53,261 nucleotides of DNA, taken from positions 1 to 53,261 of the IMG/VR virus record IMGVR_UViG_3300047457_000194, one strand, 5' to 3'. Below, piece after piece: positions 1 to 53,261 of the stretch. Made by a program: the position numbers and the translations under genes. Source of the stretch: a virus (taxonomy: Duplodnaviria > Caudoviricetes). The notes below the pieces were generated by a model. The model had not been told where the DNA came from, did no database searches, and saw nothing but the letters and a program-made list of their open reading frames with translations. The first letter of the stretch is position 1. The number at the start of each line of letters is the position of its first letter.

Positions 1-1
1 G

Positions 2-1516
2 CAGTACACGCAGAAGCAGATCGACACGATCATCGCGAACGCGAAGAAGCTGCCTTATCACGAGCAGGTGGAATTGTACCAGCTGCTGGAGCAGTACGAA
101 AAGCACCTCAAGATCCAGAAGTGCCAGAACAATTTTATGGACTTCGTGAAGGAGATGTGGCCTGCATTTATCGGCGGCAGGCATCACTCCATCATGGCCG
201 ATGCGTTTGAGCGGGTCGCCAACGGGACGTGCAAGCGCCTGATCATCAACATGGGTCCTCGGCACACGAAGAGCGAGTTTAGCTCCTACCTGCTACCGGC
301 GTGGTTCCTCGGGAAGAATCCGCACAAGAAGATCATTCAGACGGCCCACACAGCAGAGTTGGCTGTTGGATTCGGTAGAAAGGTCAGGAACTTGGTTGGT
401 AGCAGTCATTACCAATCAGTGTTCTCTGGAGTCTCCTTGTCGTCTGATTCAAAGGCAGCAGGACGGTGGAATACCAATAAGGGTGGTGACTACTTTGCTA
501 TCGGCGTGGGTGGCGCTGTTACTGGTAAGGGCGCAGATCTCCTCATCATCGACGATCCACACAGTGAGCAAGAAGCCGCTATAGCTGCTACAAATCCAGA
601 CATATACGATGGTGTCTATGAGTGGTACACGTCTGGTCCTCGCCAGCGTCTGCAACCGGGTGGTGCCATCGTTATTGTAATGACGCGCTGGTCCAAGAGA
701 GATCTGTGCGGTCAGATCCTGAAAGCCTCAGCGCAGAGGGACGGGACGGACGAGTGGGAAGTGATTGAGTTCCCAGCGATCATGCCCTCTGGGAATCCGC
801 TGTGGCCTGAGTTCTGGTCGCTGGAGGAATTGGAGAAGATCAAGGCGGAACTCCCCGTCTCCAAGTGGAACGCGCAGTATCAGCAGAACCCAACCTCAGA
901 AGAGGGCGCTCTCGTGAAGCGCGAGTGGTGGAAGATCTGGGATAGAGAGGACCCGCCGCAGTGCGAGTACATCATCCAGAGTTGGGACACGGCGCTGACC
1001 AAGGGAACCCGGTCGGACTACTCGGCTTGCACGACATGGGGCGTCTTCTACGACAAGGACTCTGACGGCAAGAAGCGAACGAACATCATTCTCCTCAATG
1101 CGTTTCAGGACAAGCTGGAGTTCCCTGAACTGAAGCAGAAAGCTCTTGAGGAGTACAAGTACTGGAAGCCAGACACCTGCATCATCGAAGCAAAGGCGGC
1201 AGGCGCTCCGCTCGTGTACGAGATGCGGAAGATGGGGATCCCAATACAGGATTACACTCCATCGAGAGGGAATGACAAGATAGTCAGAGTTAATGCTGTT
1301 AGCGATATATTTGCCTCAGGCTTTGTCTATGCTCCTCCATTGCGCTGGGCAGATGAAGTTATCGAGCAGTTCGCCTCGTTTCCAAACTCAGACCACGACG
1401 ATCTTGTTGACAGTTCTACCCAGGCTCTGTTGAGATTTAGACAGGGCGGTTTTATCTCAACGCAGTCTGATGAAGATGAAGCGCCAATTCAAAGAAAGAA
1501 AGCAGATTACTACTGA
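2..1516 (+). CDS. terL: Terminase large subunit (5' end runs to the window edge)
   Basis: ATPase motifs INMGPRHTKS and LLIIDDP, GAIVIVMTRW, nuclease motifs QSWDTA and HDDLVDS. The frame is open from position 2, upstream of the tracked GTG at 68. Confidence 0.95.
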   Translation, partial: QYTQKQIDTIIANAKKLPYHEQVELYQLLEQYEKHLKIQKCQNNFMDFVKEMWPAFIGGRHHSIMADAFERVANGTCKRLIINMGPRHTKSEFSSYLLPAWFLGKNPHKKIIQTAHTAELAVGFGRKVRNLVGSSHYQSVFSGVSLSSDSKAAGRWNTNKGGDYFAIGVGGAVTGKGADLLIIDDPHSEQEAAIAATNPDIYDGVYEWYTSGPRQRLQPGGAIVIVMTRWSKRDLCGQILKASAQRDGTDEWEVIEFPAIMPSGNPLWPEFWSLEELEKIKAELPVSKWNAQYQQNPTSEEGALVKREWWKIWDREDPPQCEYIIQSWDTALTKGTRSDYSACTTWGVFYDKDSDGKKRTNIILLNAFQDKLEFPELKQKALEEYKYWKPDTCIIEAKAAGAPLVYEMRKMGIPIQDYTPSRGNDKIVRVNAVSDIFASGFVYAPPLRWADEVIEQFASFPNSDHDDLVDSSTQALLRFRQGGFISTQSDEDEAPIQRKKADYY

Positions 1517-1518
1517 CA

Positions 1519-1806
1519 ATGTTCAACCCGAACCAACTGACTACTATGGCGCAGGTCGATGAGACCGTAGCCAAACTCAACGCTGCGAACATCGGTGGTG
1601 GTGTTGCCGCAATCTACATCCCCGAGTGGTCTGGTCCGTTCCCGGAACCCTCGGATGGTGAGGCGCGTCAGTATTGCCTGACCTACAACAATGGCTCCAC
1701 TGGTCACAACGTCGGCTTGATCCGGGTTACTATCGAGAATAACCCGAACACTTGGCAGCAGATGCTCCAGGCTGATGCTGTCGTTACCGCGCCGAAGGAA
1801 GACTAA
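1519..1806 (+). CDS. Hypothetical protein sharing a motif with an internal segment of 24630..27755
   Basis: 95-aa ORF tightly packed between terL and portal. Confidence 0.75.
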   Translation: MFNPNQLTTMAQVDETVAKLNAANIGGGVAAIYIPEWSGPFPEPSDGEARQYCLTYNNGSTGHNVGLIRVTIENNPNTWQQMLQADAVVTAPKED

Positions 1807-1811
1807 CCACC

Positions 1812-4373
1812 ATGATCGACAAGCCTCTTGATGAAATGGATTTCCGCCCTGAAGAAGGGGACGAAGCTGAGATTGAGATCGGCGTCCTGAATCCTGAGGC
1901 TGTGTCGATTGAGACTGAAGACGGTGGCATGATCATCGAATTCGGTCCAGAAGAAGAAGAGGGGGGTTCGCTTGGCGACCTCCCTCACGATGCAAACCTT
2001 GCAGAGCATATAGATGATGGGGACCTGTCCTTCATCGGATCCAAGGTTCTCGATGTCTTCCAAGAAGACCTCAACTCCCGCCAGGACTGGGAGCGTGCAT
2101 ATAAGGATGGCCTCGACTACCTCGGGGTGAAGACAGAGGATCGCAACAAGCCGTGGGCTGGCGCTTGTGGGCTTCACCACAACATGATCATGGAGGCCGC
2201 TGTCCGCTTCCAGTCGAATGCCATTATGGAGATCTTCCCGGCGTCTGGTCCGGTAAAGACGCAAATCGTTGGAGACGTAACCGACGAGAAGGAAGAGCAG
2301 GCGCTTCGCCTTCAGACGGACATGAACTACCTGCTGACGCAGGAGATGAAGGACTACCGCCCCGAGACTGAGCGAATGCTGTTTGGTCTGGCGCTGTGCG
2401 GCAGTGCGTTCAAGAAGATCTGCTTCGACCCGCTGACCGAGATGCCGGATGTGAAGTATGTTCCGGCGCAGGACTTCATTATGCCTTACGGCGCTACGTC
2501 TCTCAAGACAGCCGACAGGTACATCCATGTGATGCAGAAGTCCTTGAATGACGTTAAGAAGCTCCAGTACACTGGGTTCTACCGTGACGTTGACATCCAA
2601 GCCGACTACGACTCCAACTCTCAGCTTCAGGACAAGATTGACAAGGTTAGCTACGAGTACAAGCCGGGGGATGATGAATCCGTTACTCTGCTTGAAGCTC
2701 ATATCAATCTCGATATTCCTGGCCTGGAGCATACTGATGATGACGGTTCTCCTACTGGTATTGCACTTCCTTATGTGGTCACAGTAGACAAATCGTCGGG
2801 CAAGGTTCTTTCCATCTACAAGAACTGGGATGAGAGTGATCCAAAGAAGAACAAGCTCATCTGGTTCTCTTCGTACAACTATGTACCCGGCATGGGTGCC
2901 TACGGGTACGGCCTTATCCATCTGATTGGAGCGAACGCGAAGGCGGCTACCTCCATCCTGCGCCAGTTGATCGACAGCGGGACGTTGGCAAATCTTCCCG
3001 GCGGATTGAAAGCCAAGGGTCTGCGTATTGCCGGGGACGATTCCCCGATTCAACCAGGAGAGTGGCGCGATGTGGATGTCGCGAATGGGGATATCGCAAG
3101 GGCGCTGTATCCGCTGCCATACAAGGAGCCGTCTCAGACGCTGTTCCAGCTTCTTGGGAATGTGGTGGAGGACGGTCGTCGTCTCGCTTCAATTGCTGAT
3201 GCTGAGATTGGAGATGTCAATTCTCAAGCGCCTGTAGGGACAACCCTCGCCATTATGGAGCGTGCCATGAAGGTCATGTCGGCCATTCAGGCTCGACTGC
3301 ACGCTTCGCTCCAGGAGGAGTTCTCGATCCTCGTCCGCGTCATTCGTGACAGCGGCTCTGATCGGTACAAGATTGATTTCGGTGAGATGCAAGGGAGCAA
3401 GCGGTCTGACTTTGACGACCGTATTGATGTGATCCCTGTGTCGGATCCGAATGCGGCCACGATGTCGCAGCGGGTAATGCAGTATCAGGCTGCTATCCAG
3501 CTTGCTGCTCAAGCGCCGCAGTTCTACGACCTGCCTGAGTTGCATCGAAAGATGCTGGAAGTCCTTGGCGTCAAGGATGTGAAGAAGATCATCCCCGAAA
3601 AAATTGACGCTCCGCTGTTGGATCCGATCTCGGAGAATCTGAACCTGACGAATATGAAGCCTGCGAAGGCTTATCAGATTCAGGACCACGAGTCGCACAT
3701 CAAGGCCCACATGGCCTACGTCCAGAACCCCTCGGTTCAGCAGCAGCTAGGACAGAATCCTCAGGCAAACGCGATCTTTGCTTCGTTCATGGCGCACATT
3801 GCAGAGCATGTAGGCTTTGCATATCGCGCCCAGATCGAGCAAAAGCTGGGCATCCCGCTGCCTGCTCCTGGAGAGCCGATGCCTGGGGATATCGAATCGA
3901 ACCTCTCCAAGGCGATTGCCGATGCCTCGCAGATGTTGTTGCAGCAGGCGCAGTCTCAACAACAGCAACAGCAGTTCCAGCAGCAGGCGCAGGACCCGGT
4001 TGTGCAGCTTCAGCAGGCTGAGTTGCAGATCAAGCAGGCTGAATTGCAGCAGAAGGCGCAGGAATCGCAGCAAAAAGCCCAGCTGGAGATGGTCAAGAAC
4101 CAGACGAAGGTCCAGGTTGAGACCGCTCGAATCCAATCTCAGGCGCAAGCTACCCAGCAGGCGGCTATGCAGCGTCAACAGCAGGCTCAAAGCGAGATGT
4201 CGATGGAGAATCAGCGCCTCCAGATCGAGATTGAGCGCCTCCAGACGGAGAGAAGGGAGTCCGAAGCTCGGATTTCCGCTGAAATGCAGCGTCTTCAGAC
4301 CGAAAACGACATGGCGAAGGCGAAGATAGCGGAGATTCTGGCGAAGATGGACTCCATGGGGTCGAATGCTTAA
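1812..4373 (+). CDS. Portal protein with Q-rich coiled-coil C-terminus
   Basis: Follows terL; 853 aa; motifs SRQDWE, PWAGAC, FPASGPVK, GSAFKK, YGYGLIH; long Gln-rich tail as in P22-like portals. Confidence 0.9.
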   Translation: MIDKPLDEMDFRPEEGDEAEIEIGVLNPEAVSIETEDGGMIIEFGPEEEEGGSLGDLPHDANLAEHIDDGDLSFIGSKVLDVFQEDLNSRQDWERAYKDGLDYLGVKTEDRNKPWAGACGLHHNMIMEAAVRFQSNAIMEIFPASGPVKTQIVGDVTDEKEEQALRLQTDMNYLLTQEMKDYRPETERMLFGLALCGSAFKKICFDPLTEMPDVKYVPAQDFIMPYGATSLKTADRYIHVMQKSLNDVKKLQYTGFYRDVDIQADYDSNSQLQDKIDKVSYEYKPGDDESVTLLEAHINLDIPGLEHTDDDGSPTGIALPYVVTVDKSSGKVLSIYKNWDESDPKKNKLIWFSSYNYVPGMGAYGYGLIHLIGANAKAATSILRQLIDSGTLANLPGGLKAKGLRIAGDDSPIQPGEWRDVDVANGDIARALYPLPYKEPSQTLFQLLGNVVEDGRRLASIADAEIGDVNSQAPVGTTLAIMERAMKVMSAIQARLHASLQEEFSILVRVIRDSGSDRYKIDFGEMQGSKRSDFDDRIDVIPVSDPNAATMSQRVMQYQAAIQLAAQAPQFYDLPELHRKMLEVLGVKDVKKIIPEKIDAPLLDPISENLNLTNMKPAKAYQIQDHESHIKAHMAYVQNPSVQQQLGQNPQANAIFASFMAHIAEHVGFAYRAQIEQKLGIPLPAPGEPMPGDIESNLSKAIADASQMLLQQAQSQQQQQQFQQQAQDPVVQLQQAELQIKQAELQQKAQESQQKAQLEMVKNQTKVQVETARIQSQAQATQQAAMQRQQQAQSEMSMENQRLQIEIERLQTERRESEARISAEMQRLQTENDMAKAKIAEILAKMDSMGSNA

Positions 4374-4563
4374 CCTTCGGGACAAGTTTTTCAAGAGAAT
4401 CGACGATCTTTCGGAGACCAGTGCAGCCTATCTGGTCTCTGGCTCGTGTGCAGACCACACGGAATACAAGATGATGGTCGGAAAACTCGCCGGATTGCAG
4501 CAGGCGAGGCAAGAGTTCCAGGAAATCTGGGACAAGTTCGTTCACCAACAAGAAGAAGACTGA
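4366..4563 (+). CDS. Small hypothetical protein
   Basis: 65 aa, overlaps portal stop; typical position between portal and GroES. Confidence 0.7.
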   Translation: MLNLRDKFFKRIDDLSETSAAYLVSGSCADHTEYKMMVGKLAGLQQARQEFQEIWDKFVHQQEED

Positions 4564-4594
4564 CGCAGACGCTATTTACGCGCAAAGGATACGC

Positions 4595-4930
4595 ATGAAC
4601 GCACTTCCAACTCCGATTGGATACAAGATCCTTGTGAAAATGCACAAGGTCGTCGAAGAAAAGACGAAAAGTGGGCTGTATCTGCCCGATCAGACGAAGC
4701 AGGACGAGAATACGGCGTCCCTGATCGCCCAGGTACTTGAAATCGGGCCTGATGCCTACCGAGATCAGGTCAGATTCCCCAGTGGGCCGTGGTGTTCTAA
4801 GGGTGACTACATCATTCTCCGTAGTTACTCCGGTACTCGCATCAAGATCGAGGGCGAAGAGTATCGTCTCATCAATGACGACACGCCGGAAGCGGTTGTC
4901 CCCGATCCGCAGAAGATTGAGAGGGTCTAA
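4595..4930 (+). CDS. groES: GroES/Cpn10-like co-chaperonin
   Basis: PIGYKILVK, mobile loop EEKTKSGLYLP, VLEIGP, KGDYII, YSGTRIKIEGEEYRLINDD. Confidence 0.9.
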   Translation: MNALPTPIGYKILVKMHKVVEEKTKSGLYLPDQTKQDENTASLIAQVLEIGPDAYRDQVRFPSGPWCSKGDYIILRSYSGTRIKIEGEEYRLINDDTPEAVVPDPQKIERV

Positions 4931-5925
4931 TGCCGGAAGAATACATGGAATCGGAACTCATTCTCCCGCAGGCTGAGGAGAAAGAGGAAGAGAAGCCCCA
5001 GGGCGCGGAAGAAGACTTCGATATCGAGGTCGTCAACGACACCCCTGAAGAAGATCGCCGCCCCCCGCGCACGGAAGCCAGTGAACCGGAGCCGCAGAAC
5101 GAAGAGGACGAACTCAAGAACTACTCGGAGAACGTGCAGAAGCGCATCAAGCGACTGAAGTACGAGTTCCACGAGGAGCGCCGACAGAAAGAGCGGTCGG
5201 AGCGAGAGAAGTCTGAGGCGCTGAACTATGCTGCTGCACTTCATCAGCAGTTGGAGCAGTTCCGCCAGCAGAACGAAGCCAGTCAGCGTGCGTTGATCCA
5301 TACCTCTGTTAAGCAGAAGGCGTCCGACCTGGAAGCTGCCAAGCGCCAGTTGAAGGAAGCCTACGAGTCTGGCGACACGGAGAAGATGGCATCGGCGCAG
5401 GAAGCAATTGCGGTGCTTGCTAATGAAAAGCGAGTCCTGGAATCGTACACCCCGCCGACTGGGTCCAGTGTAAGCTATCTACAGCCACAGGAAACACAGC
5501 AGCCTCAGTACGCTCCTCAGCCTGCACCCCAACCTCAGGCACCTCAGGTATCTGCTAAGGCTGTGTTGTGGAAAGAACGCAACCCGTGGTTCGGTGAGGA
5601 CATGGCGCTTACTGGATATGCTATCGACATCCACAGCAAGTTGGTTAACGCTGGAGTTGATACAGAGTCAGATCAGTACTACCAAGCCATTGACAGCGCC
5701 GTGAATCAATTCAAGAACAGTATCTCTGGGACGCAGGAAAAGCCTGCTACCCCAGCACCTAAGCCCAAAAACGGTGTCGTCGTTAGCTCCTCTCGGACGC
5801 CTAGCGGCCAGACCCGCACCAAAGTACAGCTTACGGAATCGGCTCTCGCCGTCGCCAAGCGCCTGGGAATCACCCCCCAGCAGTACGCCAAAGAACTACT
5901 GAAGCAGCAAAAGGAGATGGAATAA
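4930..5925 (+). CDS. Putative capsid scaffolding protein
   Basis: Acidic N-terminus, coiled-coil middle, W..RNPWFG motif and C-terminal AKRLGITPQQYAK; upstream of capsid genes. Confidence 0.7.
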   Translation: MPEEYMESELILPQAEEKEEEKPQGAEEDFDIEVVNDTPEEDRRPPRTEASEPEPQNEEDELKNYSENVQKRIKRLKYEFHEERRQKERSEREKSEALNYAAALHQQLEQFRQQNEASQRALIHTSVKQKASDLEAAKRQLKEAYESGDTEKMASAQEAIAVLANEKRVLESYTPPTGSSVSYLQPQETQQPQYAPQPAPQPQAPQVSAKAVLWKERNPWFGEDMALTGYAIDIHSKLVNAGVDTESDQYYQAIDSAVNQFKNSISGTQEKPATPAPKPKNGVVVSSSRTPSGQTRTKVQLTESALAVAKRLGITPQQYAKELLKQQKEME

Positions 5926-6365
5926 TGAAGCCGAATCGTGAGATGGAAACTCGGGAAGCTGAATCCCGCGTAGAAAACTGGAAGCCCCCCTCGCTCCTGC
6001 CCGACCCCACCCCCAGTGCTGACTGGGTATTCCGGTGGGTTCGCAAATCAATCCGTGGTGAAGCTGACCCCTCCAACGTGTCCATGCGTCTTCGTGAAGG
6101 ATGGACTGTTGCGAGAGCGGAGGATCACCCGGAGATCATGGCTGAGATCATCATGAATGAATCGAAGTCTGGCATGATCGAGATCGGTGGCCTCATTCTC
6201 TGTAAAACCTCTCGTACGATGGCCGAGCAAAGGAATCGTTATTACGAAGACATCACTCGCCGTCAGTCCGATGCGGTCAACAATAATCTCATGAAGGAAA
6301 ATGATCCTCGTATGCCGCTGTTTCGCGACAGTAGCTCGAAGGTCACCTTCGGAACAGGAAATTAG
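5925..6365 (+). CDS. Conserved head-module protein
   Basis: TAATG coupling; RWVR..., REGW, IGGLILCK motifs. Confidence 0.7.
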   Translation: MKPNREMETREAESRVENWKPPSLLPDPTPSADWVFRWVRKSIRGEADPSNVSMRLREGWTVARAEDHPEIMAEIIMNESKSGMIEIGGLILCKTSRTMAEQRNRYYEDITRRQSDAVNNNLMKENDPRMPLFRDSSSKVTFGTGN

Positions 6366-6374
6366 AGGAAGAAC

Positions 6375-6974
6375 ATGGCTGCTACTGCTACTCCCTATGG
6401 CCTGATCCCGTACGAACTTGCTGGTGGCGCTCTCCGCGCTGCCGCTCGGAAGTTCCGCATTGGTGCTAACAACGCCAACGCGATCTACTTCGGATCTGCC
6501 GTATCTCTGAACTCTGGCGTGATCAGCGTCATCGCTGCTACGCCTACCACCACCCGCAATGGCAACACTCCTGTCGGCATCTTCGTCGGCTGTGAGTACG
6601 TTGATGCGACTGGCCGTCCGACTTGGTCGCAGTACCTCGTCGCGAATGCCACGACCTCGGCTGGCTACACGAACATCTACGTCTACGTTGTTGACGACCC
6701 CAGCGTTGTCTTCAAGGTCCAGGCGGATGAGGCTGTTGCCACGACCGCTCTCGGGCTGAACGCGCCGCTGGTGAACGTGACCTCTGGCTCGACCACGAGC
6801 GGCAACTCGACCTGCGCTCTTGATGGCTCTGCGGTTGCCTCGACCAACACGCTGGCTGTGAAGATCATCGGCTTCGTGGAGTCGGTCTACTCGACGCCGG
6901 GTGATGCCTACACCGACTGTCTCGTTGTCTGGAATCAGGGCGTCCACGCCTACCAGAACGCTACGGGCGCGTAA
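6375..6974 (+). CDS. Putative capsid decoration/cement protein
   Basis: RBS GAGGA; A/T/G/V-rich beta-type protein immediately upstream of the major capsid gene. Confidence 0.6.
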   Translation: MAATATPYGLIPYELAGGALRAAARKFRIGANNANAIYFGSAVSLNSGVISVIAATPTTTRNGNTPVGIFVGCEYVDATGRPTWSQYLVANATTSAGYTNIYVYVVDDPSVVFKVQADEAVATTALGLNAPLVNVTSGSTTSGNSTCALDGSAVASTNTLAVKIIGFVESVYSTPGDAYTDCLVVWNQGVHAYQNATGA

Positions 6975-7002
6975 GAACTGAACAAGGAAAGGAGAATCAA
7001 TC

Positions 7003-7914
7003 ATGGCGATTACTCGTTCACAGATGTTGAAAGAGCTTGTCCCTGGCCTGAACGCCTTGTTCGGTCTGGAGTACGCTCGGTATGGCGAAGAGCATAAGGA
7101 GATCTTCGAGATCTCTAGCTCGGAACGCGCCTTTGAAGAAGAAGTGAAGCTCTCGGGCTTCGGTACGGCTCCGGTCAAGTCGGAAGGTGGCGTCATTGCC
7201 TACGACAACGCGCAGGAAGCCTACACCTCGCGGTACACGCACGAGACGATTGCTCTCGGGTTTGCGGTTACCGAAGAGGCGATGGAAGACAACCTGTACG
7301 TCTCGGTTGCTCAGCGGTACACGAAGGCTCTGGCCCGTGCGTTTGCCAACACGAAGCAGGTGAAGGGCGCGAATGTTCTGAACAATGCGTTCAGCGCCAG
7401 CTACCTCGGTGGTGACGGCAAGCGTCTGTGCGCCACGGATCACCCGCTCATCACGGGTGGGTCGAACTCCAACCGTCCCACGACTGGTGCGGATCTCAAC
7501 GAGACCTCGCTGGAAGCTGCGATCATCCAGATCGCTGGGTGGACGGACGAGCGCGGCCTGCTGATCGCTGCGAAGCCCCGGAAGCTCATCGTTCCCCCGG
7601 CCCTGATGTTCGTTGCGGAGCGCCTGTTGAAGTCGGTTCTGCGGACCAACACCGCTGACAACGACATCAACGCGATCTACAACCTGTCGTCGGTGCCGGA
7701 AGGCTATACGGTCAACCACTATCTGACGGACACGAATGCGTGGTTCCTGAAGACGGATGTGCCGAACGGCCTGAAGATGTTCGAGCGCGTTACGCTGAAG
7801 ACCTCGGCGGAAGGCGACTTCGAGACGGGCAACATGCGGTACAAGGGTCGCGAACGCTACAGCATGGGCTGGTCGGATCCGCTTGGGATCTTCGGTAGCC
7901 CTGGCGCTTCCTAA
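7003..7914 (+). CDS. Major capsid protein (HK97-fold, Mu gpT-like family)
   Basis: RBS AAGGAG; MAITRSQMLKELVPGLNALFG, S.RAFEEEV, KLIVPPAL, HYLTDTNAWF, RERYSMGWSD; followed by a terminator. Confidence 0.9.
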   Translation: MAITRSQMLKELVPGLNALFGLEYARYGEEHKEIFEISSSERAFEEEVKLSGFGTAPVKSEGGVIAYDNAQEAYTSRYTHETIALGFAVTEEAMEDNLYVSVAQRYTKALARAFANTKQVKGANVLNNAFSASYLGGDGKRLCATDHPLITGGSNSNRPTTGADLNETSLEAAIIQIAGWTDERGLLIAAKPRKLIVPPALMFVAERLLKSVLRTNTADNDINAIYNLSSVPEGYTVNHYLTDTNAWFLKTDVPNGLKMFERVTLKTSAEGDFETGNMRYKGRERYSMGWSDPLGIFGSPGAS

Positions 7915-7933
7915 ACAGAAGCGGTGCAACTCT

Positions 7934-7961
7934 AAGGGGGGAGAGAAATCTCCCCCTTTCT
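7934..7961 (+). terminator. Rho-independent terminator after the capsid gene
   Basis: GGGGGAGA-GAAA-TCTCCCCC stem-loop followed by TTTCT. Confidence 0.75.
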
Positions 7962-8040
7962 CATAGCAAAAATCTCTTCAGACTGGCTATGCAGACGTTC
8001 AAGAGACTGATGAGATAATCTTCCTTGAAGGAGAAATAAG

Positions 8041-8544
8041 ATGGCTAACACTTCGTTTACTGGCCCCGTACGGAGCCAGAATGGTTTTCAGGGGTACAAC
8101 CCCGATGCTTCGGCGAATGCCTCGCTGACCCTCTCGGCCCAGGGTACGGGTGTTGTTCTCAATACGTCCAGCGTGACGTTCTTTGAGATGAACCCGACTA
8201 CGGTCTCCACTGCTGGTGCTGTTACCTACACTGCCGCTCAATTGAAGACCGGCCTCATTCTGCGTGATCCGAACGGTGCTGGCCGCGCCGATCTCTTCCC
8301 GACCGCCGCGAATCTCCTTGCTGCTGTTCCTGGCGCTGTCGTCGGTACTACGTTCCGCGTGACGATCCGCAATACGGCGGATGCTGCCGAGACGATCACG
8401 ATGACGACCAACACTGGCCTCACGCTCAGTGGCACGATGACGATTGCTCAGAACGCCCAGAAGGAGTTCTTGATCAACTTCACCAACGTCACCTCTGCGT
8501 CGGAAGCCGTGACGATCTACAGCATGGGTAGCACCACGTTCTAA
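8041..8544 (+). CDS. Putative virion structural protein
   Basis: RBS AAGGAG; MANTSFTGPVRS start; T/A/G-rich. Confidence 0.7.
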   Translation: MANTSFTGPVRSQNGFQGYNPDASANASLTLSAQGTGVVLNTSSVTFFEMNPTTVSTAGAVTYTAAQLKTGLILRDPNGAGRADLFPTAANLLAAVPGAVVGTTFRVTIRNTADAAETITMTTNTGLTLSGTMTIAQNAQKEFLINFTNVTSASEAVTIYSMGSTTF

Positions 8545-8557
8545 GAGGAGGGGCGCT

Positions 8558-8887
8558 ATGGGTAAGCCCGTTCGCATTACCGTGACTGGGGTTGCTGCAA
8601 GCGCCCCAGTTCCTTTGAGTACGTTGACTGATTCTCCGTTCAACGTAACGCTTGGTGTGTATGGTGGCGCTGGATGCACCTACACGATCCAATTCACTCT
8701 TGATGACGTTTATGCGTCTTCGTATGTCGCTGGATCCGGCACATGGATCGACCACCCGGATGGCACTGGTCAGACTGGGAATACGGTCATCATGCTTGTC
8801 TCTCCGGTAACGGCTGTGCGATTGAACCAGACAATCGGCGCTAATGCGAGTACGTTCTTCGTCTGCCAGTCTGGAAATATGGAGTAG
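8558..8887 (+). CDS. Putative structural protein
   Basis: RBS GAGGAGG; 109-aa beta-rich ORF. Confidence 0.65.
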   Translation: MGKPVRITVTGVAASAPVPLSTLTDSPFNVTLGVYGGAGCTYTIQFTLDDVYASSYVAGSGTWIDHPDGTGQTGNTVIMLVSPVTAVRLNQTIGANASTFFVCQSGNME

Positions 8888-8890
8888 CCC

Positions 8891-9286
8891 ATGGGGAACA
8901 TCACTATCCAAGGAGACTACACCGGGTCTGGTGGCGGTGGTGGAACTGGTGGGATCTCTGTAGACTATACGCTGATAGCCGGGGCGAATACTGTCACCCC
9001 GGATTCCGCCGATGGGTACTCGGAGATCACTCTGGACAGGGCGATGACGACAATCGCCGCGCCAACGTATCAAGGCAGTGGCACGCTCCAGACGGGTCAG
9101 ATATTCAGCCTGAAGCTAAAGCACACGCTGGATGGATCTGATGTCACATGGAACGCGGCCTACACTGGCGCTTCTTCTTTCCCTCCGTCTGGCGTCAACG
9201 GTCAGTACAATGTCTACACGTTTATCTGTAGATCATCTTCTGTCGTGGAGCTGATGGCTGTCCCCTTGATCGGGGTCACGAACTAA
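8891..9286 (+). CDS. Fibre-module hypothetical protein
   Basis: Gly-run linker then beta-rich domain (VTWNAAY, YNVYTFIC). Confidence 0.6.
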   Translation: MGNITIQGDYTGSGGGGGTGGISVDYTLIAGANTVTPDSADGYSEITLDRAMTTIAAPTYQGSGTLQTGQIFSLKLKHTLDGSDVTWNAAYTGASSFPPSGVNGQYNVYTFICRSSSVVELMAVPLIGVTN

Positions 9287-9307
9287 ACCTACCAGGAAGG
9301 TATTTTC

Positions 9308-10687
9308 ATGCGGTCTATCCGTACTGTTGTCTCTGCCCTCATCGTCTTGGGGGCCTCGCTGTTCTCGCAACAGAGCAGCAATATCTTTCAGGCTATCCCC
9401 AATACGGCGGATACCTCGACGGGTGAAGTCCGGTTCCTTGAGAAGCGGTCCAACGGGACCAACTACTTCAGCTTCAAGGCTCCCACCTCTATGAGTGGGA
9501 ATATCCTCGTCACTCCCTTCCTCTCCCTCCCGGCCTCGACCGAGTGCGTGACTCTGTCTGCGTCTGGTCAATTGTCTACTTCCGGGTGTGGGTTGACCTA
9601 CACGCCCACAAGAACGAGCGATACGGTGCTAACGCTTCCGGCAATTGCGGCAGATCAACTGGGCGTAGCTTCATACAACTGCGGGGCCATTTCTGCGGGG
9701 GCAACATTCACCGTTTCCTCGGGAACCGGAACTCTGTGGATCGCCCTTGCGAATGACTGCACGGTTGTCGTTCGCCACAACGTGACGGGAACTTGCTCTG
9801 CTGGATGCACCGCTGTATCCGGCGCTTCTGGGTTCGATCCGGCTGATCTGCCCTTGCATCAGTGGACTGTTACGACAGCCGTTCTGGCCGCAAATGGAAC
9901 GGCAAAACTGACTGCGTATCGGTCGCAGGGAATCGCGGCTGGGTCTGGGGTTTCGTTCTCTACGTCATCCGGGGTAACAACGATCTCGGCCTCTCCAGCG
10001 TTCAATCCTATCGACACCACGGCCTCGTATCTCCGCGATGAGTTCCCTCCCGGCACTTCATACGACGGAACGACGAGTATCGTTGGGCAACTGCGCTGGG
10101 TGCGGTCCACGAACCCGACAGTTGCGCCGAATGTCACGAATCTCGATGCGAACCACCCCGGCATCATACGGGTGACGAACCAAGCTGCCAGTGCTTCGTC
10201 GATTGACTTGGCGCAAGGACAGGCGTTTTCATCGAGCCTGTCTGCTTATAGCGGATGGGAGGCGCGGTATATTTTCCGTCCCAATTCCGCTACCGTAGTG
10301 CATCGAATTGGGTTCTGGAACGCCTTCGCCACGAATCCAACGGATTACGTTGGGCTTTACTACGACAGCGCGTCTCACACTAATTGGCAAGCAGTGATGC
10401 GAGCTGCAAGCGGATCAACGCTAACGTCCGATACGGGCGTGGCTTATTCCACCTCCAACTGGTTCACTCTCCGTATCCGGTCTGAGGTTACCGGTACGAT
10501 TCGTATATCCATCGCCACAAACGGTGGCGCGTTCTCGACGGAGAAGACGGTTTGTGCGAGTGGGTGCGACATCAGCGGGACGATGCCAACGACCAACATG
10601 TCGCCGTTTTTCTATATCTACACAGCAGCCGGTACCGCCAACATGGACATCGACTTCTTTGGTTGGAAGAGTACGGTGACCCGATGA
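9308..10687 (+). CDS. Signal-peptide-bearing tail-fibre-like protein
   Basis: RBS AGGAAGG; N-terminus MRSIR-TVVSALIVLGA-SLFS|Q; fibre-type segment GEVRFLE..NGTNYFSFKAP; 8 Cys; lectin-like beta C-terminus (inferred). Confidence 0.7.
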   Translation: MRSIRTVVSALIVLGASLFSQQSSNIFQAIPNTADTSTGEVRFLEKRSNGTNYFSFKAPTSMSGNILVTPFLSLPASTECVTLSASGQLSTSGCGLTYTPTRTSDTVLTLPAIAADQLGVASYNCGAISAGATFTVSSGTGTLWIALANDCTVVVRHNVTGTCSAGCTAVSGASGFDPADLPLHQWTVTTAVLAANGTAKLTAYRSQGIAAGSGVSFSTSSGVTTISASPAFNPIDTTASYLRDEFPPGTSYDGTTSIVGQLRWVRSTNPTVAPNVTNLDANHPGIIRVTNQAASASSIDLAQGQAFSSSLSAYSGWEARYIFRPNSATVVHRIGFWNAFATNPTDYVGLYYDSASHTNWQAVMRAASGSTLTSDTGVAYSTSNWFTLRIRSEVTGTIRISIATNGGAFSTEKTVCASGCDISGTMPTTNMSPFFYIYTAAGTANMDIDFFGWKSTVTR

Positions 10688-13041
10688 AAGTCCTGATCCT
10701 TTCCCTTATCTCCATTCTTCCGGTGGCGGCGCAAATCACCGCATCACCTTCTTCTGTAAAGGTCACCATGCGGCGCATGGGTGCCTTCCCGATGCAGGCT
10801 TCGAGGCCTCCTGCGCCTGTCCAAATCACGATCTCAGGCACCGGATCGTGGAACATGTCGCGCAGCGGATCGCTTTCTACGGCATGTGGCGCGGCCTACG
10901 GATACTGCTTTAACGCCGTCAACTCGGTAGGGACACTGTGCAACGGGGCGCTTCCGACCGGATCTGGTGCTGGAACAACATGGCTCTGCTTTAACGGCCT
11001 GGTAACGAGCAACCTAGCTGTCGGCACTCACACTGGCACGCTCACTATTGGATCGACCAATATAGCGATCACACTTGTTGTCGAGGAGCAAAACGCCTAT
11101 AACGCATGGGGTGGGTTGTTGGGTTACCCTGTCGGATGCTCCAACTCAAACGCCTCCCAGTACGATACGGTTGATACCTGCACGATCACTGACGAGAGGC
11201 CGACTTCAACGGCATTCTCTATTCCGGCGCAGGGAGGGAGCTATGTCGATCCTCAGTTTGGAAGCACCGTAACGCGCATTACTGCCTCAGGACAGAATAT
11301 TCAATACGGAGCCCTATCGGCGTTCAGTGCCACTGGAAAGTATATTATGACCAGTGATCTATCTGGGAACGTCGATATCTACAACCGTGCGACGGCCACA
11401 GAGGCGTATGCAAATGTTCCTTCTGTGAACATAAACTTCGCTGCGTGGGATCCGTATGATGATGAAAAGCTGTGGTTTATGGATGGGGCGTCGATCAAAT
11501 ATCGAGTCCTAAGCACCAGCACGACAACCACTGCCGCGACGTATGCCTACAACCTGACCATGGGCGGGACGGTGGACATCACTGATGACGGATGGTGGGC
11601 GTTTCGCAACTCTGCAACGAACGCTGGCGATATTTGCGCGGTAAATCTTAACGGCCTGACTACGGGCAACCAGTCGTCGAAGACATTTTGCGCGTCCATG
11701 TCCAGCTTGAGCTTGACGGATATTGATTTCACGCAAATCACTCAAGTGGACAGCGAATCCAATAAGCGATATGTAATTGCCGTTGCTGCCCCGAGCGCGC
11801 AGGTTTGGAGCGTTGGGAGTAGTGGGCTCGTGTACGAGTACCCAATTCCGAGCGGTAACGGAGGAGACGTGACCGTAGAGCCGCACAGCGATGTGGGTCA
11901 GGATGAGATGGGTAGGCAGGTTTTTTGGTGGAACTGGTACGATCCGTACGGAAATCGCTACTACCTTGGCGCGATTCAGTTGAACAAGGGCGCTGAGATG
12001 ACGCGACCCGTAGAGGCTGGCGGTGGGTTGAGGATCTTGGCACTTGACAATCCCGCCGACTTCACTACTGATGCTCATTTTGGATGCACTTGGCGAGGCG
12101 TCTGCACCTACACTCCATACGGAAACTCAGGCGGGATCACGGCAAAACAAATTCAGTCCATCACTGCCGCCAATCCTTGCCAGATAAACTCAACGAGCCA
12201 CGGCTACTCGTCGTCAGATTCTGTCCAGATCGGTGGAGCGGCTGGAACAGGTGTGTCCGCGATGAACGCGATTCACACTGTCACTGTGGTCAGCGCCAAT
12301 GCCTACACCATTCCAGTGGATTGTTCATCCGGGTGGACGTATACTGCCAACTCCGCTCACTCGGCCTTGTCGGCTGCATCAGCCAGCAAACCGTTCCGCC
12401 AAGAGATAATGATCTCCAGGGTTGGGCAGTGGGTTCGTCGGCTTGCGATTCATCGTTCGAAGATTTACAGTGGCGGATCTCTCGTTGGATACTATGCCAC
12501 CCCACGAGCCTCGGTCTCTCGGGATGGAGCGTATATGGCCTACGCCTCGAACATGGGCGTCCCTGAGCAGGCCAGTGTGTATGTGGTTGCAACTGGTATA
12601 ACTACGGCTCAACGGCTGGCTGTCTCGACCACTCCAGCTGACACCAGCGTAGTTTTTAACTACACAATGCCTTCCAGCAACCAATTATCGGCAACAATAG
12701 TTATCTCCACAAGTCCGATGCTTGCCACTCCTGTTGTCAATGCCTCAGATGGACTGACGACGGTATCCAGGCAGTACGTTGCCTCTGGCCTTTCGGCTGA
12801 TACGGTTTACTATTTCCGAATTTCAACTACCGGGTACTCTAATACGGGATCGTTTCGCACTGCTCCGACGTTGACCGGGACTTCGATTCTCAGTTTAGTT
12901 CTCGGTGGAGGTGGGTCTATTCAGTACGGACCCACATCAGCACTCGGCAATTCCGGCGCAAGTCCGCTGACGTTGACCGTAAGCAAGGGCTTGTACTACT
13001 ACAATAACGGTGGTGGAGTGCAGGCGATTGTAGTTCGCTAA
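10684..13041 (+). CDS. Signal-peptide-bearing multidomain surface/adhesin-like protein
   Basis: Probable start is ATG 10684 (ATGA overlap), not 10552; MKVLILSLISILPVAA|Q; Ig-like N-domain, propeller-like middle (YVDPQFGSTVTRIT), FN3-like end (GLSADTVYYFRI); 12 Cys. Confidence 0.7.
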   Translation: MKVLILSLISILPVAAQITASPSSVKVTMRRMGAFPMQASRPPAPVQITISGTGSWNMSRSGSLSTACGAAYGYCFNAVNSVGTLCNGALPTGSGAGTTWLCFNGLVTSNLAVGTHTGTLTIGSTNIAITLVVEEQNAYNAWGGLLGYPVGCSNSNASQYDTVDTCTITDERPTSTAFSIPAQGGSYVDPQFGSTVTRITASGQNIQYGALSAFSATGKYIMTSDLSGNVDIYNRATATEAYANVPSVNINFAAWDPYDDEKLWFMDGASIKYRVLSTSTTTTAATYAYNLTMGGTVDITDDGWWAFRNSATNAGDICAVNLNGLTTGNQSSKTFCASMSSLSLTDIDFTQITQVDSESNKRYVIAVAAPSAQVWSVGSSGLVYEYPIPSGNGGDVTVEPHSDVGQDEMGRQVFWWNWYDPYGNRYYLGAIQLNKGAEMTRPVEAGGGLRILALDNPADFTTDAHFGCTWRGVCTYTPYGNSGGITAKQIQSITAANPCQINSTSHGYSSSDSVQIGGAAGTGVSAMNAIHTVTVVSANAYTIPVDCSSGWTYTANSAHSALSAASASKPFRQEIMISRVGQWVRRLAIHRSKIYSGGSLVGYYATPRASVSRDGAYMAYASNMGVPEQASVYVVATGITTAQRLAVSTTPADTSVVFNYTMPSSNQLSATIVISTSPMLATPVVNASDGLTTVSRQYVASGLSADTVYYFRISTTGYSNTGSFRTAPTLTGTSILSLVLGGGGSIQYGPTSALGNSGASPLTLTVSKGLYYYNNGGGVQAIVVR

Positions 13042-13068
13042 GGGGCATAACCATATAGGGAGATTTCA

Positions 13069-13320
13069 GTGGGTACTTTGAACATCGATAGACCGGAAAG
13101 CCTTACGACCCAGCAGAAGCTGGATATCCGAGAGATGCAGATCGAGATGATGAACATCACCATCGAGCAGGAGCGGGTGGTCAAGATCTTCGATGAACTC
13201 AAGAAGAAGCAGGAGGAGATCCGCTCTCGGATGGAGTCGTATAGCGCCAAGCTTGGGACAGAAGAGCAGCTTTCCGTCTGGCATCTTGACGACAAGTTGG
13301 AGTGGGCCGAGAGGAGCTAG
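13069..13320 (+). CDS. Small coiled-coil protein
   Basis: RBS GGGAGA, GTG start; heptad-like charged helix. Confidence 0.6.
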   Translation: MGTLNIDRPESLTTQQKLDIREMQIEMMNITIEQERVVKIFDELKKKQEEIRSRMESYSAKLGTEEQLSVWHLDDKLEWAERS

Positions 13321-13326
13321 CGACAC

Positions 13327-14019
13327 ATGAAGCCTCTGGAGACAATTGGCGCAATACCTGTAGTATGCTCCCCGCATACATACACGGAGTATAGTGGATT
13401 CACTTACAATGCTTCTACGCAGACACTGTCTGTCGTCAATGTCTCTTCTACTGCTGTCTCGTTTACCTCATTTGCTGGCGCTAATCACGATCACCAGTCC
13501 GTGAATGGCGGCGGTGTTTTGAATGCTGCGGCAATCGGATCTGGCACGATTGCTACGGCAAGACTTGGGAGCGGGTCCGCAAGTGCTGCTACATTCCTTC
13601 GCGGGGATCAGACGTGGGCCACGCCTCCGGGTGGATCTTCCGCGAATGTTGGAACGACTACTGTGAATTTCGGATCGTTCCCTGGGTGTTCGGATACTTC
13701 CGTTTCTGTTACTGGTCAGGCTGGGATTCTCGCTGGCTCAGTGGTCAACGCATGGATCTACCCGTCCAGCACAGCAGATCACACGGCAGATGAGCATATC
13801 GTGGAGACGATTCAGGTCTACGCTGGGAATATTGTTGCCGGGGTTGGGTTCACAATCTACGCCAGGAATACTTCCCAGCTAAACGAACCGCTTTCTTCCG
13901 GGGGTGTCACGGGGTTTCGCCCAGCGGCTGGTACTGTGTATGGAGAGCCGAACGCCTCGGTTGGCGGGAAAGGCACCAGGATCTACGGGTCCTGGAGCGT
14001 TGCTTGGCAATGGTCGTAG
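13327..14019 (+). CDS. Tail-fibre-like protein
   Basis: Fibre-type repeat GTIATARLGSGSASAATFLRGDQTWA. Confidence 0.65.
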   Translation: MKPLETIGAIPVVCSPHTYTEYSGFTYNASTQTLSVVNVSSTAVSFTSFAGANHDHQSVNGGGVLNAAAIGSGTIATARLGSGSASAATFLRGDQTWATPPGGSSANVGTTTVNFGSFPGCSDTSVSVTGQAGILAGSVVNAWIYPSSTADHTADEHIVETIQVYAGNIVAGVGFTIYARNTSQLNEPLSSGGVTGFRPAAGTVYGEPNASVGGKGTRIYGSWSVAWQWS

Positions 14020-14039
14020 TGGAATAGGATGATACTGTA

Positions 14040-14696
14040 ATGGCTATTCAGATTCAGGGCAACAGCGGAACTGTCATGGAGGTCAGTGGAACTGGCTTCA
14101 GAGCGATCCGCATGGAGAAGAGGCCGCTTGAGTATGGCGTTCTTGGGTCGTACTCGCTTTCGATGCTGTCCGGTACAATCGGCGCTGGCCTAGCTGCCAA
14201 CGCAGAGATCTTTCAATTCAGATGGACGGACTCCACTCGGCTTTGCGCTGTACACGAGGTGATCATCGATGGCCTTGGCGGGTCAGCGACTGCATTCGCC
14301 GCTGGATTTGCGAAGGTTGATTGCCTGATCGCTAGATCTTTTAACGCGGCTGGCACTGGTGGGGCAACGGCCACGCTTACTGGCAACAACCAGAAGCTCA
14401 GAACCGCTATGGGAAGCACTCTTCTCGGTGAAGCCCGATGTGCATCTACCGCTGCTCTTGGGGCAGGCACGAAGACGCTAGACTCTCAGGCTATCGGCCA
14501 GTATGCGTTTAGCGTTGGCACGACCGCAAGCGTTCAGTACATAAATCAGCTTGCCCTTTTCTCTGACGATACGTTCGGTGACCATCCGATAATCCTCACT
14601 CAAAACGAAGGGTTTGTTGTTCGCGCAACTGTTCCCGCCACCGGAACATGGCAGTTTGGAGTCACTGTTCGTTGGACTGAGGTTGCCTCGTACTAG
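14040..14696 (+). CDS. Hypothetical structural protein
   Basis: 218-aa G/A/T-rich beta-type ORF. Confidence 0.6.
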   Translation: MAIQIQGNSGTVMEVSGTGFRAIRMEKRPLEYGVLGSYSLSMLSGTIGAGLAANAEIFQFRWTDSTRLCAVHEVIIDGLGGSATAFAAGFAKVDCLIARSFNAAGTGGATATLTGNNQKLRTAMGSTLLGEARCASTAALGAGTKTLDSQAIGQYAFSVGTTASVQYINQLALFSDDTFGDHPIILTQNEGFVVRATVPATGTWQFGVTVRWTEVASY

Positions 14697-14789
14697 CCGA
14701 TCTGCGTCCTAACGGTGCGCCGATTAAAGTCCTGTGTTTGTGGATTGGCTAAAGGGCATATCATTTGTTTAGGAGCCAGGAGAATCTGA

Positions 14790-15128
14790 ATGCAGAAGTT
14801 CAAACGCACATCCGGCGGTGGGATTGAGTATCGAGGGCATACCTTCCCTGGCTTCAACAAGCCGATCAAGTCCAGCAAGCCCGAGAAGAAGAAGATGGTA
14901 CTTGCCAAAGAAGGTGATCAGGTAAAGCTGGTTCACTTTGGTGACGCATCGATGGGCCACAACTACAGTGCTGCGGCGCGAAAGAGCTACATGGCTCGTA
15001 GTGCTGGCATCAAGGGCAAGGACTCTAAGCTCTCTGCGAACTACTGGTCTAGAAAGGTTCTGTGGGCTGGGCCTGCTGGCAGCAAGAAGGCTCCCCCGGC
15101 TTCGCAGAAAAAGAAGCTATATGAATAG
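14790..15128 (+). CDS. Conserved basic phage protein
   Basis: RBS AGGAGA; KKKMVLAK..VHFGD..ARKSY..SANYWSRKVLW. Confidence 0.7.
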   Translation: MQKFKRTSGGGIEYRGHTFPGFNKPIKSSKPEKKKMVLAKEGDQVKLVHFGDASMGHNYSAAARKSYMARSAGIKGKDSKLSANYWSRKVLWAGPAGSKKAPPASQKKKLYE

Positions 15129-15390
15129 TGATCTGACTTGCAAAAAGCTGACCGCTGCCGGGTACGTCTTTGAAGGCCCTGGCCGAGTGGTTACGATCTT
15201 CGCGCATTCGGCTTTGGCTGGATCCTTTCAGCTTCGAGATGGTGGTCCTTCCGGTGAGATCTTGATAGACATATCGTTTCCGAACAACGCAACAACGCCC
15301 ATCTTGCTGGGTGGAAACGGTGTTCGATTTGATACGAGCATCTACCTTACGGCTACCGCTATCGACGCAATCACAGTGTGCTGGGGGTAA
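15121..15390 (+). CDS. Hypothetical structural protein
   Basis: ATG 15121 overlaps upstream stop; LRDGG..GVRFDTSIY. Confidence 0.65.
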   Translation: MNSDLTCKKLTAAGYVFEGPGRVVTIFAHSALAGSFQLRDGGPSGEILIDISFPNNATTPILLGGNGVRFDTSIYLTATAIDAITVCWG

Positions 15391-15392
15391 TC

Positions 15393-15557
15393 ATGAAGGG
15401 CCAAATGAAGATGTCGGCGCAGCAGCAAGGCAAGGTTGGCAAGGTCATGCACGAGTTCAAGGCCGGGAAGCTCAAGTCTTCCTCCGGTCAGAAGGTCACG
15501 AACCCGAAGCAGGGCATTGCTATCGCACTGTCGGAAGCTCGGAGGGTTGAGAAATGA
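15393..15557 (+). CDS. Small basic DUF6496-like protein (not in ORF track)
   Basis: Translates to MKGQMKMSAQQQGKVGKVMHEFKAGKLKSSSGQKVTNPKQGIAIALSEARRVEK. Confidence 0.75.
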   Translation: MKGQMKMSAQQQGKVGKVMHEFKAGKLKSSSGQKVTNPKQGIAIALSEARRVEK

Positions 15558-15718
15558 TCGGTCGATTCAGCATGGGGAAGCAGGTCGGCACCCCTTCGAT
15601 GTCGAGAAAGACGGGCAAGTCCGCTAAAGCACAGTTCGGTACTGGCGCGTATTCCAAGCCTACTGTCGCTCGGAAGTTCTCCAAGCTCCAGGCACCGAAG
15701 GTGAAGAAGGGCTTCTAG
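15554..15718 (+). CDS. Small basic protein (not in ORF track)
   Basis: ATGA overlap; MIGRFSMGKQVGTPSMSRK...KVKKGF, 54 aa; fills the gap before 15730. Confidence 0.6.
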   Translation: MIGRFSMGKQVGTPSMSRKTGKSAKAQFGTGAYSKPTVARKFSKLQAPKVKKGF

Positions 15719-15729
15719 AGGTTCAGATA

Positions 15730-16422
15730 ATGTCTACTTCAGGAACTGCGAACTGGAACATCAACATCCTCGACATCATCGAGGAGGCGTATGAGCGTGT
15801 GGGTATCGAGGTCAAGGGTGGCTACGAGATCCGAACGGCGCGGCGCAGTCTCAATCTTCTCTCTATGGAGTGGGCGAATCGCGGACTGAATCTGTGGTGC
15901 GTGGAGCAGGAGACCCTGCCTCTGGTCGCCGGGACCGCCACCTACGCTCTGCCATCTGACACCATCGATGTACTTGAAGGCGTTGTTCGCACATACGCTG
16001 GGCAGACGAATCAGCAGACGGACATCGCCATCACGCGCATCTCCTTCGTTACCTACAACACCCTGCCCAACAAGCTCGTTCGCGGCACGCCGATTCAGTA
16101 CTACGTTGCTCGTGATCGGGACAACCCCGAGATCACCTTCTGGCAGGTGCCTGACGATACGCTCTCGCGCCAGTTCGTGTACTATCGCTTGCGCCGTCAA
16201 CAGGATGTAGGCACGAATGCGAACAACAATATGGATGTTCCCTTCCGCTTTGTACCGGCGCTGATCTCCGGTTTGGCGTATCAGCTAGCGTGCAAGCGCC
16301 CTGAGGCCTTCGCTCGGATCCCCGATCTGAAGGCGCTGTACGAAGAGGACTTTCAACGCGCCGCAGATGAAGATCGTCAGCGGTCTGCTGTCATGCTCGT
16401 TCCTGGGGGATACGGCTGGTAA
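15730..16422 (+). CDS. Head-tail adaptor protein
   Basis: IIEEAYER.G, ARRSLNLL..EWANRGLNLW, PFRFVPAL..GLAY; neck position. Confidence 0.75.
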   Translation: MSTSGTANWNINILDIIEEAYERVGIEVKGGYEIRTARRSLNLLSMEWANRGLNLWCVEQETLPLVAGTATYALPSDTIDVLEGVVRTYAGQTNQQTDIAITRISFVTYNTLPNKLVRGTPIQYYVARDRDNPEITFWQVPDDTLSRQFVYYRLRRQQDVGTNANNNMDVPFRFVPALISGLAYQLACKRPEAFARIPDLKALYEEDFQRAADEDRQRSAVMLVPGGYGW

Positions 16423-16730
16423 TGTACGCTTCCGGTAAGCACGCAATTGCGATGTGTGATATCTGCGCTAGGCAGGTAAAGTACACGTCTCTAAAGAAGT
16501 ACATATACAACCAGAGATGGAATGGCCTTCTTGTGTGTGAAGAGTGTTTCGACGTAGACAACCCGCAGCTTCAGATCGGCCATTACGTCAGAGGGGAGTC
16601 TATCGCCCTCTATGACCCCAGGACAGCGTCTCCCCAGAACCCTCCGACTCGCGAGTATTTTGGTTGGAACCCTGTTCTACCAAACAAGATCTACGTTACC
16701 CTTGGTCGGGTTACAATCGCTATCAGTTAA
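16422..16730 (+). CDS. Zn-ribbon hypothetical protein
   Basis: CDIC...VCEEC; TAATG coupling. Confidence 0.7.
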   Translation: MYASGKHAIAMCDICARQVKYTSLKKYIYNQRWNGLLVCEECFDVDNPQLQIGHYVRGESIALYDPRTASPQNPPTREYFGWNPVLPNKIYVTLGRVTIAIS

Positions 16731-16739
16731 GGAAATCAC

Positions 16740-18014
16740 ATGCCGAAGTTCAAGAAGGTTATCAGAAGGCAGACGGGCGGCAGGACGCCAGAGCAAGTTC
16801 CGGCATGGCTTCGTTCGATTTTTGAACCTGGGATTGCAGGAACAGCCGCGTTCAATAAGGCCGTCGAGGGATTGAAGCAAAGCTGGAATCAGTCTGGGAA
16901 TCTCAAGTCCGACTACGGATCTGGTTATTCTGTCCCGGCTCAATCGCCGCAGATTACGGCTGGAGTTGCTCCTGTCGATACCCGCCCTTCTTCTCAGATT
17001 GCCCCCTCTGCGTTGCCCAAGGTTGGGGCTCCTCTGGGTCGGACCCGTGTGCGTAGCGCCCCAATGCCAGCCAAAAGAGCTTCCGTTCCTGTGTATTTGG
17101 ATCGGGATATGGGTGCGATTTCCGGTATGCTTCAGTCTCAACCAGAGTTGATGAAGGCTGCTGCTCTCGGAGTCCCTGGTCTTCCAGCGGCTGAGGTCGA
17201 GGGGGAGGGGGCCGAGCTTGCCTCCATGATGGCCGCTTCCGGCAAAGGTAGCCCCATCGCTGAAGGCTCTATCCCTAAGACCAAAGCTGGCATGAAGAAG
17301 TTCATGCAGGAGTACGGCAAGTTTATTGCTCTCGGTGCTATGGCTGGCGCTGGCGGCAAGGGTGGACAGATCGCTGCTCCGATTATGGCGGCGCTCCCTG
17401 GTCTCATTGAGATGATGAAGGGGCGCGGAAAGGACAAAGTGAACAAGAAAGCCGATGGCGGGAAGCTGTTTGATGCGCTTGAATCCGCTTATGCAGAGTT
17501 CGACAAGGACAAGTACTCGAAGGGCAAGCTCAAGACTGGGGCAAAGCGTGACGAGGAGATGCGCTCTGTAGCCAAAGAGCGCATGGAGAGGTTCTCCCCT
17601 AAATCTCCATCTACTATGGTTCAATACAACCCCCAGCAGGGGTCTTGGTATACGCCGAGTGGGTTCCGTGAGTTTGAGGATTACGGAGAGCGAAAGAGGA
17701 AGTCTGACGAATCTGAAAAGAAGAGTGGCTCCTCGAAGAAAAGCGAAGGCGGCGCTATCCGCAAATTCAAAGGAGGTTCCATGAATACGAAAGACAGCAT
17801 GTTCACCCCGAAGTACAAGAAGGGTGGCGATATGCCCAAGGGCAAGGCTGCGGGTGAAATGCCCCAGCACAAGAAGATGGCGATGGGCAAATCCACTCCG
17901 CAAAGCACGGGTCAGAAGTTCGCCAAGGGCGGCACTGCGAAGTACGCTGGCGGCGGGATGTGCAAAGGCTACGGCATCTCGAAGAAAATTCGCCCGACCG
18001 GGCCGATGAACTAG
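16740..18014 (+). CDS. Basic low-complexity protein with repeated xxxGG motifs (putative internal virion protein)
   Basis: RQTGG, KADGG, KSEGG, FKGG, YKKGG, FAKGG, YAGGG; K/M/G-rich. Confidence 0.65.
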   Translation: MPKFKKVIRRQTGGRTPEQVPAWLRSIFEPGIAGTAAFNKAVEGLKQSWNQSGNLKSDYGSGYSVPAQSPQITAGVAPVDTRPSSQIAPSALPKVGAPLGRTRVRSAPMPAKRASVPVYLDRDMGAISGMLQSQPELMKAAALGVPGLPAAEVEGEGAELASMMAASGKGSPIAEGSIPKTKAGMKKFMQEYGKFIALGAMAGAGGKGGQIAAPIMAALPGLIEMMKGRGKDKVNKKADGGKLFDALESAYAEFDKDKYSKGKLKTGAKRDEEMRSVAKERMERFSPKSPSTMVQYNPQQGSWYTPSGFREFEDYGERKRKSDESEKKSGSSKKSEGGAIRKFKGGSMNTKDSMFTPKYKKGGDMPKGKAAGEMPQHKKMAMGKSTPQSTGQKFAKGGTAKYAGGGMCKGYGISKKIRPTGPMN

Positions 18015-18036
18015 TTCTCTGAGCTAGTCTATAAAC

Positions 18037-18696
18037 ATGACCTACGCTGAACTCGTACAGCAAATTAAGGACTACATCCAATCCGAGGAGACGACCTTTG
18101 TCTCCAATCTGGACGGGATCATCCAGCTCGCCGAGCAGCGTATCAACAGGGATGCGAAGTCTCCTGACTCCAGGTCATCTACTACTGGAACGTTCTCAAC
18201 TCAGACAATAACCACACCAAGTGATTTCGTTATCCCTCTGAGTCTGTTCGTCAGTGTGGGTGGCCTGGAGGTTGGTCTTCTACTGAAGGAGCCCTCGTAT
18301 CTCACAGAGGCTTACGGTGTGTCTGCGTCCTCTGCTGGTTCTACTGGTGATCCTGCATACTACGCCATACAGACTTCGTCTACTGGCGGGACTAGCATCA
18401 TCGTAGCGCCATCACCAAGCTCCCTGCTCAACTACACCCTGTACTACTACTCCGCGCCGGATACGATCACTTCCGGCGGAAGCAGTGCTACCACCTGGGT
18501 CAGCACCTACTTCCCTCAAACTCTTTTGTACGGGTGTCTTTCTGAGGCGTACACCTTCCTGAAGGGTGATCCGCAAATGCAGCAGCAGTACGAGAAGCTG
18601 TATCAGCTTGGGTTGATGGAACTCAAGAACGTCTGCGAGGACGAGCAGCGCATGGACAACTACAGAAACCCCGACAGCAAAAGGAACATTGGTTAA
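18037..18696 (+). CDS. Second adaptor/tail tubular A-like protein
   Basis: MTYAELVQQI..Y, LAEQRI.RD, LLYGCL.EAY.FLK. Confidence 0.7.
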   Translation: MTYAELVQQIKDYIQSEETTFVSNLDGIIQLAEQRINRDAKSPDSRSSTTGTFSTQTITTPSDFVIPLSLFVSVGGLEVGLLLKEPSYLTEAYGVSASSAGSTGDPAYYAIQTSSTGGTSIIVAPSPSSLLNYTLYYYSAPDTITSGGSSATTWVSTYFPQTLLYGCLSEAYTFLKGDPQMQQQYEKLYQLGLMELKNVCEDEQRMDNYRNPDSKRNIG

Positions 18697-18699
18697 CAC

Positions 18700-19131
18700 A
18701 TGGCGTTCACTGGTAGCTATGTAACGGATTCATTCAAGCAGCAGTTGTTTCTTGCTGTCCATGACTTCTCTGTGGACGTGATCAAGATCGCTCTCTACAC
18801 GAGTTCTGCGACAATCGACAACACCACTACCGCGTATAGCGTCACCAATGAAGTCTCTGGCGCTGGCTATAGTGCTGGCGGAAACACACTGACATGCACT
18901 CTGACCTCAAGCGGCGGCTATGCGATTCTGGACTTCGCTGACGTGAACTGGACCACAGCCAGCTTCACCTGTCGCGGCGCTTTGATCTACAATTCGTCGA
19001 AGGCAGACAAGTCGATCTTCGTTCTGGACTTCGGCACGGATAAAACGGTATCCGGCGGTACGTTCTCTGTGCAGTTTCCTGCCGCAGATGTGAACAACGC
19101 AATCGCCGTCATTAGCTCGGTGACCAACTGA
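18700..19131 (+). CDS. Conserved tail structural protein
   Basis: SFKQQLF..HDF..IKIALY, RGALIYN, VLDFG.DK. Confidence 0.7.
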   Translation: MAFTGSYVTDSFKQQLFLAVHDFSVDVIKIALYTSSATIDNTTTAYSVTNEVSGAGYSAGGNTLTCTLTSSGGYAILDFADVNWTTASFTCRGALIYNSSKADKSIFVLDFGTDKTVSGGTFSVQFPAADVNNAIAVISSVTN

Positions 19132-20312
19132 TGCCCCCTACATACACTTCAAACAACAGAATCAAGAAGATCGCCAACGGTGATGAGACTGGAACGTGGG
19201 GAACCAGTACGAACACCAACTTCGATCTCTACGACACTGCAATCGATGGCGTTGTGGATATCACCCTCAGCGGGACCTCCAGCACCCTGACGATCTCTGA
19301 CGGCGCGGCGGCAAGCCCTGACGGTCGCAACAAGGTGCTTGTCCTTGGCGGGTCTCCGTCTGGCACGCATACGATCACGGTCAGCCCAAACTCGGTCGAG
19401 AAGCACTACTACATCCAGAACAATACCTCGCAGAGCGTTGTCATTGCTCAGGGTTCTGGGACCACGGTCACCATTGCGGCTGGGTATTCGGCGATTGTGT
19501 ACTGTGATGGCGCTGGCTCCGGTGCCTCCGTCAAGGAGATCATCACCAAGTTCAAGGCTACTGAGTTTAACGCCAGCACATACACTGCTGCTGCGTCTCT
19601 CGCGGTAAAGCCTGGGTCGAATTCAACGAACGCCATTGCCTTCCAGACCTTTGGTGGAACCCAGGTTGCCGCACTCGACACCACGAATAGCAGGTTCTGT
19701 GTGGGGACGGTTGCGCCGACAGCGAAGCTCACCATCTCTGAGAACGCCTCTTCCGTGACTCCCCCGTCTGGAACTCTGTTCCATGCGGTTGGCGCTAACG
19801 CTGCTGGTGGTGTAAGGTTCTCTATCGACGGGATTCAGAACGGGCCGATATATACCGGCAGAATCTGCTTTGGAACCGCTGCCTCCCCCAGTGCCGTTCT
19901 AAGTTCCTCTTACCTTGCGGCGCTTGCTGGGCGTGGATACCTGACTACTGGATACTCCAACGACCTGGGGCAGGTTGCTTTTCAGGCGGAAGAGAGCTTC
20001 ACTGACTCAACCGCCGCGACTGGGATCGTCTTCGTCACTACGGCACCCGGATCGGTCACCAATAATCAGGTTGCTCGAATCAACGGCAGAGGCCAGTTCG
20101 TCATCGGCGTTCAGGCGGCTGGCGGTTTGGTGAACGTACCTACGAACAACAGCGTTGGCATTGAGCTTCAAAGCACTACGAGGGCGGTCCTTCTTTCCAG
20201 GATGACCACGGCTCAACGTGATGCCATGACGGCGGTTGACGGCATGATTATCTACAACACGACAACCGGAACGATCCAGGGATATCAGAGCGGCGCGTGG
20301 GGTAACCTGTAA
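19131..20312 (+). CDS. Tail fibre protein
   Basis: N-terminal attachment-type GDETGTWG..TNTNF; C-terminal RMTTAQRDA...GMIIYNTT. Confidence 0.75.
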   Translation: MPPTYTSNNRIKKIANGDETGTWGTSTNTNFDLYDTAIDGVVDITLSGTSSTLTISDGAAASPDGRNKVLVLGGSPSGTHTITVSPNSVEKHYYIQNNTSQSVVIAQGSGTTVTIAAGYSAIVYCDGAGSGASVKEIITKFKATEFNASTYTAAASLAVKPGSNSTNAIAFQTFGGTQVAALDTTNSRFCVGTVAPTAKLTISENASSVTPPSGTLFHAVGANAAGGVRFSIDGIQNGPIYTGRICFGTAASPSAVLSSSYLAALAGRGYLTTGYSNDLGQVAFQAEESFTDSTAATGIVFVTTAPGSVTNNQVARINGRGQFVIGVQAAGGLVNVPTNNSVGIELQSTTRAVLLSRMTTAQRDAMTAVDGMIIYNTTTGTIQGYQSGAWGNL

Positions 20313-20647
20313 TGACAATATTCTCTTGGAACATTCGCCTTATGGAGGTTGTCCCGCAGGAGGGAAGCCTCAATGAAGTTGTGATCATCGTCTACTGGGA
20401 TCGCAACGCCTCCAGAATCAGTGGCGGGAAAACGTACACCGCTCACCGGACTGGAACCTCCAATCTTGGATCTCCTGACCCGTACAACTTCACGCCGTTC
20501 AACCAATTGACCCAGCAACAGGTCGTTGGGTGGATTGAAGCTTCGCTCGGTCAGGATCAAATCGACGCCATCGATCTCTCTCTCGAAGGCGAGATCGACA
20601 GCCAAATCACCCCCCCCACCGAGGTGCTGCCTCCCCCGTGGCAGTAA
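20312..20647 (+). CDS. Fibre-associated protein (possible assembly chaperone)
   Basis: TAATG coupling; FTPFNQLTQQQVVGWI...LPPPW. Confidence 0.6.
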   Translation: MTIFSWNIRLMEVVPQEGSLNEVVIIVYWDRNASRISGGKTYTAHRTGTSNLGSPDPYNFTPFNQLTQQQVVGWIEASLGQDQIDAIDLSLEGEIDSQITPPTEVLPPPWQ

Positions 20648-20651
20648 GAAT

Positions 20652-21014
20652 ATGCACGCTGACTTCATCTCCAAACTCCTTCACGGCGTCACTGCGGCGC
20701 ACATGCTCCACCTGATGACCAAAGGCCCTGGGTCCTACGCCCGTCATAAGGCGCTTGGATCCCTCTATGATGGGCTTTCCGACTCTGCTGACTCGCTTGC
20801 GGAGGAGTGCTTCGGTGTTCATGGTGTGCCGACATCCTTCCCCAGTGAGAAGTTTGTTTGCCCGAAAGACCCGGTGAAGTTCGTCGAAGAACTCTACGAG
20901 TATGTCTCCAGGAGCCGAAGCCAGATGGGAGAAGAGAGCCACATCCAGAACTCCATCGACGGCATCCTGACGCTACTCGCCACTACCAAATACAAGCTCG
21001 TCAATCTGTCGTAG
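20652..21014 (+). CDS. Ferritin/Dps-like four-helix protein (DUF5856-like)
   Basis: AHMLHL.T...YARHKALG.LYD....D.LAEE..G and NSIDGI..L...YKL. Confidence 0.7.
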   Translation: MHADFISKLLHGVTAAHMLHLMTKGPGSYARHKALGSLYDGLSDSADSLAEECFGVHGVPTSFPSEKFVCPKDPVKFVEELYEYVSRSRSQMGEESHIQNSIDGILTLLATTKYKLVNLS

Positions 21015-21022
21015 GAGGCAGC

Positions 21023-21343
21023 GTGTCGTTTTTCGGTAAGATCAAGTCAGTCTTCTCTCCGTCCAAACTGAATCGAGTTAAGGGCGTGGTTGGGTCCGTG
21101 TACCCGATTGTGGAGTTCGTCGCCAAGATGACCCCCACTCGCGCCGACGATGAGATCCTGCAATGCGCCAACATGCTCGGCGTCCGTGAGTTCCTCGCCT
21201 CTTCTCCTGAGAAGACCGGGGAGACCTTGAAGGAGTTGGCAATCAAAGCGGCGCAGAAGAAGTTCACCGATGTTCCAGTCGAGGTCTTGGCTCGTGCGGT
21301 TGAATCCGCCTACCAGCAGATGAAGGCCAAAGACTCTATCTAA
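21023..21343 (+). CDS. Hypothetical protein
   Basis: RBS AGGAGG then GTG at 21023; amphipathic N-terminus. Confidence 0.6.
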   Translation: MSFFGKIKSVFSPSKLNRVKGVVGSVYPIVEFVAKMTPTRADDEILQCANMLGVREFLASSPEKTGETLKELAIKAAQKKFTDVPVEVLARAVESAYQQMKAKDSI

Positions 21344-21357
21344 GGAGTTTGTGGCGC

Positions 21358-23223
21358 ATGCCGCTTATCAAGATTCAGCCCAGGCAGGGTATCGTTAAAG
21401 ACCTCACCAACTACTCGAATGAGGGTGGGTGGTACGACTCTGACAAGATCCGCTTCCGGCTTGGATTCCCTGAGCAGATCGGCGGCTGGATCAAGTACGT
21501 TGCGACCACCTTCCAAGGAACCTGCCGCAGTCTTCACCAGTGGTTCACGAACGACCTCAATACATACCTTAGCCTTGGTACACACCTAAAGCTGTATGTA
21601 GAGACTGGTAATACGTTCTACGACATCACACCTATTCGTAGAACCGTAACGCTAGCCAATCCGTTTGAAACCGTTGCCACTGGCAGCAAGTACCTGTACG
21701 TTAACGACACCGCCAATGGTGTGGTGATCAACGACTTCGTCACCTTCTCTGGCGCGACGACATTCGACACGGTCTTTACTGCGGCGCTACTGAACGCTGA
21801 ATTCCAGGTCGTTGAGGTTGTCAGCGCCAATCAGTACAAGATCCTCGTGTCTGGTGCTGCCGCTGGTGCCAGTGCTGGTGGCGTGACTGGTGGCGGCGCT
21901 TCTGTATCCGCTGCCTACCAGATCAATGTCGGGCTGGAGAGCCAGGTATACGGTGGTGGTTGGGGCGCTGGTCCTTGGAGCCGTGGATCCTGGGGGTCTG
22001 GCTACACGGTTGGCATCGCTTCGCAGCAGATTCGCCTGTGGTCGCAGGACAATTACGGCGAGGATCTGATTACGAATATTCGCGGCGGCGGCATCTACTA
22101 CTGGACCACCGCAGGGGCGAATCCAGAAGCCTCTCGCGCCGTAGAACTTTCCTCGATCTCTGGCGCAAATGAATGCCCAACCATTGCAAACAAGATCCTG
22201 GTCAGTGATATCGACAGGCATGTCATTGCAATCGGACCCAACCCAATCTTCGAGGCAACGCAGGATCCACTCTTGATTCGCTGGTCCTCGCAGGAAGATT
22301 ACCTCGACTGGGAGCCGCGCACGGACAACACTGCTGGTGACTTTAAGATCTCAAGCGGTTCCGAGATCATTGGCTGTCACGAGACACAGCAGCAGATCGT
22401 TGTGTGGACTGATGTCAGCACGCACGTTATGGCGTACACTGGCCCTCCCTACACGTTCTCTGTCAATCAGGTCAGCGACTCTGCCTCCATCATCTCTCCC
22501 AACGCATCTGTTGACGCTCGTAGCGTTGTGTTCTGGATGGACGTGAACAACTTCTACCAGTACTCTGGTTCGATCCAGGTTCTGCCCTGTCCTGTTCGCG
22601 ACCACATCTTCAAAGACATCAACCTCCAGCAGCGGTACAAGGTATTCGCCGGGGTGAACTCCCTGTACAACGAGATCTTCTGGTTCTATCCTTCGGCTGG
22701 CAGTGAGGACATTGACCGCTACGTCATCTACAACTACGACGAGCAGGTGTGGTCTATCGGCACGATGAACCGCACGGCATGGCTGGACTCCGGGTTCAAT
22801 ACCTATCCACTCGCTACGAGCCGAATAGAGGATCCGAACGGGAACCAGAACACCACCGGGTATCTCTACCAGCACGAGACTGGATACGACGATGACGGGA
22901 GTGCGATGTCCTGCTACGTTGAGTCCAGCGATATCGACATCGATGACGGTGAGCAGTTCTCGTTTGTCAGCAGGGTGCTGCCTGACGTGATGTTCCGTGG
23001 GACCTCTGGAACTCCGTCGATCAGCATGTCATTCAAGTACCGCAATTATCCTATGGAGAGCTTTTCCAATGGACCTACGGTAACCGTGACGAATGGAGAC
23101 ACGCAGAAAGGGATCCGCATGCGGGGTCGTCAGATGGCATTCCGAGTCTCGTCGAATGGAACCCAGATTGGGTGGAGGCTGGGGTCCAATAGATTCCAGA
23201 TTCAACCTGACGGTATGAAGTAG
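21358..23223 (+). CDS. Tail nozzle / tubular protein B-like (P22 gp10-type)
   Basis: GWYDSDKIRFR.G.PEQIGGW, LIRWS.QED..DW, EIFWFYP; ~620 aa, upstream of ejection genes. Confidence 0.75.
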   Translation: MPLIKIQPRQGIVKDLTNYSNEGGWYDSDKIRFRLGFPEQIGGWIKYVATTFQGTCRSLHQWFTNDLNTYLSLGTHLKLYVETGNTFYDITPIRRTVTLANPFETVATGSKYLYVNDTANGVVINDFVTFSGATTFDTVFTAALLNAEFQVVEVVSANQYKILVSGAAAGASAGGVTGGGASVSAAYQINVGLESQVYGGGWGAGPWSRGSWGSGYTVGIASQQIRLWSQDNYGEDLITNIRGGGIYYWTTAGANPEASRAVELSSISGANECPTIANKILVSDIDRHVIAIGPNPIFEATQDPLLIRWSSQEDYLDWEPRTDNTAGDFKISSGSEIIGCHETQQQIVVWTDVSTHVMAYTGPPYTFSVNQVSDSASIISPNASVDARSVVFWMDVNNFYQYSGSIQVLPCPVRDHIFKDINLQQRYKVFAGVNSLYNEIFWFYPSAGSEDIDRYVIYNYDEQVWSIGTMNRTAWLDSGFNTYPLATSRIEDPNGNQNTTGYLYQHETGYDDDGSAMSCYVESSDIDIDDGEQFSFVSRVLPDVMFRGTSGTPSISMSFKYRNYPMESFSNGPTVTVTNGDTQKGIRMRGRQMAFRVSSNGTQIGWRLGSNRFQIQPDGMK

Positions 23224-23239
23224 GGCTTGGTGGTATCAA

Positions 23240-23539
23240 GTGAATAGAAAAACACCAAGGCAACTCATACCCACAGCGCCTTCTGAGTACAAGAAGGAGT
23301 ATCTTGATCTTGTTGTTCGCGCCGTCAATCTCTTCATCGGAGATGCAGTCAACCCCGGCGACCTCGTCGGTAGCTCTCTGCTGATCGTCAACGCGACCGA
23401 ATCCGGCTACGATCTAAGGGTTGGTTCGGTTTATGTTGATGCAAACGGCTTCTTGAAAATGGTTAGATTCGGAGAAGCATACGCGCCCACCAATAAGATC
23501 CGTGTCAAACTAGGATCGGTTACGGTATCAATCACATGA
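23240..23539 (+). CDS. Hypothetical tail-module protein
   Basis: 99 aa, GTG start, overlaps next start. Confidence 0.6.
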   Translation: MNRKTPRQLIPTAPSEYKKEYLDLVVRAVNLFIGDAVNPGDLVGSSLLIVNATESGYDLRVGSVYVDANGFLKMVRFGEAYAPTNKIRVKLGSVTVSIT

Positions 23540-24612
23540 AGAATAAAGGTATCGGCGCTCTCGCAGAGCAGATTGCATCCAAGGGTCGCAACGGCGACTC
23601 TCTCCTCATGCACATCCAGCCGGAAGAGCTTGCAGGTATCGCGGCGCTTCTGGGTCAGGATCTGACGATCAACCCTGAGACGGGGATGCCGGAAGCGTTC
23701 TCGTGGAAGAAGCTGTTGGGAGCGGTTGGGCTGGGGGCTGGCGCAACTGCGCTCATAGCCATGACTGGTGGCGCTGGAGCTGGGTTTCTTAAGCCACTAG
23801 CTAGCCTTGGGGCGAAATTGGGTCTAGCCAAAGCTGGCGTACTCCCAACCCTACTAAAGACCGCTGCTGTTCCTGCCCTGATTTCTGGCGCTGCTGGTCA
23901 GGCTGTTGGTGCGTTTGCCCCCGACCCCAAAAAACAGGACCAGCAGACTCTCGGCCAGATGCAGCAATACATTGACGAGAGAAACAAGCAGCAGATGCAG
24001 AAGATGATCTTCCCCTTGCTTCGGCAGATCAATCTGTATCAACCAACCCCGCAAGAACAGCAGGCCCAGCAGCAGGGTCAACCTCCGATTGGCCCTGGCG
24101 GCATTGCCTCCACACTTCAGACGAACACCCCTGGATATGCCGAAGGCGGAAGCCTAGAACCTGAAGAGGAGAAAGCGCAGCAGATCATCCGTGACGCGAT
24201 GGATGCGATTCGCGGCGAGGGAGATGATCCTGAATCGGCGCTGAATACCTACCTTGCCTACTACGGGAAAGATGCGCTTCAGGATCTCTACAAGCGCATG
24301 AGCGGCGACGAGGAGCAGGAAGGCGAAGATCAACCTGAAGACGAAGAGCCCAAAGCCGAAGGAATGGTAAAGGGTCCTGGCAACGGAATGGACGACATGG
24401 CTACCGCCCGTATGGCACATGGTGGTCAGAAAGTTCTCCTGTCGAACGATGAGTTTATCATACCTGCTGATGTCGTATCCGGGCTTGGAGATGGCAGCAG
24501 TGAAGCTGGCGCAAGAAAGCTGTACGCCATGATGGACAGGGTTCGCATGGATCGCACTGGCACAAAGAATCAACCTGGAAAGATTAAGGATAGCAGGGTT
24601 CTGCCTGCGTAG
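23536..24612 (+). CDS. Putative internal virion/ejection protein 1
   Basis: GRNGDSLLMHI...INPETGMPEAF; hydrophobic G/A segment; C-terminal GPGNGMDD...LSNDEFIIPADVVS domain. Confidence 0.7.
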   Translation: MKNKGIGALAEQIASKGRNGDSLLMHIQPEELAGIAALLGQDLTINPETGMPEAFSWKKLLGAVGLGAGATALIAMTGGAGAGFLKPLASLGAKLGLAKAGVLPTLLKTAAVPALISGAAGQAVGAFAPDPKKQDQQTLGQMQQYIDERNKQQMQKMIFPLLRQINLYQPTPQEQQAQQQGQPPIGPGGIASTLQTNTPGYAEGGSLEPEEEKAQQIIRDAMDAIRGEGDDPESALNTYLAYYGKDALQDLYKRMSGDEEQEGEDQPEDEEPKAEGMVKGPGNGMDDMATARMAHGGQKVLLSNDEFIIPADVVSGLGDGSSEAGARKLYAMMDRVRMDRTGTKNQPGKIKDSRVLPA

Positions 24613-24629
24613 TATTAAGGAGATTTGTA

Positions 24630-27600
24630 ATGGCTGAACCTCTAAATTCACAAGTTCAAATTCAGGATGTTCCTGAGTGGATTAAACCTTACAGGAACGC
24701 GCTCCTTAACGCGGCGTTTGGTGCTGTGTTCACTCCTGACTACATGCGCCAGTACCTTCCGAGTGCTACGTTCTGGAATGCGACCACGCAGGGTGGTGGT
24801 GCTGGGTCCACGCCGCCTCCTCCCGCTACTCCTGGAGGGACCGCTCCCAGTGAGCCGGATACGCGAACCGATGTGGCCGCGCCGACCGAGACTGATAAGC
24901 TGGGAATTGCTGGCGCACTCACACCGCGAATTCCCAAGATGCTTGGCTTGGTTTGGGATGCAAAGACTCGTACCTGGGTTCCTGAAGGGTACAGGGAAGT
25001 AGTTACGTCTATGGCCGAGGGTGGCGCCCTCGCCAAGATGAATGAAGGCGGTGGCCTTGCTCAGGAGGTTGCCGAGCGTTACGAGAACATTCGGCGCTCT
25101 GCTCCGCTATTTCCGTCCAACAACGCTGTCCAGCCTGAAGAGATCATGGATATCGTAAACAGATCTCTCACTGGCGGGGTTTATTATCCTGGCAGAACTG
25201 GTCCCTTCGGGTCCTTCCTGCCTGGGGCCAACACTTCCTCTTCTACTGTCGGAACGAATATCGGGAGCGGCACTACTGGAGGTACCTACACGCCTCCTGC
25301 CAGTTCGTCTACCCCATCGCCCAGGACGACTGGTCAACCCACTGCCACCACCCTGCCTGCGAGAACAAATGGCACTACCACCTCGCAGGGAGTGGCATCT
25401 GCTAGGCCCTTGGGTTCCGGCGCTCCCCCTATTGGCACTCCTGCTTCTGCCGCTGTCCTGCCGATGACGGTCGCTGGGCCTGCTGGAACCACCTCGGCGA
25501 ATCGCGGCGCTGGTGGATACAACCCGGCGCAGTACGCCACGGATGAGCAGGCTCGTGGACTTGCTTCGCTGTTGGGTGGAACTGTTTCCAGAACGAATCC
25601 CGTTGGCCCGATTGGTCCTCCCCCGCAGAACCTGATCGACGTTGGTGGGCGAGATGATCTGAATGCTGGCCTTGTTCAACAGGCGCTTGGTCCCATTACG
25701 GTTGACGGCGTCACTCGCGCCAGAACTCCTAGCGAGATGTCGTTGGCTCTTTCTGGTCTGCGCCAGGATATTTCTGGTGGGGGTGGGGATACTTCGGCAA
25801 TCGATGCTCTCATCCGCCAGAACACTGCGGCTTATACTTCCGGCGCAGGGGCATCTCCGGTTGGGCAGGGGACTGTTAACAGGCAGTCTGCTTCTGTTTC
25901 CGATCCCACCATGAATGCCATTGAACGCAATCGGCAGAGCATGATCGACATCCTTAGCCAGATCAATCAGGCGCAGGAGAAATCCTCTCCTATGGCTGGC
26001 ACTCCCGCCGACAAGGGGGCGATTGCAACTACCGCCAGAAACGCGCAGGAAGAGGACGAGTGGGTTCGCAAGAATGCTGAAGGCTACGCCGCTGGTGGAT
26101 CCCTCGCTCAGTTTGAGATCGGTGAAGACGGCAAGGTGAAGAACTACCGCAAGGGTGGAGCTATCCGAAAGAATGACGGCGGTGGTTTCGGCCCTACTGG
26201 GTCTGGAACTGGCACGGCGCAAACCGGAACCCCGTTCACCGGCCCAAATATCCTTGGCTTTGGGACGGCGCAGACCCCAAGCGCTGGCGGATTCGGAGGG
26301 GCCAGCGGTGTTGCTTCTTTGTTTAGCTCGGTCAATCCCAATGTTCCGTCTCAGAATCTGTTTAACCCTCCACCTGTGTATGGTGGGCAGCGGGTTCTTG
26401 GGTTCGGTCAGGACTTCGGTCAATACACCCCTGGGACTGGGTTTACTTCTAGCCGGATGACCAGAGGCGCTCTTGCTGGACTGGAAAGCCTTCCTAGCAT
26501 CTTCAGGAATGTTGATGTTCCAGCAACCGCTAGCACGCCTGCTTACAGCTATACGGATATCAATCCCAACACTGACTTCGGCAAGGGCCTGTCTAATGTC
26601 AACTGGGCTACTGATATTGCTGGGGTTGGCGCTGGGTCTGGGCTTGATCTTCTGAAGCAGGTTGGCCTTGGGCCGGAAGCTTCTCAACAAGAAGAGCGCA
26701 AGAGCTACCTGATGGGCTTGATGCCGGATATTCAGAAGATGGGGTTCCAGGGTCCAATCTCTGTTGCCCCACTGACTGCCCCCACAATTCAGGCCCCCAC
26801 CGGAGTGACTGCTGGGCAGACTGAGGTTGGCGAGTTCGGCGCTCCTACCGCTGAGAAGTACATGTCTCCGTATCAGCGTTCGGTTATCGACACGCAGAAG
26901 CGGGAAGCGCAGCGTCAGGCCGCAATGCAGAAGGCGGGTAGATCTGCTGCTGCTGTACGCGCAGGTGCTTTTGGTGGTTCTCGGCAGGCGATCCAAGAAG
27001 GCATGGCCGACGAAGCACTCCAGCGCCAGATGGGCGACATTGAGGCTACTGGTATGCAGCGTGCATACGAGTCCGCTCAGGGTCAGTTTGAGCGTGACCG
27101 GGCTGCGTCTCTCGCCTCTCAGCAGGCGAACCTCCGCGCCGCTCTCGAAGCGCAGATGGCGAATCAGCAGGCTGGCCTTACCGCTGGTCAGGCAAACTTG
27201 CAGGCTGCTCTCGGGACTCAACAGCTTGGAACTCAGGCTGGGCTGGAAGCTGCCAAGGCTTCTCAGGCTGGCGACCTCGCAACGTGGCAGATGCAGTTGG
27301 ATGCGATCAAGCAGGCTTCGGCTGAACAGCAGGGCATGCGTCAGCAGGACTTCGCGAACAAGCTGGCTGCTCTCGGTCAGGTTCAGTCTGGGGCTGCGGG
27401 TCTTGCTGGGCTGGGCGGCACGATGATGAACATCCCGGCGCTAGCGCAGCAGCTTGAGCTTCAGCGTCTGGCGGCTCTTCAGCAGGGCGGTGGCGCTGTT
27501 GATGTTAAGACACAGCAGGCACTGGATCTTGCGTATCAGGACTTCATCAACCAGCAGAACTTCCCGTATCAGCAGATGAACTTCTTGCAGGGCATCATGT

Positions 27601-27755
27601 CTGGCGTTCCAGTAGGCATGCAGTACGAGGGCGTTCAGTTCCAGCGCCCTAGCTCTGGTGGCCTGACTGGCTTGCTGACTTCCGGCGCAGGCTTGCTGTC
27701 CAATTACCTGACCAGCCGGGGTTCCTCCGGCGGCACCTCGAATATCAACACCTAA
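24630..27755 (+). CDS. Putative ejection (DNA transfer) protein 2
   Basis: RBS AAGGAG; YMSPYQ..VI, GAFGGSRQAI, Q/A-rich helices, C-terminal QQNFPYQQ.NFL. Confidence 0.7.
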   Translation: MAEPLNSQVQIQDVPEWIKPYRNALLNAAFGAVFTPDYMRQYLPSATFWNATTQGGGAGSTPPPPATPGGTAPSEPDTRTDVAAPTETDKLGIAGALTPRIPKMLGLVWDAKTRTWVPEGYREVVTSMAEGGALAKMNEGGGLAQEVAERYENIRRSAPLFPSNNAVQPEEIMDIVNRSLTGGVYYPGRTGPFGSFLPGANTSSSTVGTNIGSGTTGGTYTPPASSSTPSPRTTGQPTATTLPARTNGTTTSQGVASARPLGSGAPPIGTPASAAVLPMTVAGPAGTTSANRGAGGYNPAQYATDEQARGLASLLGGTVSRTNPVGPIGPPPQNLIDVGGRDDLNAGLVQQALGPITVDGVTRARTPSEMSLALSGLRQDISGGGGDTSAIDALIRQNTAAYTSGAGASPVGQGTVNRQSASVSDPTMNAIERNRQSMIDILSQINQAQEKSSPMAGTPADKGAIATTARNAQEEDEWVRKNAEGYAAGGSLAQFEIGEDGKVKNYRKGGAIRKNDGGGFGPTGSGTGTAQTGTPFTGPNILGFGTAQTPSAGGFGGASGVASLFSSVNPNVPSQNLFNPPPVYGGQRVLGFGQDFGQYTPGTGFTSSRMTRGALAGLESLPSIFRNVDVPATASTPAYSYTDINPNTDFGKGLSNVNWATDIAGVGAGSGLDLLKQVGLGPEASQQEERKSYLMGLMPDIQKMGFQGPISVAPLTAPTIQAPTGVTAGQTEVGEFGAPTAEKYMSPYQRSVIDTQKREAQRQAAMQKAGRSAAAVRAGAFGGSRQAIQEGMADEALQRQMGDIEATGMQRAYESAQGQFERDRAASLASQQANLRAALEAQMANQQAGLTAGQANLQAALGTQQLGTQAGLEAAKASQAGDLATWQMQLDAIKQASAEQQGMRQQDFANKLAALGQVQSGAAGLAGLGGTMMNIPALAQQLELQRLAALQQGGGAVDVKTQQALDLAYQDFINQQNFPYQQMNFLQGIMSGVPVGMQYEGVQFQRPSSGGLTGLLTSGAGLLSNYLTSRGSSGGTSNINT

Positions 27756-27763
27756 GGTAAGCG

Positions 27764-29095
27764 ATGAATCTCGTAAAAGCAGCAGACGACATCAAGAACC
27801 TCTCTGATCAGCAACTACTCTCTGCTGGTCAGAACCCCGTTATGATACCTCCGTATCTGGTGCTTGCTGAGATGAAGCGCCGGGAACAACTGAGGGCGCA
27901 GTACGCCAAGGCGCAGCAGCAACAGCAGCCTTCTGTAGCGCAGCAGTTGGCGCAGAATCTTGCACAGCCGCAACAGGGACAGCCTCAACAGGGCGCTCCG
28001 CAGGGTCCTCCTCCGCAGGGGATTATGCAGGCAGCGCCCCCTCAGGCTATGGCGATGGCGCAGGGTGGGCATGTTGCGCGGTATGCGGATGGCGGGAAGG
28101 GGAAGTACTCTCCAAGCTTTGAGGAGATTGTTTCCTACACGGCCAAGCCGATGGAGGCTTTGGTTAAGGCGTCCCAGACTCCGACCTCTGCTATTGACAT
28201 CCCCAACCTCGCATCAACTCCAGAAGAGTTTATGTTGCAGTTCCGCAAGTCCCAACGGACGCCAGAGCAGTTTGGTCAAATTGCGGAACAGATGCTTGGG
28301 AAGCCTGACTACTCGAAGTATGAAGAGCTTGTTCGCCGCCAGCGTCAGTTGGCTGAGTCCAAGAAGCCAAGCCTGGGAGATGCTCTGATTGCTGCTGGCA
28401 CCGCTATTGCCAGCAACCGGGATCCTCGCGTTGGACTTGCTAGTCTTTTGGCGCAGGGAATTGGCGTTGGGTCGCAGAGCTACAAAGCAGCTAAGGAGCA
28501 GCGCGAGAAGGACATCAACGCCGCAATGATGGCGGAGATGTCGCTTGAACGGATGCGCCAGCAGGATCAAGAGAAGAAGGCTGCTACCATGATGAACCTC
28601 ATGCAGATGGATTCTGGTCAGCTTCAGACTATTGCCAACAATCTCAGTGCCAATCAACGCACTCTGTACGAGGCTGGCAAGAATGCCGAGAACGCGCAGG
28701 CAAGGATGAAGATCGATATAGCCAAGGCAGATCTCGATAGGGCGATGTCCGCTGTAAACTCAGTCCTTTCCTTCAAGCAACATCAGGCCTCCGATGAGGC
28801 CGCTCTTGCTAGGGTTAACGCCGCCAACCAGTACAGAATCTCTGCCCCAAGGTCGTCTCCTCAGATGACTGGCCTTACCACTGCGATCAGAAACAACCAG
28901 AGCAGACTCAAGGAGATCGACGAGCAGCTTGTTAATCCGAGAATCAAGAGGAATCCAGAGATGCTCAAGTCTCTCGTTGAAGAACGCAAGAGATTGCAGT
29001 CTGCTACGGATATATACACAAAGATGTTTGAGCGATCCGTGGCTTCCGGCGGTGCCATTGGTGGCGGGTATGTCCCGTACACCGATGAAGAGTAG
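27764..29095 (+). CDS. Putative ejection protein 3
   Basis: IPPYLVLAEMKRR start; Q/A/M-rich helical. Confidence 0.65.
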   Translation: MNLVKAADDIKNLSDQQLLSAGQNPVMIPPYLVLAEMKRREQLRAQYAKAQQQQQPSVAQQLAQNLAQPQQGQPQQGAPQGPPPQGIMQAAPPQAMAMAQGGHVARYADGGKGKYSPSFEEIVSYTAKPMEALVKASQTPTSAIDIPNLASTPEEFMLQFRKSQRTPEQFGQIAEQMLGKPDYSKYEELVRRQRQLAESKKPSLGDALIAAGTAIASNRDPRVGLASLLAQGIGVGSQSYKAAKEQREKDINAAMMAEMSLERMRQQDQEKKAATMMNLMQMDSGQLQTIANNLSANQRTLYEAGKNAENAQARMKIDIAKADLDRAMSAVNSVLSFKQHQASDEAALARVNAANQYRISAPRSSPQMTGLTTAIRNNQSRLKEIDEQLVNPRIKRNPEMLKSLVEERKRLQSATDIYTKMFERSVASGGAIGGGYVPYTDEE

Positions 29096-29129
29096 CGTTA
29101 TGGTCGTACCATATTCTTAAGGAAAAGAC

Positions 29130-32100
29130 ATGGCGCTTAAAACGATCTACCTAGAGGGCTTCGGCTTGATGGATGTTCCTGCTGAACTCACTGGCAAGGA
29201 ACTTTCAGTCTATGCCTCTAGGGAGGCTCGGAAGCGAAGGGCGGAAGAGTCTGCCGCTGAGGTAACCCAGCAAGCGCAGAAGAAGCCTGAGCCTTCCACC
29301 ATGCAGCAGGCTGCTGGCTTTGCTGCTGGTCTCCCTGCTGGCCTTGCCTCTGGGCTGATTGGGTCTACCCTTGAGGGCATTGGTGGCCTGACTGGCATCC
29401 GCCCGGTGGAAGAAGCTGGCGCTTCTTTCAACGAGTGGGTTCAGGAGAAGTTGAAGCAGGCAGTTGGCGAAGAAGCCGCTGCTTCTGGCGCGTCCCAGGT
29501 GGGTCAGACTATCGGCGGCATTGCTTCGTTCTTTACTCCTGGAGTTGCTGCCAAGGTGCTTGGTGGTGCTGGGAAGCTGGCTAAGGTCGCTCCCTATCTG
29601 AGTACCGCGATGTCCGGTATTCAGGGCGCTGGCGAACAAGTCGAGCGGATGCGGCAGCAGGAAGCCGAGGGTGATCAGATCGATCCCTTGATGCGCCAGT
29701 TGTATGCTGCTGGCGCGGGTGCCGGGACCGCGTTGCTGGAAAACATACCCATCAGCGGACTCGCCAAGTATACTCCGCTCAAGCGTGTGCTGGGTGATAT
29801 CCCAGTCTCCGCTGAGGCTGGTGCGTTTACGAGGGCGATGGATGCGGGTGCCGGGACTATCCTTGGACGGGCGCTTGGGACTGGCGCTGGCGAAGCTGCC
29901 ACTGAAGTAAGCCAGAACGCATTGCAGAACATCATCGAACGCCAGTACAACGAACAGCGCGGCATACTTGAAGGTAGCACTGAGTCTGCTGTGGGTGGAT
30001 TCCTTGCTGGCGCGGCGCTTCAGGGTGGCGCTGATCTGTACCGCGATGTCTACCTGAATAGGAAGAAGTTTGAGGGAGATGTCAAGGCGCTTCGAGGGCA
30101 GCTTTCCGAAGAGCAACTCCCACTCCTTCCGGCTGGAAAGAGAAAAGCGGTTCAGATTCGCGGAAAAGATATCTCCACAGTATTGGGAGAGGAGGATATC
30201 GCAGAGGCAGAAGCTGCTTTCTCTAAGGTCGCTTCTCCGCAAGGAGTCCCGCTCCTTCCTCCTGGCAAGTTTGCTTCTGATGAAGAGGCGCGGAGAAAGA
30301 TTGATGAAGAGATCGAGGCCGCAAAGGTATATGGCCCGACTCCAGACTTATCCTACGCTACACCTGAAGCAATGGCGCGTATCGAGGAGCTCAGGGCTAA
30401 GGAGCAAGCGGACAACGAAGCGATAATCAAGCAGCGTGAACAGGACATCGCTGCGCTGCCGGATTTCCCATCCTACCTTCCTGATCCAAACGTAACGCCG
30501 ATCAGCGAGTGGCCGAAGCCTCAAGTCAAATTGTTTGACCAGTACCTGAGCAAGTTCTCTCCAGAGCAGGCCAAGCTGATTGAGAGCTTCAGCCCTGAAG
30601 AGATGGATTCGTTTATTGAGCGAGGCGTGAAGCGCAAGACCGAATCCGAACAGCAACTGCAAAAGATCCGAGAAGAGCAGGCGGCTCGTATTGCTGCTTC
30701 CCGTAGGGCGGATATCGAGCAGGCTGATGCGATCACTCTCTCGCGGTTCGCAGAGGACTATCAAAAACAGGAAGCCGAAGCGGCTAGGGCAAAGCGCGAA
30801 GAGGAGCTATCTAAGGCCGCTGCCGGGAGGGCTGAAGAGGCTGCGATCAAAAACCTGTATGCGCGTGAGGAGTTCGACAAGTTCGTTGCCGACCGAATCG
30901 CAGCAAAGAGCAAGATCGAAGAAAGCCAGAGGGTTGCTGGTGAACTGGCGAAAACGAAGTTCGGTAAGCCCCTCGGTGAGTTGAAAGACTCTCAGAAGAT
31001 CCAACTCGCTAGTGAGATCGACGCAATCTCAAAGGAGGCTTCGTTCAGAACTGAAGTCAACAAAGAGATTCCAGAGCTTGGAGACCCCATCTACAAGCTG
31101 CAAAACCGGGTATCTGTAAACTTCTTCGGCACTCAGTACAAGAACCTCCCAGAAGCGAAGCAGGGGATAGTGAACTCTGCTATTGAACGAGGAGAAGGGA
31201 GAACCGTACTTGGCGAAGAGCTTCTGGAAGAGAGAGATTTTGACAAGTACAAGCGGCTCTATAATCGTGACGACTTCCGCGCCGTAAACAAAGAGATGCG
31301 CTCTTTCGTGCGAGACGAGAGTGGGTTTATCCCGGTCACAAAGGACTCCCTGTATTCCGCTGTTAAGTCTGTATCCGAAGACCCTACCAGTACTATCAAG
31401 CCAAATAGAATGGCATCAAACGCCATGTTCAAGCACATGCTTGATCGTGGTGTTATTGTGGACATTGACGGAAAGACCTACCTTAACGAGGAAGCGACTG
31501 GCCCCCGCTATCAGCTTCCTATAAGCAACAATCCAAACATCGAGAGCCAGCAGAGCGCCTTCAAAGCCGAGGAAGCGAAGGTCACGGTTGGTCCAAAAAT
31601 GAGGGATGCTCTTGAGCGGCGCGGACTGTCCGATGTGTTCACCCTGGGTATCGTTGAAAAGATCGAAGATACCCCTGCTCTTGGCAAGTACCTGAATCGC
31701 GTTATTCAGATCGCCGCCGCGCCTGAGGGGAAGGTCCGATCTCTCGACGAGATGATCTCCTCGATGGATCACGAGATCGTCCACGGCATGCGTGCCGCTG
31801 GGCTGTTCACGGACGCCGAGTGGAACCTGCTGACCACTGATTTCAACGCCAACCTGCTAGACGACAAGCAGAAGGAAGCGTACACGCGGATCTACAAAGC
31901 CCAGGGGATGAGCGACCAAGCCATCCAAGAGGCCTTGAACGAGGAAGCTGTCGCTATGAAAGCGGCGCAACTCAACAACGTGGACCCCAAGCGTTTGGAT
32001 CCGAAGTCCTTGTCGCTGATCAATAAGGTCCGCTTCTACCTGGAGTTCGGGCGCAACTCTGCTGCCCTTGGATACAACAGCGCCGAAGACGTGCTGGCTG

Positions 32101-35100
32101 CGATCAAGTCTGGCGAGATTGGCAAGCGTGGGTTTACTTCTGAGTTTGAGAAGGTGGGCGGGAAGGCCAAGCGTGTTGGACGCCAGGAGATCTCTATCGC
32201 CTCTGAGGCTGACAAGTCTTCCGGGGTTGAGACCAAGGTCTACGGAGAAGAGGATGAGGAAGGGGTAACGGACGAGAAGTACAAGCAGGCTCTGTCCGGG
32301 TTGGCCTCCAAGTTCGACCGCAAGACCCCGGTGAAGTCCCCTCGTCAGTACTTGATCCAGCAGATGGATGTCGCGCCGGAAGATGTTGATGCCCTGGTCA
32401 AGGGCATGATCAAGAATAAAGATCTTGTCAAAGTTGGCGGCGCTCTCTACATCTCCGATAGGGCTAGGCGGTCTATTGAAACTTCATCCGCCGAAAAATT
32501 GCCAGTCGATAAACCGAAATACGAAATCAAAGGCGAATACAGTCTGGAAGAAGACCCTCAGTTTTCATCCTATGTAAAGTTGGCGCTGGAAGGGCTGGAT
32601 ACCAAGCAGCTTGGGGCGCAAAGCTACTCCCTGTACAGGTCCATAAAGGACGGAAGCGCGCAGTTCGATATCCCTGAATCCTTCAAGGAGTCCCTCACTC
32701 CAAGTCTGGTCCGCTCTTCTGTGGACCGAATCCTTAGAATACCTGCGACTCGCCCTGGAGAGGTTCAGTCTAAGACCGCCGCGAAATCCAGATCGGCGTT
32801 GCTTGATAGAGATCAGCTAAACTCCGCGACCCCAGAGCAACGAGAGTCAATTATCTCTGACATCAATCGGTGGATAAATGCAAGGGGGAACTCGCTTTAT
32901 CACGCTGCCTTCCCTGACAACGCGATTGAAATCCTGCGTGGCGGTGGGATCAAATCTTTCGCCGGGGAGAAAGGCGTAAGCCTCTCTCGCGTGCCAAGCA
33001 TATTCACTGGGTTCTCTCAGTCTAGCAGGCCAGTGTCGTTTGTCATCGACTCAAAGTCCGTTCAGACCAAGCCGATAAACGAAGGCGTTTACACGGGCGT
33101 CGAGAGCTTGATCAATAGAGACGGAAGAACAACAAAGGAAATCAATAGCTGGCTATCCAAGTTGAAATCTGATGGATACTCCGTTCCCAGTGATTCTTCG
33201 TTTTTGTTTACTGGAAAGAATAAATACTCCATTTCAGAAGAAGGGTTCGTTCAGGCCATGTCTTCGCTTGGGGTTCCTGTTGAATCTTCTTCTCGCTTTA
33301 TCTCTGCCAGAAAGATCTTGGATCAGCCCAGAGAGCTAGCCTCAGCCAATCTCAAGAGGGTTCCTGGGCAGAAGGTTGACTTCGACGCCTCGTTTCAAAA
33401 AGCTGACTACTTGAATTTTGAGTTCGAGCAGCGCAGTAGGGGCAAGAGCGTTTACGATATCCCTTCATCCAGCATCATTGGCGTCATATACGATCCCAGG
33501 TACATGGACAAGAAGGAGATAAGCGCACTCAAAAAAGCAGCTACAGAGGCTGGAATTCCTGTGCGTGCGTATGAAACCAGCGAGGAGCTAGAGGAAGAGA
33601 GCAATATCTTTGGACCTGAAACAAGGTCTGGAAGGACGGTCAGTAGGGCTAGGGTGTCCGAAGTTCCAGCAGGGAAGCCGCTGTTTCAACTTCCACCCTC
33701 TGGTGCTGAAAGGGTTAAGGGAGACGCTCTCGTTAACCCAAGCGGAGCGTCACCCACCAAGCCATTCTTCACCAAGAAGTCTGCGAAGAACCCGCTGGAA
33801 GGAGCAAGTGACCTGATCAAGGGCAACTTCTCCTCGTTCCGGCAGAAGCTGATTGACCGCTATGACCCTGTCCGGTTGATGGCAATTGAGGCGTACTCCA
33901 AGACTGGCGACAAGAAGTACCTCAGCGCCGCTGAAGGTTCATACCACGCACTCCTGTTCTCCGATAAGGCACAGGACATGGCTCTTGCTGGGCTGGAGAA
34001 TGGAGGCTTCACGACTGAAGGAAGTATTATCCTCGCTGCCGACAACGAGAAGATCGCTCCACTGAAGATCTTCCAGTCACTGAGAGAGAAAGGCAAACTC
34101 GATGCCTTCTTCAATTTTGCGTACGCAAAGCGGTACAAGGCCCTGAAGGAGAACGGGAAAGACCCTGGCGGGGTGATCAGCGAAGCCGATGTCGAAAGGG
34201 AATACAAGCGGTGGGAGAACGACAACGACATCAACACTGCCATCGAAAACTTTAAGGCATACAATGACAACCTTGTGGACATGCTTCGCAAGAGTGGTTT
34301 CATCTCCGCAGGTGAGGCTAAGGCGTGGAAGTCTGCCTTCTACATTCCCTTCTACCGCATCCCGACCGTGATGGAAGGAGATGTGGATACGGGTGAGGTG
34401 GACATCCCGCGCCTCAGTTCGCAGATCACAAACCTCTCCAACCCCAAGGGGCTTACGGGGCGCGATCTCCCGGTCAATGACGCGATTGAGAACGTCATTG
34501 CCAACACCTATTACGTCATCGGCACCGCTGCCAAGAACTTCGCAGCTCGTAAGGTAGCGAGAGATGGTGTTATCACTGGATACATGAAGGAGATCGAGAA
34601 GCCTGGAGACGCGCAGCAGGGGTACAAGGTAATTACCGTCAGAGAAGGCGGCATCAAGAAGCATTACGAAGTAAAGGATGCTCTTCTGCATGACGCTGTA
34701 GCCAAGTCCGGGTTCCCTGTTCAGGACGTTCTGCGGGGTATGGGCTGGTTCACAGAGAAGCTGCGGCGCGGAACCACACTGTCGCCTACCTTCATCGTTC
34801 GCAACACTCTGCGTGACGCTATTCAGTCCTGGATCCTTGGTCAGTACGGAAGCACGTTCCTGCCTCCGTTCAAAGAGATCACCAAAGGAATCCAGATGGC
34901 GTACCAGAACTCTCCCGAGTTCAAGGCGCTGAAGTCTGCTGGCATCTCTAGCTCTGGGTTGCGGAAGAAGACCCTGCAAGAGACAGCTAAAGAGATGCGC
35001 CGTAAGATTGGCGAAGAGCAGCAGGGAGTTATTGCTCAACTTGGTGGGATCTTCAATAAGGGAATCGAGGTTCTTGAAAGAGGATCTGAGATCTCCGAAG

Positions 35101-36329
35101 CCAGCACGAGAACCAAGGTCTATCAGGATGTCCTGGCGAAGACTGGTGATCGCGCAGAGGCACTGTTCGCTGCCATGGAGACCATCAACTTCTCCAGGAA
35201 GGGTAGCTCCCGTGGCTTGCAGATTGGCATGGCTCTGCTTCCGTTCTTCAACGCCAGAATCCAGGGCATGGATGTCTTCTACCGCACGATGAAGGGCGAG
35301 AAGATGATGCCCAATCAGATGTCGGCTGACATGAAGGGCGCGGCAGTCACTCGCTTCATGTACTTCTCTGCCCTCTCCGCGCTCTACGCGCTGTACATGT
35401 CCAACCACCCCGCCTGGGAGAATGCCACCGACGAGGAGAAGGACGGGAATATCTTCCTTCCCGTGGACTTCATTCCCGGAATCAAAGAGGGGACGGTTCT
35501 CAAGTTCCCGATTCCGCAGGAGCTTGGCCTGATCGGCAAGATGCCTGCCGAGCGCATCGTCACCATGATCAAGGGGCGCTCTGACGGTGGTGACCTGATT
35601 GACTCCCTCCAGAGAGCGGTGTTCGATACCCTGTCGTTCAACCCAATTCCTCAGGTATTCCTTCCTGGGATCGAGGCGATTGCCAACTTCGACTTCTACT
35701 CCCAGAGGCCGATTGAGAATCAATATCTCGCCAGCCTGCTTCCAGAAGAACGATACACTGAGTACACCACTGGCGTAGCCAAGGCAATCGGCAGGGCAAC
35801 GGAAGACACTGCCGCCGCTGTATCACCTGTGATGGTGGATCATTTAATCAGGGGCTACTTCGGCACTCTCGGTGCCTACTCTGCCGACATTCTTGGCAGA
35901 CTCATAGAGGAAGGAAGCGATGCCCCCGCGCCGGAACGGATGCGCTTCTCTGAGCCGTACCTCCTCCCCGTCATCGGCCCCCTCTTCAAGTCTGCTGAAG
36001 GCAAGAAGATGGTCGAGGATCTGTACATGATCGACGAGGCTGCGAAGATGGCGGCGTCCACCCTCAAGGCATACTCTGAGAATGGGCGCGAACTATCTGA
36101 AGCCAAGGAAGACGAGCTTTACCAGCTTGCCGAGATTGGCGAGGAAGTCCGCCCGGTCATTGAGCAGATCCGCGAACTCAACCGACAGAAGCGTGCCATT
36201 CAAAGCGACACGGAGATGTCCTCCAGTGAAAAGAGAGACGAACTCAACGAGATCCAGAAAGAGATCGTCTCTCTTGCCGCCGAGGTGAACGACCTTAAGA
36301 AGCAGATTCCGATTCGCTTGCGGAAGTAG
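29130..36329 (+). CDS. Giant polyvalent virion protein (HExxH peptidase-like, ART-like and LPD38-like domains)
   Basis: 2399 aa; MDHEIVH..NEEAVA; C-terminal INFSRKG, PFFNARIQG, FPIPQELG, SPVMVDHLIRGYFGTLG as in LPD38-type domains. Confidence 0.8.
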   Translation: MALKTIYLEGFGLMDVPAELTGKELSVYASREARKRRAEESAAEVTQQAQKKPEPSTMQQAAGFAAGLPAGLASGLIGSTLEGIGGLTGIRPVEEAGASFNEWVQEKLKQAVGEEAAASGASQVGQTIGGIASFFTPGVAAKVLGGAGKLAKVAPYLSTAMSGIQGAGEQVERMRQQEAEGDQIDPLMRQLYAAGAGAGTALLENIPISGLAKYTPLKRVLGDIPVSAEAGAFTRAMDAGAGTILGRALGTGAGEAATEVSQNALQNIIERQYNEQRGILEGSTESAVGGFLAGAALQGGADLYRDVYLNRKKFEGDVKALRGQLSEEQLPLLPAGKRKAVQIRGKDISTVLGEEDIAEAEAAFSKVASPQGVPLLPPGKFASDEEARRKIDEEIEAAKVYGPTPDLSYATPEAMARIEELRAKEQADNEAIIKQREQDIAALPDFPSYLPDPNVTPISEWPKPQVKLFDQYLSKFSPEQAKLIESFSPEEMDSFIERGVKRKTESEQQLQKIREEQAARIAASRRADIEQADAITLSRFAEDYQKQEAEAARAKREEELSKAAAGRAEEAAIKNLYAREEFDKFVADRIAAKSKIEESQRVAGELAKTKFGKPLGELKDSQKIQLASEIDAISKEASFRTEVNKEIPELGDPIYKLQNRVSVNFFGTQYKNLPEAKQGIVNSAIERGEGRTVLGEELLEERDFDKYKRLYNRDDFRAVNKEMRSFVRDESGFIPVTKDSLYSAVKSVSEDPTSTIKPNRMASNAMFKHMLDRGVIVDIDGKTYLNEEATGPRYQLPISNNPNIESQQSAFKAEEAKVTVGPKMRDALERRGLSDVFTLGIVEKIEDTPALGKYLNRVIQIAAAPEGKVRSLDEMISSMDHEIVHGMRAAGLFTDAEWNLLTTDFNANLLDDKQKEAYTRIYKAQGMSDQAIQEALNEEAVAMKAAQLNNVDPKRLDPKSLSLINKVRFYLEFGRNSAALGYNSAEDVLAAIKSGEIGKRGFTSEFEKVGGKAKRVGRQEISIASEADKSSGVETKVYGEEDEEGVTDEKYKQALSGLASKFDRKTPVKSPRQYLIQQMDVAPEDVDALVKGMIKNKDLVKVGGALYISDRARRSIETSSAEKLPVDKPKYEIKGEYSLEEDPQFSSYVKLALEGLDTKQLGAQSYSLYRSIKDGSAQFDIPESFKESLTPSLVRSSVDRILRIPATRPGEVQSKTAAKSRSALLDRDQLNSATPEQRESIISDINRWINARGNSLYHAAFPDNAIEILRGGGIKSFAGEKGVSLSRVPSIFTGFSQSSRPVSFVIDSKSVQTKPINEGVYTGVESLINRDGRTTKEINSWLSKLKSDGYSVPSDSSFLFTGKNKYSISEEGFVQAMSSLGVPVESSSRFISARKILDQPRELASANLKRVPGQKVDFDASFQKADYLNFEFEQRSRGKSVYDIPSSSIIGVIYDPRYMDKKEISALKKAATEAGIPVRAYETSEELEEESNIFGPETRSGRTVSRARVSEVPAGKPLFQLPPSGAERVKGDALVNPSGASPTKPFFTKKSAKNPLEGASDLIKGNFSSFRQKLIDRYDPVRLMAIEAYSKTGDKKYLSAAEGSYHALLFSDKAQDMALAGLENGGFTTEGSIILAADNEKIAPLKIFQSLREKGKLDAFFNFAYAKRYKALKENGKDPGGVISEADVEREYKRWENDNDINTAIENFKAYNDNLVDMLRKSGFISAGEAKAWKSAFYIPFYRIPTVMEGDVDTGEVDIPRLSSQITNLSNPKGLTGRDLPVNDAIENVIANTYYVIGTAAKNFAARKVARDGVITGYMKEIEKPGDAQQGYKVITVREGGIKKHYEVKDALLHDAVAKSGFPVQDVLRGMGWFTEKLRRGTTLSPTFIVRNTLRDAIQSWILGQYGSTFLPPFKEITKGIQMAYQNSPEFKALKSAGISSSGLRKKTLQETAKEMRRKIGEEQQGVIAQLGGIFNKGIEVLERGSEISEASTRTKVYQDVLAKTGDRAEALFAAMETINFSRKGSSRGLQIGMALLPFFNARIQGMDVFYRTMKGEKMMPNQMSADMKGAAVTRFMYFSALSALYALYMSNHPAWENATDEEKDGNIFLPVDFIPGIKEGTVLKFPIPQELGLIGKMPAERIVTMIKGRSDGGDLIDSLQRAVFDTLSFNPIPQVFLPGIEAIANFDFYSQRPIENQYLASLLPEERYTEYTTGVAKAIGRATEDTAAAVSPVMVDHLIRGYFGTLGAYSADILGRLIEEGSDAPAPERMRFSEPYLLPVIGPLFKSAEGKKMVEDLYMIDEAAKMAASTLKAYSENGRELSEAKEDELYQLAEIGEEVRPVIEQIRELNRQKRAIQSDTEMSSSEKRDELNEIQKEIVSLAAEVNDLKKQIPIRLRK

Positions 36330-36765
36330 CTTCCTTCCCTTTAGTCGGCTCGATCTTGATAACCACCTTGCGCCTGTCTGCCTCGACGTACTTGACGTTC
36401 ACGTTCTCTACCGAAGATGATGTCATGCACTCGATTAGGCAGGCGCGATACAGAACCCTAAGGACTACGTCAGTAAACATGGCGTAGTCTTTCAGCTTCG
36501 ACCTATCGTGAAGCTCTACATTCAGGTTCACCCCAGAGATCGGCAGGAACCGGATTTGATTGGAGATCGTTTGCGATATCCGGTACAACTCACGGCTTGA
36601 CTGCCTGCTCTGTATCAGGTCGCCTGCCTGGTTCTTCAGGTACAAAGACAGAGGAAACGCTGGATCGTTTATTACTACACGGATAGGATCTTTGAGACGA
36701 GGGAGAGATTCAAGGTCCCTCGCCTCTCCTTCTGGGTTGCCTGCACCTCTGCGCCGCACCATCAT
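36295..36765 (-). CDS. Hypothetical protein (possibly degenerate RusA-like fold)
   Basis: Last ORF of the leftward arm; the fold guess is weak. Confidence 0.5.
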   Translation of the reverse strand: MMVRRRGAGNPEGEARDLESLPRLKDPIRVVINDPAFPLSLYLKNQAGDLIQSRQSSRELYRISQTISNQIRFLPISGVNLNVELHDRSKLKDYAMFTDVVLRVLYRACLIECMTSSSVENVNVKYVEADRRKVVIKIEPTKGKEATSASESESAS

Positions 36766-36775
36766 TGGCGCACCT

Positions 36776-37213
36776 CTACTTCAACGCGCTCCACTCTCCG
36801 TTCCACGGAATGTCTCTTCCACTCTTGTCGTATTGCCATCTGGCTTTCTTCTCCCTTTGATCGCAGTGTATGAATCCCCCGGAGACGGAAACTCCGACTC
36901 CCAAGAACTTTCCGAACGCCTCTACTTTGCTGTAGAGATCTTTCAGCGACATGCCGGGGCTGTGGAAATCCATCGCCACTCCCAGTCTGTGCCGCCCGAT
37001 CTTGCCGCTAGGCTTTGATACCTCCGATGGATGTAGATTGCACCTGTATCCACTCGTGATTACCACCGGGGAACCGAGATAATCCCTGAACTCCTGGATC
37101 AAGGCAATGAAATCAAGCTTCATTCCCATCACGCCGCAATGTTTGCAGCATACTTCTGATGCTTTGAAGTTCTTGGATACCATCCACGATGGGCTACGCT
37201 GTGTTGTCTGCAT
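36776..37213 (-). CDS. Peptidase M15-family endolysin
   Basis: SKNF...E..CKHCG, ITSGYRC..H, H..GVAMD, FIHCD; start probably ATG 37213. Confidence 0.85.
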   Translation of the reverse strand: MQTTQRSPSWMVSKNFKASEVCCKHCGVMGMKLDFIALIQEFRDYLGSPVVITSGYRCNLHPSEVSKPSGKIGRHRLGVAMDFHSPGMSLKDLYSKVEAFGKFLGVGVSVSGGFIHCDQREKKARWQYDKSGRDIPWNGEWSALK

Positions 37214-37336
37214 ACTCAATCGTAACCCCTCGGTGTATAGAACGCAAATTCTGTACACCCAGGGGTCACCTGGGTAGTCTCAGTGGTTTTTTCTAGTTCA
37301 GCGTTGTCTCTATCCATCCTTCCTTTCTTTGAGGAT

Positions 37337-37364
37337 TTGGGCTATGCCCATTGGGCTATGCCCA
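37337..37364. repeat. Tandem 14-bp duplication TTGGGCTATGCCCA x2, each unit palindromic
   Basis: Read directly; arms TGGGC/GCCCA. Confidence 0.85.
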
Positions 37365-37374
37365 TCTGATGAGT

Positions 37375-37827
37375 CTACTTCGTTCCGGTAGACCCAAAAC
37401 CTGCGGCACCACGTTCAGTGCCAGACAATTCCTGAACCTGCTCGAATCGAATCGGCTCGTATTTGGCTACCACCATCTGAGCGATGCGAGTCCCCTTCTC
37501 GATAACGAACGGCTGGTCACCTACCTGTCTGTATCCGTTCCAGCAGAGGATGACGCCGATCTCCCCACGGTAGGAAGGATCGATTGTTCCAGGACTGTTG
37601 AGTACCGTGATGCCATTCTTCAGCGCCAGTCCAGATCGGCTGCGGATCTGCGCTTCGCATCCAGGAGGAAGTTCGACAGACAGCCCGGTCTTCACAACCT
37701 GCGGTTCGTTCGGGCGCAGGAATACATCCTCGTCGGCATGCAGGTCCATGCCTGCGTCTTCGTGAGGGCCGTGCGCGTAGACCGGAATCTTGACGGACGC
37801 GCTAGCTGTTTTGAGCTTGACGATCAT
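37375..37827 (-). CDS. dut: Trimeric dUTPase
   Basis: AGMDL, RSRSGLA, GTIDPSYRGEI, RIAQMV, RGAAGFGSTG; start MIVKLK with RBS GGAGA. Confidence 0.95.
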   Translation of the reverse strand: MIVKLKTASASVKIPVYAHGPHEDAGMDLHADEDVFLRPNEPQVVKTGLSVELPPGCEAQIRSRSGLALKNGITVLNSPGTIDPSYRGEIGVILCWNGYRQVGDQPFVIEKGTRIAQMVVAKYEPIRFEQVQELSGTERGAAGFGSTGTK

Positions 37828-38050
37828 TTGAAATCTCCTCGACCTTGCCTCCGCAAAGGCGTTCCATAATCCGGTAGTGTTCGTACTGCCGTTCGATTCG
37901 GCGCATCTCGGCATCACCGTTAGCCATGCAGTACGCACTGACGTAATACCAGAACGCTGCCTTGGGGTGCTTGAACTGCACCAGCTTGACGTAAACAACG
38001 CCAGCCACGCCGATCAGAAACAGAATCAATCCACCTAATACAATCTGCAT
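37802..38050 (-). CDS. Small membrane protein
   Basis: N-terminal TM segment MQIVLGGLILFLIGVAGVVYV; TAATG coupling. Confidence 0.65.
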   Translation of the reverse strand: MQIVLGGLILFLIGVAGVVYVKLVQFKHPKAAFWYYVSAYCMANGDAEMRRIERQYEHYRIMERLCGGKVEEISNDRQAQNS

Positions 38051-38538
38051 TATTCTCTCACTTTCTGTTGTTTGCGATATTCCTTCCATGCAGCGTCCCA
38101 TTCCTTCCAGTGATCATCGCGGTTACTGAAGGGCTTGATCGCTTTATCGACGATCTTGGAACAGGTCATGCACTTCTTGTTCAGGATGTGGGTGCCAGCT
38201 TCGATCCAGTACGTCTCATGGATCCTGCCAACGATCCCCTTGCACCAGTCCTTGGTGTTCTTCTTGGCGGCTACTGGCAGGTGTTCGGTCTCACTCCTCT
38301 TGTTCCACGCCGCTCTTCGGTCAATCTTCACGCTTCCCTCCTCCTCGATTCTCTGGCGCAGATACTTCGCCAGATCCAGGACTTCTTCGTATGCGTCTAT
38401 TAGAGCATTGCGCCCGTTGTTCGCCTGAAGGTAGGTGCCGTACGTCTTCTTGCCAACCTTAGCACGCTTCCTGATGTCTTGGATAACGAGCCTGTAGATT
38501 GGTGTGGCGTTGTTTTTAGTTGGCTTCGGCTGGCTCAT
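38050..38538 (-). CDS. Conserved phage protein
   Basis: R...G.KTYGT.L...N...L.DAYEE.LDLA.YL helical motif. Confidence 0.65.
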   Translation of the reverse strand: MSQPKPTKNNATPIYRLVIQDIRKRAKVGKKTYGTYLQANNGRNALIDAYEEVLDLAKYLRQRIEEEGSVKIDRRAAWNKRSETEHLPVAAKKNTKDWCKGIVGRIHETYWIEAGTHILNKKCMTCSKIVDKAIKPFSNRDDHWKEWDAAWKEYRKQQKVRE

Positions 38539-39011
38539 CCTCTCTCCTTCTCAATTGCTGTTATCCCTACGCCAATTGCCGCCCACACATCCTTCGACGC
38601 CCTGTACAGCATCCCGCCCTTCTTCGTTACGCCGACTCCATACATAGACTCGTACTTGTCGATGATGGCCTGCCGGATATTGGCATCCTTGGCGCGTGGG
38701 TTCCCGCACAAGTGCAGCTTTACCTCGCGCCGGAATACTCTCCCCACTCTCTCGTGCTGATCCATGGATACCTCCATGAACCTGCCGACCCACACGCATG
38801 TCTCAAACACACTGGCACCAACCGCCATGCCGTACGATGCGATCATCTCGATGCGTATGTCGTGGCAAGAAAGCTGTCTGCATAGGCTGCGTATCGTGTA
38901 GTTGTCTGCCTTCTGGAAGGACATGACTCTCAGGTCTTTTCGATGAAGGATTGCGTATGCTGATTCTATTGGGCCTGGATCAATTGCTAAAACCGTTGAT
39001 GCGTATGGCAT
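38535..39011 (-). CDS. RuvC-like Holliday junction resolvase
   Basis: VLAIDPG, IRIE, KDA..RQA, D.WAA.G. Confidence 0.75.
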   Translation of the reverse strand: MPYASTVLAIDPGPIESAYAILHRKDLRVMSFQKADNYTIRSLCRQLSCHDIRIEMIASYGMAVGASVFETCVWVGRFMEVSMDQHERVGRVFRREVKLHLCGNPRAKDANIRQAIIDKYESMYGVGVTKKGGMLYRASKDVWAAIGVGITAIEKERG

Positions 39012-39819
39012 TCACTGTCTCCTTTGTGAACTCAGGTGTGAACTTGGCGTACACCTTCTCTGTTATAGCACTACTGGAGTGACCCAGCAGTTTGCTGACT
39101 CTCAGTATTGGCACACCAGAGCTAACTAGGTTCGTTGCCACGCTGTGTCGAATGATGTGCGGTGTGATCGTGATTGGCAGACCAGCGGCGACCATCAACT
39201 TGCGCCACTGGTAGTTCAGCGACATCGGCCTCCTGCCATTCTGGGCGACGACCAGCTTATCGCCATCCAGAACTTGATGCTTCTTCAGGTATTCGTACAA
39301 GTCGTCGTTGATTGAAACATCGGCCACACACTTCTGCCTGGACTTCCTGTTGGCGCTGAAGTAGATGCAGCGACCGTCCAGGTCAATGTCCCTCCAGCGG
39401 AGGGAGATGACTGCGCCGGATCTCTGCCCAGTATTGCAGAGCAGCATGCAGTACATCTCCATCCACTGTCCGAACTTGAAAGCATGGTTTAGCACACTGC
39501 CCATCTGATCCCATGTGATCCACTGCTTTCTCGGCGCGGACTCCTTAGGCAGTTCGATGTGCGGCTTGGTCTTTATCTGCCCACACTTCCATGCGGTATT
39601 GATAGCAGCGACCAGGGCCTGAAGATCTCGCCGGATCGTAGAGGACGACAGCCTCGCCAACCCCTTGGTGGCCTCCCGAATAACGGAAGGCCTGAGGTTG
39701 TCTACGAGGATGCCGTCGAGTGCTTTCAGGTGCCGATGTGCTAGCTCCTGTCTTTTCCAGAAGAGAATGTCGTCGCTACATTCTCTCCTGTACAACTCCC
39801 AAACATCTCCCACTAGCAT
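38980..39819 (-). CDS. Tyrosine recombinase/integrase (short, no obvious arm-binding domain)
   Basis: Catalytic set TGQR, HIIRHS, LGHS, VY. Confidence 0.9.
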   Translation of the reverse strand: MLVGDVWELYRRECSDDILFWKRQELAHRHLKALDGILVDNLRPSVIREATKGLARLSSSTIRRDLQALVAAINTAWKCGQIKTKPHIELPKESAPRKQWITWDQMGSVLNHAFKFGQWMEMYCMLLCNTGQRSGAVISLRWRDIDLDGRCIYFSANRKSRQKCVADVSINDDLYEYLKKHQVLDGDKLVVAQNGRRPMSLNYQWRKLMVAAGLPITITPHIIRHSVATNLVSSGVPILRVSKLLGHSSSAITEKVYAKFTPEFTKETVNAIRINGFSN

Positions 39820-39822
39820 ACG

Positions 39823-40104
39823 TTACTCCCAGGGGGCTTTGTTAGAAGCAGCGGGAGCCGCGCCCTGCTGCTTGGGAACGAAGGGCGTGGACGCCTTGAG
39901 GCTCAGGAAGCTAGTGCCTTTCGACGAGGTGCGGTTCCACCCGGCGAACTCCAGCTTGGCAGGCTTGCCCTCCTTCAGCTGCTGCGCGAGGTAGCTCACG
40001 ACATCAGCGCCCAGTTCCATATCCCCCTTCCATTCGGGAGCCTTCTCGCTCGTCTTGCGCGTGTTCTGAAAGAGAGCGCCGCTGTTCAGGTACTTGTTTT
40101 CCAT
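39823..40104 (-). CDS. Putative single-stranded DNA-binding protein
   Basis: NSGALFQN..K...APEWKG, AGW..TS..G..FLSL, tail ending PWE; downstream of ERF. Confidence 0.6.
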   Translation of the reverse strand: MENKYLNSGALFQNTRKTSEKAPEWKGDMELGADVVSYLAQQLKEGKPAKLEFAGWNRTSSKGTSFLSLKASTPFVPKQQGAAPAASNKAPWE

Positions 40105-40117
40105 GTGTGTTGGTCCT

Positions 40118-40810
40118 TTACTTGAGGTGTTTGGTGGAGTTGCTAAAGGCGGACATGACATCATTCTCACGATCCGCGAAATGAATCTTGATCTGGCCGA
40201 TCTCGGGAGTGTAGCGCCGCCACACCTGCTTGGCCTCTTCCCTGGTGGTGCAGTGCGACAGTTCCTCCTTCACTTGCTCGATGAAGGCATCAACATTGAT
40301 CGACGGCGCTTCAGGCTTCGGTGCTTCCTGCTTCGGTTGCACCATCGGCTTGACCTGCTGCCGCTGTGGCTCGAAGATGCGATCTTCCTGGGTCTTGTCG
40401 TCGCGCTCCGGGTCATCGCCAGTCTCAAGCTGGAAGGTCTTGAGCAGGAAGTACTTGTTCGCCCCGGTCAGCGCCTTGTAGATTCCCTTGTCCCCGATCA
40501 CGCCCTTGCTGGAGCGGTCGTTACCGCAACCAACGAAGTGGCAAACGATCTCCTCTCCTGAGGAATGGATGATGCGATACCGAACCTTCACCGTAGTGTT
40601 CCCGAACTCGTCGGGTTGTGTATGCTCCACCACATCACTAATAATCACCAACTCGTTGGCGATTAAGTGAGGGCGCAAAGCATTGAGCGCGTCACCTTCA
40701 GTGGCGTACTTGTATCCATGGAATTCGTTCTTGCCTGCCTTCTGCACAAACGATACTCCAGCCATCGTATTGATGATGGCCTTGGATATGTTGCTAGTCT
40801 GCATATACAT
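40118..40810 (-). CDS. erf: ERF-family single-strand annealing protein
   Basis: K.GKNEFHGYKYA, IIHSSGE, DKGIYKALTGA.KY.L...F..ETGDDPE. Confidence 0.85.
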   Translation of the reverse strand: MYMQTSNISKAIINTMAGVSFVQKAGKNEFHGYKYATEGDALNALRPHLIANELVIISDVVEHTQPDEFGNTTVKVRYRIIHSSGEEIVCHFVGCGNDRSSKGVIGDKGIYKALTGANKYFLLKTFQLETGDDPERDDKTQEDRIFEPQRQQVKPMVQPKQEAPKPEAPSINVDAFIEQVKEELSHCTTREEAKQVWRRYTPEIGQIKIHFADRENDVMSAFSNSTKHLK

Positions 40811-41723
40811 CGTCTCCCTTTTGTCTGGTTGCTATCATTACCAATCTCTCCCTTTCTCGTTGATCACAATTCCTTGCCACGCCACAGTAGTTCGCCTCGC
40901 ACTTCTTGGGTGCGCCGTATCTGATGGCGACGATGGCGTTGCCAAGCTTCTCTGCGTGTTCCTCTGCCTGCTCGAAGGTGTCGTGAACCTTGACGGCACG
41001 CTTCTTTCCCTTCGGCACGACAGCGTACCTGTCCGCGTCTCTCCACTGTTCCTCGTATGTGCAGTCGGGCAGGGTGTCTCCCACCATCCAGTCTGCCTCC
41101 GCATCCTGGTGGACCTTCACCCTCTGCTTCATGTACGCCTCCTGCTGAGACACAGGCCACAGGCGGATCTCGTATACCTTGACGGCGCACTCATCGGGCT
41201 TGATCCTCTTGAAGATATTCCGCTTGTGGTCGCGCAGGACGGCAACGACCCGTGCCTTCGTGACCCGCTTGCCCGTGCATTTGTATACGAGGTAGGCGTA
41301 GCAGTTGATCTGCTTCTCCCACTCGCCGCTGTACCCCTTTGCAACCTTGGTCGTGGTCGTGACCTTCCAGTCGTAGATCCAGATCGAACCGTCAGGCTGC
41401 GGCACCTGGAGATCGATCTGACCAGACACCACCCACCCTCCAATCGTCGTGTAGTACCTCTCTTCCACGATGTAGGATGGATCGTACTGGGACAATATGT
41501 TCTGCGCGTGAGAGTGCCACGCCGTACCCAGTGATGTCCACAGCCTGTCGATCACGTCTTCTTCAGAACCACTCTTCTCCAGCAGCCTCACTCTCGGAGC
41601 AGCCATCAGCCCCGTCACCGAGGCATTCGCTCGGCCCTTCGTGTACATGTCGGCAGTGAGGACCGCTGCCACTGGTTCCGGCAGGTTGTGCCGATTGCTG
41701 TACGATGTTGTAGATTGCGTCAT
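40794..41723 (-). CDS. PD-(D/E)XK exonuclease (Cas4/RecB-like)
   Basis: LGTAWH, GQIDL, IYDWK, Q.N.YAYL, C-terminal Cys cluster C..NYC....C. Confidence 0.8.
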   Translation of the reverse strand: MTQSTTSYSNRHNLPEPVAAVLTADMYTKGRANASVTGLMAAPRVRLLEKSGSEEDVIDRLWTSLGTAWHSHAQNILSQYDPSYIVEERYYTTIGGWVVSGQIDLQVPQPDGSIWIYDWKVTTTTKVAKGYSGEWEKQINCYAYLVYKCTGKRVTKARVVAVLRDHKRNIFKRIKPDECAVKVYEIRLWPVSQQEAYMKQRVKVHQDAEADWMVGDTLPDCTYEEQWRDADRYAVVPKGKKRAVKVHDTFEQAEEHAEKLGNAIVAIRYGAPKKCEANYCGVARNCDQRERERLVMIATRQKGDDVYAD

Positions 41724-41817
41724 TGACTAGCCTCTTGACCGTTGTTTCCCTGTCAACCGCTTGCAGCTTTAGCTTCTTGTGCAGTCCATCATCGAGTTCG
41801 ATTGTCAGTCTCGCCAT
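41563..41817 (-). CDS. Ribbon-helix-helix DNA-binding protein
   Basis: MARLTIELDDGLHKKLKLQA....TVKRLV..AI fits the RHH pattern; 3' part overlaps the nuclease gene. Confidence 0.7.
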   Translation of the reverse strand: MARLTIELDDGLHKKLKLQAVDRETTVKRLVNDAIYNIVQQSAQPAGTSGSGPHCRHVHEGPSECLGDGADGCSESEAAGEEWF

Positions 41818-41822
41818 GACTA

Positions 41823-41898
41823 AGGATACACATTAGCACAAAACCACACAAGCACAAAACCATACTCAATTGGGCGGCTCCTGTTGTACCATTTGGGA
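41823..41898. promoter_or_regulatory. Divergent promoter region with direct repeats AGCACAAAACCA x2
   Basis: Minus strand TTGTGT-17-TATCCT, 5 nt before RHH ATG; plus strand TACCAT 6 nt before primase ATG; repeats at 41835-41846 and 41851-41862. Confidence 0.55.
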
Positions 41899-43647
41899 AT
41901 GCGACCAACGCCGGAATTGAGAGAACTGGCAGATCAGTTCATAGAGAGTGGGCGCGGATCATGGCGAACCATCTGTCCTGAGTGTAGCCCAAATCGCAGG
42001 CACCACAACGCACACGACCCAGTGCTTTCATGGGACCACGGAGATCGCGGCCCTGTCTTCTATTGCCACCACTGCGGTATTAAAGGAGCCGTTAGCAAGA
42101 TGAACCTCGAAGACTTTGATTCTTTATTTGACGATCAGCCGAGTCAACCTGAGTTGACACTGCCTGAACCTGGAGAAAGCGGCATCCGGCTTCAGATGGA
42201 ACACATCGACTACCTGAAGCGCCGTGGAATCTCAATCAGTACAGCCCTGAAGGCGGAACTGTTTTCTGTGCGGAAGTTCTTTCGTCAAGGCGGCGACCTC
42301 GACTGCATTGCCTTCCCTTATTTCGATATGGATGGCATGCTCGTGTCGTCCAAGTACCGTGCAGTGACGACCAAGGCCTTCTCGCAGGACGCTGGTGCGG
42401 GTGGGTTGCTGTTCGGACTGAAGCAGTCCTTCGACTTGAGGGAGCCACTCGTCATTTGCGAGGGGGAGATCGACGCGCTGTCGATGTGTGAGGCGGGGAT
42501 CTTGAACTGGGTCTCCGTTCCGTCCGGCGCTCCCGCTAAAGGGGAGAAGAACAACTCCCAGCGGTTCAGTTGGATCTCCGAACTGGAGGAGTTCCTGGGG
42601 AAGTTCAAGTCCTTCGTTCTGGCTACCGACAATGACGGACCCGGCAAGGCCCTGCAAGAAGAGTTGGGGCGCAGGCTGGGTCGGTCCAAGTGCAGCACCA
42701 TTAAATACCCAGACGATTGCAAGGATGCGAACGATGTTCTGGTGAAGCATAGTATCTCCGTATTGGCGAATGTCGTGTATGGTGCGAAGCCAATGCCCAT
42801 GACATCCCTCTATACCGCCGACCACTACTTCGATCAGGTGATGGATCTCTTCACCAAGGGTGACGGCAAAGGGGAAAGCACTGGCTTCTCTGGCGTCGAT
42901 GAATTGTACACCGTTGCGCGAGGGCAGATGACGGTTGTGACTGGCATTCCATCGAGCGGCAAGTCAAACTTCCTGGACCAGATCATGGTGAACCTGGCGC
43001 GGAATCAGGGGTGGAGGTTTGCGATAGCCAGCATGGAGAACGAACCAGCGAAGCATATCGCGAAGCTGTCTGAAATGTATGTACGCAAACCCTTCTTCCA
43101 TCAGTGGCCTGGATGTATGAGCCTGGATGAAGCGAGGGGCGCAGCCGGGTGGTGCCGGGACCATTTCAACTTCATCGACTTCAGTTCGTCGAGGGACCTG
43201 CCCACACTGGACAGCCTGCTGGATAGAGCGAATGCTGCCGTCCTTAGATTTGGAATCGACGGTTTGGTGATTGATCCGTACAACTGCATCGAAGTCAGTA
43301 GGACAAAAGAGATGAACGAGACGGAAGCGGTGAGCAACATGCTGTCTCGTGTCTCTGCATTTGCCAAGGCATCTAATATCCACGTCTGGTTTGTGGCGCA
43401 CCCGCAGAAGATGTTGCGAGAGTTCTCTTCGGCCAATGCAGTCCCTGGTGGATACGACATCTCAGGATCGGCGCACTGGTTCAATAAGACCGATGTGGGG
43501 CTGACCGTACACCGCAAAGACATGGACGGGTACGTCGAGATCCACTGCTGGAAGTGCCGCTTCAAATGGGTGGGGCGGCAGGGGATGACGCGCCTGAAGT
43601 ACGACATCCCCACCAGCACCTACTACGAACTACCGAAGGAGACCTAA
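41899..43647 (+). CDS. Primase-helicase (T7 gp4/Twinkle-like)
   Basis: Zn finger CPEC..CHHC; TOPRIM ICEGEIDALS and ATDND; KDANDVL; SF4 Walker A TGIPSSGKS, VIDPYN, VAHP, ISGSA. Confidence 0.92.
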   Translation: MRPTPELRELADQFIESGRGSWRTICPECSPNRRHHNAHDPVLSWDHGDRGPVFYCHHCGIKGAVSKMNLEDFDSLFDDQPSQPELTLPEPGESGIRLQMEHIDYLKRRGISISTALKAELFSVRKFFRQGGDLDCIAFPYFDMDGMLVSSKYRAVTTKAFSQDAGAGGLLFGLKQSFDLREPLVICEGEIDALSMCEAGILNWVSVPSGAPAKGEKNNSQRFSWISELEEFLGKFKSFVLATDNDGPGKALQEELGRRLGRSKCSTIKYPDDCKDANDVLVKHSISVLANVVYGAKPMPMTSLYTADHYFDQVMDLFTKGDGKGESTGFSGVDELYTVARGQMTVVTGIPSSGKSNFLDQIMVNLARNQGWRFAIASMENEPAKHIAKLSEMYVRKPFFHQWPGCMSLDEARGAAGWCRDHFNFIDFSSSRDLPTLDSLLDRANAAVLRFGIDGLVIDPYNCIEVSRTKEMNETEAVSNMLSRVSAFAKASNIHVWFVAHPQKMLREFSSANAVPGGYDISGSAHWFNKTDVGLTVHRKDMDGYVEIHCWKCRFKWVGRQGMTRLKYDIPTSTYYELPKET

Positions 43648-44690
43648 GACGTTGCCAGCATGATTGCGAGGGCCTTGGCCTTGGTGGTAGCGATCAGGTC
43701 GTCGCACTTCGTTCTGGCGCGGAGATATACCCTTGCAGGCTCTTGGCCCTTGACGATGGAGGCTGGCCGCTTCGCCACAGTATTATCGGTGATGCTGCGG
43801 AGACTGTCCGTGCAGATGTATCCATAGAAATTGAGGTTGCGATTCAGTAGCCTGACGACATACGTCTCGCCAATCACCTCCTCGATCACGCCGCAGAAGC
43901 AGTTGTTGATTCCGTATACGGGGATCACATTGTGATCCGAGAGGTTGATCTTGTCCAGGCTGATCTGTTTAACGACCAGTCCGCTGTGGTTGTACGTCTT
44001 GATCTCCTTCTTGTGCCAGTCGTACGTCCACCCTTCCTTCGAGCTTGAATGTTGCGGTGCGCCGTTCCTGCCCAGGCTACCGCAAGACTGGTGCCATGTA
44101 TTGATGAACGAGTCAAGCTTCCAGTCGATGTGGCTGTTGCCCTTGCGCGTCCGCTGGTACATCCGGTAGCGAGCGGTGAACCGATCCTCGCGCCGAATAT
44201 AGGTAATGTGGCTCGTGTACTGGTGGAATGCGTGTGGGCGGAATGTCTTAGGCTTTCTCGAGTATGGATAACCACCCGTGATCTCGTCATACCTCTGCTC
44301 AAAGGAGCCGCAGTAGGACTTGAAGTCTGGAACATTGAAGAGCATGGTGCTAGAGTTGACTGCATACTTCAGTTCAGACACGAACTCACGGAGGGCCGAC
44401 ATGCGGACATGCACGAGAGACGATGGGAACACTTCGAGGAAGCGATTCACCATAGCTCGAAAGGCATCCTTGCCTCTGACGACATTGATTCCTTCGAGGT
44501 AGCGGCAACTCCTGATAACGAAGCTGGCCGGAGACGCAGTGTACACCATGCGAATCCTGGTCTTCTTGTCCACGAAGGAGTAGTACTGCTGCGAATCCTT
44601 GGGGACATCGCCCTTCACAACATAAGCCTGGAGTTCGGGGTCGTACCATTCGACCCCTTCCGCCATCATCTTCCTGAAATCGATCTTCAT
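43644..44690 (-). CDS. Hypothetical protein
   Basis: 348-aa ORF with RBS, converging on the primase gene. Confidence 0.65.
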   Translation of the reverse strand: MKIDFRKMMAEGVEWYDPELQAYVVKGDVPKDSQQYYSFVDKKTRIRMVYTASPASFVIRSCRYLEGINVVRGKDAFRAMVNRFLEVFPSSLVHVRMSALREFVSELKYAVNSSTMLFNVPDFKSYCGSFEQRYDEITGGYPYSRKPKTFRPHAFHQYTSHITYIRREDRFTARYRMYQRTRKGNSHIDWKLDSFINTWHQSCGSLGRNGAPQHSSSKEGWTYDWHKKEIKTYNHSGLVVKQISLDKINLSDHNVIPVYGINNCFCGVIEEVIGETYVVRLLNRNLNFYGYICTDSLRSITDNTVAKRPASIVKGQEPARVYLRARTKCDDLIATTKAKALAIMLATS

Positions 44691-44700
44691 CTCTCTCTCC

Positions 44701-45873
44701 TTAGACCGTCTTGATCTTTACGACAGTGCCGAACGGCACGTTGGTGTTGTTGTAGTCGCCGTACTGCATCCAGATGACAGGCACGCCGGGGTCAGGACCG
44801 AAGTCGTAGCAGGCCATGTCCGTCAGATAGACGAAGCACTTGGGCTTGATGTCTTTGTCCTGCGCGTACTGAAACACCGGGGAGAACCGGGTGCCACCGG
44901 ACTGGACCTTCTGCCCGTCGAGTTCCATCGGGCGACCGGGCTTGTACTGGTCGTGCTTGTACACGTCATAGTCGCAGTAGAGAACATGCGTCTCCTCGGG
45001 GCGAACCTTCGTAAGGAAGTGGTTGATCATCCCCAGGAAGTTCTCCAACACATCATGCGGCACAGAACCGGAGGTATCCATGCCGACGACCAGCTTGCCA
45101 ACGCCATCCCGCAGGACGGAAGGCAGGTACATGTCCTGGCCCATGAAGCGGCGCGAGGGCTTCTGCCATGTGTAGTCGCGGGGGTAGATGGGTTGCATGA
45201 ACTTGGCGAATAGGTGGCGGTAGTCCTCCTCGGGTTCACGCGCCTTGGCGAGGAGATCCTTGAGCGCACCGGGTAGCTTGCCGCAGAACTTGGCGTGGCT
45301 CTCAGCCTGCGCCACCTTGACCTGGATCTCTTCGGCCAGCGCCGCCTTCTCCTCCTTCGTCATGCCATCGGTCGGCAGGACATCGCCCTGCGAGAAGTCT
45401 TTGTCGCCGCCCGGTCCGTTGCCCTGACCACTGCCGGATCCGCCCTTGCGCTTCTGCTCAGGCAGCATGTCGTAGATCTGTTCCCACGACAAGCCCTTGT
45501 ACCTGGGATCGATCAGGCAGTCCTTTGGAAGCTGGTATCCACACTCATGGATCAACAGATTGATGGCGTAATCCATCGCGATGTTGGCCTGCATGCGGTT
45601 GCGGTCGCCCAGGCGCAGCGGGTGCATCAGCGCAACGTGCATGATCTCGTGGATGGAGACGGCCTTAACTTCTTCGGCGCTCATCTCAGCCACGAACTTA
45701 GGGTTGTAGTAGACGGCCTTGCCATCGGTCGCCATGGTGGGGCAGCGTTCGTCAGCCACCCAGTTCATGCGGAGGGCGAGAGAGCCGAAGAACGGCTCCT
45801 GCCCAATCGCCATGCGGACATTCTGCCGCACGATCTTCGATGCCGCTTCGGCTGTGATAGTCACGGTGTTCAT
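44701..45873 (-). CDS. DUF2201-type metallopeptidase + VWA domain protein
   Basis: TMATDG, HEIMH, N.A.DYAIN; MIDAS DTSGS, GGT.F, LTD. Confidence 0.85.
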   Translation of the reverse strand: MNTVTITAEAASKIVRQNVRMAIGQEPFFGSLALRMNWVADERCPTMATDGKAVYYNPKFVAEMSAEEVKAVSIHEIMHVALMHPLRLGDRNRMQANIAMDYAINLLIHECGYQLPKDCLIDPRYKGLSWEQIYDMLPEQKRKGGSGSGQGNGPGGDKDFSQGDVLPTDGMTKEEKAALAEEIQVKVAQAESHAKFCGKLPGALKDLLAKAREPEEDYRHLFAKFMQPIYPRDYTWQKPSRRFMGQDMYLPSVLRDGVGKLVVGMDTSGSVPHDVLENFLGMINHFLTKVRPEETHVLYCDYDVYKHDQYKPGRPMELDGQKVQSGGTRFSPVFQYAQDKDIKPKCFVYLTDMACYDFGPDPGVPVIWMQYGDYNNTNVPFGTVVKIKTV

Positions 45874-45893
45874 GGTTGTCTCCTGTGTTGTGT

Positions 45894-46772
45894 TTACGCG
45901 AACATGCCGCGCATCTGGTTGACGATCTGATTGGCTTCGTCGCTGATCTGTTGGGCGCAGTCGGCCACATCGATACGGGCGGCGTCATTCTCTCGCAGCA
46001 CTTCAGCGGTGTACTGGCAAAGCTGCTCGTCGATCCGGCGCGAGATGTCGGCCAGGCGGGAGTCGCCAGCGACATTCAGCTTCGGGAGTAAGCCAGCAAG
46101 TTCCACGGTGTTCTCTATCAGGGAGTCACGGAAAGAACCTTCGCGGGTTCCCGTATAGTTCTTTAACCGTTCTGCGACATGCTGCGTCTGCTTCTGGATG
46201 CGCTCGAAGAGATCGAGGACGGCGGCGTGGTAGTTGTTGGCGAGTCGCTGCTGCATCGACTCCTGCATCTGCCTCAGTACGTCCTTACTGAGCGACACGC
46301 GGAAGTCCTGCGAGTCAGGGACAGGCGAGAAGCTAACAGACCAGTCGAACTTCGACCGGATCTCGTGCATCGACGGGAACTCCGAAGGATCGAACAACCC
46401 GTTGAGTCGATAACGCGCCTCTTCGATTACGTCCGGGTAGTTCTGCACGAACTTGTCGAGTGCCGACTCGTGGATGGAGTGATACTTCTGCATGCCCTCC
46501 TGGTAGGCGACGAAGTTGGCGACAGGCAGGATGCGGATGCCCTCGGCATCCAGCCACGGCAACGTCTGCGCGTAGTGGAAGGACCGCGCCGCAGAGATGT
46601 TCGAGGACAGCTCCGTCAGATACTTCTTCGCGGCAAGCTGCTTGTTGAAGCGGCCCACTTCGCCGTTCGTGTTGTGGTTCTGTTCCACCTCGGCGGTGGC
46701 TTTCTTGTCGTACTTTCTGGCGGTCCACTGCGACACTGCGAAGCGGACGAGGACGGCTTTATCGTTAAGCAT
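45894..46772 (-). CDS. Conserved helical protein (DUF3150-like) of the AAA/VWA cluster
   Basis: Start MLNDK with RBS AGGAG; WTARK.D, TLPW, LF...EFP. Confidence 0.65.
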   Translation of the reverse strand: MLNDKAVLVRFAVSQWTARKYDKKATAEVEQNHNTNGEVGRFNKQLAAKKYLTELSSNISAARSFHYAQTLPWLDAEGIRILPVANFVAYQEGMQKYHSIHESALDKFVQNYPDVIEEARYRLNGLFDPSEFPSMHEIRSKFDWSVSFSPVPDSQDFRVSLSKDVLRQMQESMQQRLANNYHAAVLDLFERIQKQTQHVAERLKNYTGTREGSFRDSLIENTVELAGLLPKLNVAGDSRLADISRRIDEQLCQYTAEVLRENDAARIDVADCAQQISDEANQIVNQMRGMFA

Positions 46773-46807
46773 GATTGATCTCCTGAGATGTTGGTGTGTA
46801 TTGGTTT

Positions 46808-46822
46808 GTCCAAACTTTGGAC
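46808..46822. promoter_or_regulatory. Palindrome GTCCAAAnTTTGGAC copy 1
   Basis: GTCCAAACTTTGGAC, intergenic, upstream of the 46772 gene. Confidence 0.8.
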
Positions 46823-46870
46823 AGTTGGGATGTCTAGAAACTAGACACCCCTTGTCTGATAGAGCGCCGA

Positions 46871-47899
46871 TTAGAACATCAGCTTCGCGTAGGTGGGCTT
46901 GCTGATCATGTCGAGGATGGGCTTCGACGTGACGGCGGCAGTGTCGCGCTTGCACACATCCTTGAGGAACAAGCAGCCGTACTCCGGGGCCAGCCGCTGC
47001 ATGTAGGCGGCGATGGGCTTACTGTTCTGCGGGTTCCAGTTCGACGACAGGTAGATCGCCGTAGCGAAGGACGCCGACAGGTCGGTCGGGACAGCCACGC
47101 CACCAGGATCGGCGCAGATCGCGGAGATCTGGGGCAGCGACTGCCACATCCGCAGGAAGCCAAGGAACTCCAAGCCAGTGCCTTGCCCAATGCAACCCTG
47201 GATCATCTCGCCAGCGATCTCTCGGTCGGGGTCCTGGTCAAGGATGCGGGAGAGGAACTCGACAGAGCGAGGGGTGCAGAACGCGAAGTCATTCTTGTGC
47301 GGCTGCTGCACAAGCAGGTCCTTGCGGTAGGCGAAGAACGCCCGGAGTTCGGGGCGGATGGACTTGGTGATCGGCTTCGCAGGGACGACCTGCGCCGTCA
47401 CATTGCTGTCGCCAGCGGACGCCCACTCCAACCACGAGTCGAACGCCGACTCCAACTGGATGTGGAGGAAGCGGTTCATGAGCGGGGCCGGGGGCTGGTT
47501 GTAGTTGCCGCCGTCCTGGGCGCGATTGCCCGTGGCGCAGATGTACGCGCCGTCAGGCATCCGGTAGTCGCCAAGCTGCCGCTCCAGGACCAGCTGATAG
47601 AGGGCGCACTGCACCGACATCGGGGCGTCAGGCAGTTCCTCGATAGCGACGAGGGTCGCGCCGTTCTTGGGTAGCCAGTTCGGCGTGGCGCGGTAGCAGA
47701 CGCCGTCCTTGATATAGGGGATGCCCATATCCACCGGGTCCATCATCGTCGGGCGCACGTCAACGTGTTCCCGCTTGAGGATCGAGGCGACCTTGCGAAT
47801 GATCGAGGACTTGCCAATCCCGGCCTGCCCCCACACCCAGACGGGTACCTCGGCATTGATCGCGACCTGAAGCGCCTTCATGAAGTTCTGTGCGTACAT
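46871..47899 (-). CDS. MoxR/AAA_5-like AAA+ ATPase
   Basis: Walker A GQAGIGKS, variant Walker B VAIEE, ATGNR, PL.NRF, TPRS. Confidence 0.88.
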   Translation of the reverse strand: MYAQNFMKALQVAINAEVPVWVWGQAGIGKSSIIRKVASILKREHVDVRPTMMDPVDMGIPYIKDGVCYRATPNWLPKNGATLVAIEELPDAPMSVQCALYQLVLERQLGDYRMPDGAYICATGNRAQDGGNYNQPPAPLMNRFLHIQLESAFDSWLEWASAGDSNVTAQVVPAKPITKSIRPELRAFFAYRKDLLVQQPHKNDFAFCTPRSVEFLSRILDQDPDREIAGEMIQGCIGQGTGLEFLGFLRMWQSLPQISAICADPGGVAVPTDLSASFATAIYLSSNWNPQNSKPIAAYMQRLAPEYGCLFLKDVCKRDTAAVTSKPILDMISKPTYAKLMF

Positions 47900-47944
47900 C
47901 GTAGTCTCCTTGTGACTGGTTGGTGAATTGAACTACTAAGCACT

Positions 47945-47974
47945 ACTGTATGTAATCCAGTGTGCAATTGTCAA
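47945..47974 (-). promoter_or_regulatory. Sigma70-type promoter for the AAA cluster
   Basis: TTGACA-18 bp-TACAGT. Confidence 0.65.
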
Positions 47975-47976
47975 AT

Positions 47977-48324
47977 CTACTTCTTGTTTGGTTTGTTGGG
48001 GAACTGCGCCTTCTCGATGATCTCGTTGATCAGCGAGTCCCGGTCGTAGGGCTGGATGCCGTCATTCAGCGGCGAGTAGTGCCAGCACTTGTAGCTGGGC
48101 GCTTGCGCCATGAAGAACACCTTGTCTGTGTTGTGGTAGTGGCCCGAGATGTCCTTACGAGGCAGGATGTCGGACTCCACTTCGTTCAGGGAGACAAAGC
48201 ACTCCTCCTGGACCAGCTTCTCGCCGTCCTTCTCGACCTGCCCTGCGGCGGCGGACAGGTTGGTGAATCCATTGGCAAGCGCGACCGCATAGATCGCGCC
48301 GATAAATTGTTCAGGTGTAAGCAT
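47977..48324 (-). CDS. Hypothetical protein
   Basis: RBS AAGGAG, TAATG coupling, start MLTPEQF. Confidence 0.6.
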   Translation of the reverse strand: MLTPEQFIGAIYAVALANGFTNLSAAAGQVEKDGEKLVQEECFVSLNEVESDILPRKDISGHYHNTDKVFFMAQAPSYKCWHYSPLNDGIQPYDRDSLINEIIEKAQFPNKPNKK

Positions 48325-48521
48325 TAGCTCTCCTTGTCGTTTGGTAGCGGACACCATTCAGGGAAGGGTCCGAAGTCTTCGTCGGGGCGCTGTATCAAGC
48401 GCGGGTTGCTGGAGTGGGTGCATTCGGACAGCATGCCCAGTCCATTGGGGGCGCGGATGTGTGTCTCCCGATTGTGCGGACATCGCACACACGCGCCGAT
48501 CACTATCTCAACTCTCTTCAT
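48324..48521 (-). CDS. Small Cys-containing protein
   Basis: RBS GAGGTG; C..CP, C, FPEWCPL. Confidence 0.65.
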   Translation of the reverse strand: MKRVEIVIGACVRCPHNRETHIRAPNGLGMLSECTHSSNPRLIQRPDEDFGPFPEWCPLPNDKES

Positions 48522-48538
48522 CTCTCACCTCTCTCACC

Positions 48539-48658
48539 TCACGCTTTGAAAGCAGCGTAGATCACCACTGCGTACAGCAGCGCCCACGCAACGTATCCTA
48601 GCACATCTTTGATCGCAGTGTCGTACTGCGATAGCGTCTTGAACACCCTGCACTTCAT
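48539..48658 (-). CDS. 39-aa membrane peptide (not in ORF track)
   Basis: ATGA overlap; MKCRVFKTLSQYDTAIKDVLGYVAWALLYAVVIYAAFKA. Confidence 0.5.
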   Translation of the reverse strand: MKCRVFKTLSQYDTAIKDVLGYVAWALLYAVVIYAAFKA

Positions 48659-48966
48659 CGAATCACCTCGATATTGGCGGTGTCGATGCCGTTGATCGAC
48701 GCCCCGCTATACGAGGTCGGGTATCCGGTCTGCTCGTAGATAGAGGCGGCGTAGAACTCCACGGCTTTGCGTGGTCCGGTGATGATGAGGAGGCAGTAGT
48801 TGTCGTCATCGTCGTAGACGTATGCGGTGACCACATCCGTCTTCACAGGGACGCCAAACTCGGCGTCATCCATCAGCGTGGGCGCGATGTTGACGGCATC
48901 CCCGGTGGCGCGGATGATGTTGCTTTTGCTTTCGTAGGCAGCTTCGTTAGTGAACTTGAATTCCAT
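48655..48966 (-). CDS. Hypothetical acidic protein
   Basis: RBS AGGAGA; 103 aa. Confidence 0.65.
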   Translation of the reverse strand: MEFKFTNEAAYESKSNIIRATGDAVNIAPTLMDDAEFGVPVKTDVVTAYVYDDDDNYCLLIITGPRKAVEFYAASIYEQTGYPTSYSGASINGIDTANIEVIR

Positions 48967-49039
48967 GGTTTGTCTCCTGATTGGTTGTTTATTGTTAGGG
49001 TAGGCGCATAGCCTACCTGTTACACGGTCGATGCTGAAG

Positions 49040-49297
49040 CTAGCAGCCGCAGCACGGGTAATCTTCGCAGCGGCACGCTACACGGGCGATCATGCGCCCA
49101 TCCGCAGCGTACAATCCGCGAGGATCGCGCAGAGAGTTGTAGTACCCGGCAGGCTTGCGGCGAGGACGGTACGCGCCGTTGGTTTTGCACCCCAGGCAGA
49201 AGAGCCTGGAGTTGATGTAGTTGGCCTGCGTTCCGGCCTGGATTGTGGCCCCGCATGCGCGGCAGGGGGCGGTGTAGCGGACGTTAATGATTGCCAT
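49040..49297 (-). CDS. Small Cys-rich protein
   Basis: RBS AAGGAG; C..CG, C..C, CEDYPCCGC. Confidence 0.7.
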   Translation of the reverse strand: MAIINVRYTAPCRACGATIQAGTQANYINSRLFCLGCKTNGAYRPRRKPAGYYNSLRDPRGLYAADGRMIARVACRCEDYPCCGC

Positions 49298-49496
49298 GGT
49301 GTTCTCCTTTGTTCGCTATGACAATAAACACTACATCATGATGCAGTTTGAGCAGTGGAACGAGGCCGTCTGCCGATGTACCCCAATCGAGGCCATCTTT
49401 CCGCACTGGGGCCATCCTGTGATCCTTGGCTACGGTCGTGATGTTATTGCCGCACACCGCGCACCACACCTTGCAAATTTGGCTATGCATTGCCAT
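49284..49496 (-). CDS. Small hypothetical protein
   Basis: TAATG coupling; WCAVCG. Confidence 0.55.
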   Translation of the reverse strand: MAMHSQICKVWCAVCGNNITTVAKDHRMAPVRKDGLDWGTSADGLVPLLKLHHDVVFIVIANKGEHHGNH

Positions 49497-49747
49497 TACT
49501 TCACCTCCTGATAGACGTGGAGCGCCAGCTCCATCAGTTCTTTCTCTACTTCGCGCAGCTTCGCGACCCTGGCCCAGTGTTCAGACTGCGCGTTGTTGAT
49601 CGCGTCAGCGCCCTGTGGGTAGTAGTCTCGACCGTGCGGGGACGCCTTGCAGATCGCCTCCATAGCGCCACTCACGGCAGCATATGCTGAACGGTACTGT
49701 TTTAGCAGATAAGCGGCGGCGGTGTATTTCACGTTGATGATCGCCAT
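49496..49747 (-). CDS. Hypothetical protein
   Basis: TAATG coupling; PHGRDYYPQG motif. Confidence 0.65.
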   Translation of the reverse strand: MAIINVKYTAAAYLLKQYRSAYAAVSGAMEAICKASPHGRDYYPQGADAINNAQSEHWARVAKLREVEKELMELALHVYQEVK

Positions 49748-50067
49748 TACTGTCCCCCCTTCGCCTTGGCGATGATGGCGCGGGCGGCAGCCAATTCGTT
49801 ATCCCATACCTCCCCCGTGTAGCTGATGCTGGAGAGACAATTGGCGATTGCCTCCAGCGCCTCCAGCAACTCCGGCGCGGCAGCGATTAGACGGGCGTTT
49901 GCGTGTCCCGTGCCAATGCTCTCTGCCGTAGCGATACCGTGTGCATTGGTCGTTACGATATCGGCGACCGCTACGCCGCCGTTAACGGGTCCGACAGACA
50001 AGTCTCTGGTTTCGATGCCGGGGTCAGCCCATACTTCCCAGGGTCCTGGGGTGTGTGTGTTGTTCAT
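49747..50067 (-). CDS. Common phage early protein (HTPGPW...ANARLIAAAPELLEAL type)
   Basis: Recognisable motif; RBS AAGGAG. Confidence 0.75.
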   Translation of the reverse strand: MNNTHTPGPWEVWADPGIETRDLSVGPVNGGVAVADIVTTNAHGIATAESIGTGHANARLIAAAPELLEALEAIANCLSSISYTGEVWDNELAAARAIIAKAKGGQ

Positions 50068-50096
50068 TGTGTTCTCCTTTGTCTAGAATCTAGACA

Positions 50097-50111
50097 GTCC
50101 AAATTTTGGAC
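50097..50111. promoter_or_regulatory. Palindrome copy 2
   Basis: GTCCAAATTTTGGAC; abuts TGTCTAGAATCTAGACA at 50080-50096. Confidence 0.8.
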
Positions 50112-50135
50112 TGTTTTATTGGGGCAGGCTTGCGC

Positions 50136-50879
50136 CTACCCAATCGCGATGTTGATCAGCGGCGACTTCTTAGCGATAACGCTGTGATCCTGGATGACGA
50201 TATTCTTCCGGCGGTCGCCTTCACGAGTGCCGTCACACAGTTTGCAGTTGGCGCAAACCGTACGCTTTCCAGCTTCGGCACTGGCCGGGCAGGATATCTC
50301 ACCCGTCAGCTTGGTGTCGTTGCCCTTGGGAGACACCCGGAAGTAGCGCCAGCCCATGCGGACAGCCAGCATGGATTCCTGAGGCGAGTCACAGGATGCC
50401 ATGAAATACTGGCGCATCCATGACGGCGCCGTTTTCCATTGATGCGAGTACCCGGTGCGACCGCTAGCGACCGCACTGACGCCCTCGACTACATCGCGAT
50501 TGATAAACGCCGGATCACCGTACGCACCCCAGCGGACCATGCGACCGCCGAATAGGCTAGCGTACTCGCTAGCGTCAGCATGGCGATACCCGCCACGCAA
50601 GTAGCACTTCCAGATACCCGAAGCTGCCTTGCCCACCTGAACATAGCAGCGGCGACCGACCGCCTTCCCGTTCACAATCACCCCACGATGCGGACACTCC
50701 CCACAGATAGTGGAATCTAGCCCGTACCGGATCGCCATAAGCGGCGACTCATGACGGTACAGGATGTAAACCTGAATCATACCGCCCGTTTTGGAGTTGC
50801 TGGATTTGCTACGCAAGCCCGTAGCGATCACCACGATATCCGCAGATTCCTGCAGGATCACGCCGTTTGTGTTGTACAT
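50136..50879 (-). CDS. Cys-rich, radical-SAM-like/Fe-S candidate protein
   Basis: NSKTG, ICGECP..CYV, VRWGAYGDPA, GYSHQW, CPAS..C..C.LC. Confidence 0.55.
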   Translation of the reverse strand: MYNTNGVILQESADIVVIATGLRSKSSNSKTGGMIQVYILYRHESPLMAIRYGLDSTICGECPHRGVIVNGKAVGRRCYVQVGKAASGIWKCYLRGGYRHADASEYASLFGGRMVRWGAYGDPAFINRDVVEGVSAVASGRTGYSHQWKTAPSWMRQYFMASCDSPQESMLAVRMGWRYFRVSPKGNDTKLTGEISCPASAEAGKRTVCANCKLCDGTREGDRRKNIVIQDHSVIAKKSPLINIAIG

Positions 50880-50898
50880 CCCTCACTCACCTTTCGTA

Positions 50899-50913
50899 GT
50901 CCAAATTTTGGAC
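50899..50913. promoter_or_regulatory. Palindrome copy 3
   Basis: GTCCAAATTTTGGAC, 19 nt upstream of the 50879 start. Confidence 0.8.
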
Positions 50914-50966
50914 TGTTTTGGGTTGCCGCACGTCACTGACGGCAACGGTTAGCTACTGTGAATACC

Positions 50967-50996
50967 ATGATATCGTATCCACCTATCGTTTGTCAA
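50967..50996 (-). promoter_or_regulatory. Sigma70-type early promoter
   Basis: TTGACA-18 bp-TATCAT. Confidence 0.7.
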
Positions 50997-51110
50997 ATGG
51001 CACACGGAGTGCCATGGTATGCCACGACTACTGGTAGATGTGGGCAGCGATTACCAGCGCATAGATTGCGCCGAAACCTAGCACCGTGAGAATGGATTCA
51101 AAGCGCCGCA

Positions 51111-51416
51111 TTACCGCTCGCTTGGGTTTAAGAACGTGGAATCGTTCCTTCTCCCCTTGCTATCTGTGCCGGAGTTGCACAGGATTCTGGCAAGCGCCGT
51201 ATTGATATGGGAGTCATAGAGGTAAGGGTATAGCTCCTCGCAAACCCAATCCATACCCTTTTTCCCGCCCACATGGCACAATCGCAGTACCTCCCAATTG
51301 AAGCGCATGTCGGAGAATCCAGCCGCCTGATACCGTTCCCGCATGTTGGGGTGTTTGGCTAGAACATCAGCGCATGCGGATGCCAGTTTGAGGTAGTGGT
51401 CTTTTGTGATCTTCAT
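51111..51416 (-). CDS. Hypothetical protein
   Basis: RBS AGGAGA; MKITKDHY..., LYPYLYDSHINTAL. Confidence 0.7.
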   Translation of the reverse strand: MKITKDHYLKLASACADVLAKHPNMRERYQAAGFSDMRFNWEVLRLCHVGGKKGMDWVCEELYPYLYDSHINTALARILCNSGTDSKGRRNDSTFLNPSER

Positions 51417-51431
51417 TGTGTCTCCTGTTTT

Positions 51432-51446
51432 GTCCAAATTTTGGAC
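51432..51446. promoter_or_regulatory. Palindrome copy 4
   Basis: GTCCAAATTTTGGAC just upstream of the RBS of the 51416 gene. Confidence 0.8.
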
Positions 51447-51538
51447 TGTTTTCCCGTTGGCCGTGCGAACGCACGTTTCCAGCTACACCGCGTGGAGGTG
51501 GGAGTTGTAGCCATGGGGGGATTCGATCCCCCCGTTTC

Positions 51539-51772
51539 CTACGCCAGATAGCCGTAGGGATCGCCGCGATCTACCGCGCCCATATCTTCGAGCGCCTGAT
51601 GGTATCGCTCGAATTCCCGGTGGGCTTCGATGGCGCGTCGCTTGATAGCCAGCATGCGCGTCTCCCGTTCACTCCCTGACAGAGTGAAGGTGAAGTAATC
51701 GCCGCTACGGTTCACCTCAGCGTAGCGGGGACCGTTTTGGTCGCGACCTACAATCTTGATGCTGATTCTCAT
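51539..51772 (-). CDS. Hypothetical protein
   Basis: RBS GGGAGA; 77 aa. Confidence 0.6.
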   Translation of the reverse strand: MRISIKIVGRDQNGPRYAEVNRSGDYFTFTLSGSERETRMLAIKRRAIEAHREFERYHQALEDMGAVDRGDPYGYLA

Positions 51773-51798
51773 GGCTTGATTCTCCCTGTAGAGGGGGA

Positions 51799-52410
51799 TT
51801 ACTCCCCCATCATCTCCCGCATAATCGCGAGGAAGTCAGCTTCGTCCTTAGCCTTGCCGAGAGCGGTCTTATACTTCGTGCGCCAATCGGTGGCGGACTC
51901 GGTGGTGGTATCGTCGTTGGAGTCATCCTCCGGAGTAGAGTCCAAATTTTGGACCGATTCAACCTTGGGTTTGTCGAGGCCGAGGGCCGCTACCACCTCG
52001 TCGCGTACGCGAGCGTTATCAATCGTTCCCTTGGCGCGGCGGGTGATCAAGCTAGCGATTGTCTCTTTATTGACCTCAGCATCGCCCTTGGATTTGGCGA
52101 GCCGGGCAATCTCTTTGCAGCTGGAGTACCCACACTTGATGAGTTCTTCTTCCGTGGTGTTGATCCACAGAAGAGCGTTACCCAAGTTCGCCATATCGTG
52201 GAACTGGGATTTCGAGATGTTCACGTCCTGCGCATCCAAAAACGATTCGATGTTCTTGAAGCCGAGTGTTTTCCACTGCTTATGTGCCTTGATTTGGTAC
52301 AGCGCCGTCGACATGACAATGAAGAGGCGGTGAGATTCGCGACTGGCGCGGATGACGAGTTGCAGGTTTTCCTGCGCAGAGCGGGTGGCGGTGATGTTGA
52401 TTTTGTGCAT
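51799..52410 (-). CDS. First early gene; helical, putative DNA-binding protein
   Basis: RBS AAGGA; ALYQIK..KQWK.LGF..IESFL resembles DUF3102-like N-domains (inference); contains palindrome copy 5. Confidence 0.65.
   Translation of the reverse strand: MHKINITATRSAQENLQLVIRASRESHRLFIVMSTALYQIKAHKQWKTLGFKNIESFLDAQDVNISKSQFHDMANLGNALLWINTTEEELIKCGYSSCKEIARLAKSKGDAEVNKETIASLITRRAKGTIDNARVRDEVVAALGLDKPKVESVQNLDSTPEDDSNDDTTTESATDWRTKYKTALGKAKDEADFLAIMREMMGE
51940..51954. promoter_or_regulatory. Palindrome copy 5 (inside CDS, encodes VQNLD)
   Basis: GTCCAAATTTTGGAC. Confidence 0.75.
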
Positions 52411-52470
52411 GGTAGTTGATCCTTTACTTGGGTGGTGTTGTTCAGGTGCTTCAAAGCCCCTGAGTCAACT

Positions 52471-52500
52471 ATCCTAGCGAACGGTGAACACGGAGTGCAA
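52471..52500 (-). promoter_or_regulatory. Sigma70-type promoter heading the early arm
   Basis: TTGCAC-18 bp-TAGGAT. Confidence 0.6.
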
Positions 52501-52595
52501 CTATGCGAAACCGTGTGCTTTCAATGAGATGGAGATCATTAAGGAATTTTAATAAATGACTATTGTGAATGGAGTTTAATGTTGGTGGGTGGATT

Positions 52596-52610
52596 GTCCA
52601 AAGTTTGGAC
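52596..52610. promoter_or_regulatory. Palindrome copy 6
   Basis: GTCCAAAGTTTGGAC upstream of terS. Confidence 0.8.
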
Positions 52611-52626
52611 GGATGTTTGTGGGGAG

Positions 52627-52642
52627 TGTTCCACGTGGAACA
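52627..52642. promoter_or_regulatory. parS: Chromosomal-type parS site
   Basis: Perfect 16-bp palindrome TGTTCCACGTGGAACA matching the bacterial parS consensus. Confidence 0.85.
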
Positions 52643-52652
52643 CAATAGGGAT

Positions 52653-53228
52653 ATGGGACGCAGGAAACCATCGGATACGATTGTCGAACTAGAGAAGGGT
52701 ATGACGCCTAAGCAGGTGAAGCTTGCTAGAGCATTGGCGGCGGGGGGGATACCTAAGGTCGAAGCGTATCGGCAGGTATACGGGTGGAGAGGTAAGAGTG
52801 CGAACGCGCTACAGGTGGCCGCGACGAAGGCGTGTCAAAACGATAAGGTTTCAATAATGGCAACAGCTTTAAGGGACGCTGAAACCGCGCGATTGTGGGA
52901 AGACAAGGACCGATTCAGAAATTGGATCATGCAGGGGATCACGGACACGGCCAACAACACCGAATCCGACATCACACGATTAAAGGCGCTGGAACTCGCA
53001 GGGAAAACGAGATTCGCCTCAGTGTTCGAGGAACCACAAGCAAACGAAGCGAACGCAGCCGTAGCGGGTTCCCTGATAGACCTGATTGGCGCACGTCTCC
53101 AGTCGCTACTGGGAGTTGCAACGCCTACACTGGGCGATTCAGAGGCAATCGACACCACGTTCGACCCCGTGCCACCTGATACCACCACGCCTACCGACAC
53201 CCCCACCGGGGGCGGGGAGGGGGAGTAG
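52653..53228 (+). CDS. terS: Terminase small subunit
   Basis: MTPKQ..LA...G....EAYR..Y HTH-like region, RLKALELAGK; precedes terL across the junction; start probably ATG 52653. Confidence 0.8.
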   Translation: MGRRKPSDTIVELEKGMTPKQVKLARALAAGGIPKVEAYRQVYGWRGKSANALQVAATKACQNDKVSIMATALRDAETARLWEDKDRFRNWIMQGITDTANNTESDITRLKALELAGKTRFASVFEEPQANEANAAVAGSLIDLIGARLQSLLGVATPTLGDSEAIDTTFDPVPPDTTTPTDTPTGGGEGE

Positions 53229-53261
53229 GCCGGGTCGCGCTGGCTGTGCTATGCATAGTAT

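Follow-up and report, generated by a model that had tools for sequence, protein, structure and literature searches.

The early arm of an uncultured freshwater phage raises the question of what reads a short palindrome that recurs at its gene starts, and whether it is read as DNA or as RNA. The window, i.e., the whole stretch of 53,261 bases that was analysed, is an entire IMG/VR virus record, and its two ends connect at the terL start with the reading frame kept. It carries six exact copies of the 15-base palindrome GTCCAAANTTTGGAC (at 46808, 50097, 50899, 51432, 51940 and 52596), all within 46.8–52.6 kb, compared with no match in any of 100 dinucleotide-preserving shuffles. The initial annotation had described these six copies and had seen none in the preceding 46 kb, and both statements stand, since a genome-wide scan allowing up to two mismatches added no copy and left the first 46 kb empty. 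Its remark that copies 2–4 extend identically was also borne out, the common + strand continuation being ...GGACTGTTTT, as was its placement of four copies shortly upstream of leftward starts: copies 1–4 lie 32, 29, 19 and 15 nt, respectively, from the ATGs at 46775, 50067, 50879 and 51416. The centre base is the sole variable position of the 15-mer.

Copy 1 (GTCCAAACTTTGGAC, 46808..46822) is located between a MoxR-like ATPase gene and 45894..46775, and a degenerate version is found at the equivalent position in two other loci, L139 and L141. A sister palindrome, GTCTAGNNNCTAGAC, which had been overlooked previously, occurs next to copy 1 (at 46832) and next to copy 2 (at 50081), with 0.02 occurrences expected. 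The first of these (GTCTAGAAACTAGAC, 46832..46846) has 6-bp arms and a 3-nt centre, lies 9 nt from copy 1 and appears as a hairpin in the predicted fold, and the second (GTCTAGAATCTAGAC, 50081..50095) lies 1 nt from copy 2 (50097..50111), with 13 nt between its end and the start codon ATG of 49747..50067. On the transcript, copy 2 is preceded by a GC-rich hairpin, GGGTAGGC...GCCTGCCC. Copy 3 (50899..50913), upstream of 50136..50879, sits in a leader, some 45 nt beyond a sigma-70-like promoter on the minus strand (TTGACA-18-TATCAT, 50967..50996, 11/12 consensus matches), and a similar TTGACA...TACACT was read by eye in L129.

Copy 4 (51432..51446) begins 3 nt past an HDV-like self-cleaving ribozyme on the minus strand (51450..51512), which the initial annotation had also missed and which matches RF02682 with 35.1 bits (gathering score 44; E 3.8e-4). 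The same element was detected in L129 (38.8 bits) and L238 (34.2 bits), where it likewise abuts the palindrome; all 19 pairs of P1–P4 are kept in the three sequences, with both sides changed in four of them. Cleavage is predicted 5′ of G51512 (± 1 nt), the first base of P1, which is in a G-U pair. Immediately upstream of this position, a GC hairpin (GGGGGG-AUCGAAU-CCCCCC, minus strand, 51515..51533) can be read from the sequence, and it would form the end of the upstream RNA fragment. In L130, L140 and L141, type II hammerheads adjoin the sister palindrome instead, and hammerhead core sequences were recognised by eye beside a 16-base version of the dyad in L357 and L365. Two ribozyme classes occupy one slot, after the first early gene(s), among related phages, and 6/6 Rfam ribozyme matches in the window's lineage are followed by a palindrome within about 4 nt.

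The association with gene starts extends beyond the window. Among 52 exact sites in ten phage records, 25 have a Shine–Dalgarno sequence and a start codon 0–9 nt downstream, compared with 5–9% of random positions; the leaders from site to start are CA-rich and G-poor. Comparison with relatives showed that GTCCAAANTTTGGAC belongs to a family of GTC...GAC dyads, of which each lineage has its own version. For example, L142, L143 and L144 carry a perfect 16-mer, TGTCCAAATTTGGACA, that has no centre base, and p203, the product of 51799..52410, was found in 3/3 further contigs rich in this 16-mer, with sites flanking it. The spacing from GTCCA to TGGAC is 5 nt in the window vs. 4 nt in L142–L144 and L238, the centres in L238 are asymmetric (AATC, AAAT), and the 3-nt centre in L145 is freely variable. 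Variants altered in one arm recur as well, namely GTACAAACTTTGGAC (four times in G004), ...TTTGGAG (four times in G003) and ...TTCGGAC (twice in G001); by our reading of the lists, most one-arm changes unpair the sense RNA and few are wobble-compatible.

The identical 15-mer is also multi-copy in five unrelated contigs without p203, and in prophage-like regions of bacteria from several phyla, where p203 is absent from seven loci bearing it. Only two weak BLASTP matches connect the window with G001–G005, in which a p203 profile search found no member. All 7 tested contigs that lack p203 carry several copies of the sister palindrome, and one of these contigs is 94% complete; most of the p203-less carrier records are fragments (8–45% complete). 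Sites were further found in divergent control regions, i.e., at copy 6, at 12657 and 12886 in G004, and between divergent small ORFs of a Caldilineaceae prophage-like locus. Copies inside genes always frame VQxLD or VQxSD in acidic linkers of p203, P0059, P0060 and P0061, among which no mutual similarity was detectable, and the P0060 family retains VQILDS together with the exact palindrome at 29% overall identity; at these sites the nucleotides are fixed as well as the peptide. GTCCAAANTTTGGAC is a real and selected element that is dyad-symmetric through its centre, linked to gene starts and common to unrelated phages. Since unrelated phages carry the same signal, the control site is probably common to them and not private to one lineage. 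The 15-mer in unrelated p203-less phages, the HDV-like ribozyme at copy 4 and the hammerheads at the sister palindrome are new.

The initial annotation had proposed that the sites serve a dimeric protein, most simply p203 itself (203 aa, minus strand, 51799..52410), the first gene product of the leftward early arm and a member of an orphan family with 58 metagenomic members. As that annotation had noted, copy 5 (51940..51954) lies within the p203 gene and codes VQNLD in a linker. The linker is acidic; in the AlphaFold model (pLDDT 81), residues 147–172, which include this stretch, are disordered with pLDDT below 50. The copy 5 motif is kept in 7/58 family members, all of at least 71% identity. 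The model gave weak matches to the DNA-binding domains of ParB, Spo0J, SopB, KorB and Noc, with Z scores of 4.3–6.1 that are at noise level for helical proteins. In the KorB–OB system of IncP plasmids and in ParB–parS, a ParB-type HTH protein binds a dozen scattered copies of a short palindrome, part of them near promoters and part of them at a distance or in genes. The likeness of p203 to these proteins consists in the weak structural matches; unlike them, p203 has no ParB N-terminal domain detectable by Pfam.

The distribution of p203 speaks on both sides. Profile matches were obtained in the window, L129, L130, L140, L141, L142, L144 and L145, with a further homologue in L238, and all nine loci bear palindrome arrays, while G007 has neither p203 nor an array and retains a single degenerate copy. 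The gene carries or adjoins a copy in 4/5 subgroups: where the stretch from promoter to gene holds a site (subgroups B and D), an internal copy is absent, and where it holds none (subgroup A), an internal copy is present. The most divergent p203 subgroup (26% identity) has the same half-site, GTCCAAA. Four sites and no p203 were found in the complete genome G006, but this is weak as counter-evidence, since G006 is 98.7–99.6% identical to the p203-bearing L144 at the sites. In the window's lineage, p203 is the best candidate binder, although a weak one that we consider doubtful. The p203-less phages that bear sites would require a host factor or another exchangeable regulator.

Our preferred reading, at somewhat less than even confidence, is that GTCCAAANTTTGGAC serves as an operator-like site to which a sequence-specific dimer binds, and that each early cistron is thereby gated just before its ribosome-binding site. 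We infer three points: recognition of DNA and not of RNA, a repressive effect, and the identity of the candidate binder. GTCCAAANTTTGGAC and its sister GTCTAGAWTCTAGAC would be portable gene-start dyads of 15 bp located where early intergenic leaders end, following whichever element lies upstream (a promoter, a self-cleaving ribozyme or a GC hairpin), and 2–7 nt before the Shine–Dalgarno sequence. A symmetric dimer would recognise the dyad, most likely as double-stranded DNA, and halt or exclude RNA polymerase right before each ribosome-binding site, so that every early cistron would be gated for local initiation and upstream read-through alike; copy 6 would act on initiation, and copy 5 on the p203 gene and everything downstream. 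Operators usually combine one consensus and one weaker half-site, and the one-arm variants, the sites that no ribosome-binding site follows, and the linkage to p203 count for this reading. Against it, no protein common to all site carriers was found, the site type does not track the putative recognition helix of p203 cleanly, and the two palindrome types, which also stand in tandem, substitute for each other at homologous positions. As the site is real, selected and dyad-symmetric, the best single reading is still the operator for a dimeric protein that was proposed earlier; the carriers that lack the p203 gene speak against p203 as its binder.

The gene-start position and the adjoining ribozymes point to RNA instead, and the variable arm spacing and centres are explained more easily by a hairpin. 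The main rival, possible but somewhat less probable, is a stem-loop in the transcript, with a stem of 6 bp and a loop of 3 nt, that separates an upstream RNA structure (ribozyme remnant, terminator-like hairpin or long leader) from the Shine–Dalgarno sequence in a natural ribozyme–hairpin–RBS cassette. The stem-loop would keep the RBS free of its upstream context, and a hairpin-recognising factor may in addition regulate translation or decay. The minimum-energy fold includes the hairpin in 6/6 contexts, and the arms of the palindrome types differ by paired changes that keep complementarity, yet folding z-scores are unremarkable in 4/6 contexts and no ribozyme was found next to the sites in G001, G002, G004, L142–L145 or L139. 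The symmetry of the dyad is greater than a hairpin requires: since a hairpin loop needs at least three unpaired bases, the innermost symmetric positions (A7/T9, and AATT in the middle of the 16-mer) are unable to pair, and their conservation, which is as strong as that of the stem, has another reason. Most one-arm variants break the stem, including 4/5 of the Shine–Dalgarno-adjacent copies in G004, and the leaders of G007 are the same with the palindrome missing. Structure alone also leaves unexplained why stems are identical in unrelated phages of 40–64% G+C, and why exact copies occur in coding linkers and divergent control regions. The RNA processing hairpin named in the initial annotation gains from the ribozymes but remains a rival of the operator-like site rather than the preferred reading.

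The 15–21-bp identical repeats could also provide micro-homology for gene-cassette swaps, with regulation secondary, which we regard as improbable. The phage's own recombination system, Erf and a PD-(D/E)XK exonuclease, both encoded in the window, could use them. Homology between the window and its relatives breaks 0–6 nt from a palindrome in several cases; that with L129 stops on the edge of copy 2 (base 3166), and that with L139 and L141 begins 3 nt past the sister palindrome. An extra L129 gene has a copy on both sides, and the leader AGAAAGAGTGAGAG is identical behind either palindrome type. However, with sites at gene starts any cassette mosaic would break nearby, and recombination requires identity but not dyad symmetry. 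This earlier alternative gains from the breakpoints but leaves unexplained the in-gene copies and the fixed Shine–Dalgarno distance. Least probable are promoters that a special polymerase or sigma factor would use, or intrinsic terminators of antisense rightward transcription. The early promoters of phage N4, which are hairpins used by its virion RNA polymerase, resemble the dyad in their 6-bp stem, 3-nt loop and short distance to the start codon, and the GC hairpins before several sites give a terminator-then-promoter look. However, no RNA polymerase was found in the window, where the 2399-aa ORF encodes a polyvalent protein (LPD38, ART-PolyVal-like), a perfect palindrome has no direction, and a good sigma-70-like promoter already lies upstream of copy 3. 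TGTTTT follows three copies on the + strand and was called terminator-like, but this T-run is confined to those copies of the window's subgroup, and the terminator scan yielded 7 sites vs. 6.7 in shuffles.

Several described elements share parts of this arrangement. Cluster O mycobacteriophages carry a 17-bp palindromic repeat of unknown function, 5′-TGTTCGGNNNCCGAACA, with 7-bp inverted arms that are invariant over more than 30 copies per genome and a short variable centre (PMC4351075). Like the 15-mer, it lies between ORFs or within ORFs near their ends, and a direct repeat of 17 bp stands on both sides of one gene, as the cassette-swap explanation would have it (PMC4351075); the palindromic repeat differs in sequence, actinophage hosts and genome-wide spread, and its account in that report mentions neither adjoining ribozymes nor occurrences outside the cluster, whereas the 15-mer recurs in unrelated phages. 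The SAS/ESAS elements of Cluster K, about half of them with imperfect 17-bp inverted repeats just upstream, are likewise confined to the non-structural half, a few bases ahead of the start codons of genes of different families, and their authors left open whether host or phage supplies the binder; the SAS is, however, asymmetric and includes the Shine–Dalgarno core (PMC3203893), while the 15-mer dyad is separate and upstream of it. Cluster A stoperators, many dispersed repressor sites that end elongation and silence stretch by stretch, act by the mechanism proposed here for the dyad (PMC9283540). RiboJ, in which a ribozyme is joined to a hairpin of 23 nt that is described as making the RBS more accessible, has the same order of ribozyme, short hairpin, RBS and gene, but is engineered with an arbitrary hairpin sequence (PMC6206723). 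Natural hammerheads are reported on either side of single prophage genes, where their proposed role is to divide long phage transcripts into mRNAs the length of one gene; the descriptions given there do not include a conserved palindrome after the ribozyme, unlike the window's lineage (PMC3088659).

Finally, copy 6 (52596..52610), in the divergent p203/terS region, lies 42 nt ahead of position 52653, where terS is likely to start, and 15 nt before a parS-like 18-bp palindrome, GTGTTCCACGTGGAACAC (52626-52643), in agreement with the earlier statement that one copy precedes terS next to parS. L130 has an identical copy, and L129 one with a single base changed. The likely p203 promoter (TTGCAC-18-TAGGAT, minus strand, 52471..52500) was read by eye and was not called by the consensus promoter scan, and its TAGGAT box and spacing are kept in L129, L130, L140 and L141. 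The parS-like palindrome is an element separate from GTCCAAANTTTGGAC, and GTTCCAC motifs are present in 5/8 p203-bearing loci.

The 15-mer palindrome GTCCAAANTTTGGAC occurs in six exact copies in the window, at positions 46808, 50097, 50899, 51432, 51940 and 52596, as determined by a pattern scan of the whole window, and none of 100 dinucleotide-preserving shuffles of the window gave any match to it. No further copy was found anywhere in the window when up to two mismatches were allowed, which, together with the shuffles, bears out the claim of the initial annotation that there are six copies and none in the preceding 46 kb. The array is real, and several of its details were likewise as first described: copies 1–4 (numbered left to right) end 32, 29, 19 and 15 nt, respectively, before the ATG codons of leftward, minus-strand genes; copies 2–4 extend identically, with TGTTTT on the plus strand common to all three; and copy 5 lies in a low-complexity linker within the gene 51799..52410, where it reads VQNLD. 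A second dyad of the same format, the sister palindrome GTCTAGNNNCTAGAC, adjoins copy 1 at a distance of 9 nt and copy 2 at a distance of 1 nt (0.02 expected), and the consensus common to the two types is GTCYARANTYTRGAC.

Copy 6 is in the divergent region ahead of terS and had been described as lying before terS next to parS. The location stands, as an 18-bp perfect parS-like palindrome, GTGTTCCACGTGGAACAC, is adjacent (52626–52643, 9 nt ahead of the likely terS start), but its identity as a host parS was rejected, since GTTCCAC motifs vary with the phage lineage: they occur in other arrangements in the related loci L130, L140, L141 and L145, the last of which also carries TTTTCCACAG direct repeats. 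This variation suggests that GTGTTCCACGTGGAACAC is a phage element and not the partner of the palindrome; it differs at two symmetric positions from the chromosomal parS consensus. Possible identities are a pac site, a terS site or a site of p203, the 203-aa product of 51799..52410 (minus strand) and candidate binder of the palindrome.

Across ten phage records, 25 of 52 exact 15-mer sites have a Shine–Dalgarno-like motif within 9 nt on one side, followed by a start codon, compared with 5–9% of random positions in the same records. The intergenic regions of the window are not short (92–230 nt), and the palindrome nonetheless lies at their ribosome-binding-site end. What stands upstream of it varies: copy 3 has a sigma-70-like promoter (TTGACA-18-TATCAT) about 45 nt ahead of it, copies 2 and 3 are preceded by GC-rich hairpins and copy 4 by a predicted ribozyme, while the leaders from palindrome to start codon are G-poor and CA-rich. 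What is looked for in repressor operators, a specific sequence repeated in the intergenic leaders of regulated genes, is found here.

An exact scan of IMG/VR returned at least 124 stretches with the 15-mer, most with a single copy and, among the matches listed, near the chance number by estimate; at least 11 contigs, again among the matches listed, carry two or more copies. With one mismatch allowed, five of these eleven hold 9, 4, 6, 12 and 5 copies, vs. none for a reversed control pattern. These five contigs span 40%–61% G+C, differ from the window in gene content and have almost no proteins in common with it (two weak BLASTP matches), and their sites are again just ahead of Shine–Dalgarno sequences. 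Since an identical site is present in phages without common genes, the candidates for the binder are restricted to a host factor or a module that can be exchanged. The sister palindrome was found in 109 stretches and a centre-less version of the dyad, the 16-mer, in 53, both in multiple copies in many contigs, and 39 of 121 and 18 of 58 of their sites, respectively, are Shine–Dalgarno-adjacent. In bacterial genomes, the palindrome with GGAG within 8 nt was found in 77 stretches in 596 billion bases, about the chance number by estimate, and nothing beyond local clusters of 2–4 copies, in five genomes, was seen; a universal bacterial regulon was therefore rejected. The clustered bacterial loci include Acidobacteriota contigs with genes related to those of G001, one of the unrelated multi-copy phage contigs, as well as a locus in Caldilineaceae with a capsid gene nearby. 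One palindrome pair in an Acidobacteriota genome is about 0.8 kb from a gene for a reverse transcriptase (L232, 1035–2357, minus strand), and another pair adjoins an XRE-type HTH gene (L233, 3067–3333).

Searches with p203 and with the ATPase identified eleven related loci, in which the dyad takes lineage-specific forms. L129 and L130, whose p203 proteins are 81% and 71% identical to that of the window, carry the same 15-mer at homologous places, among them the upstream and the internal one; L130 reads VQTLD at the latter, and in L129 these copies are one-base variants. Both loci also have the sister palindrome, which predominates in L140 and L141 (p203 about 38% identical). L142, L143 and L144 carry the perfect 16-mer TGTCCAAATTTGGACA, with the same half-site as the 15-mer and no centre base, whereas L145 has AGTCTCANNNTGAGACT seven times and L238 has GTCCA-AATC-TGGAC and GTCCA-AAAT-TGGAC. 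The outer GTC...GAC is kept in all of these versions. A sister palindrome with centre C in the IMG/VR contig L247 consists of two tandem TCTAGAC heptamers, and at one locus four such heptamers follow one another; by its letters, the sister dyad can thus also be read as a direct repeat. Long non-coding leaders of 330–1200 nt separate the terS-side promoter from the first early gene in L143 (the complete genome G006; about 2000–3260), L140 (1830–2290) and L145 (1850–2190), that of G006 containing a motif of about 30 nt three times (…CTCAGGGCTGATAAACGTAAGCCGA…). An Rfam search of these leaders gave one sub-threshold sRNA match only, in L143 (BjrC68, 27.4 bits vs. a gathering score of 39), and the three leaders may be unknown RNAs.

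The element at about 51450–51512 (minus strand), which ends 3 nt before copy 4 between early genes, is a predicted self-cleaving, HDV-like ribozyme (RF02682), with an Rfam match of 35.1 bits that is below the gathering score of 44 (E 3.8e-4 over the 2.8 kb searched); the same scan of the arm gave another match to the HDV family, which was weaker. The same element is found ahead of a palindrome in L129 (1420–1481, 38.8 bits) and L238 (1038–1102, 34.2 bits), both also below the gathering score of 44. In a structure drawn from the window sequence, a P1–P4 nested double pseudoknot with a G–U pair opening P1, 19 of 19 pairs form in all three sequences. Four pairs are changed on both sides, with compensatory changes in P1 and P2, in an alignment that comprises three sequences only, and slid controls pair in 31–48% of cells vs. 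94.7% for the whole structure. Cleavage is predicted at about 51513/51512, with the putative catalytic C in a GGCCAAC stretch. This site is immediately preceded by a GC hairpin (51515–51533, minus strand) whose AUCGAAU loop is T-loop-like; in L238 a palindrome takes its place.

A type II hammerhead (RF02276) was detected in relatives only, namely in L140 (3241–3306), where its 37.6 bits reach the gathering score of 37, and in L130 (1698–1763, 36.3 bits) and L141 (3964–4029, 31.5 bits), where the matches are below that score. The core CUGANGA...GAAA...GUC is present in the alignments of all three, and the sister palindrome or a one-base variant of it follows directly. The hammerheads follow the first early gene(s), in the slot where the window has its HDV-like element; thus two unrelated classes of predicted ribozyme are located at one position in related phages, one class having replaced the other. 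By eye, hammerhead cores also adjoin the 16-mer in two further contigs. An Rfam ribozyme search beside the sites gave none in the unrelated contigs G001, G002 and G004 or in the loci L139, L142, L143, L144 and L145. PMC3088659 describes hammerheads that flank single prophage genes, and one in a halovirus that lies 13 nt upstream of an early gene's start codon; they are thought to cut long phage transcripts.

Four proteins have copies of the palindrome within their genes, always read as V-Q-x-L/S-D and placed in an acidic linker of low complexity: p203, P0059 (whose leftward gene is the first one next to the control region in the unrelated contig G004), and P0060 and P0061 of G001. These four proteins have no detectable similarity to one another, and homology of p203 to the others was rejected (hhalign probability 0.5% with P0059 and 0.1% with the P0060 family), as was a ribbon-helix-helix C-terminus of P0060, suspected by eye, which has no Pfam support. 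Members of the P0060 family, at 29% identity, retain both VQILDS and the exact palindrome. Selection acts on the nucleotides of the internal copies, as their codons are fixed. In the p203 family, the motif is present in only 7 of the 58 members, those closest to the window.

As binder of the palindrome, p203 is a weak candidate, which accompanies the arrays within the lineage. Its profile matches in eight array-bearing loci, with a further homologue in L238; three further 16-mer-rich contigs carry p203 with sites on its flanks; and the relative G007, which lacks p203, has one degenerate copy only. The p203 model (pLDDT 81, with a disordered linker at 147–172) gave repeated but weak matches to ParB-family DNA-binding domains: the best Foldseek match is SopB–DNA (E 0.56, probability 0.75), and VIA-align gave Z values of 6.1 for ParB–parS, 5.0 for Spo0J, 4.3 for SopB and 4.3 for KorB, a range common for helical models. 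p203 lacks the ParB N-terminal (CTP-binding) domain, with no Pfam family at E ≤ 0.01; a profile of eight homologues found no solved relative by sequence; and the 58 metagenomic members of the family have no Pfam domain and no name. However, p203 is absent from the unrelated 15-mer carriers G001–G005 and the bacterial loci, and 7 of 7 sister-palindrome-rich contigs lack it, most of these phage and sister-rich contigs being fragments. Four sites occur without p203 in the complete genome G006, although its 98.7–99.6% identity to L144 there marks it as a recent recombinant. The half-site is unchanged in the p203 subgroup whose helix-turn-helix region differs most, and scans for more distant p203 contexts gave one 1.2-kb contig only.

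With respect to what the palindrome does, a putative DNA operator read by a symmetric dimer is a serious candidate to which we give somewhat less than an even chance. Such a dimer is supported by the symmetry, which extends into bases unable to pair in a hairpin, by repeated single-arm variants that break the stem, by the occurrence of copies both in control regions and inside genes, and by the recurrence of one exact sequence across very different genomes. The dimer would act as a roadblock just before each ribosome-binding site, which would be the reason for the position, while the closeness to the ribozyme would reflect the packing of intergenic space. The alternative of an RNA hairpin in the transcript, which we regard as possible but rather unlikely, would take these two ties, to the ribosome-binding site and to the ribozymes, as its own evidence; it is also favoured by paired arm changes between palindrome types, by centres that vary in length and sequence, and by the substitution of the 15-mer and the sister type for each other at one position, whereas the unpairable symmetric bases and the stem-breaking variants speak for the DNA operator. 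The homology breakpoints coincide with sites and an extra gene in L129 lies between two copies, so in their effect, at least, the repeats serve as cassette joints as well.

As promoters or terminators, the palindromes are weak candidates. Hairpin promoters of the N4 type, served by a giant virion RNA polymerase, are improbable: the search of the window gave no virion or phage RNA polymerase, with several large ORFs without any family, and the giant ORF matches polyvalent proteins. The TGTTTT run is confined to the plus strand, antisense to the genes, and to three copies, and other lineages are without it; an intrinsic (Rho-independent) terminator was rejected, as the U-run is not in the direction of transcription and a terminator scan gave 7 sites vs. 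6.7 in shuffles. A broader proposal, which is speculative and improbable as a whole, is that the GTC...GAC dyads (the 15-mer, the XbaI-like sister and the 16-mer) would constitute a gene-start code shared by many uncultured phages and prophages of fresh water and soil that are unrelated to one another and span bacterial phyla, read by a factor common to them or to their hosts, and in this lineage joined with interchangeable ribozymes (HDV-like or hammerhead, in one slot) into natural ribozyme–dyad–RBS cassettes that would make early genes context-independent and freely exchangeable.

Dispersed gene-start palindromes have been known in actinophages for more than ten years. The array resembles the 17-bp palindrome of Cluster O (PMC4351075) and the start-associated sequences of Cluster K (PMC3203893), to which no function is assigned in the relevant passages of either paper, as well as stoperators (PMC9283540). 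The kind of element is already described but unexplained, and what is new here is that it recurs in phages unrelated to one another and is paired with predicted self-cleaving ribozymes. A literature search by motif letters returned primer noise only, with no paper found naming the palindrome sequence, and the literature listed on HTVC023P contained nothing on repeats. The order of ribozyme and palindrome resembles that of RiboJ, an engineered ribozyme-plus-hairpin insulator outlined in PMC6206723. The location of the site next to two predicted ribozyme classes links the sites to mRNA processing, as a natural analogue of ribozyme–hairpin insulators, and the ribozyme–dyad–RBS cassettes, if true, would be the natural counterpart of the engineered ones. 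The function of such gene-start palindromes becomes testable through the identical site in phages without common genes, through this link to ribozymes and through a lineage in which site type, spacing and candidate binder all vary. For the annotation of uncultured phage genomes, the palindrome offers a simple marker of early-gene cassettes.

The phage record that carries the array comprises 53,261 bases and is labelled linear, with a CheckV completeness of 87%. Its ends join in frame (53250–53261 joined to 1–1516), an ATG over 53260–53261 and base 1 opening the terminase large-subunit ORF, which suggests that the record is probably a complete circular permutation. In the left 36 kb are the terminase, portal and virion genes and one for a polyvalent protein of 2399 aa, and the right arm, mostly on the minus strand, encodes a lysis peptidase, dUTPase, a small tyrosine recombinase, Erf, an exonuclease, a primase-helicase (plus strand), a DUF2201/VWA protein and a MoxR-like ATPase, then small orphan genes up to p203. 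The nearest cultured terminases, about 55% identical, are those of phage 023Pt_psg01, Pelagibacter phages HTVC027P and HTVC023P, and phage DSL-LC04; the GenBank phage collection gave no near-identical DNA and no tblastn match to p203. Sequencing runs holding the window DNA are labelled as freshwater and estuary metagenomes, with no RNA run among those listed. The 2399-aa ORF (29130–36329, plus strand) has an LPD38 domain, its nearest Atlas cluster has ART-PolyVal, and it matches polyvalent-protein families only, with no solved relative by sequence; the unrelated contig G003 carries a 3828-aa ORF. Between the 101-aa gene and the promoter ahead of copy 3, a 27-codon ORF (51024–51107, minus strand) encodes the hydrophobic peptide MRRFESILTVLGFGAIYALVIAAHIYQ, which is conserved in L129 at 2122–2205.
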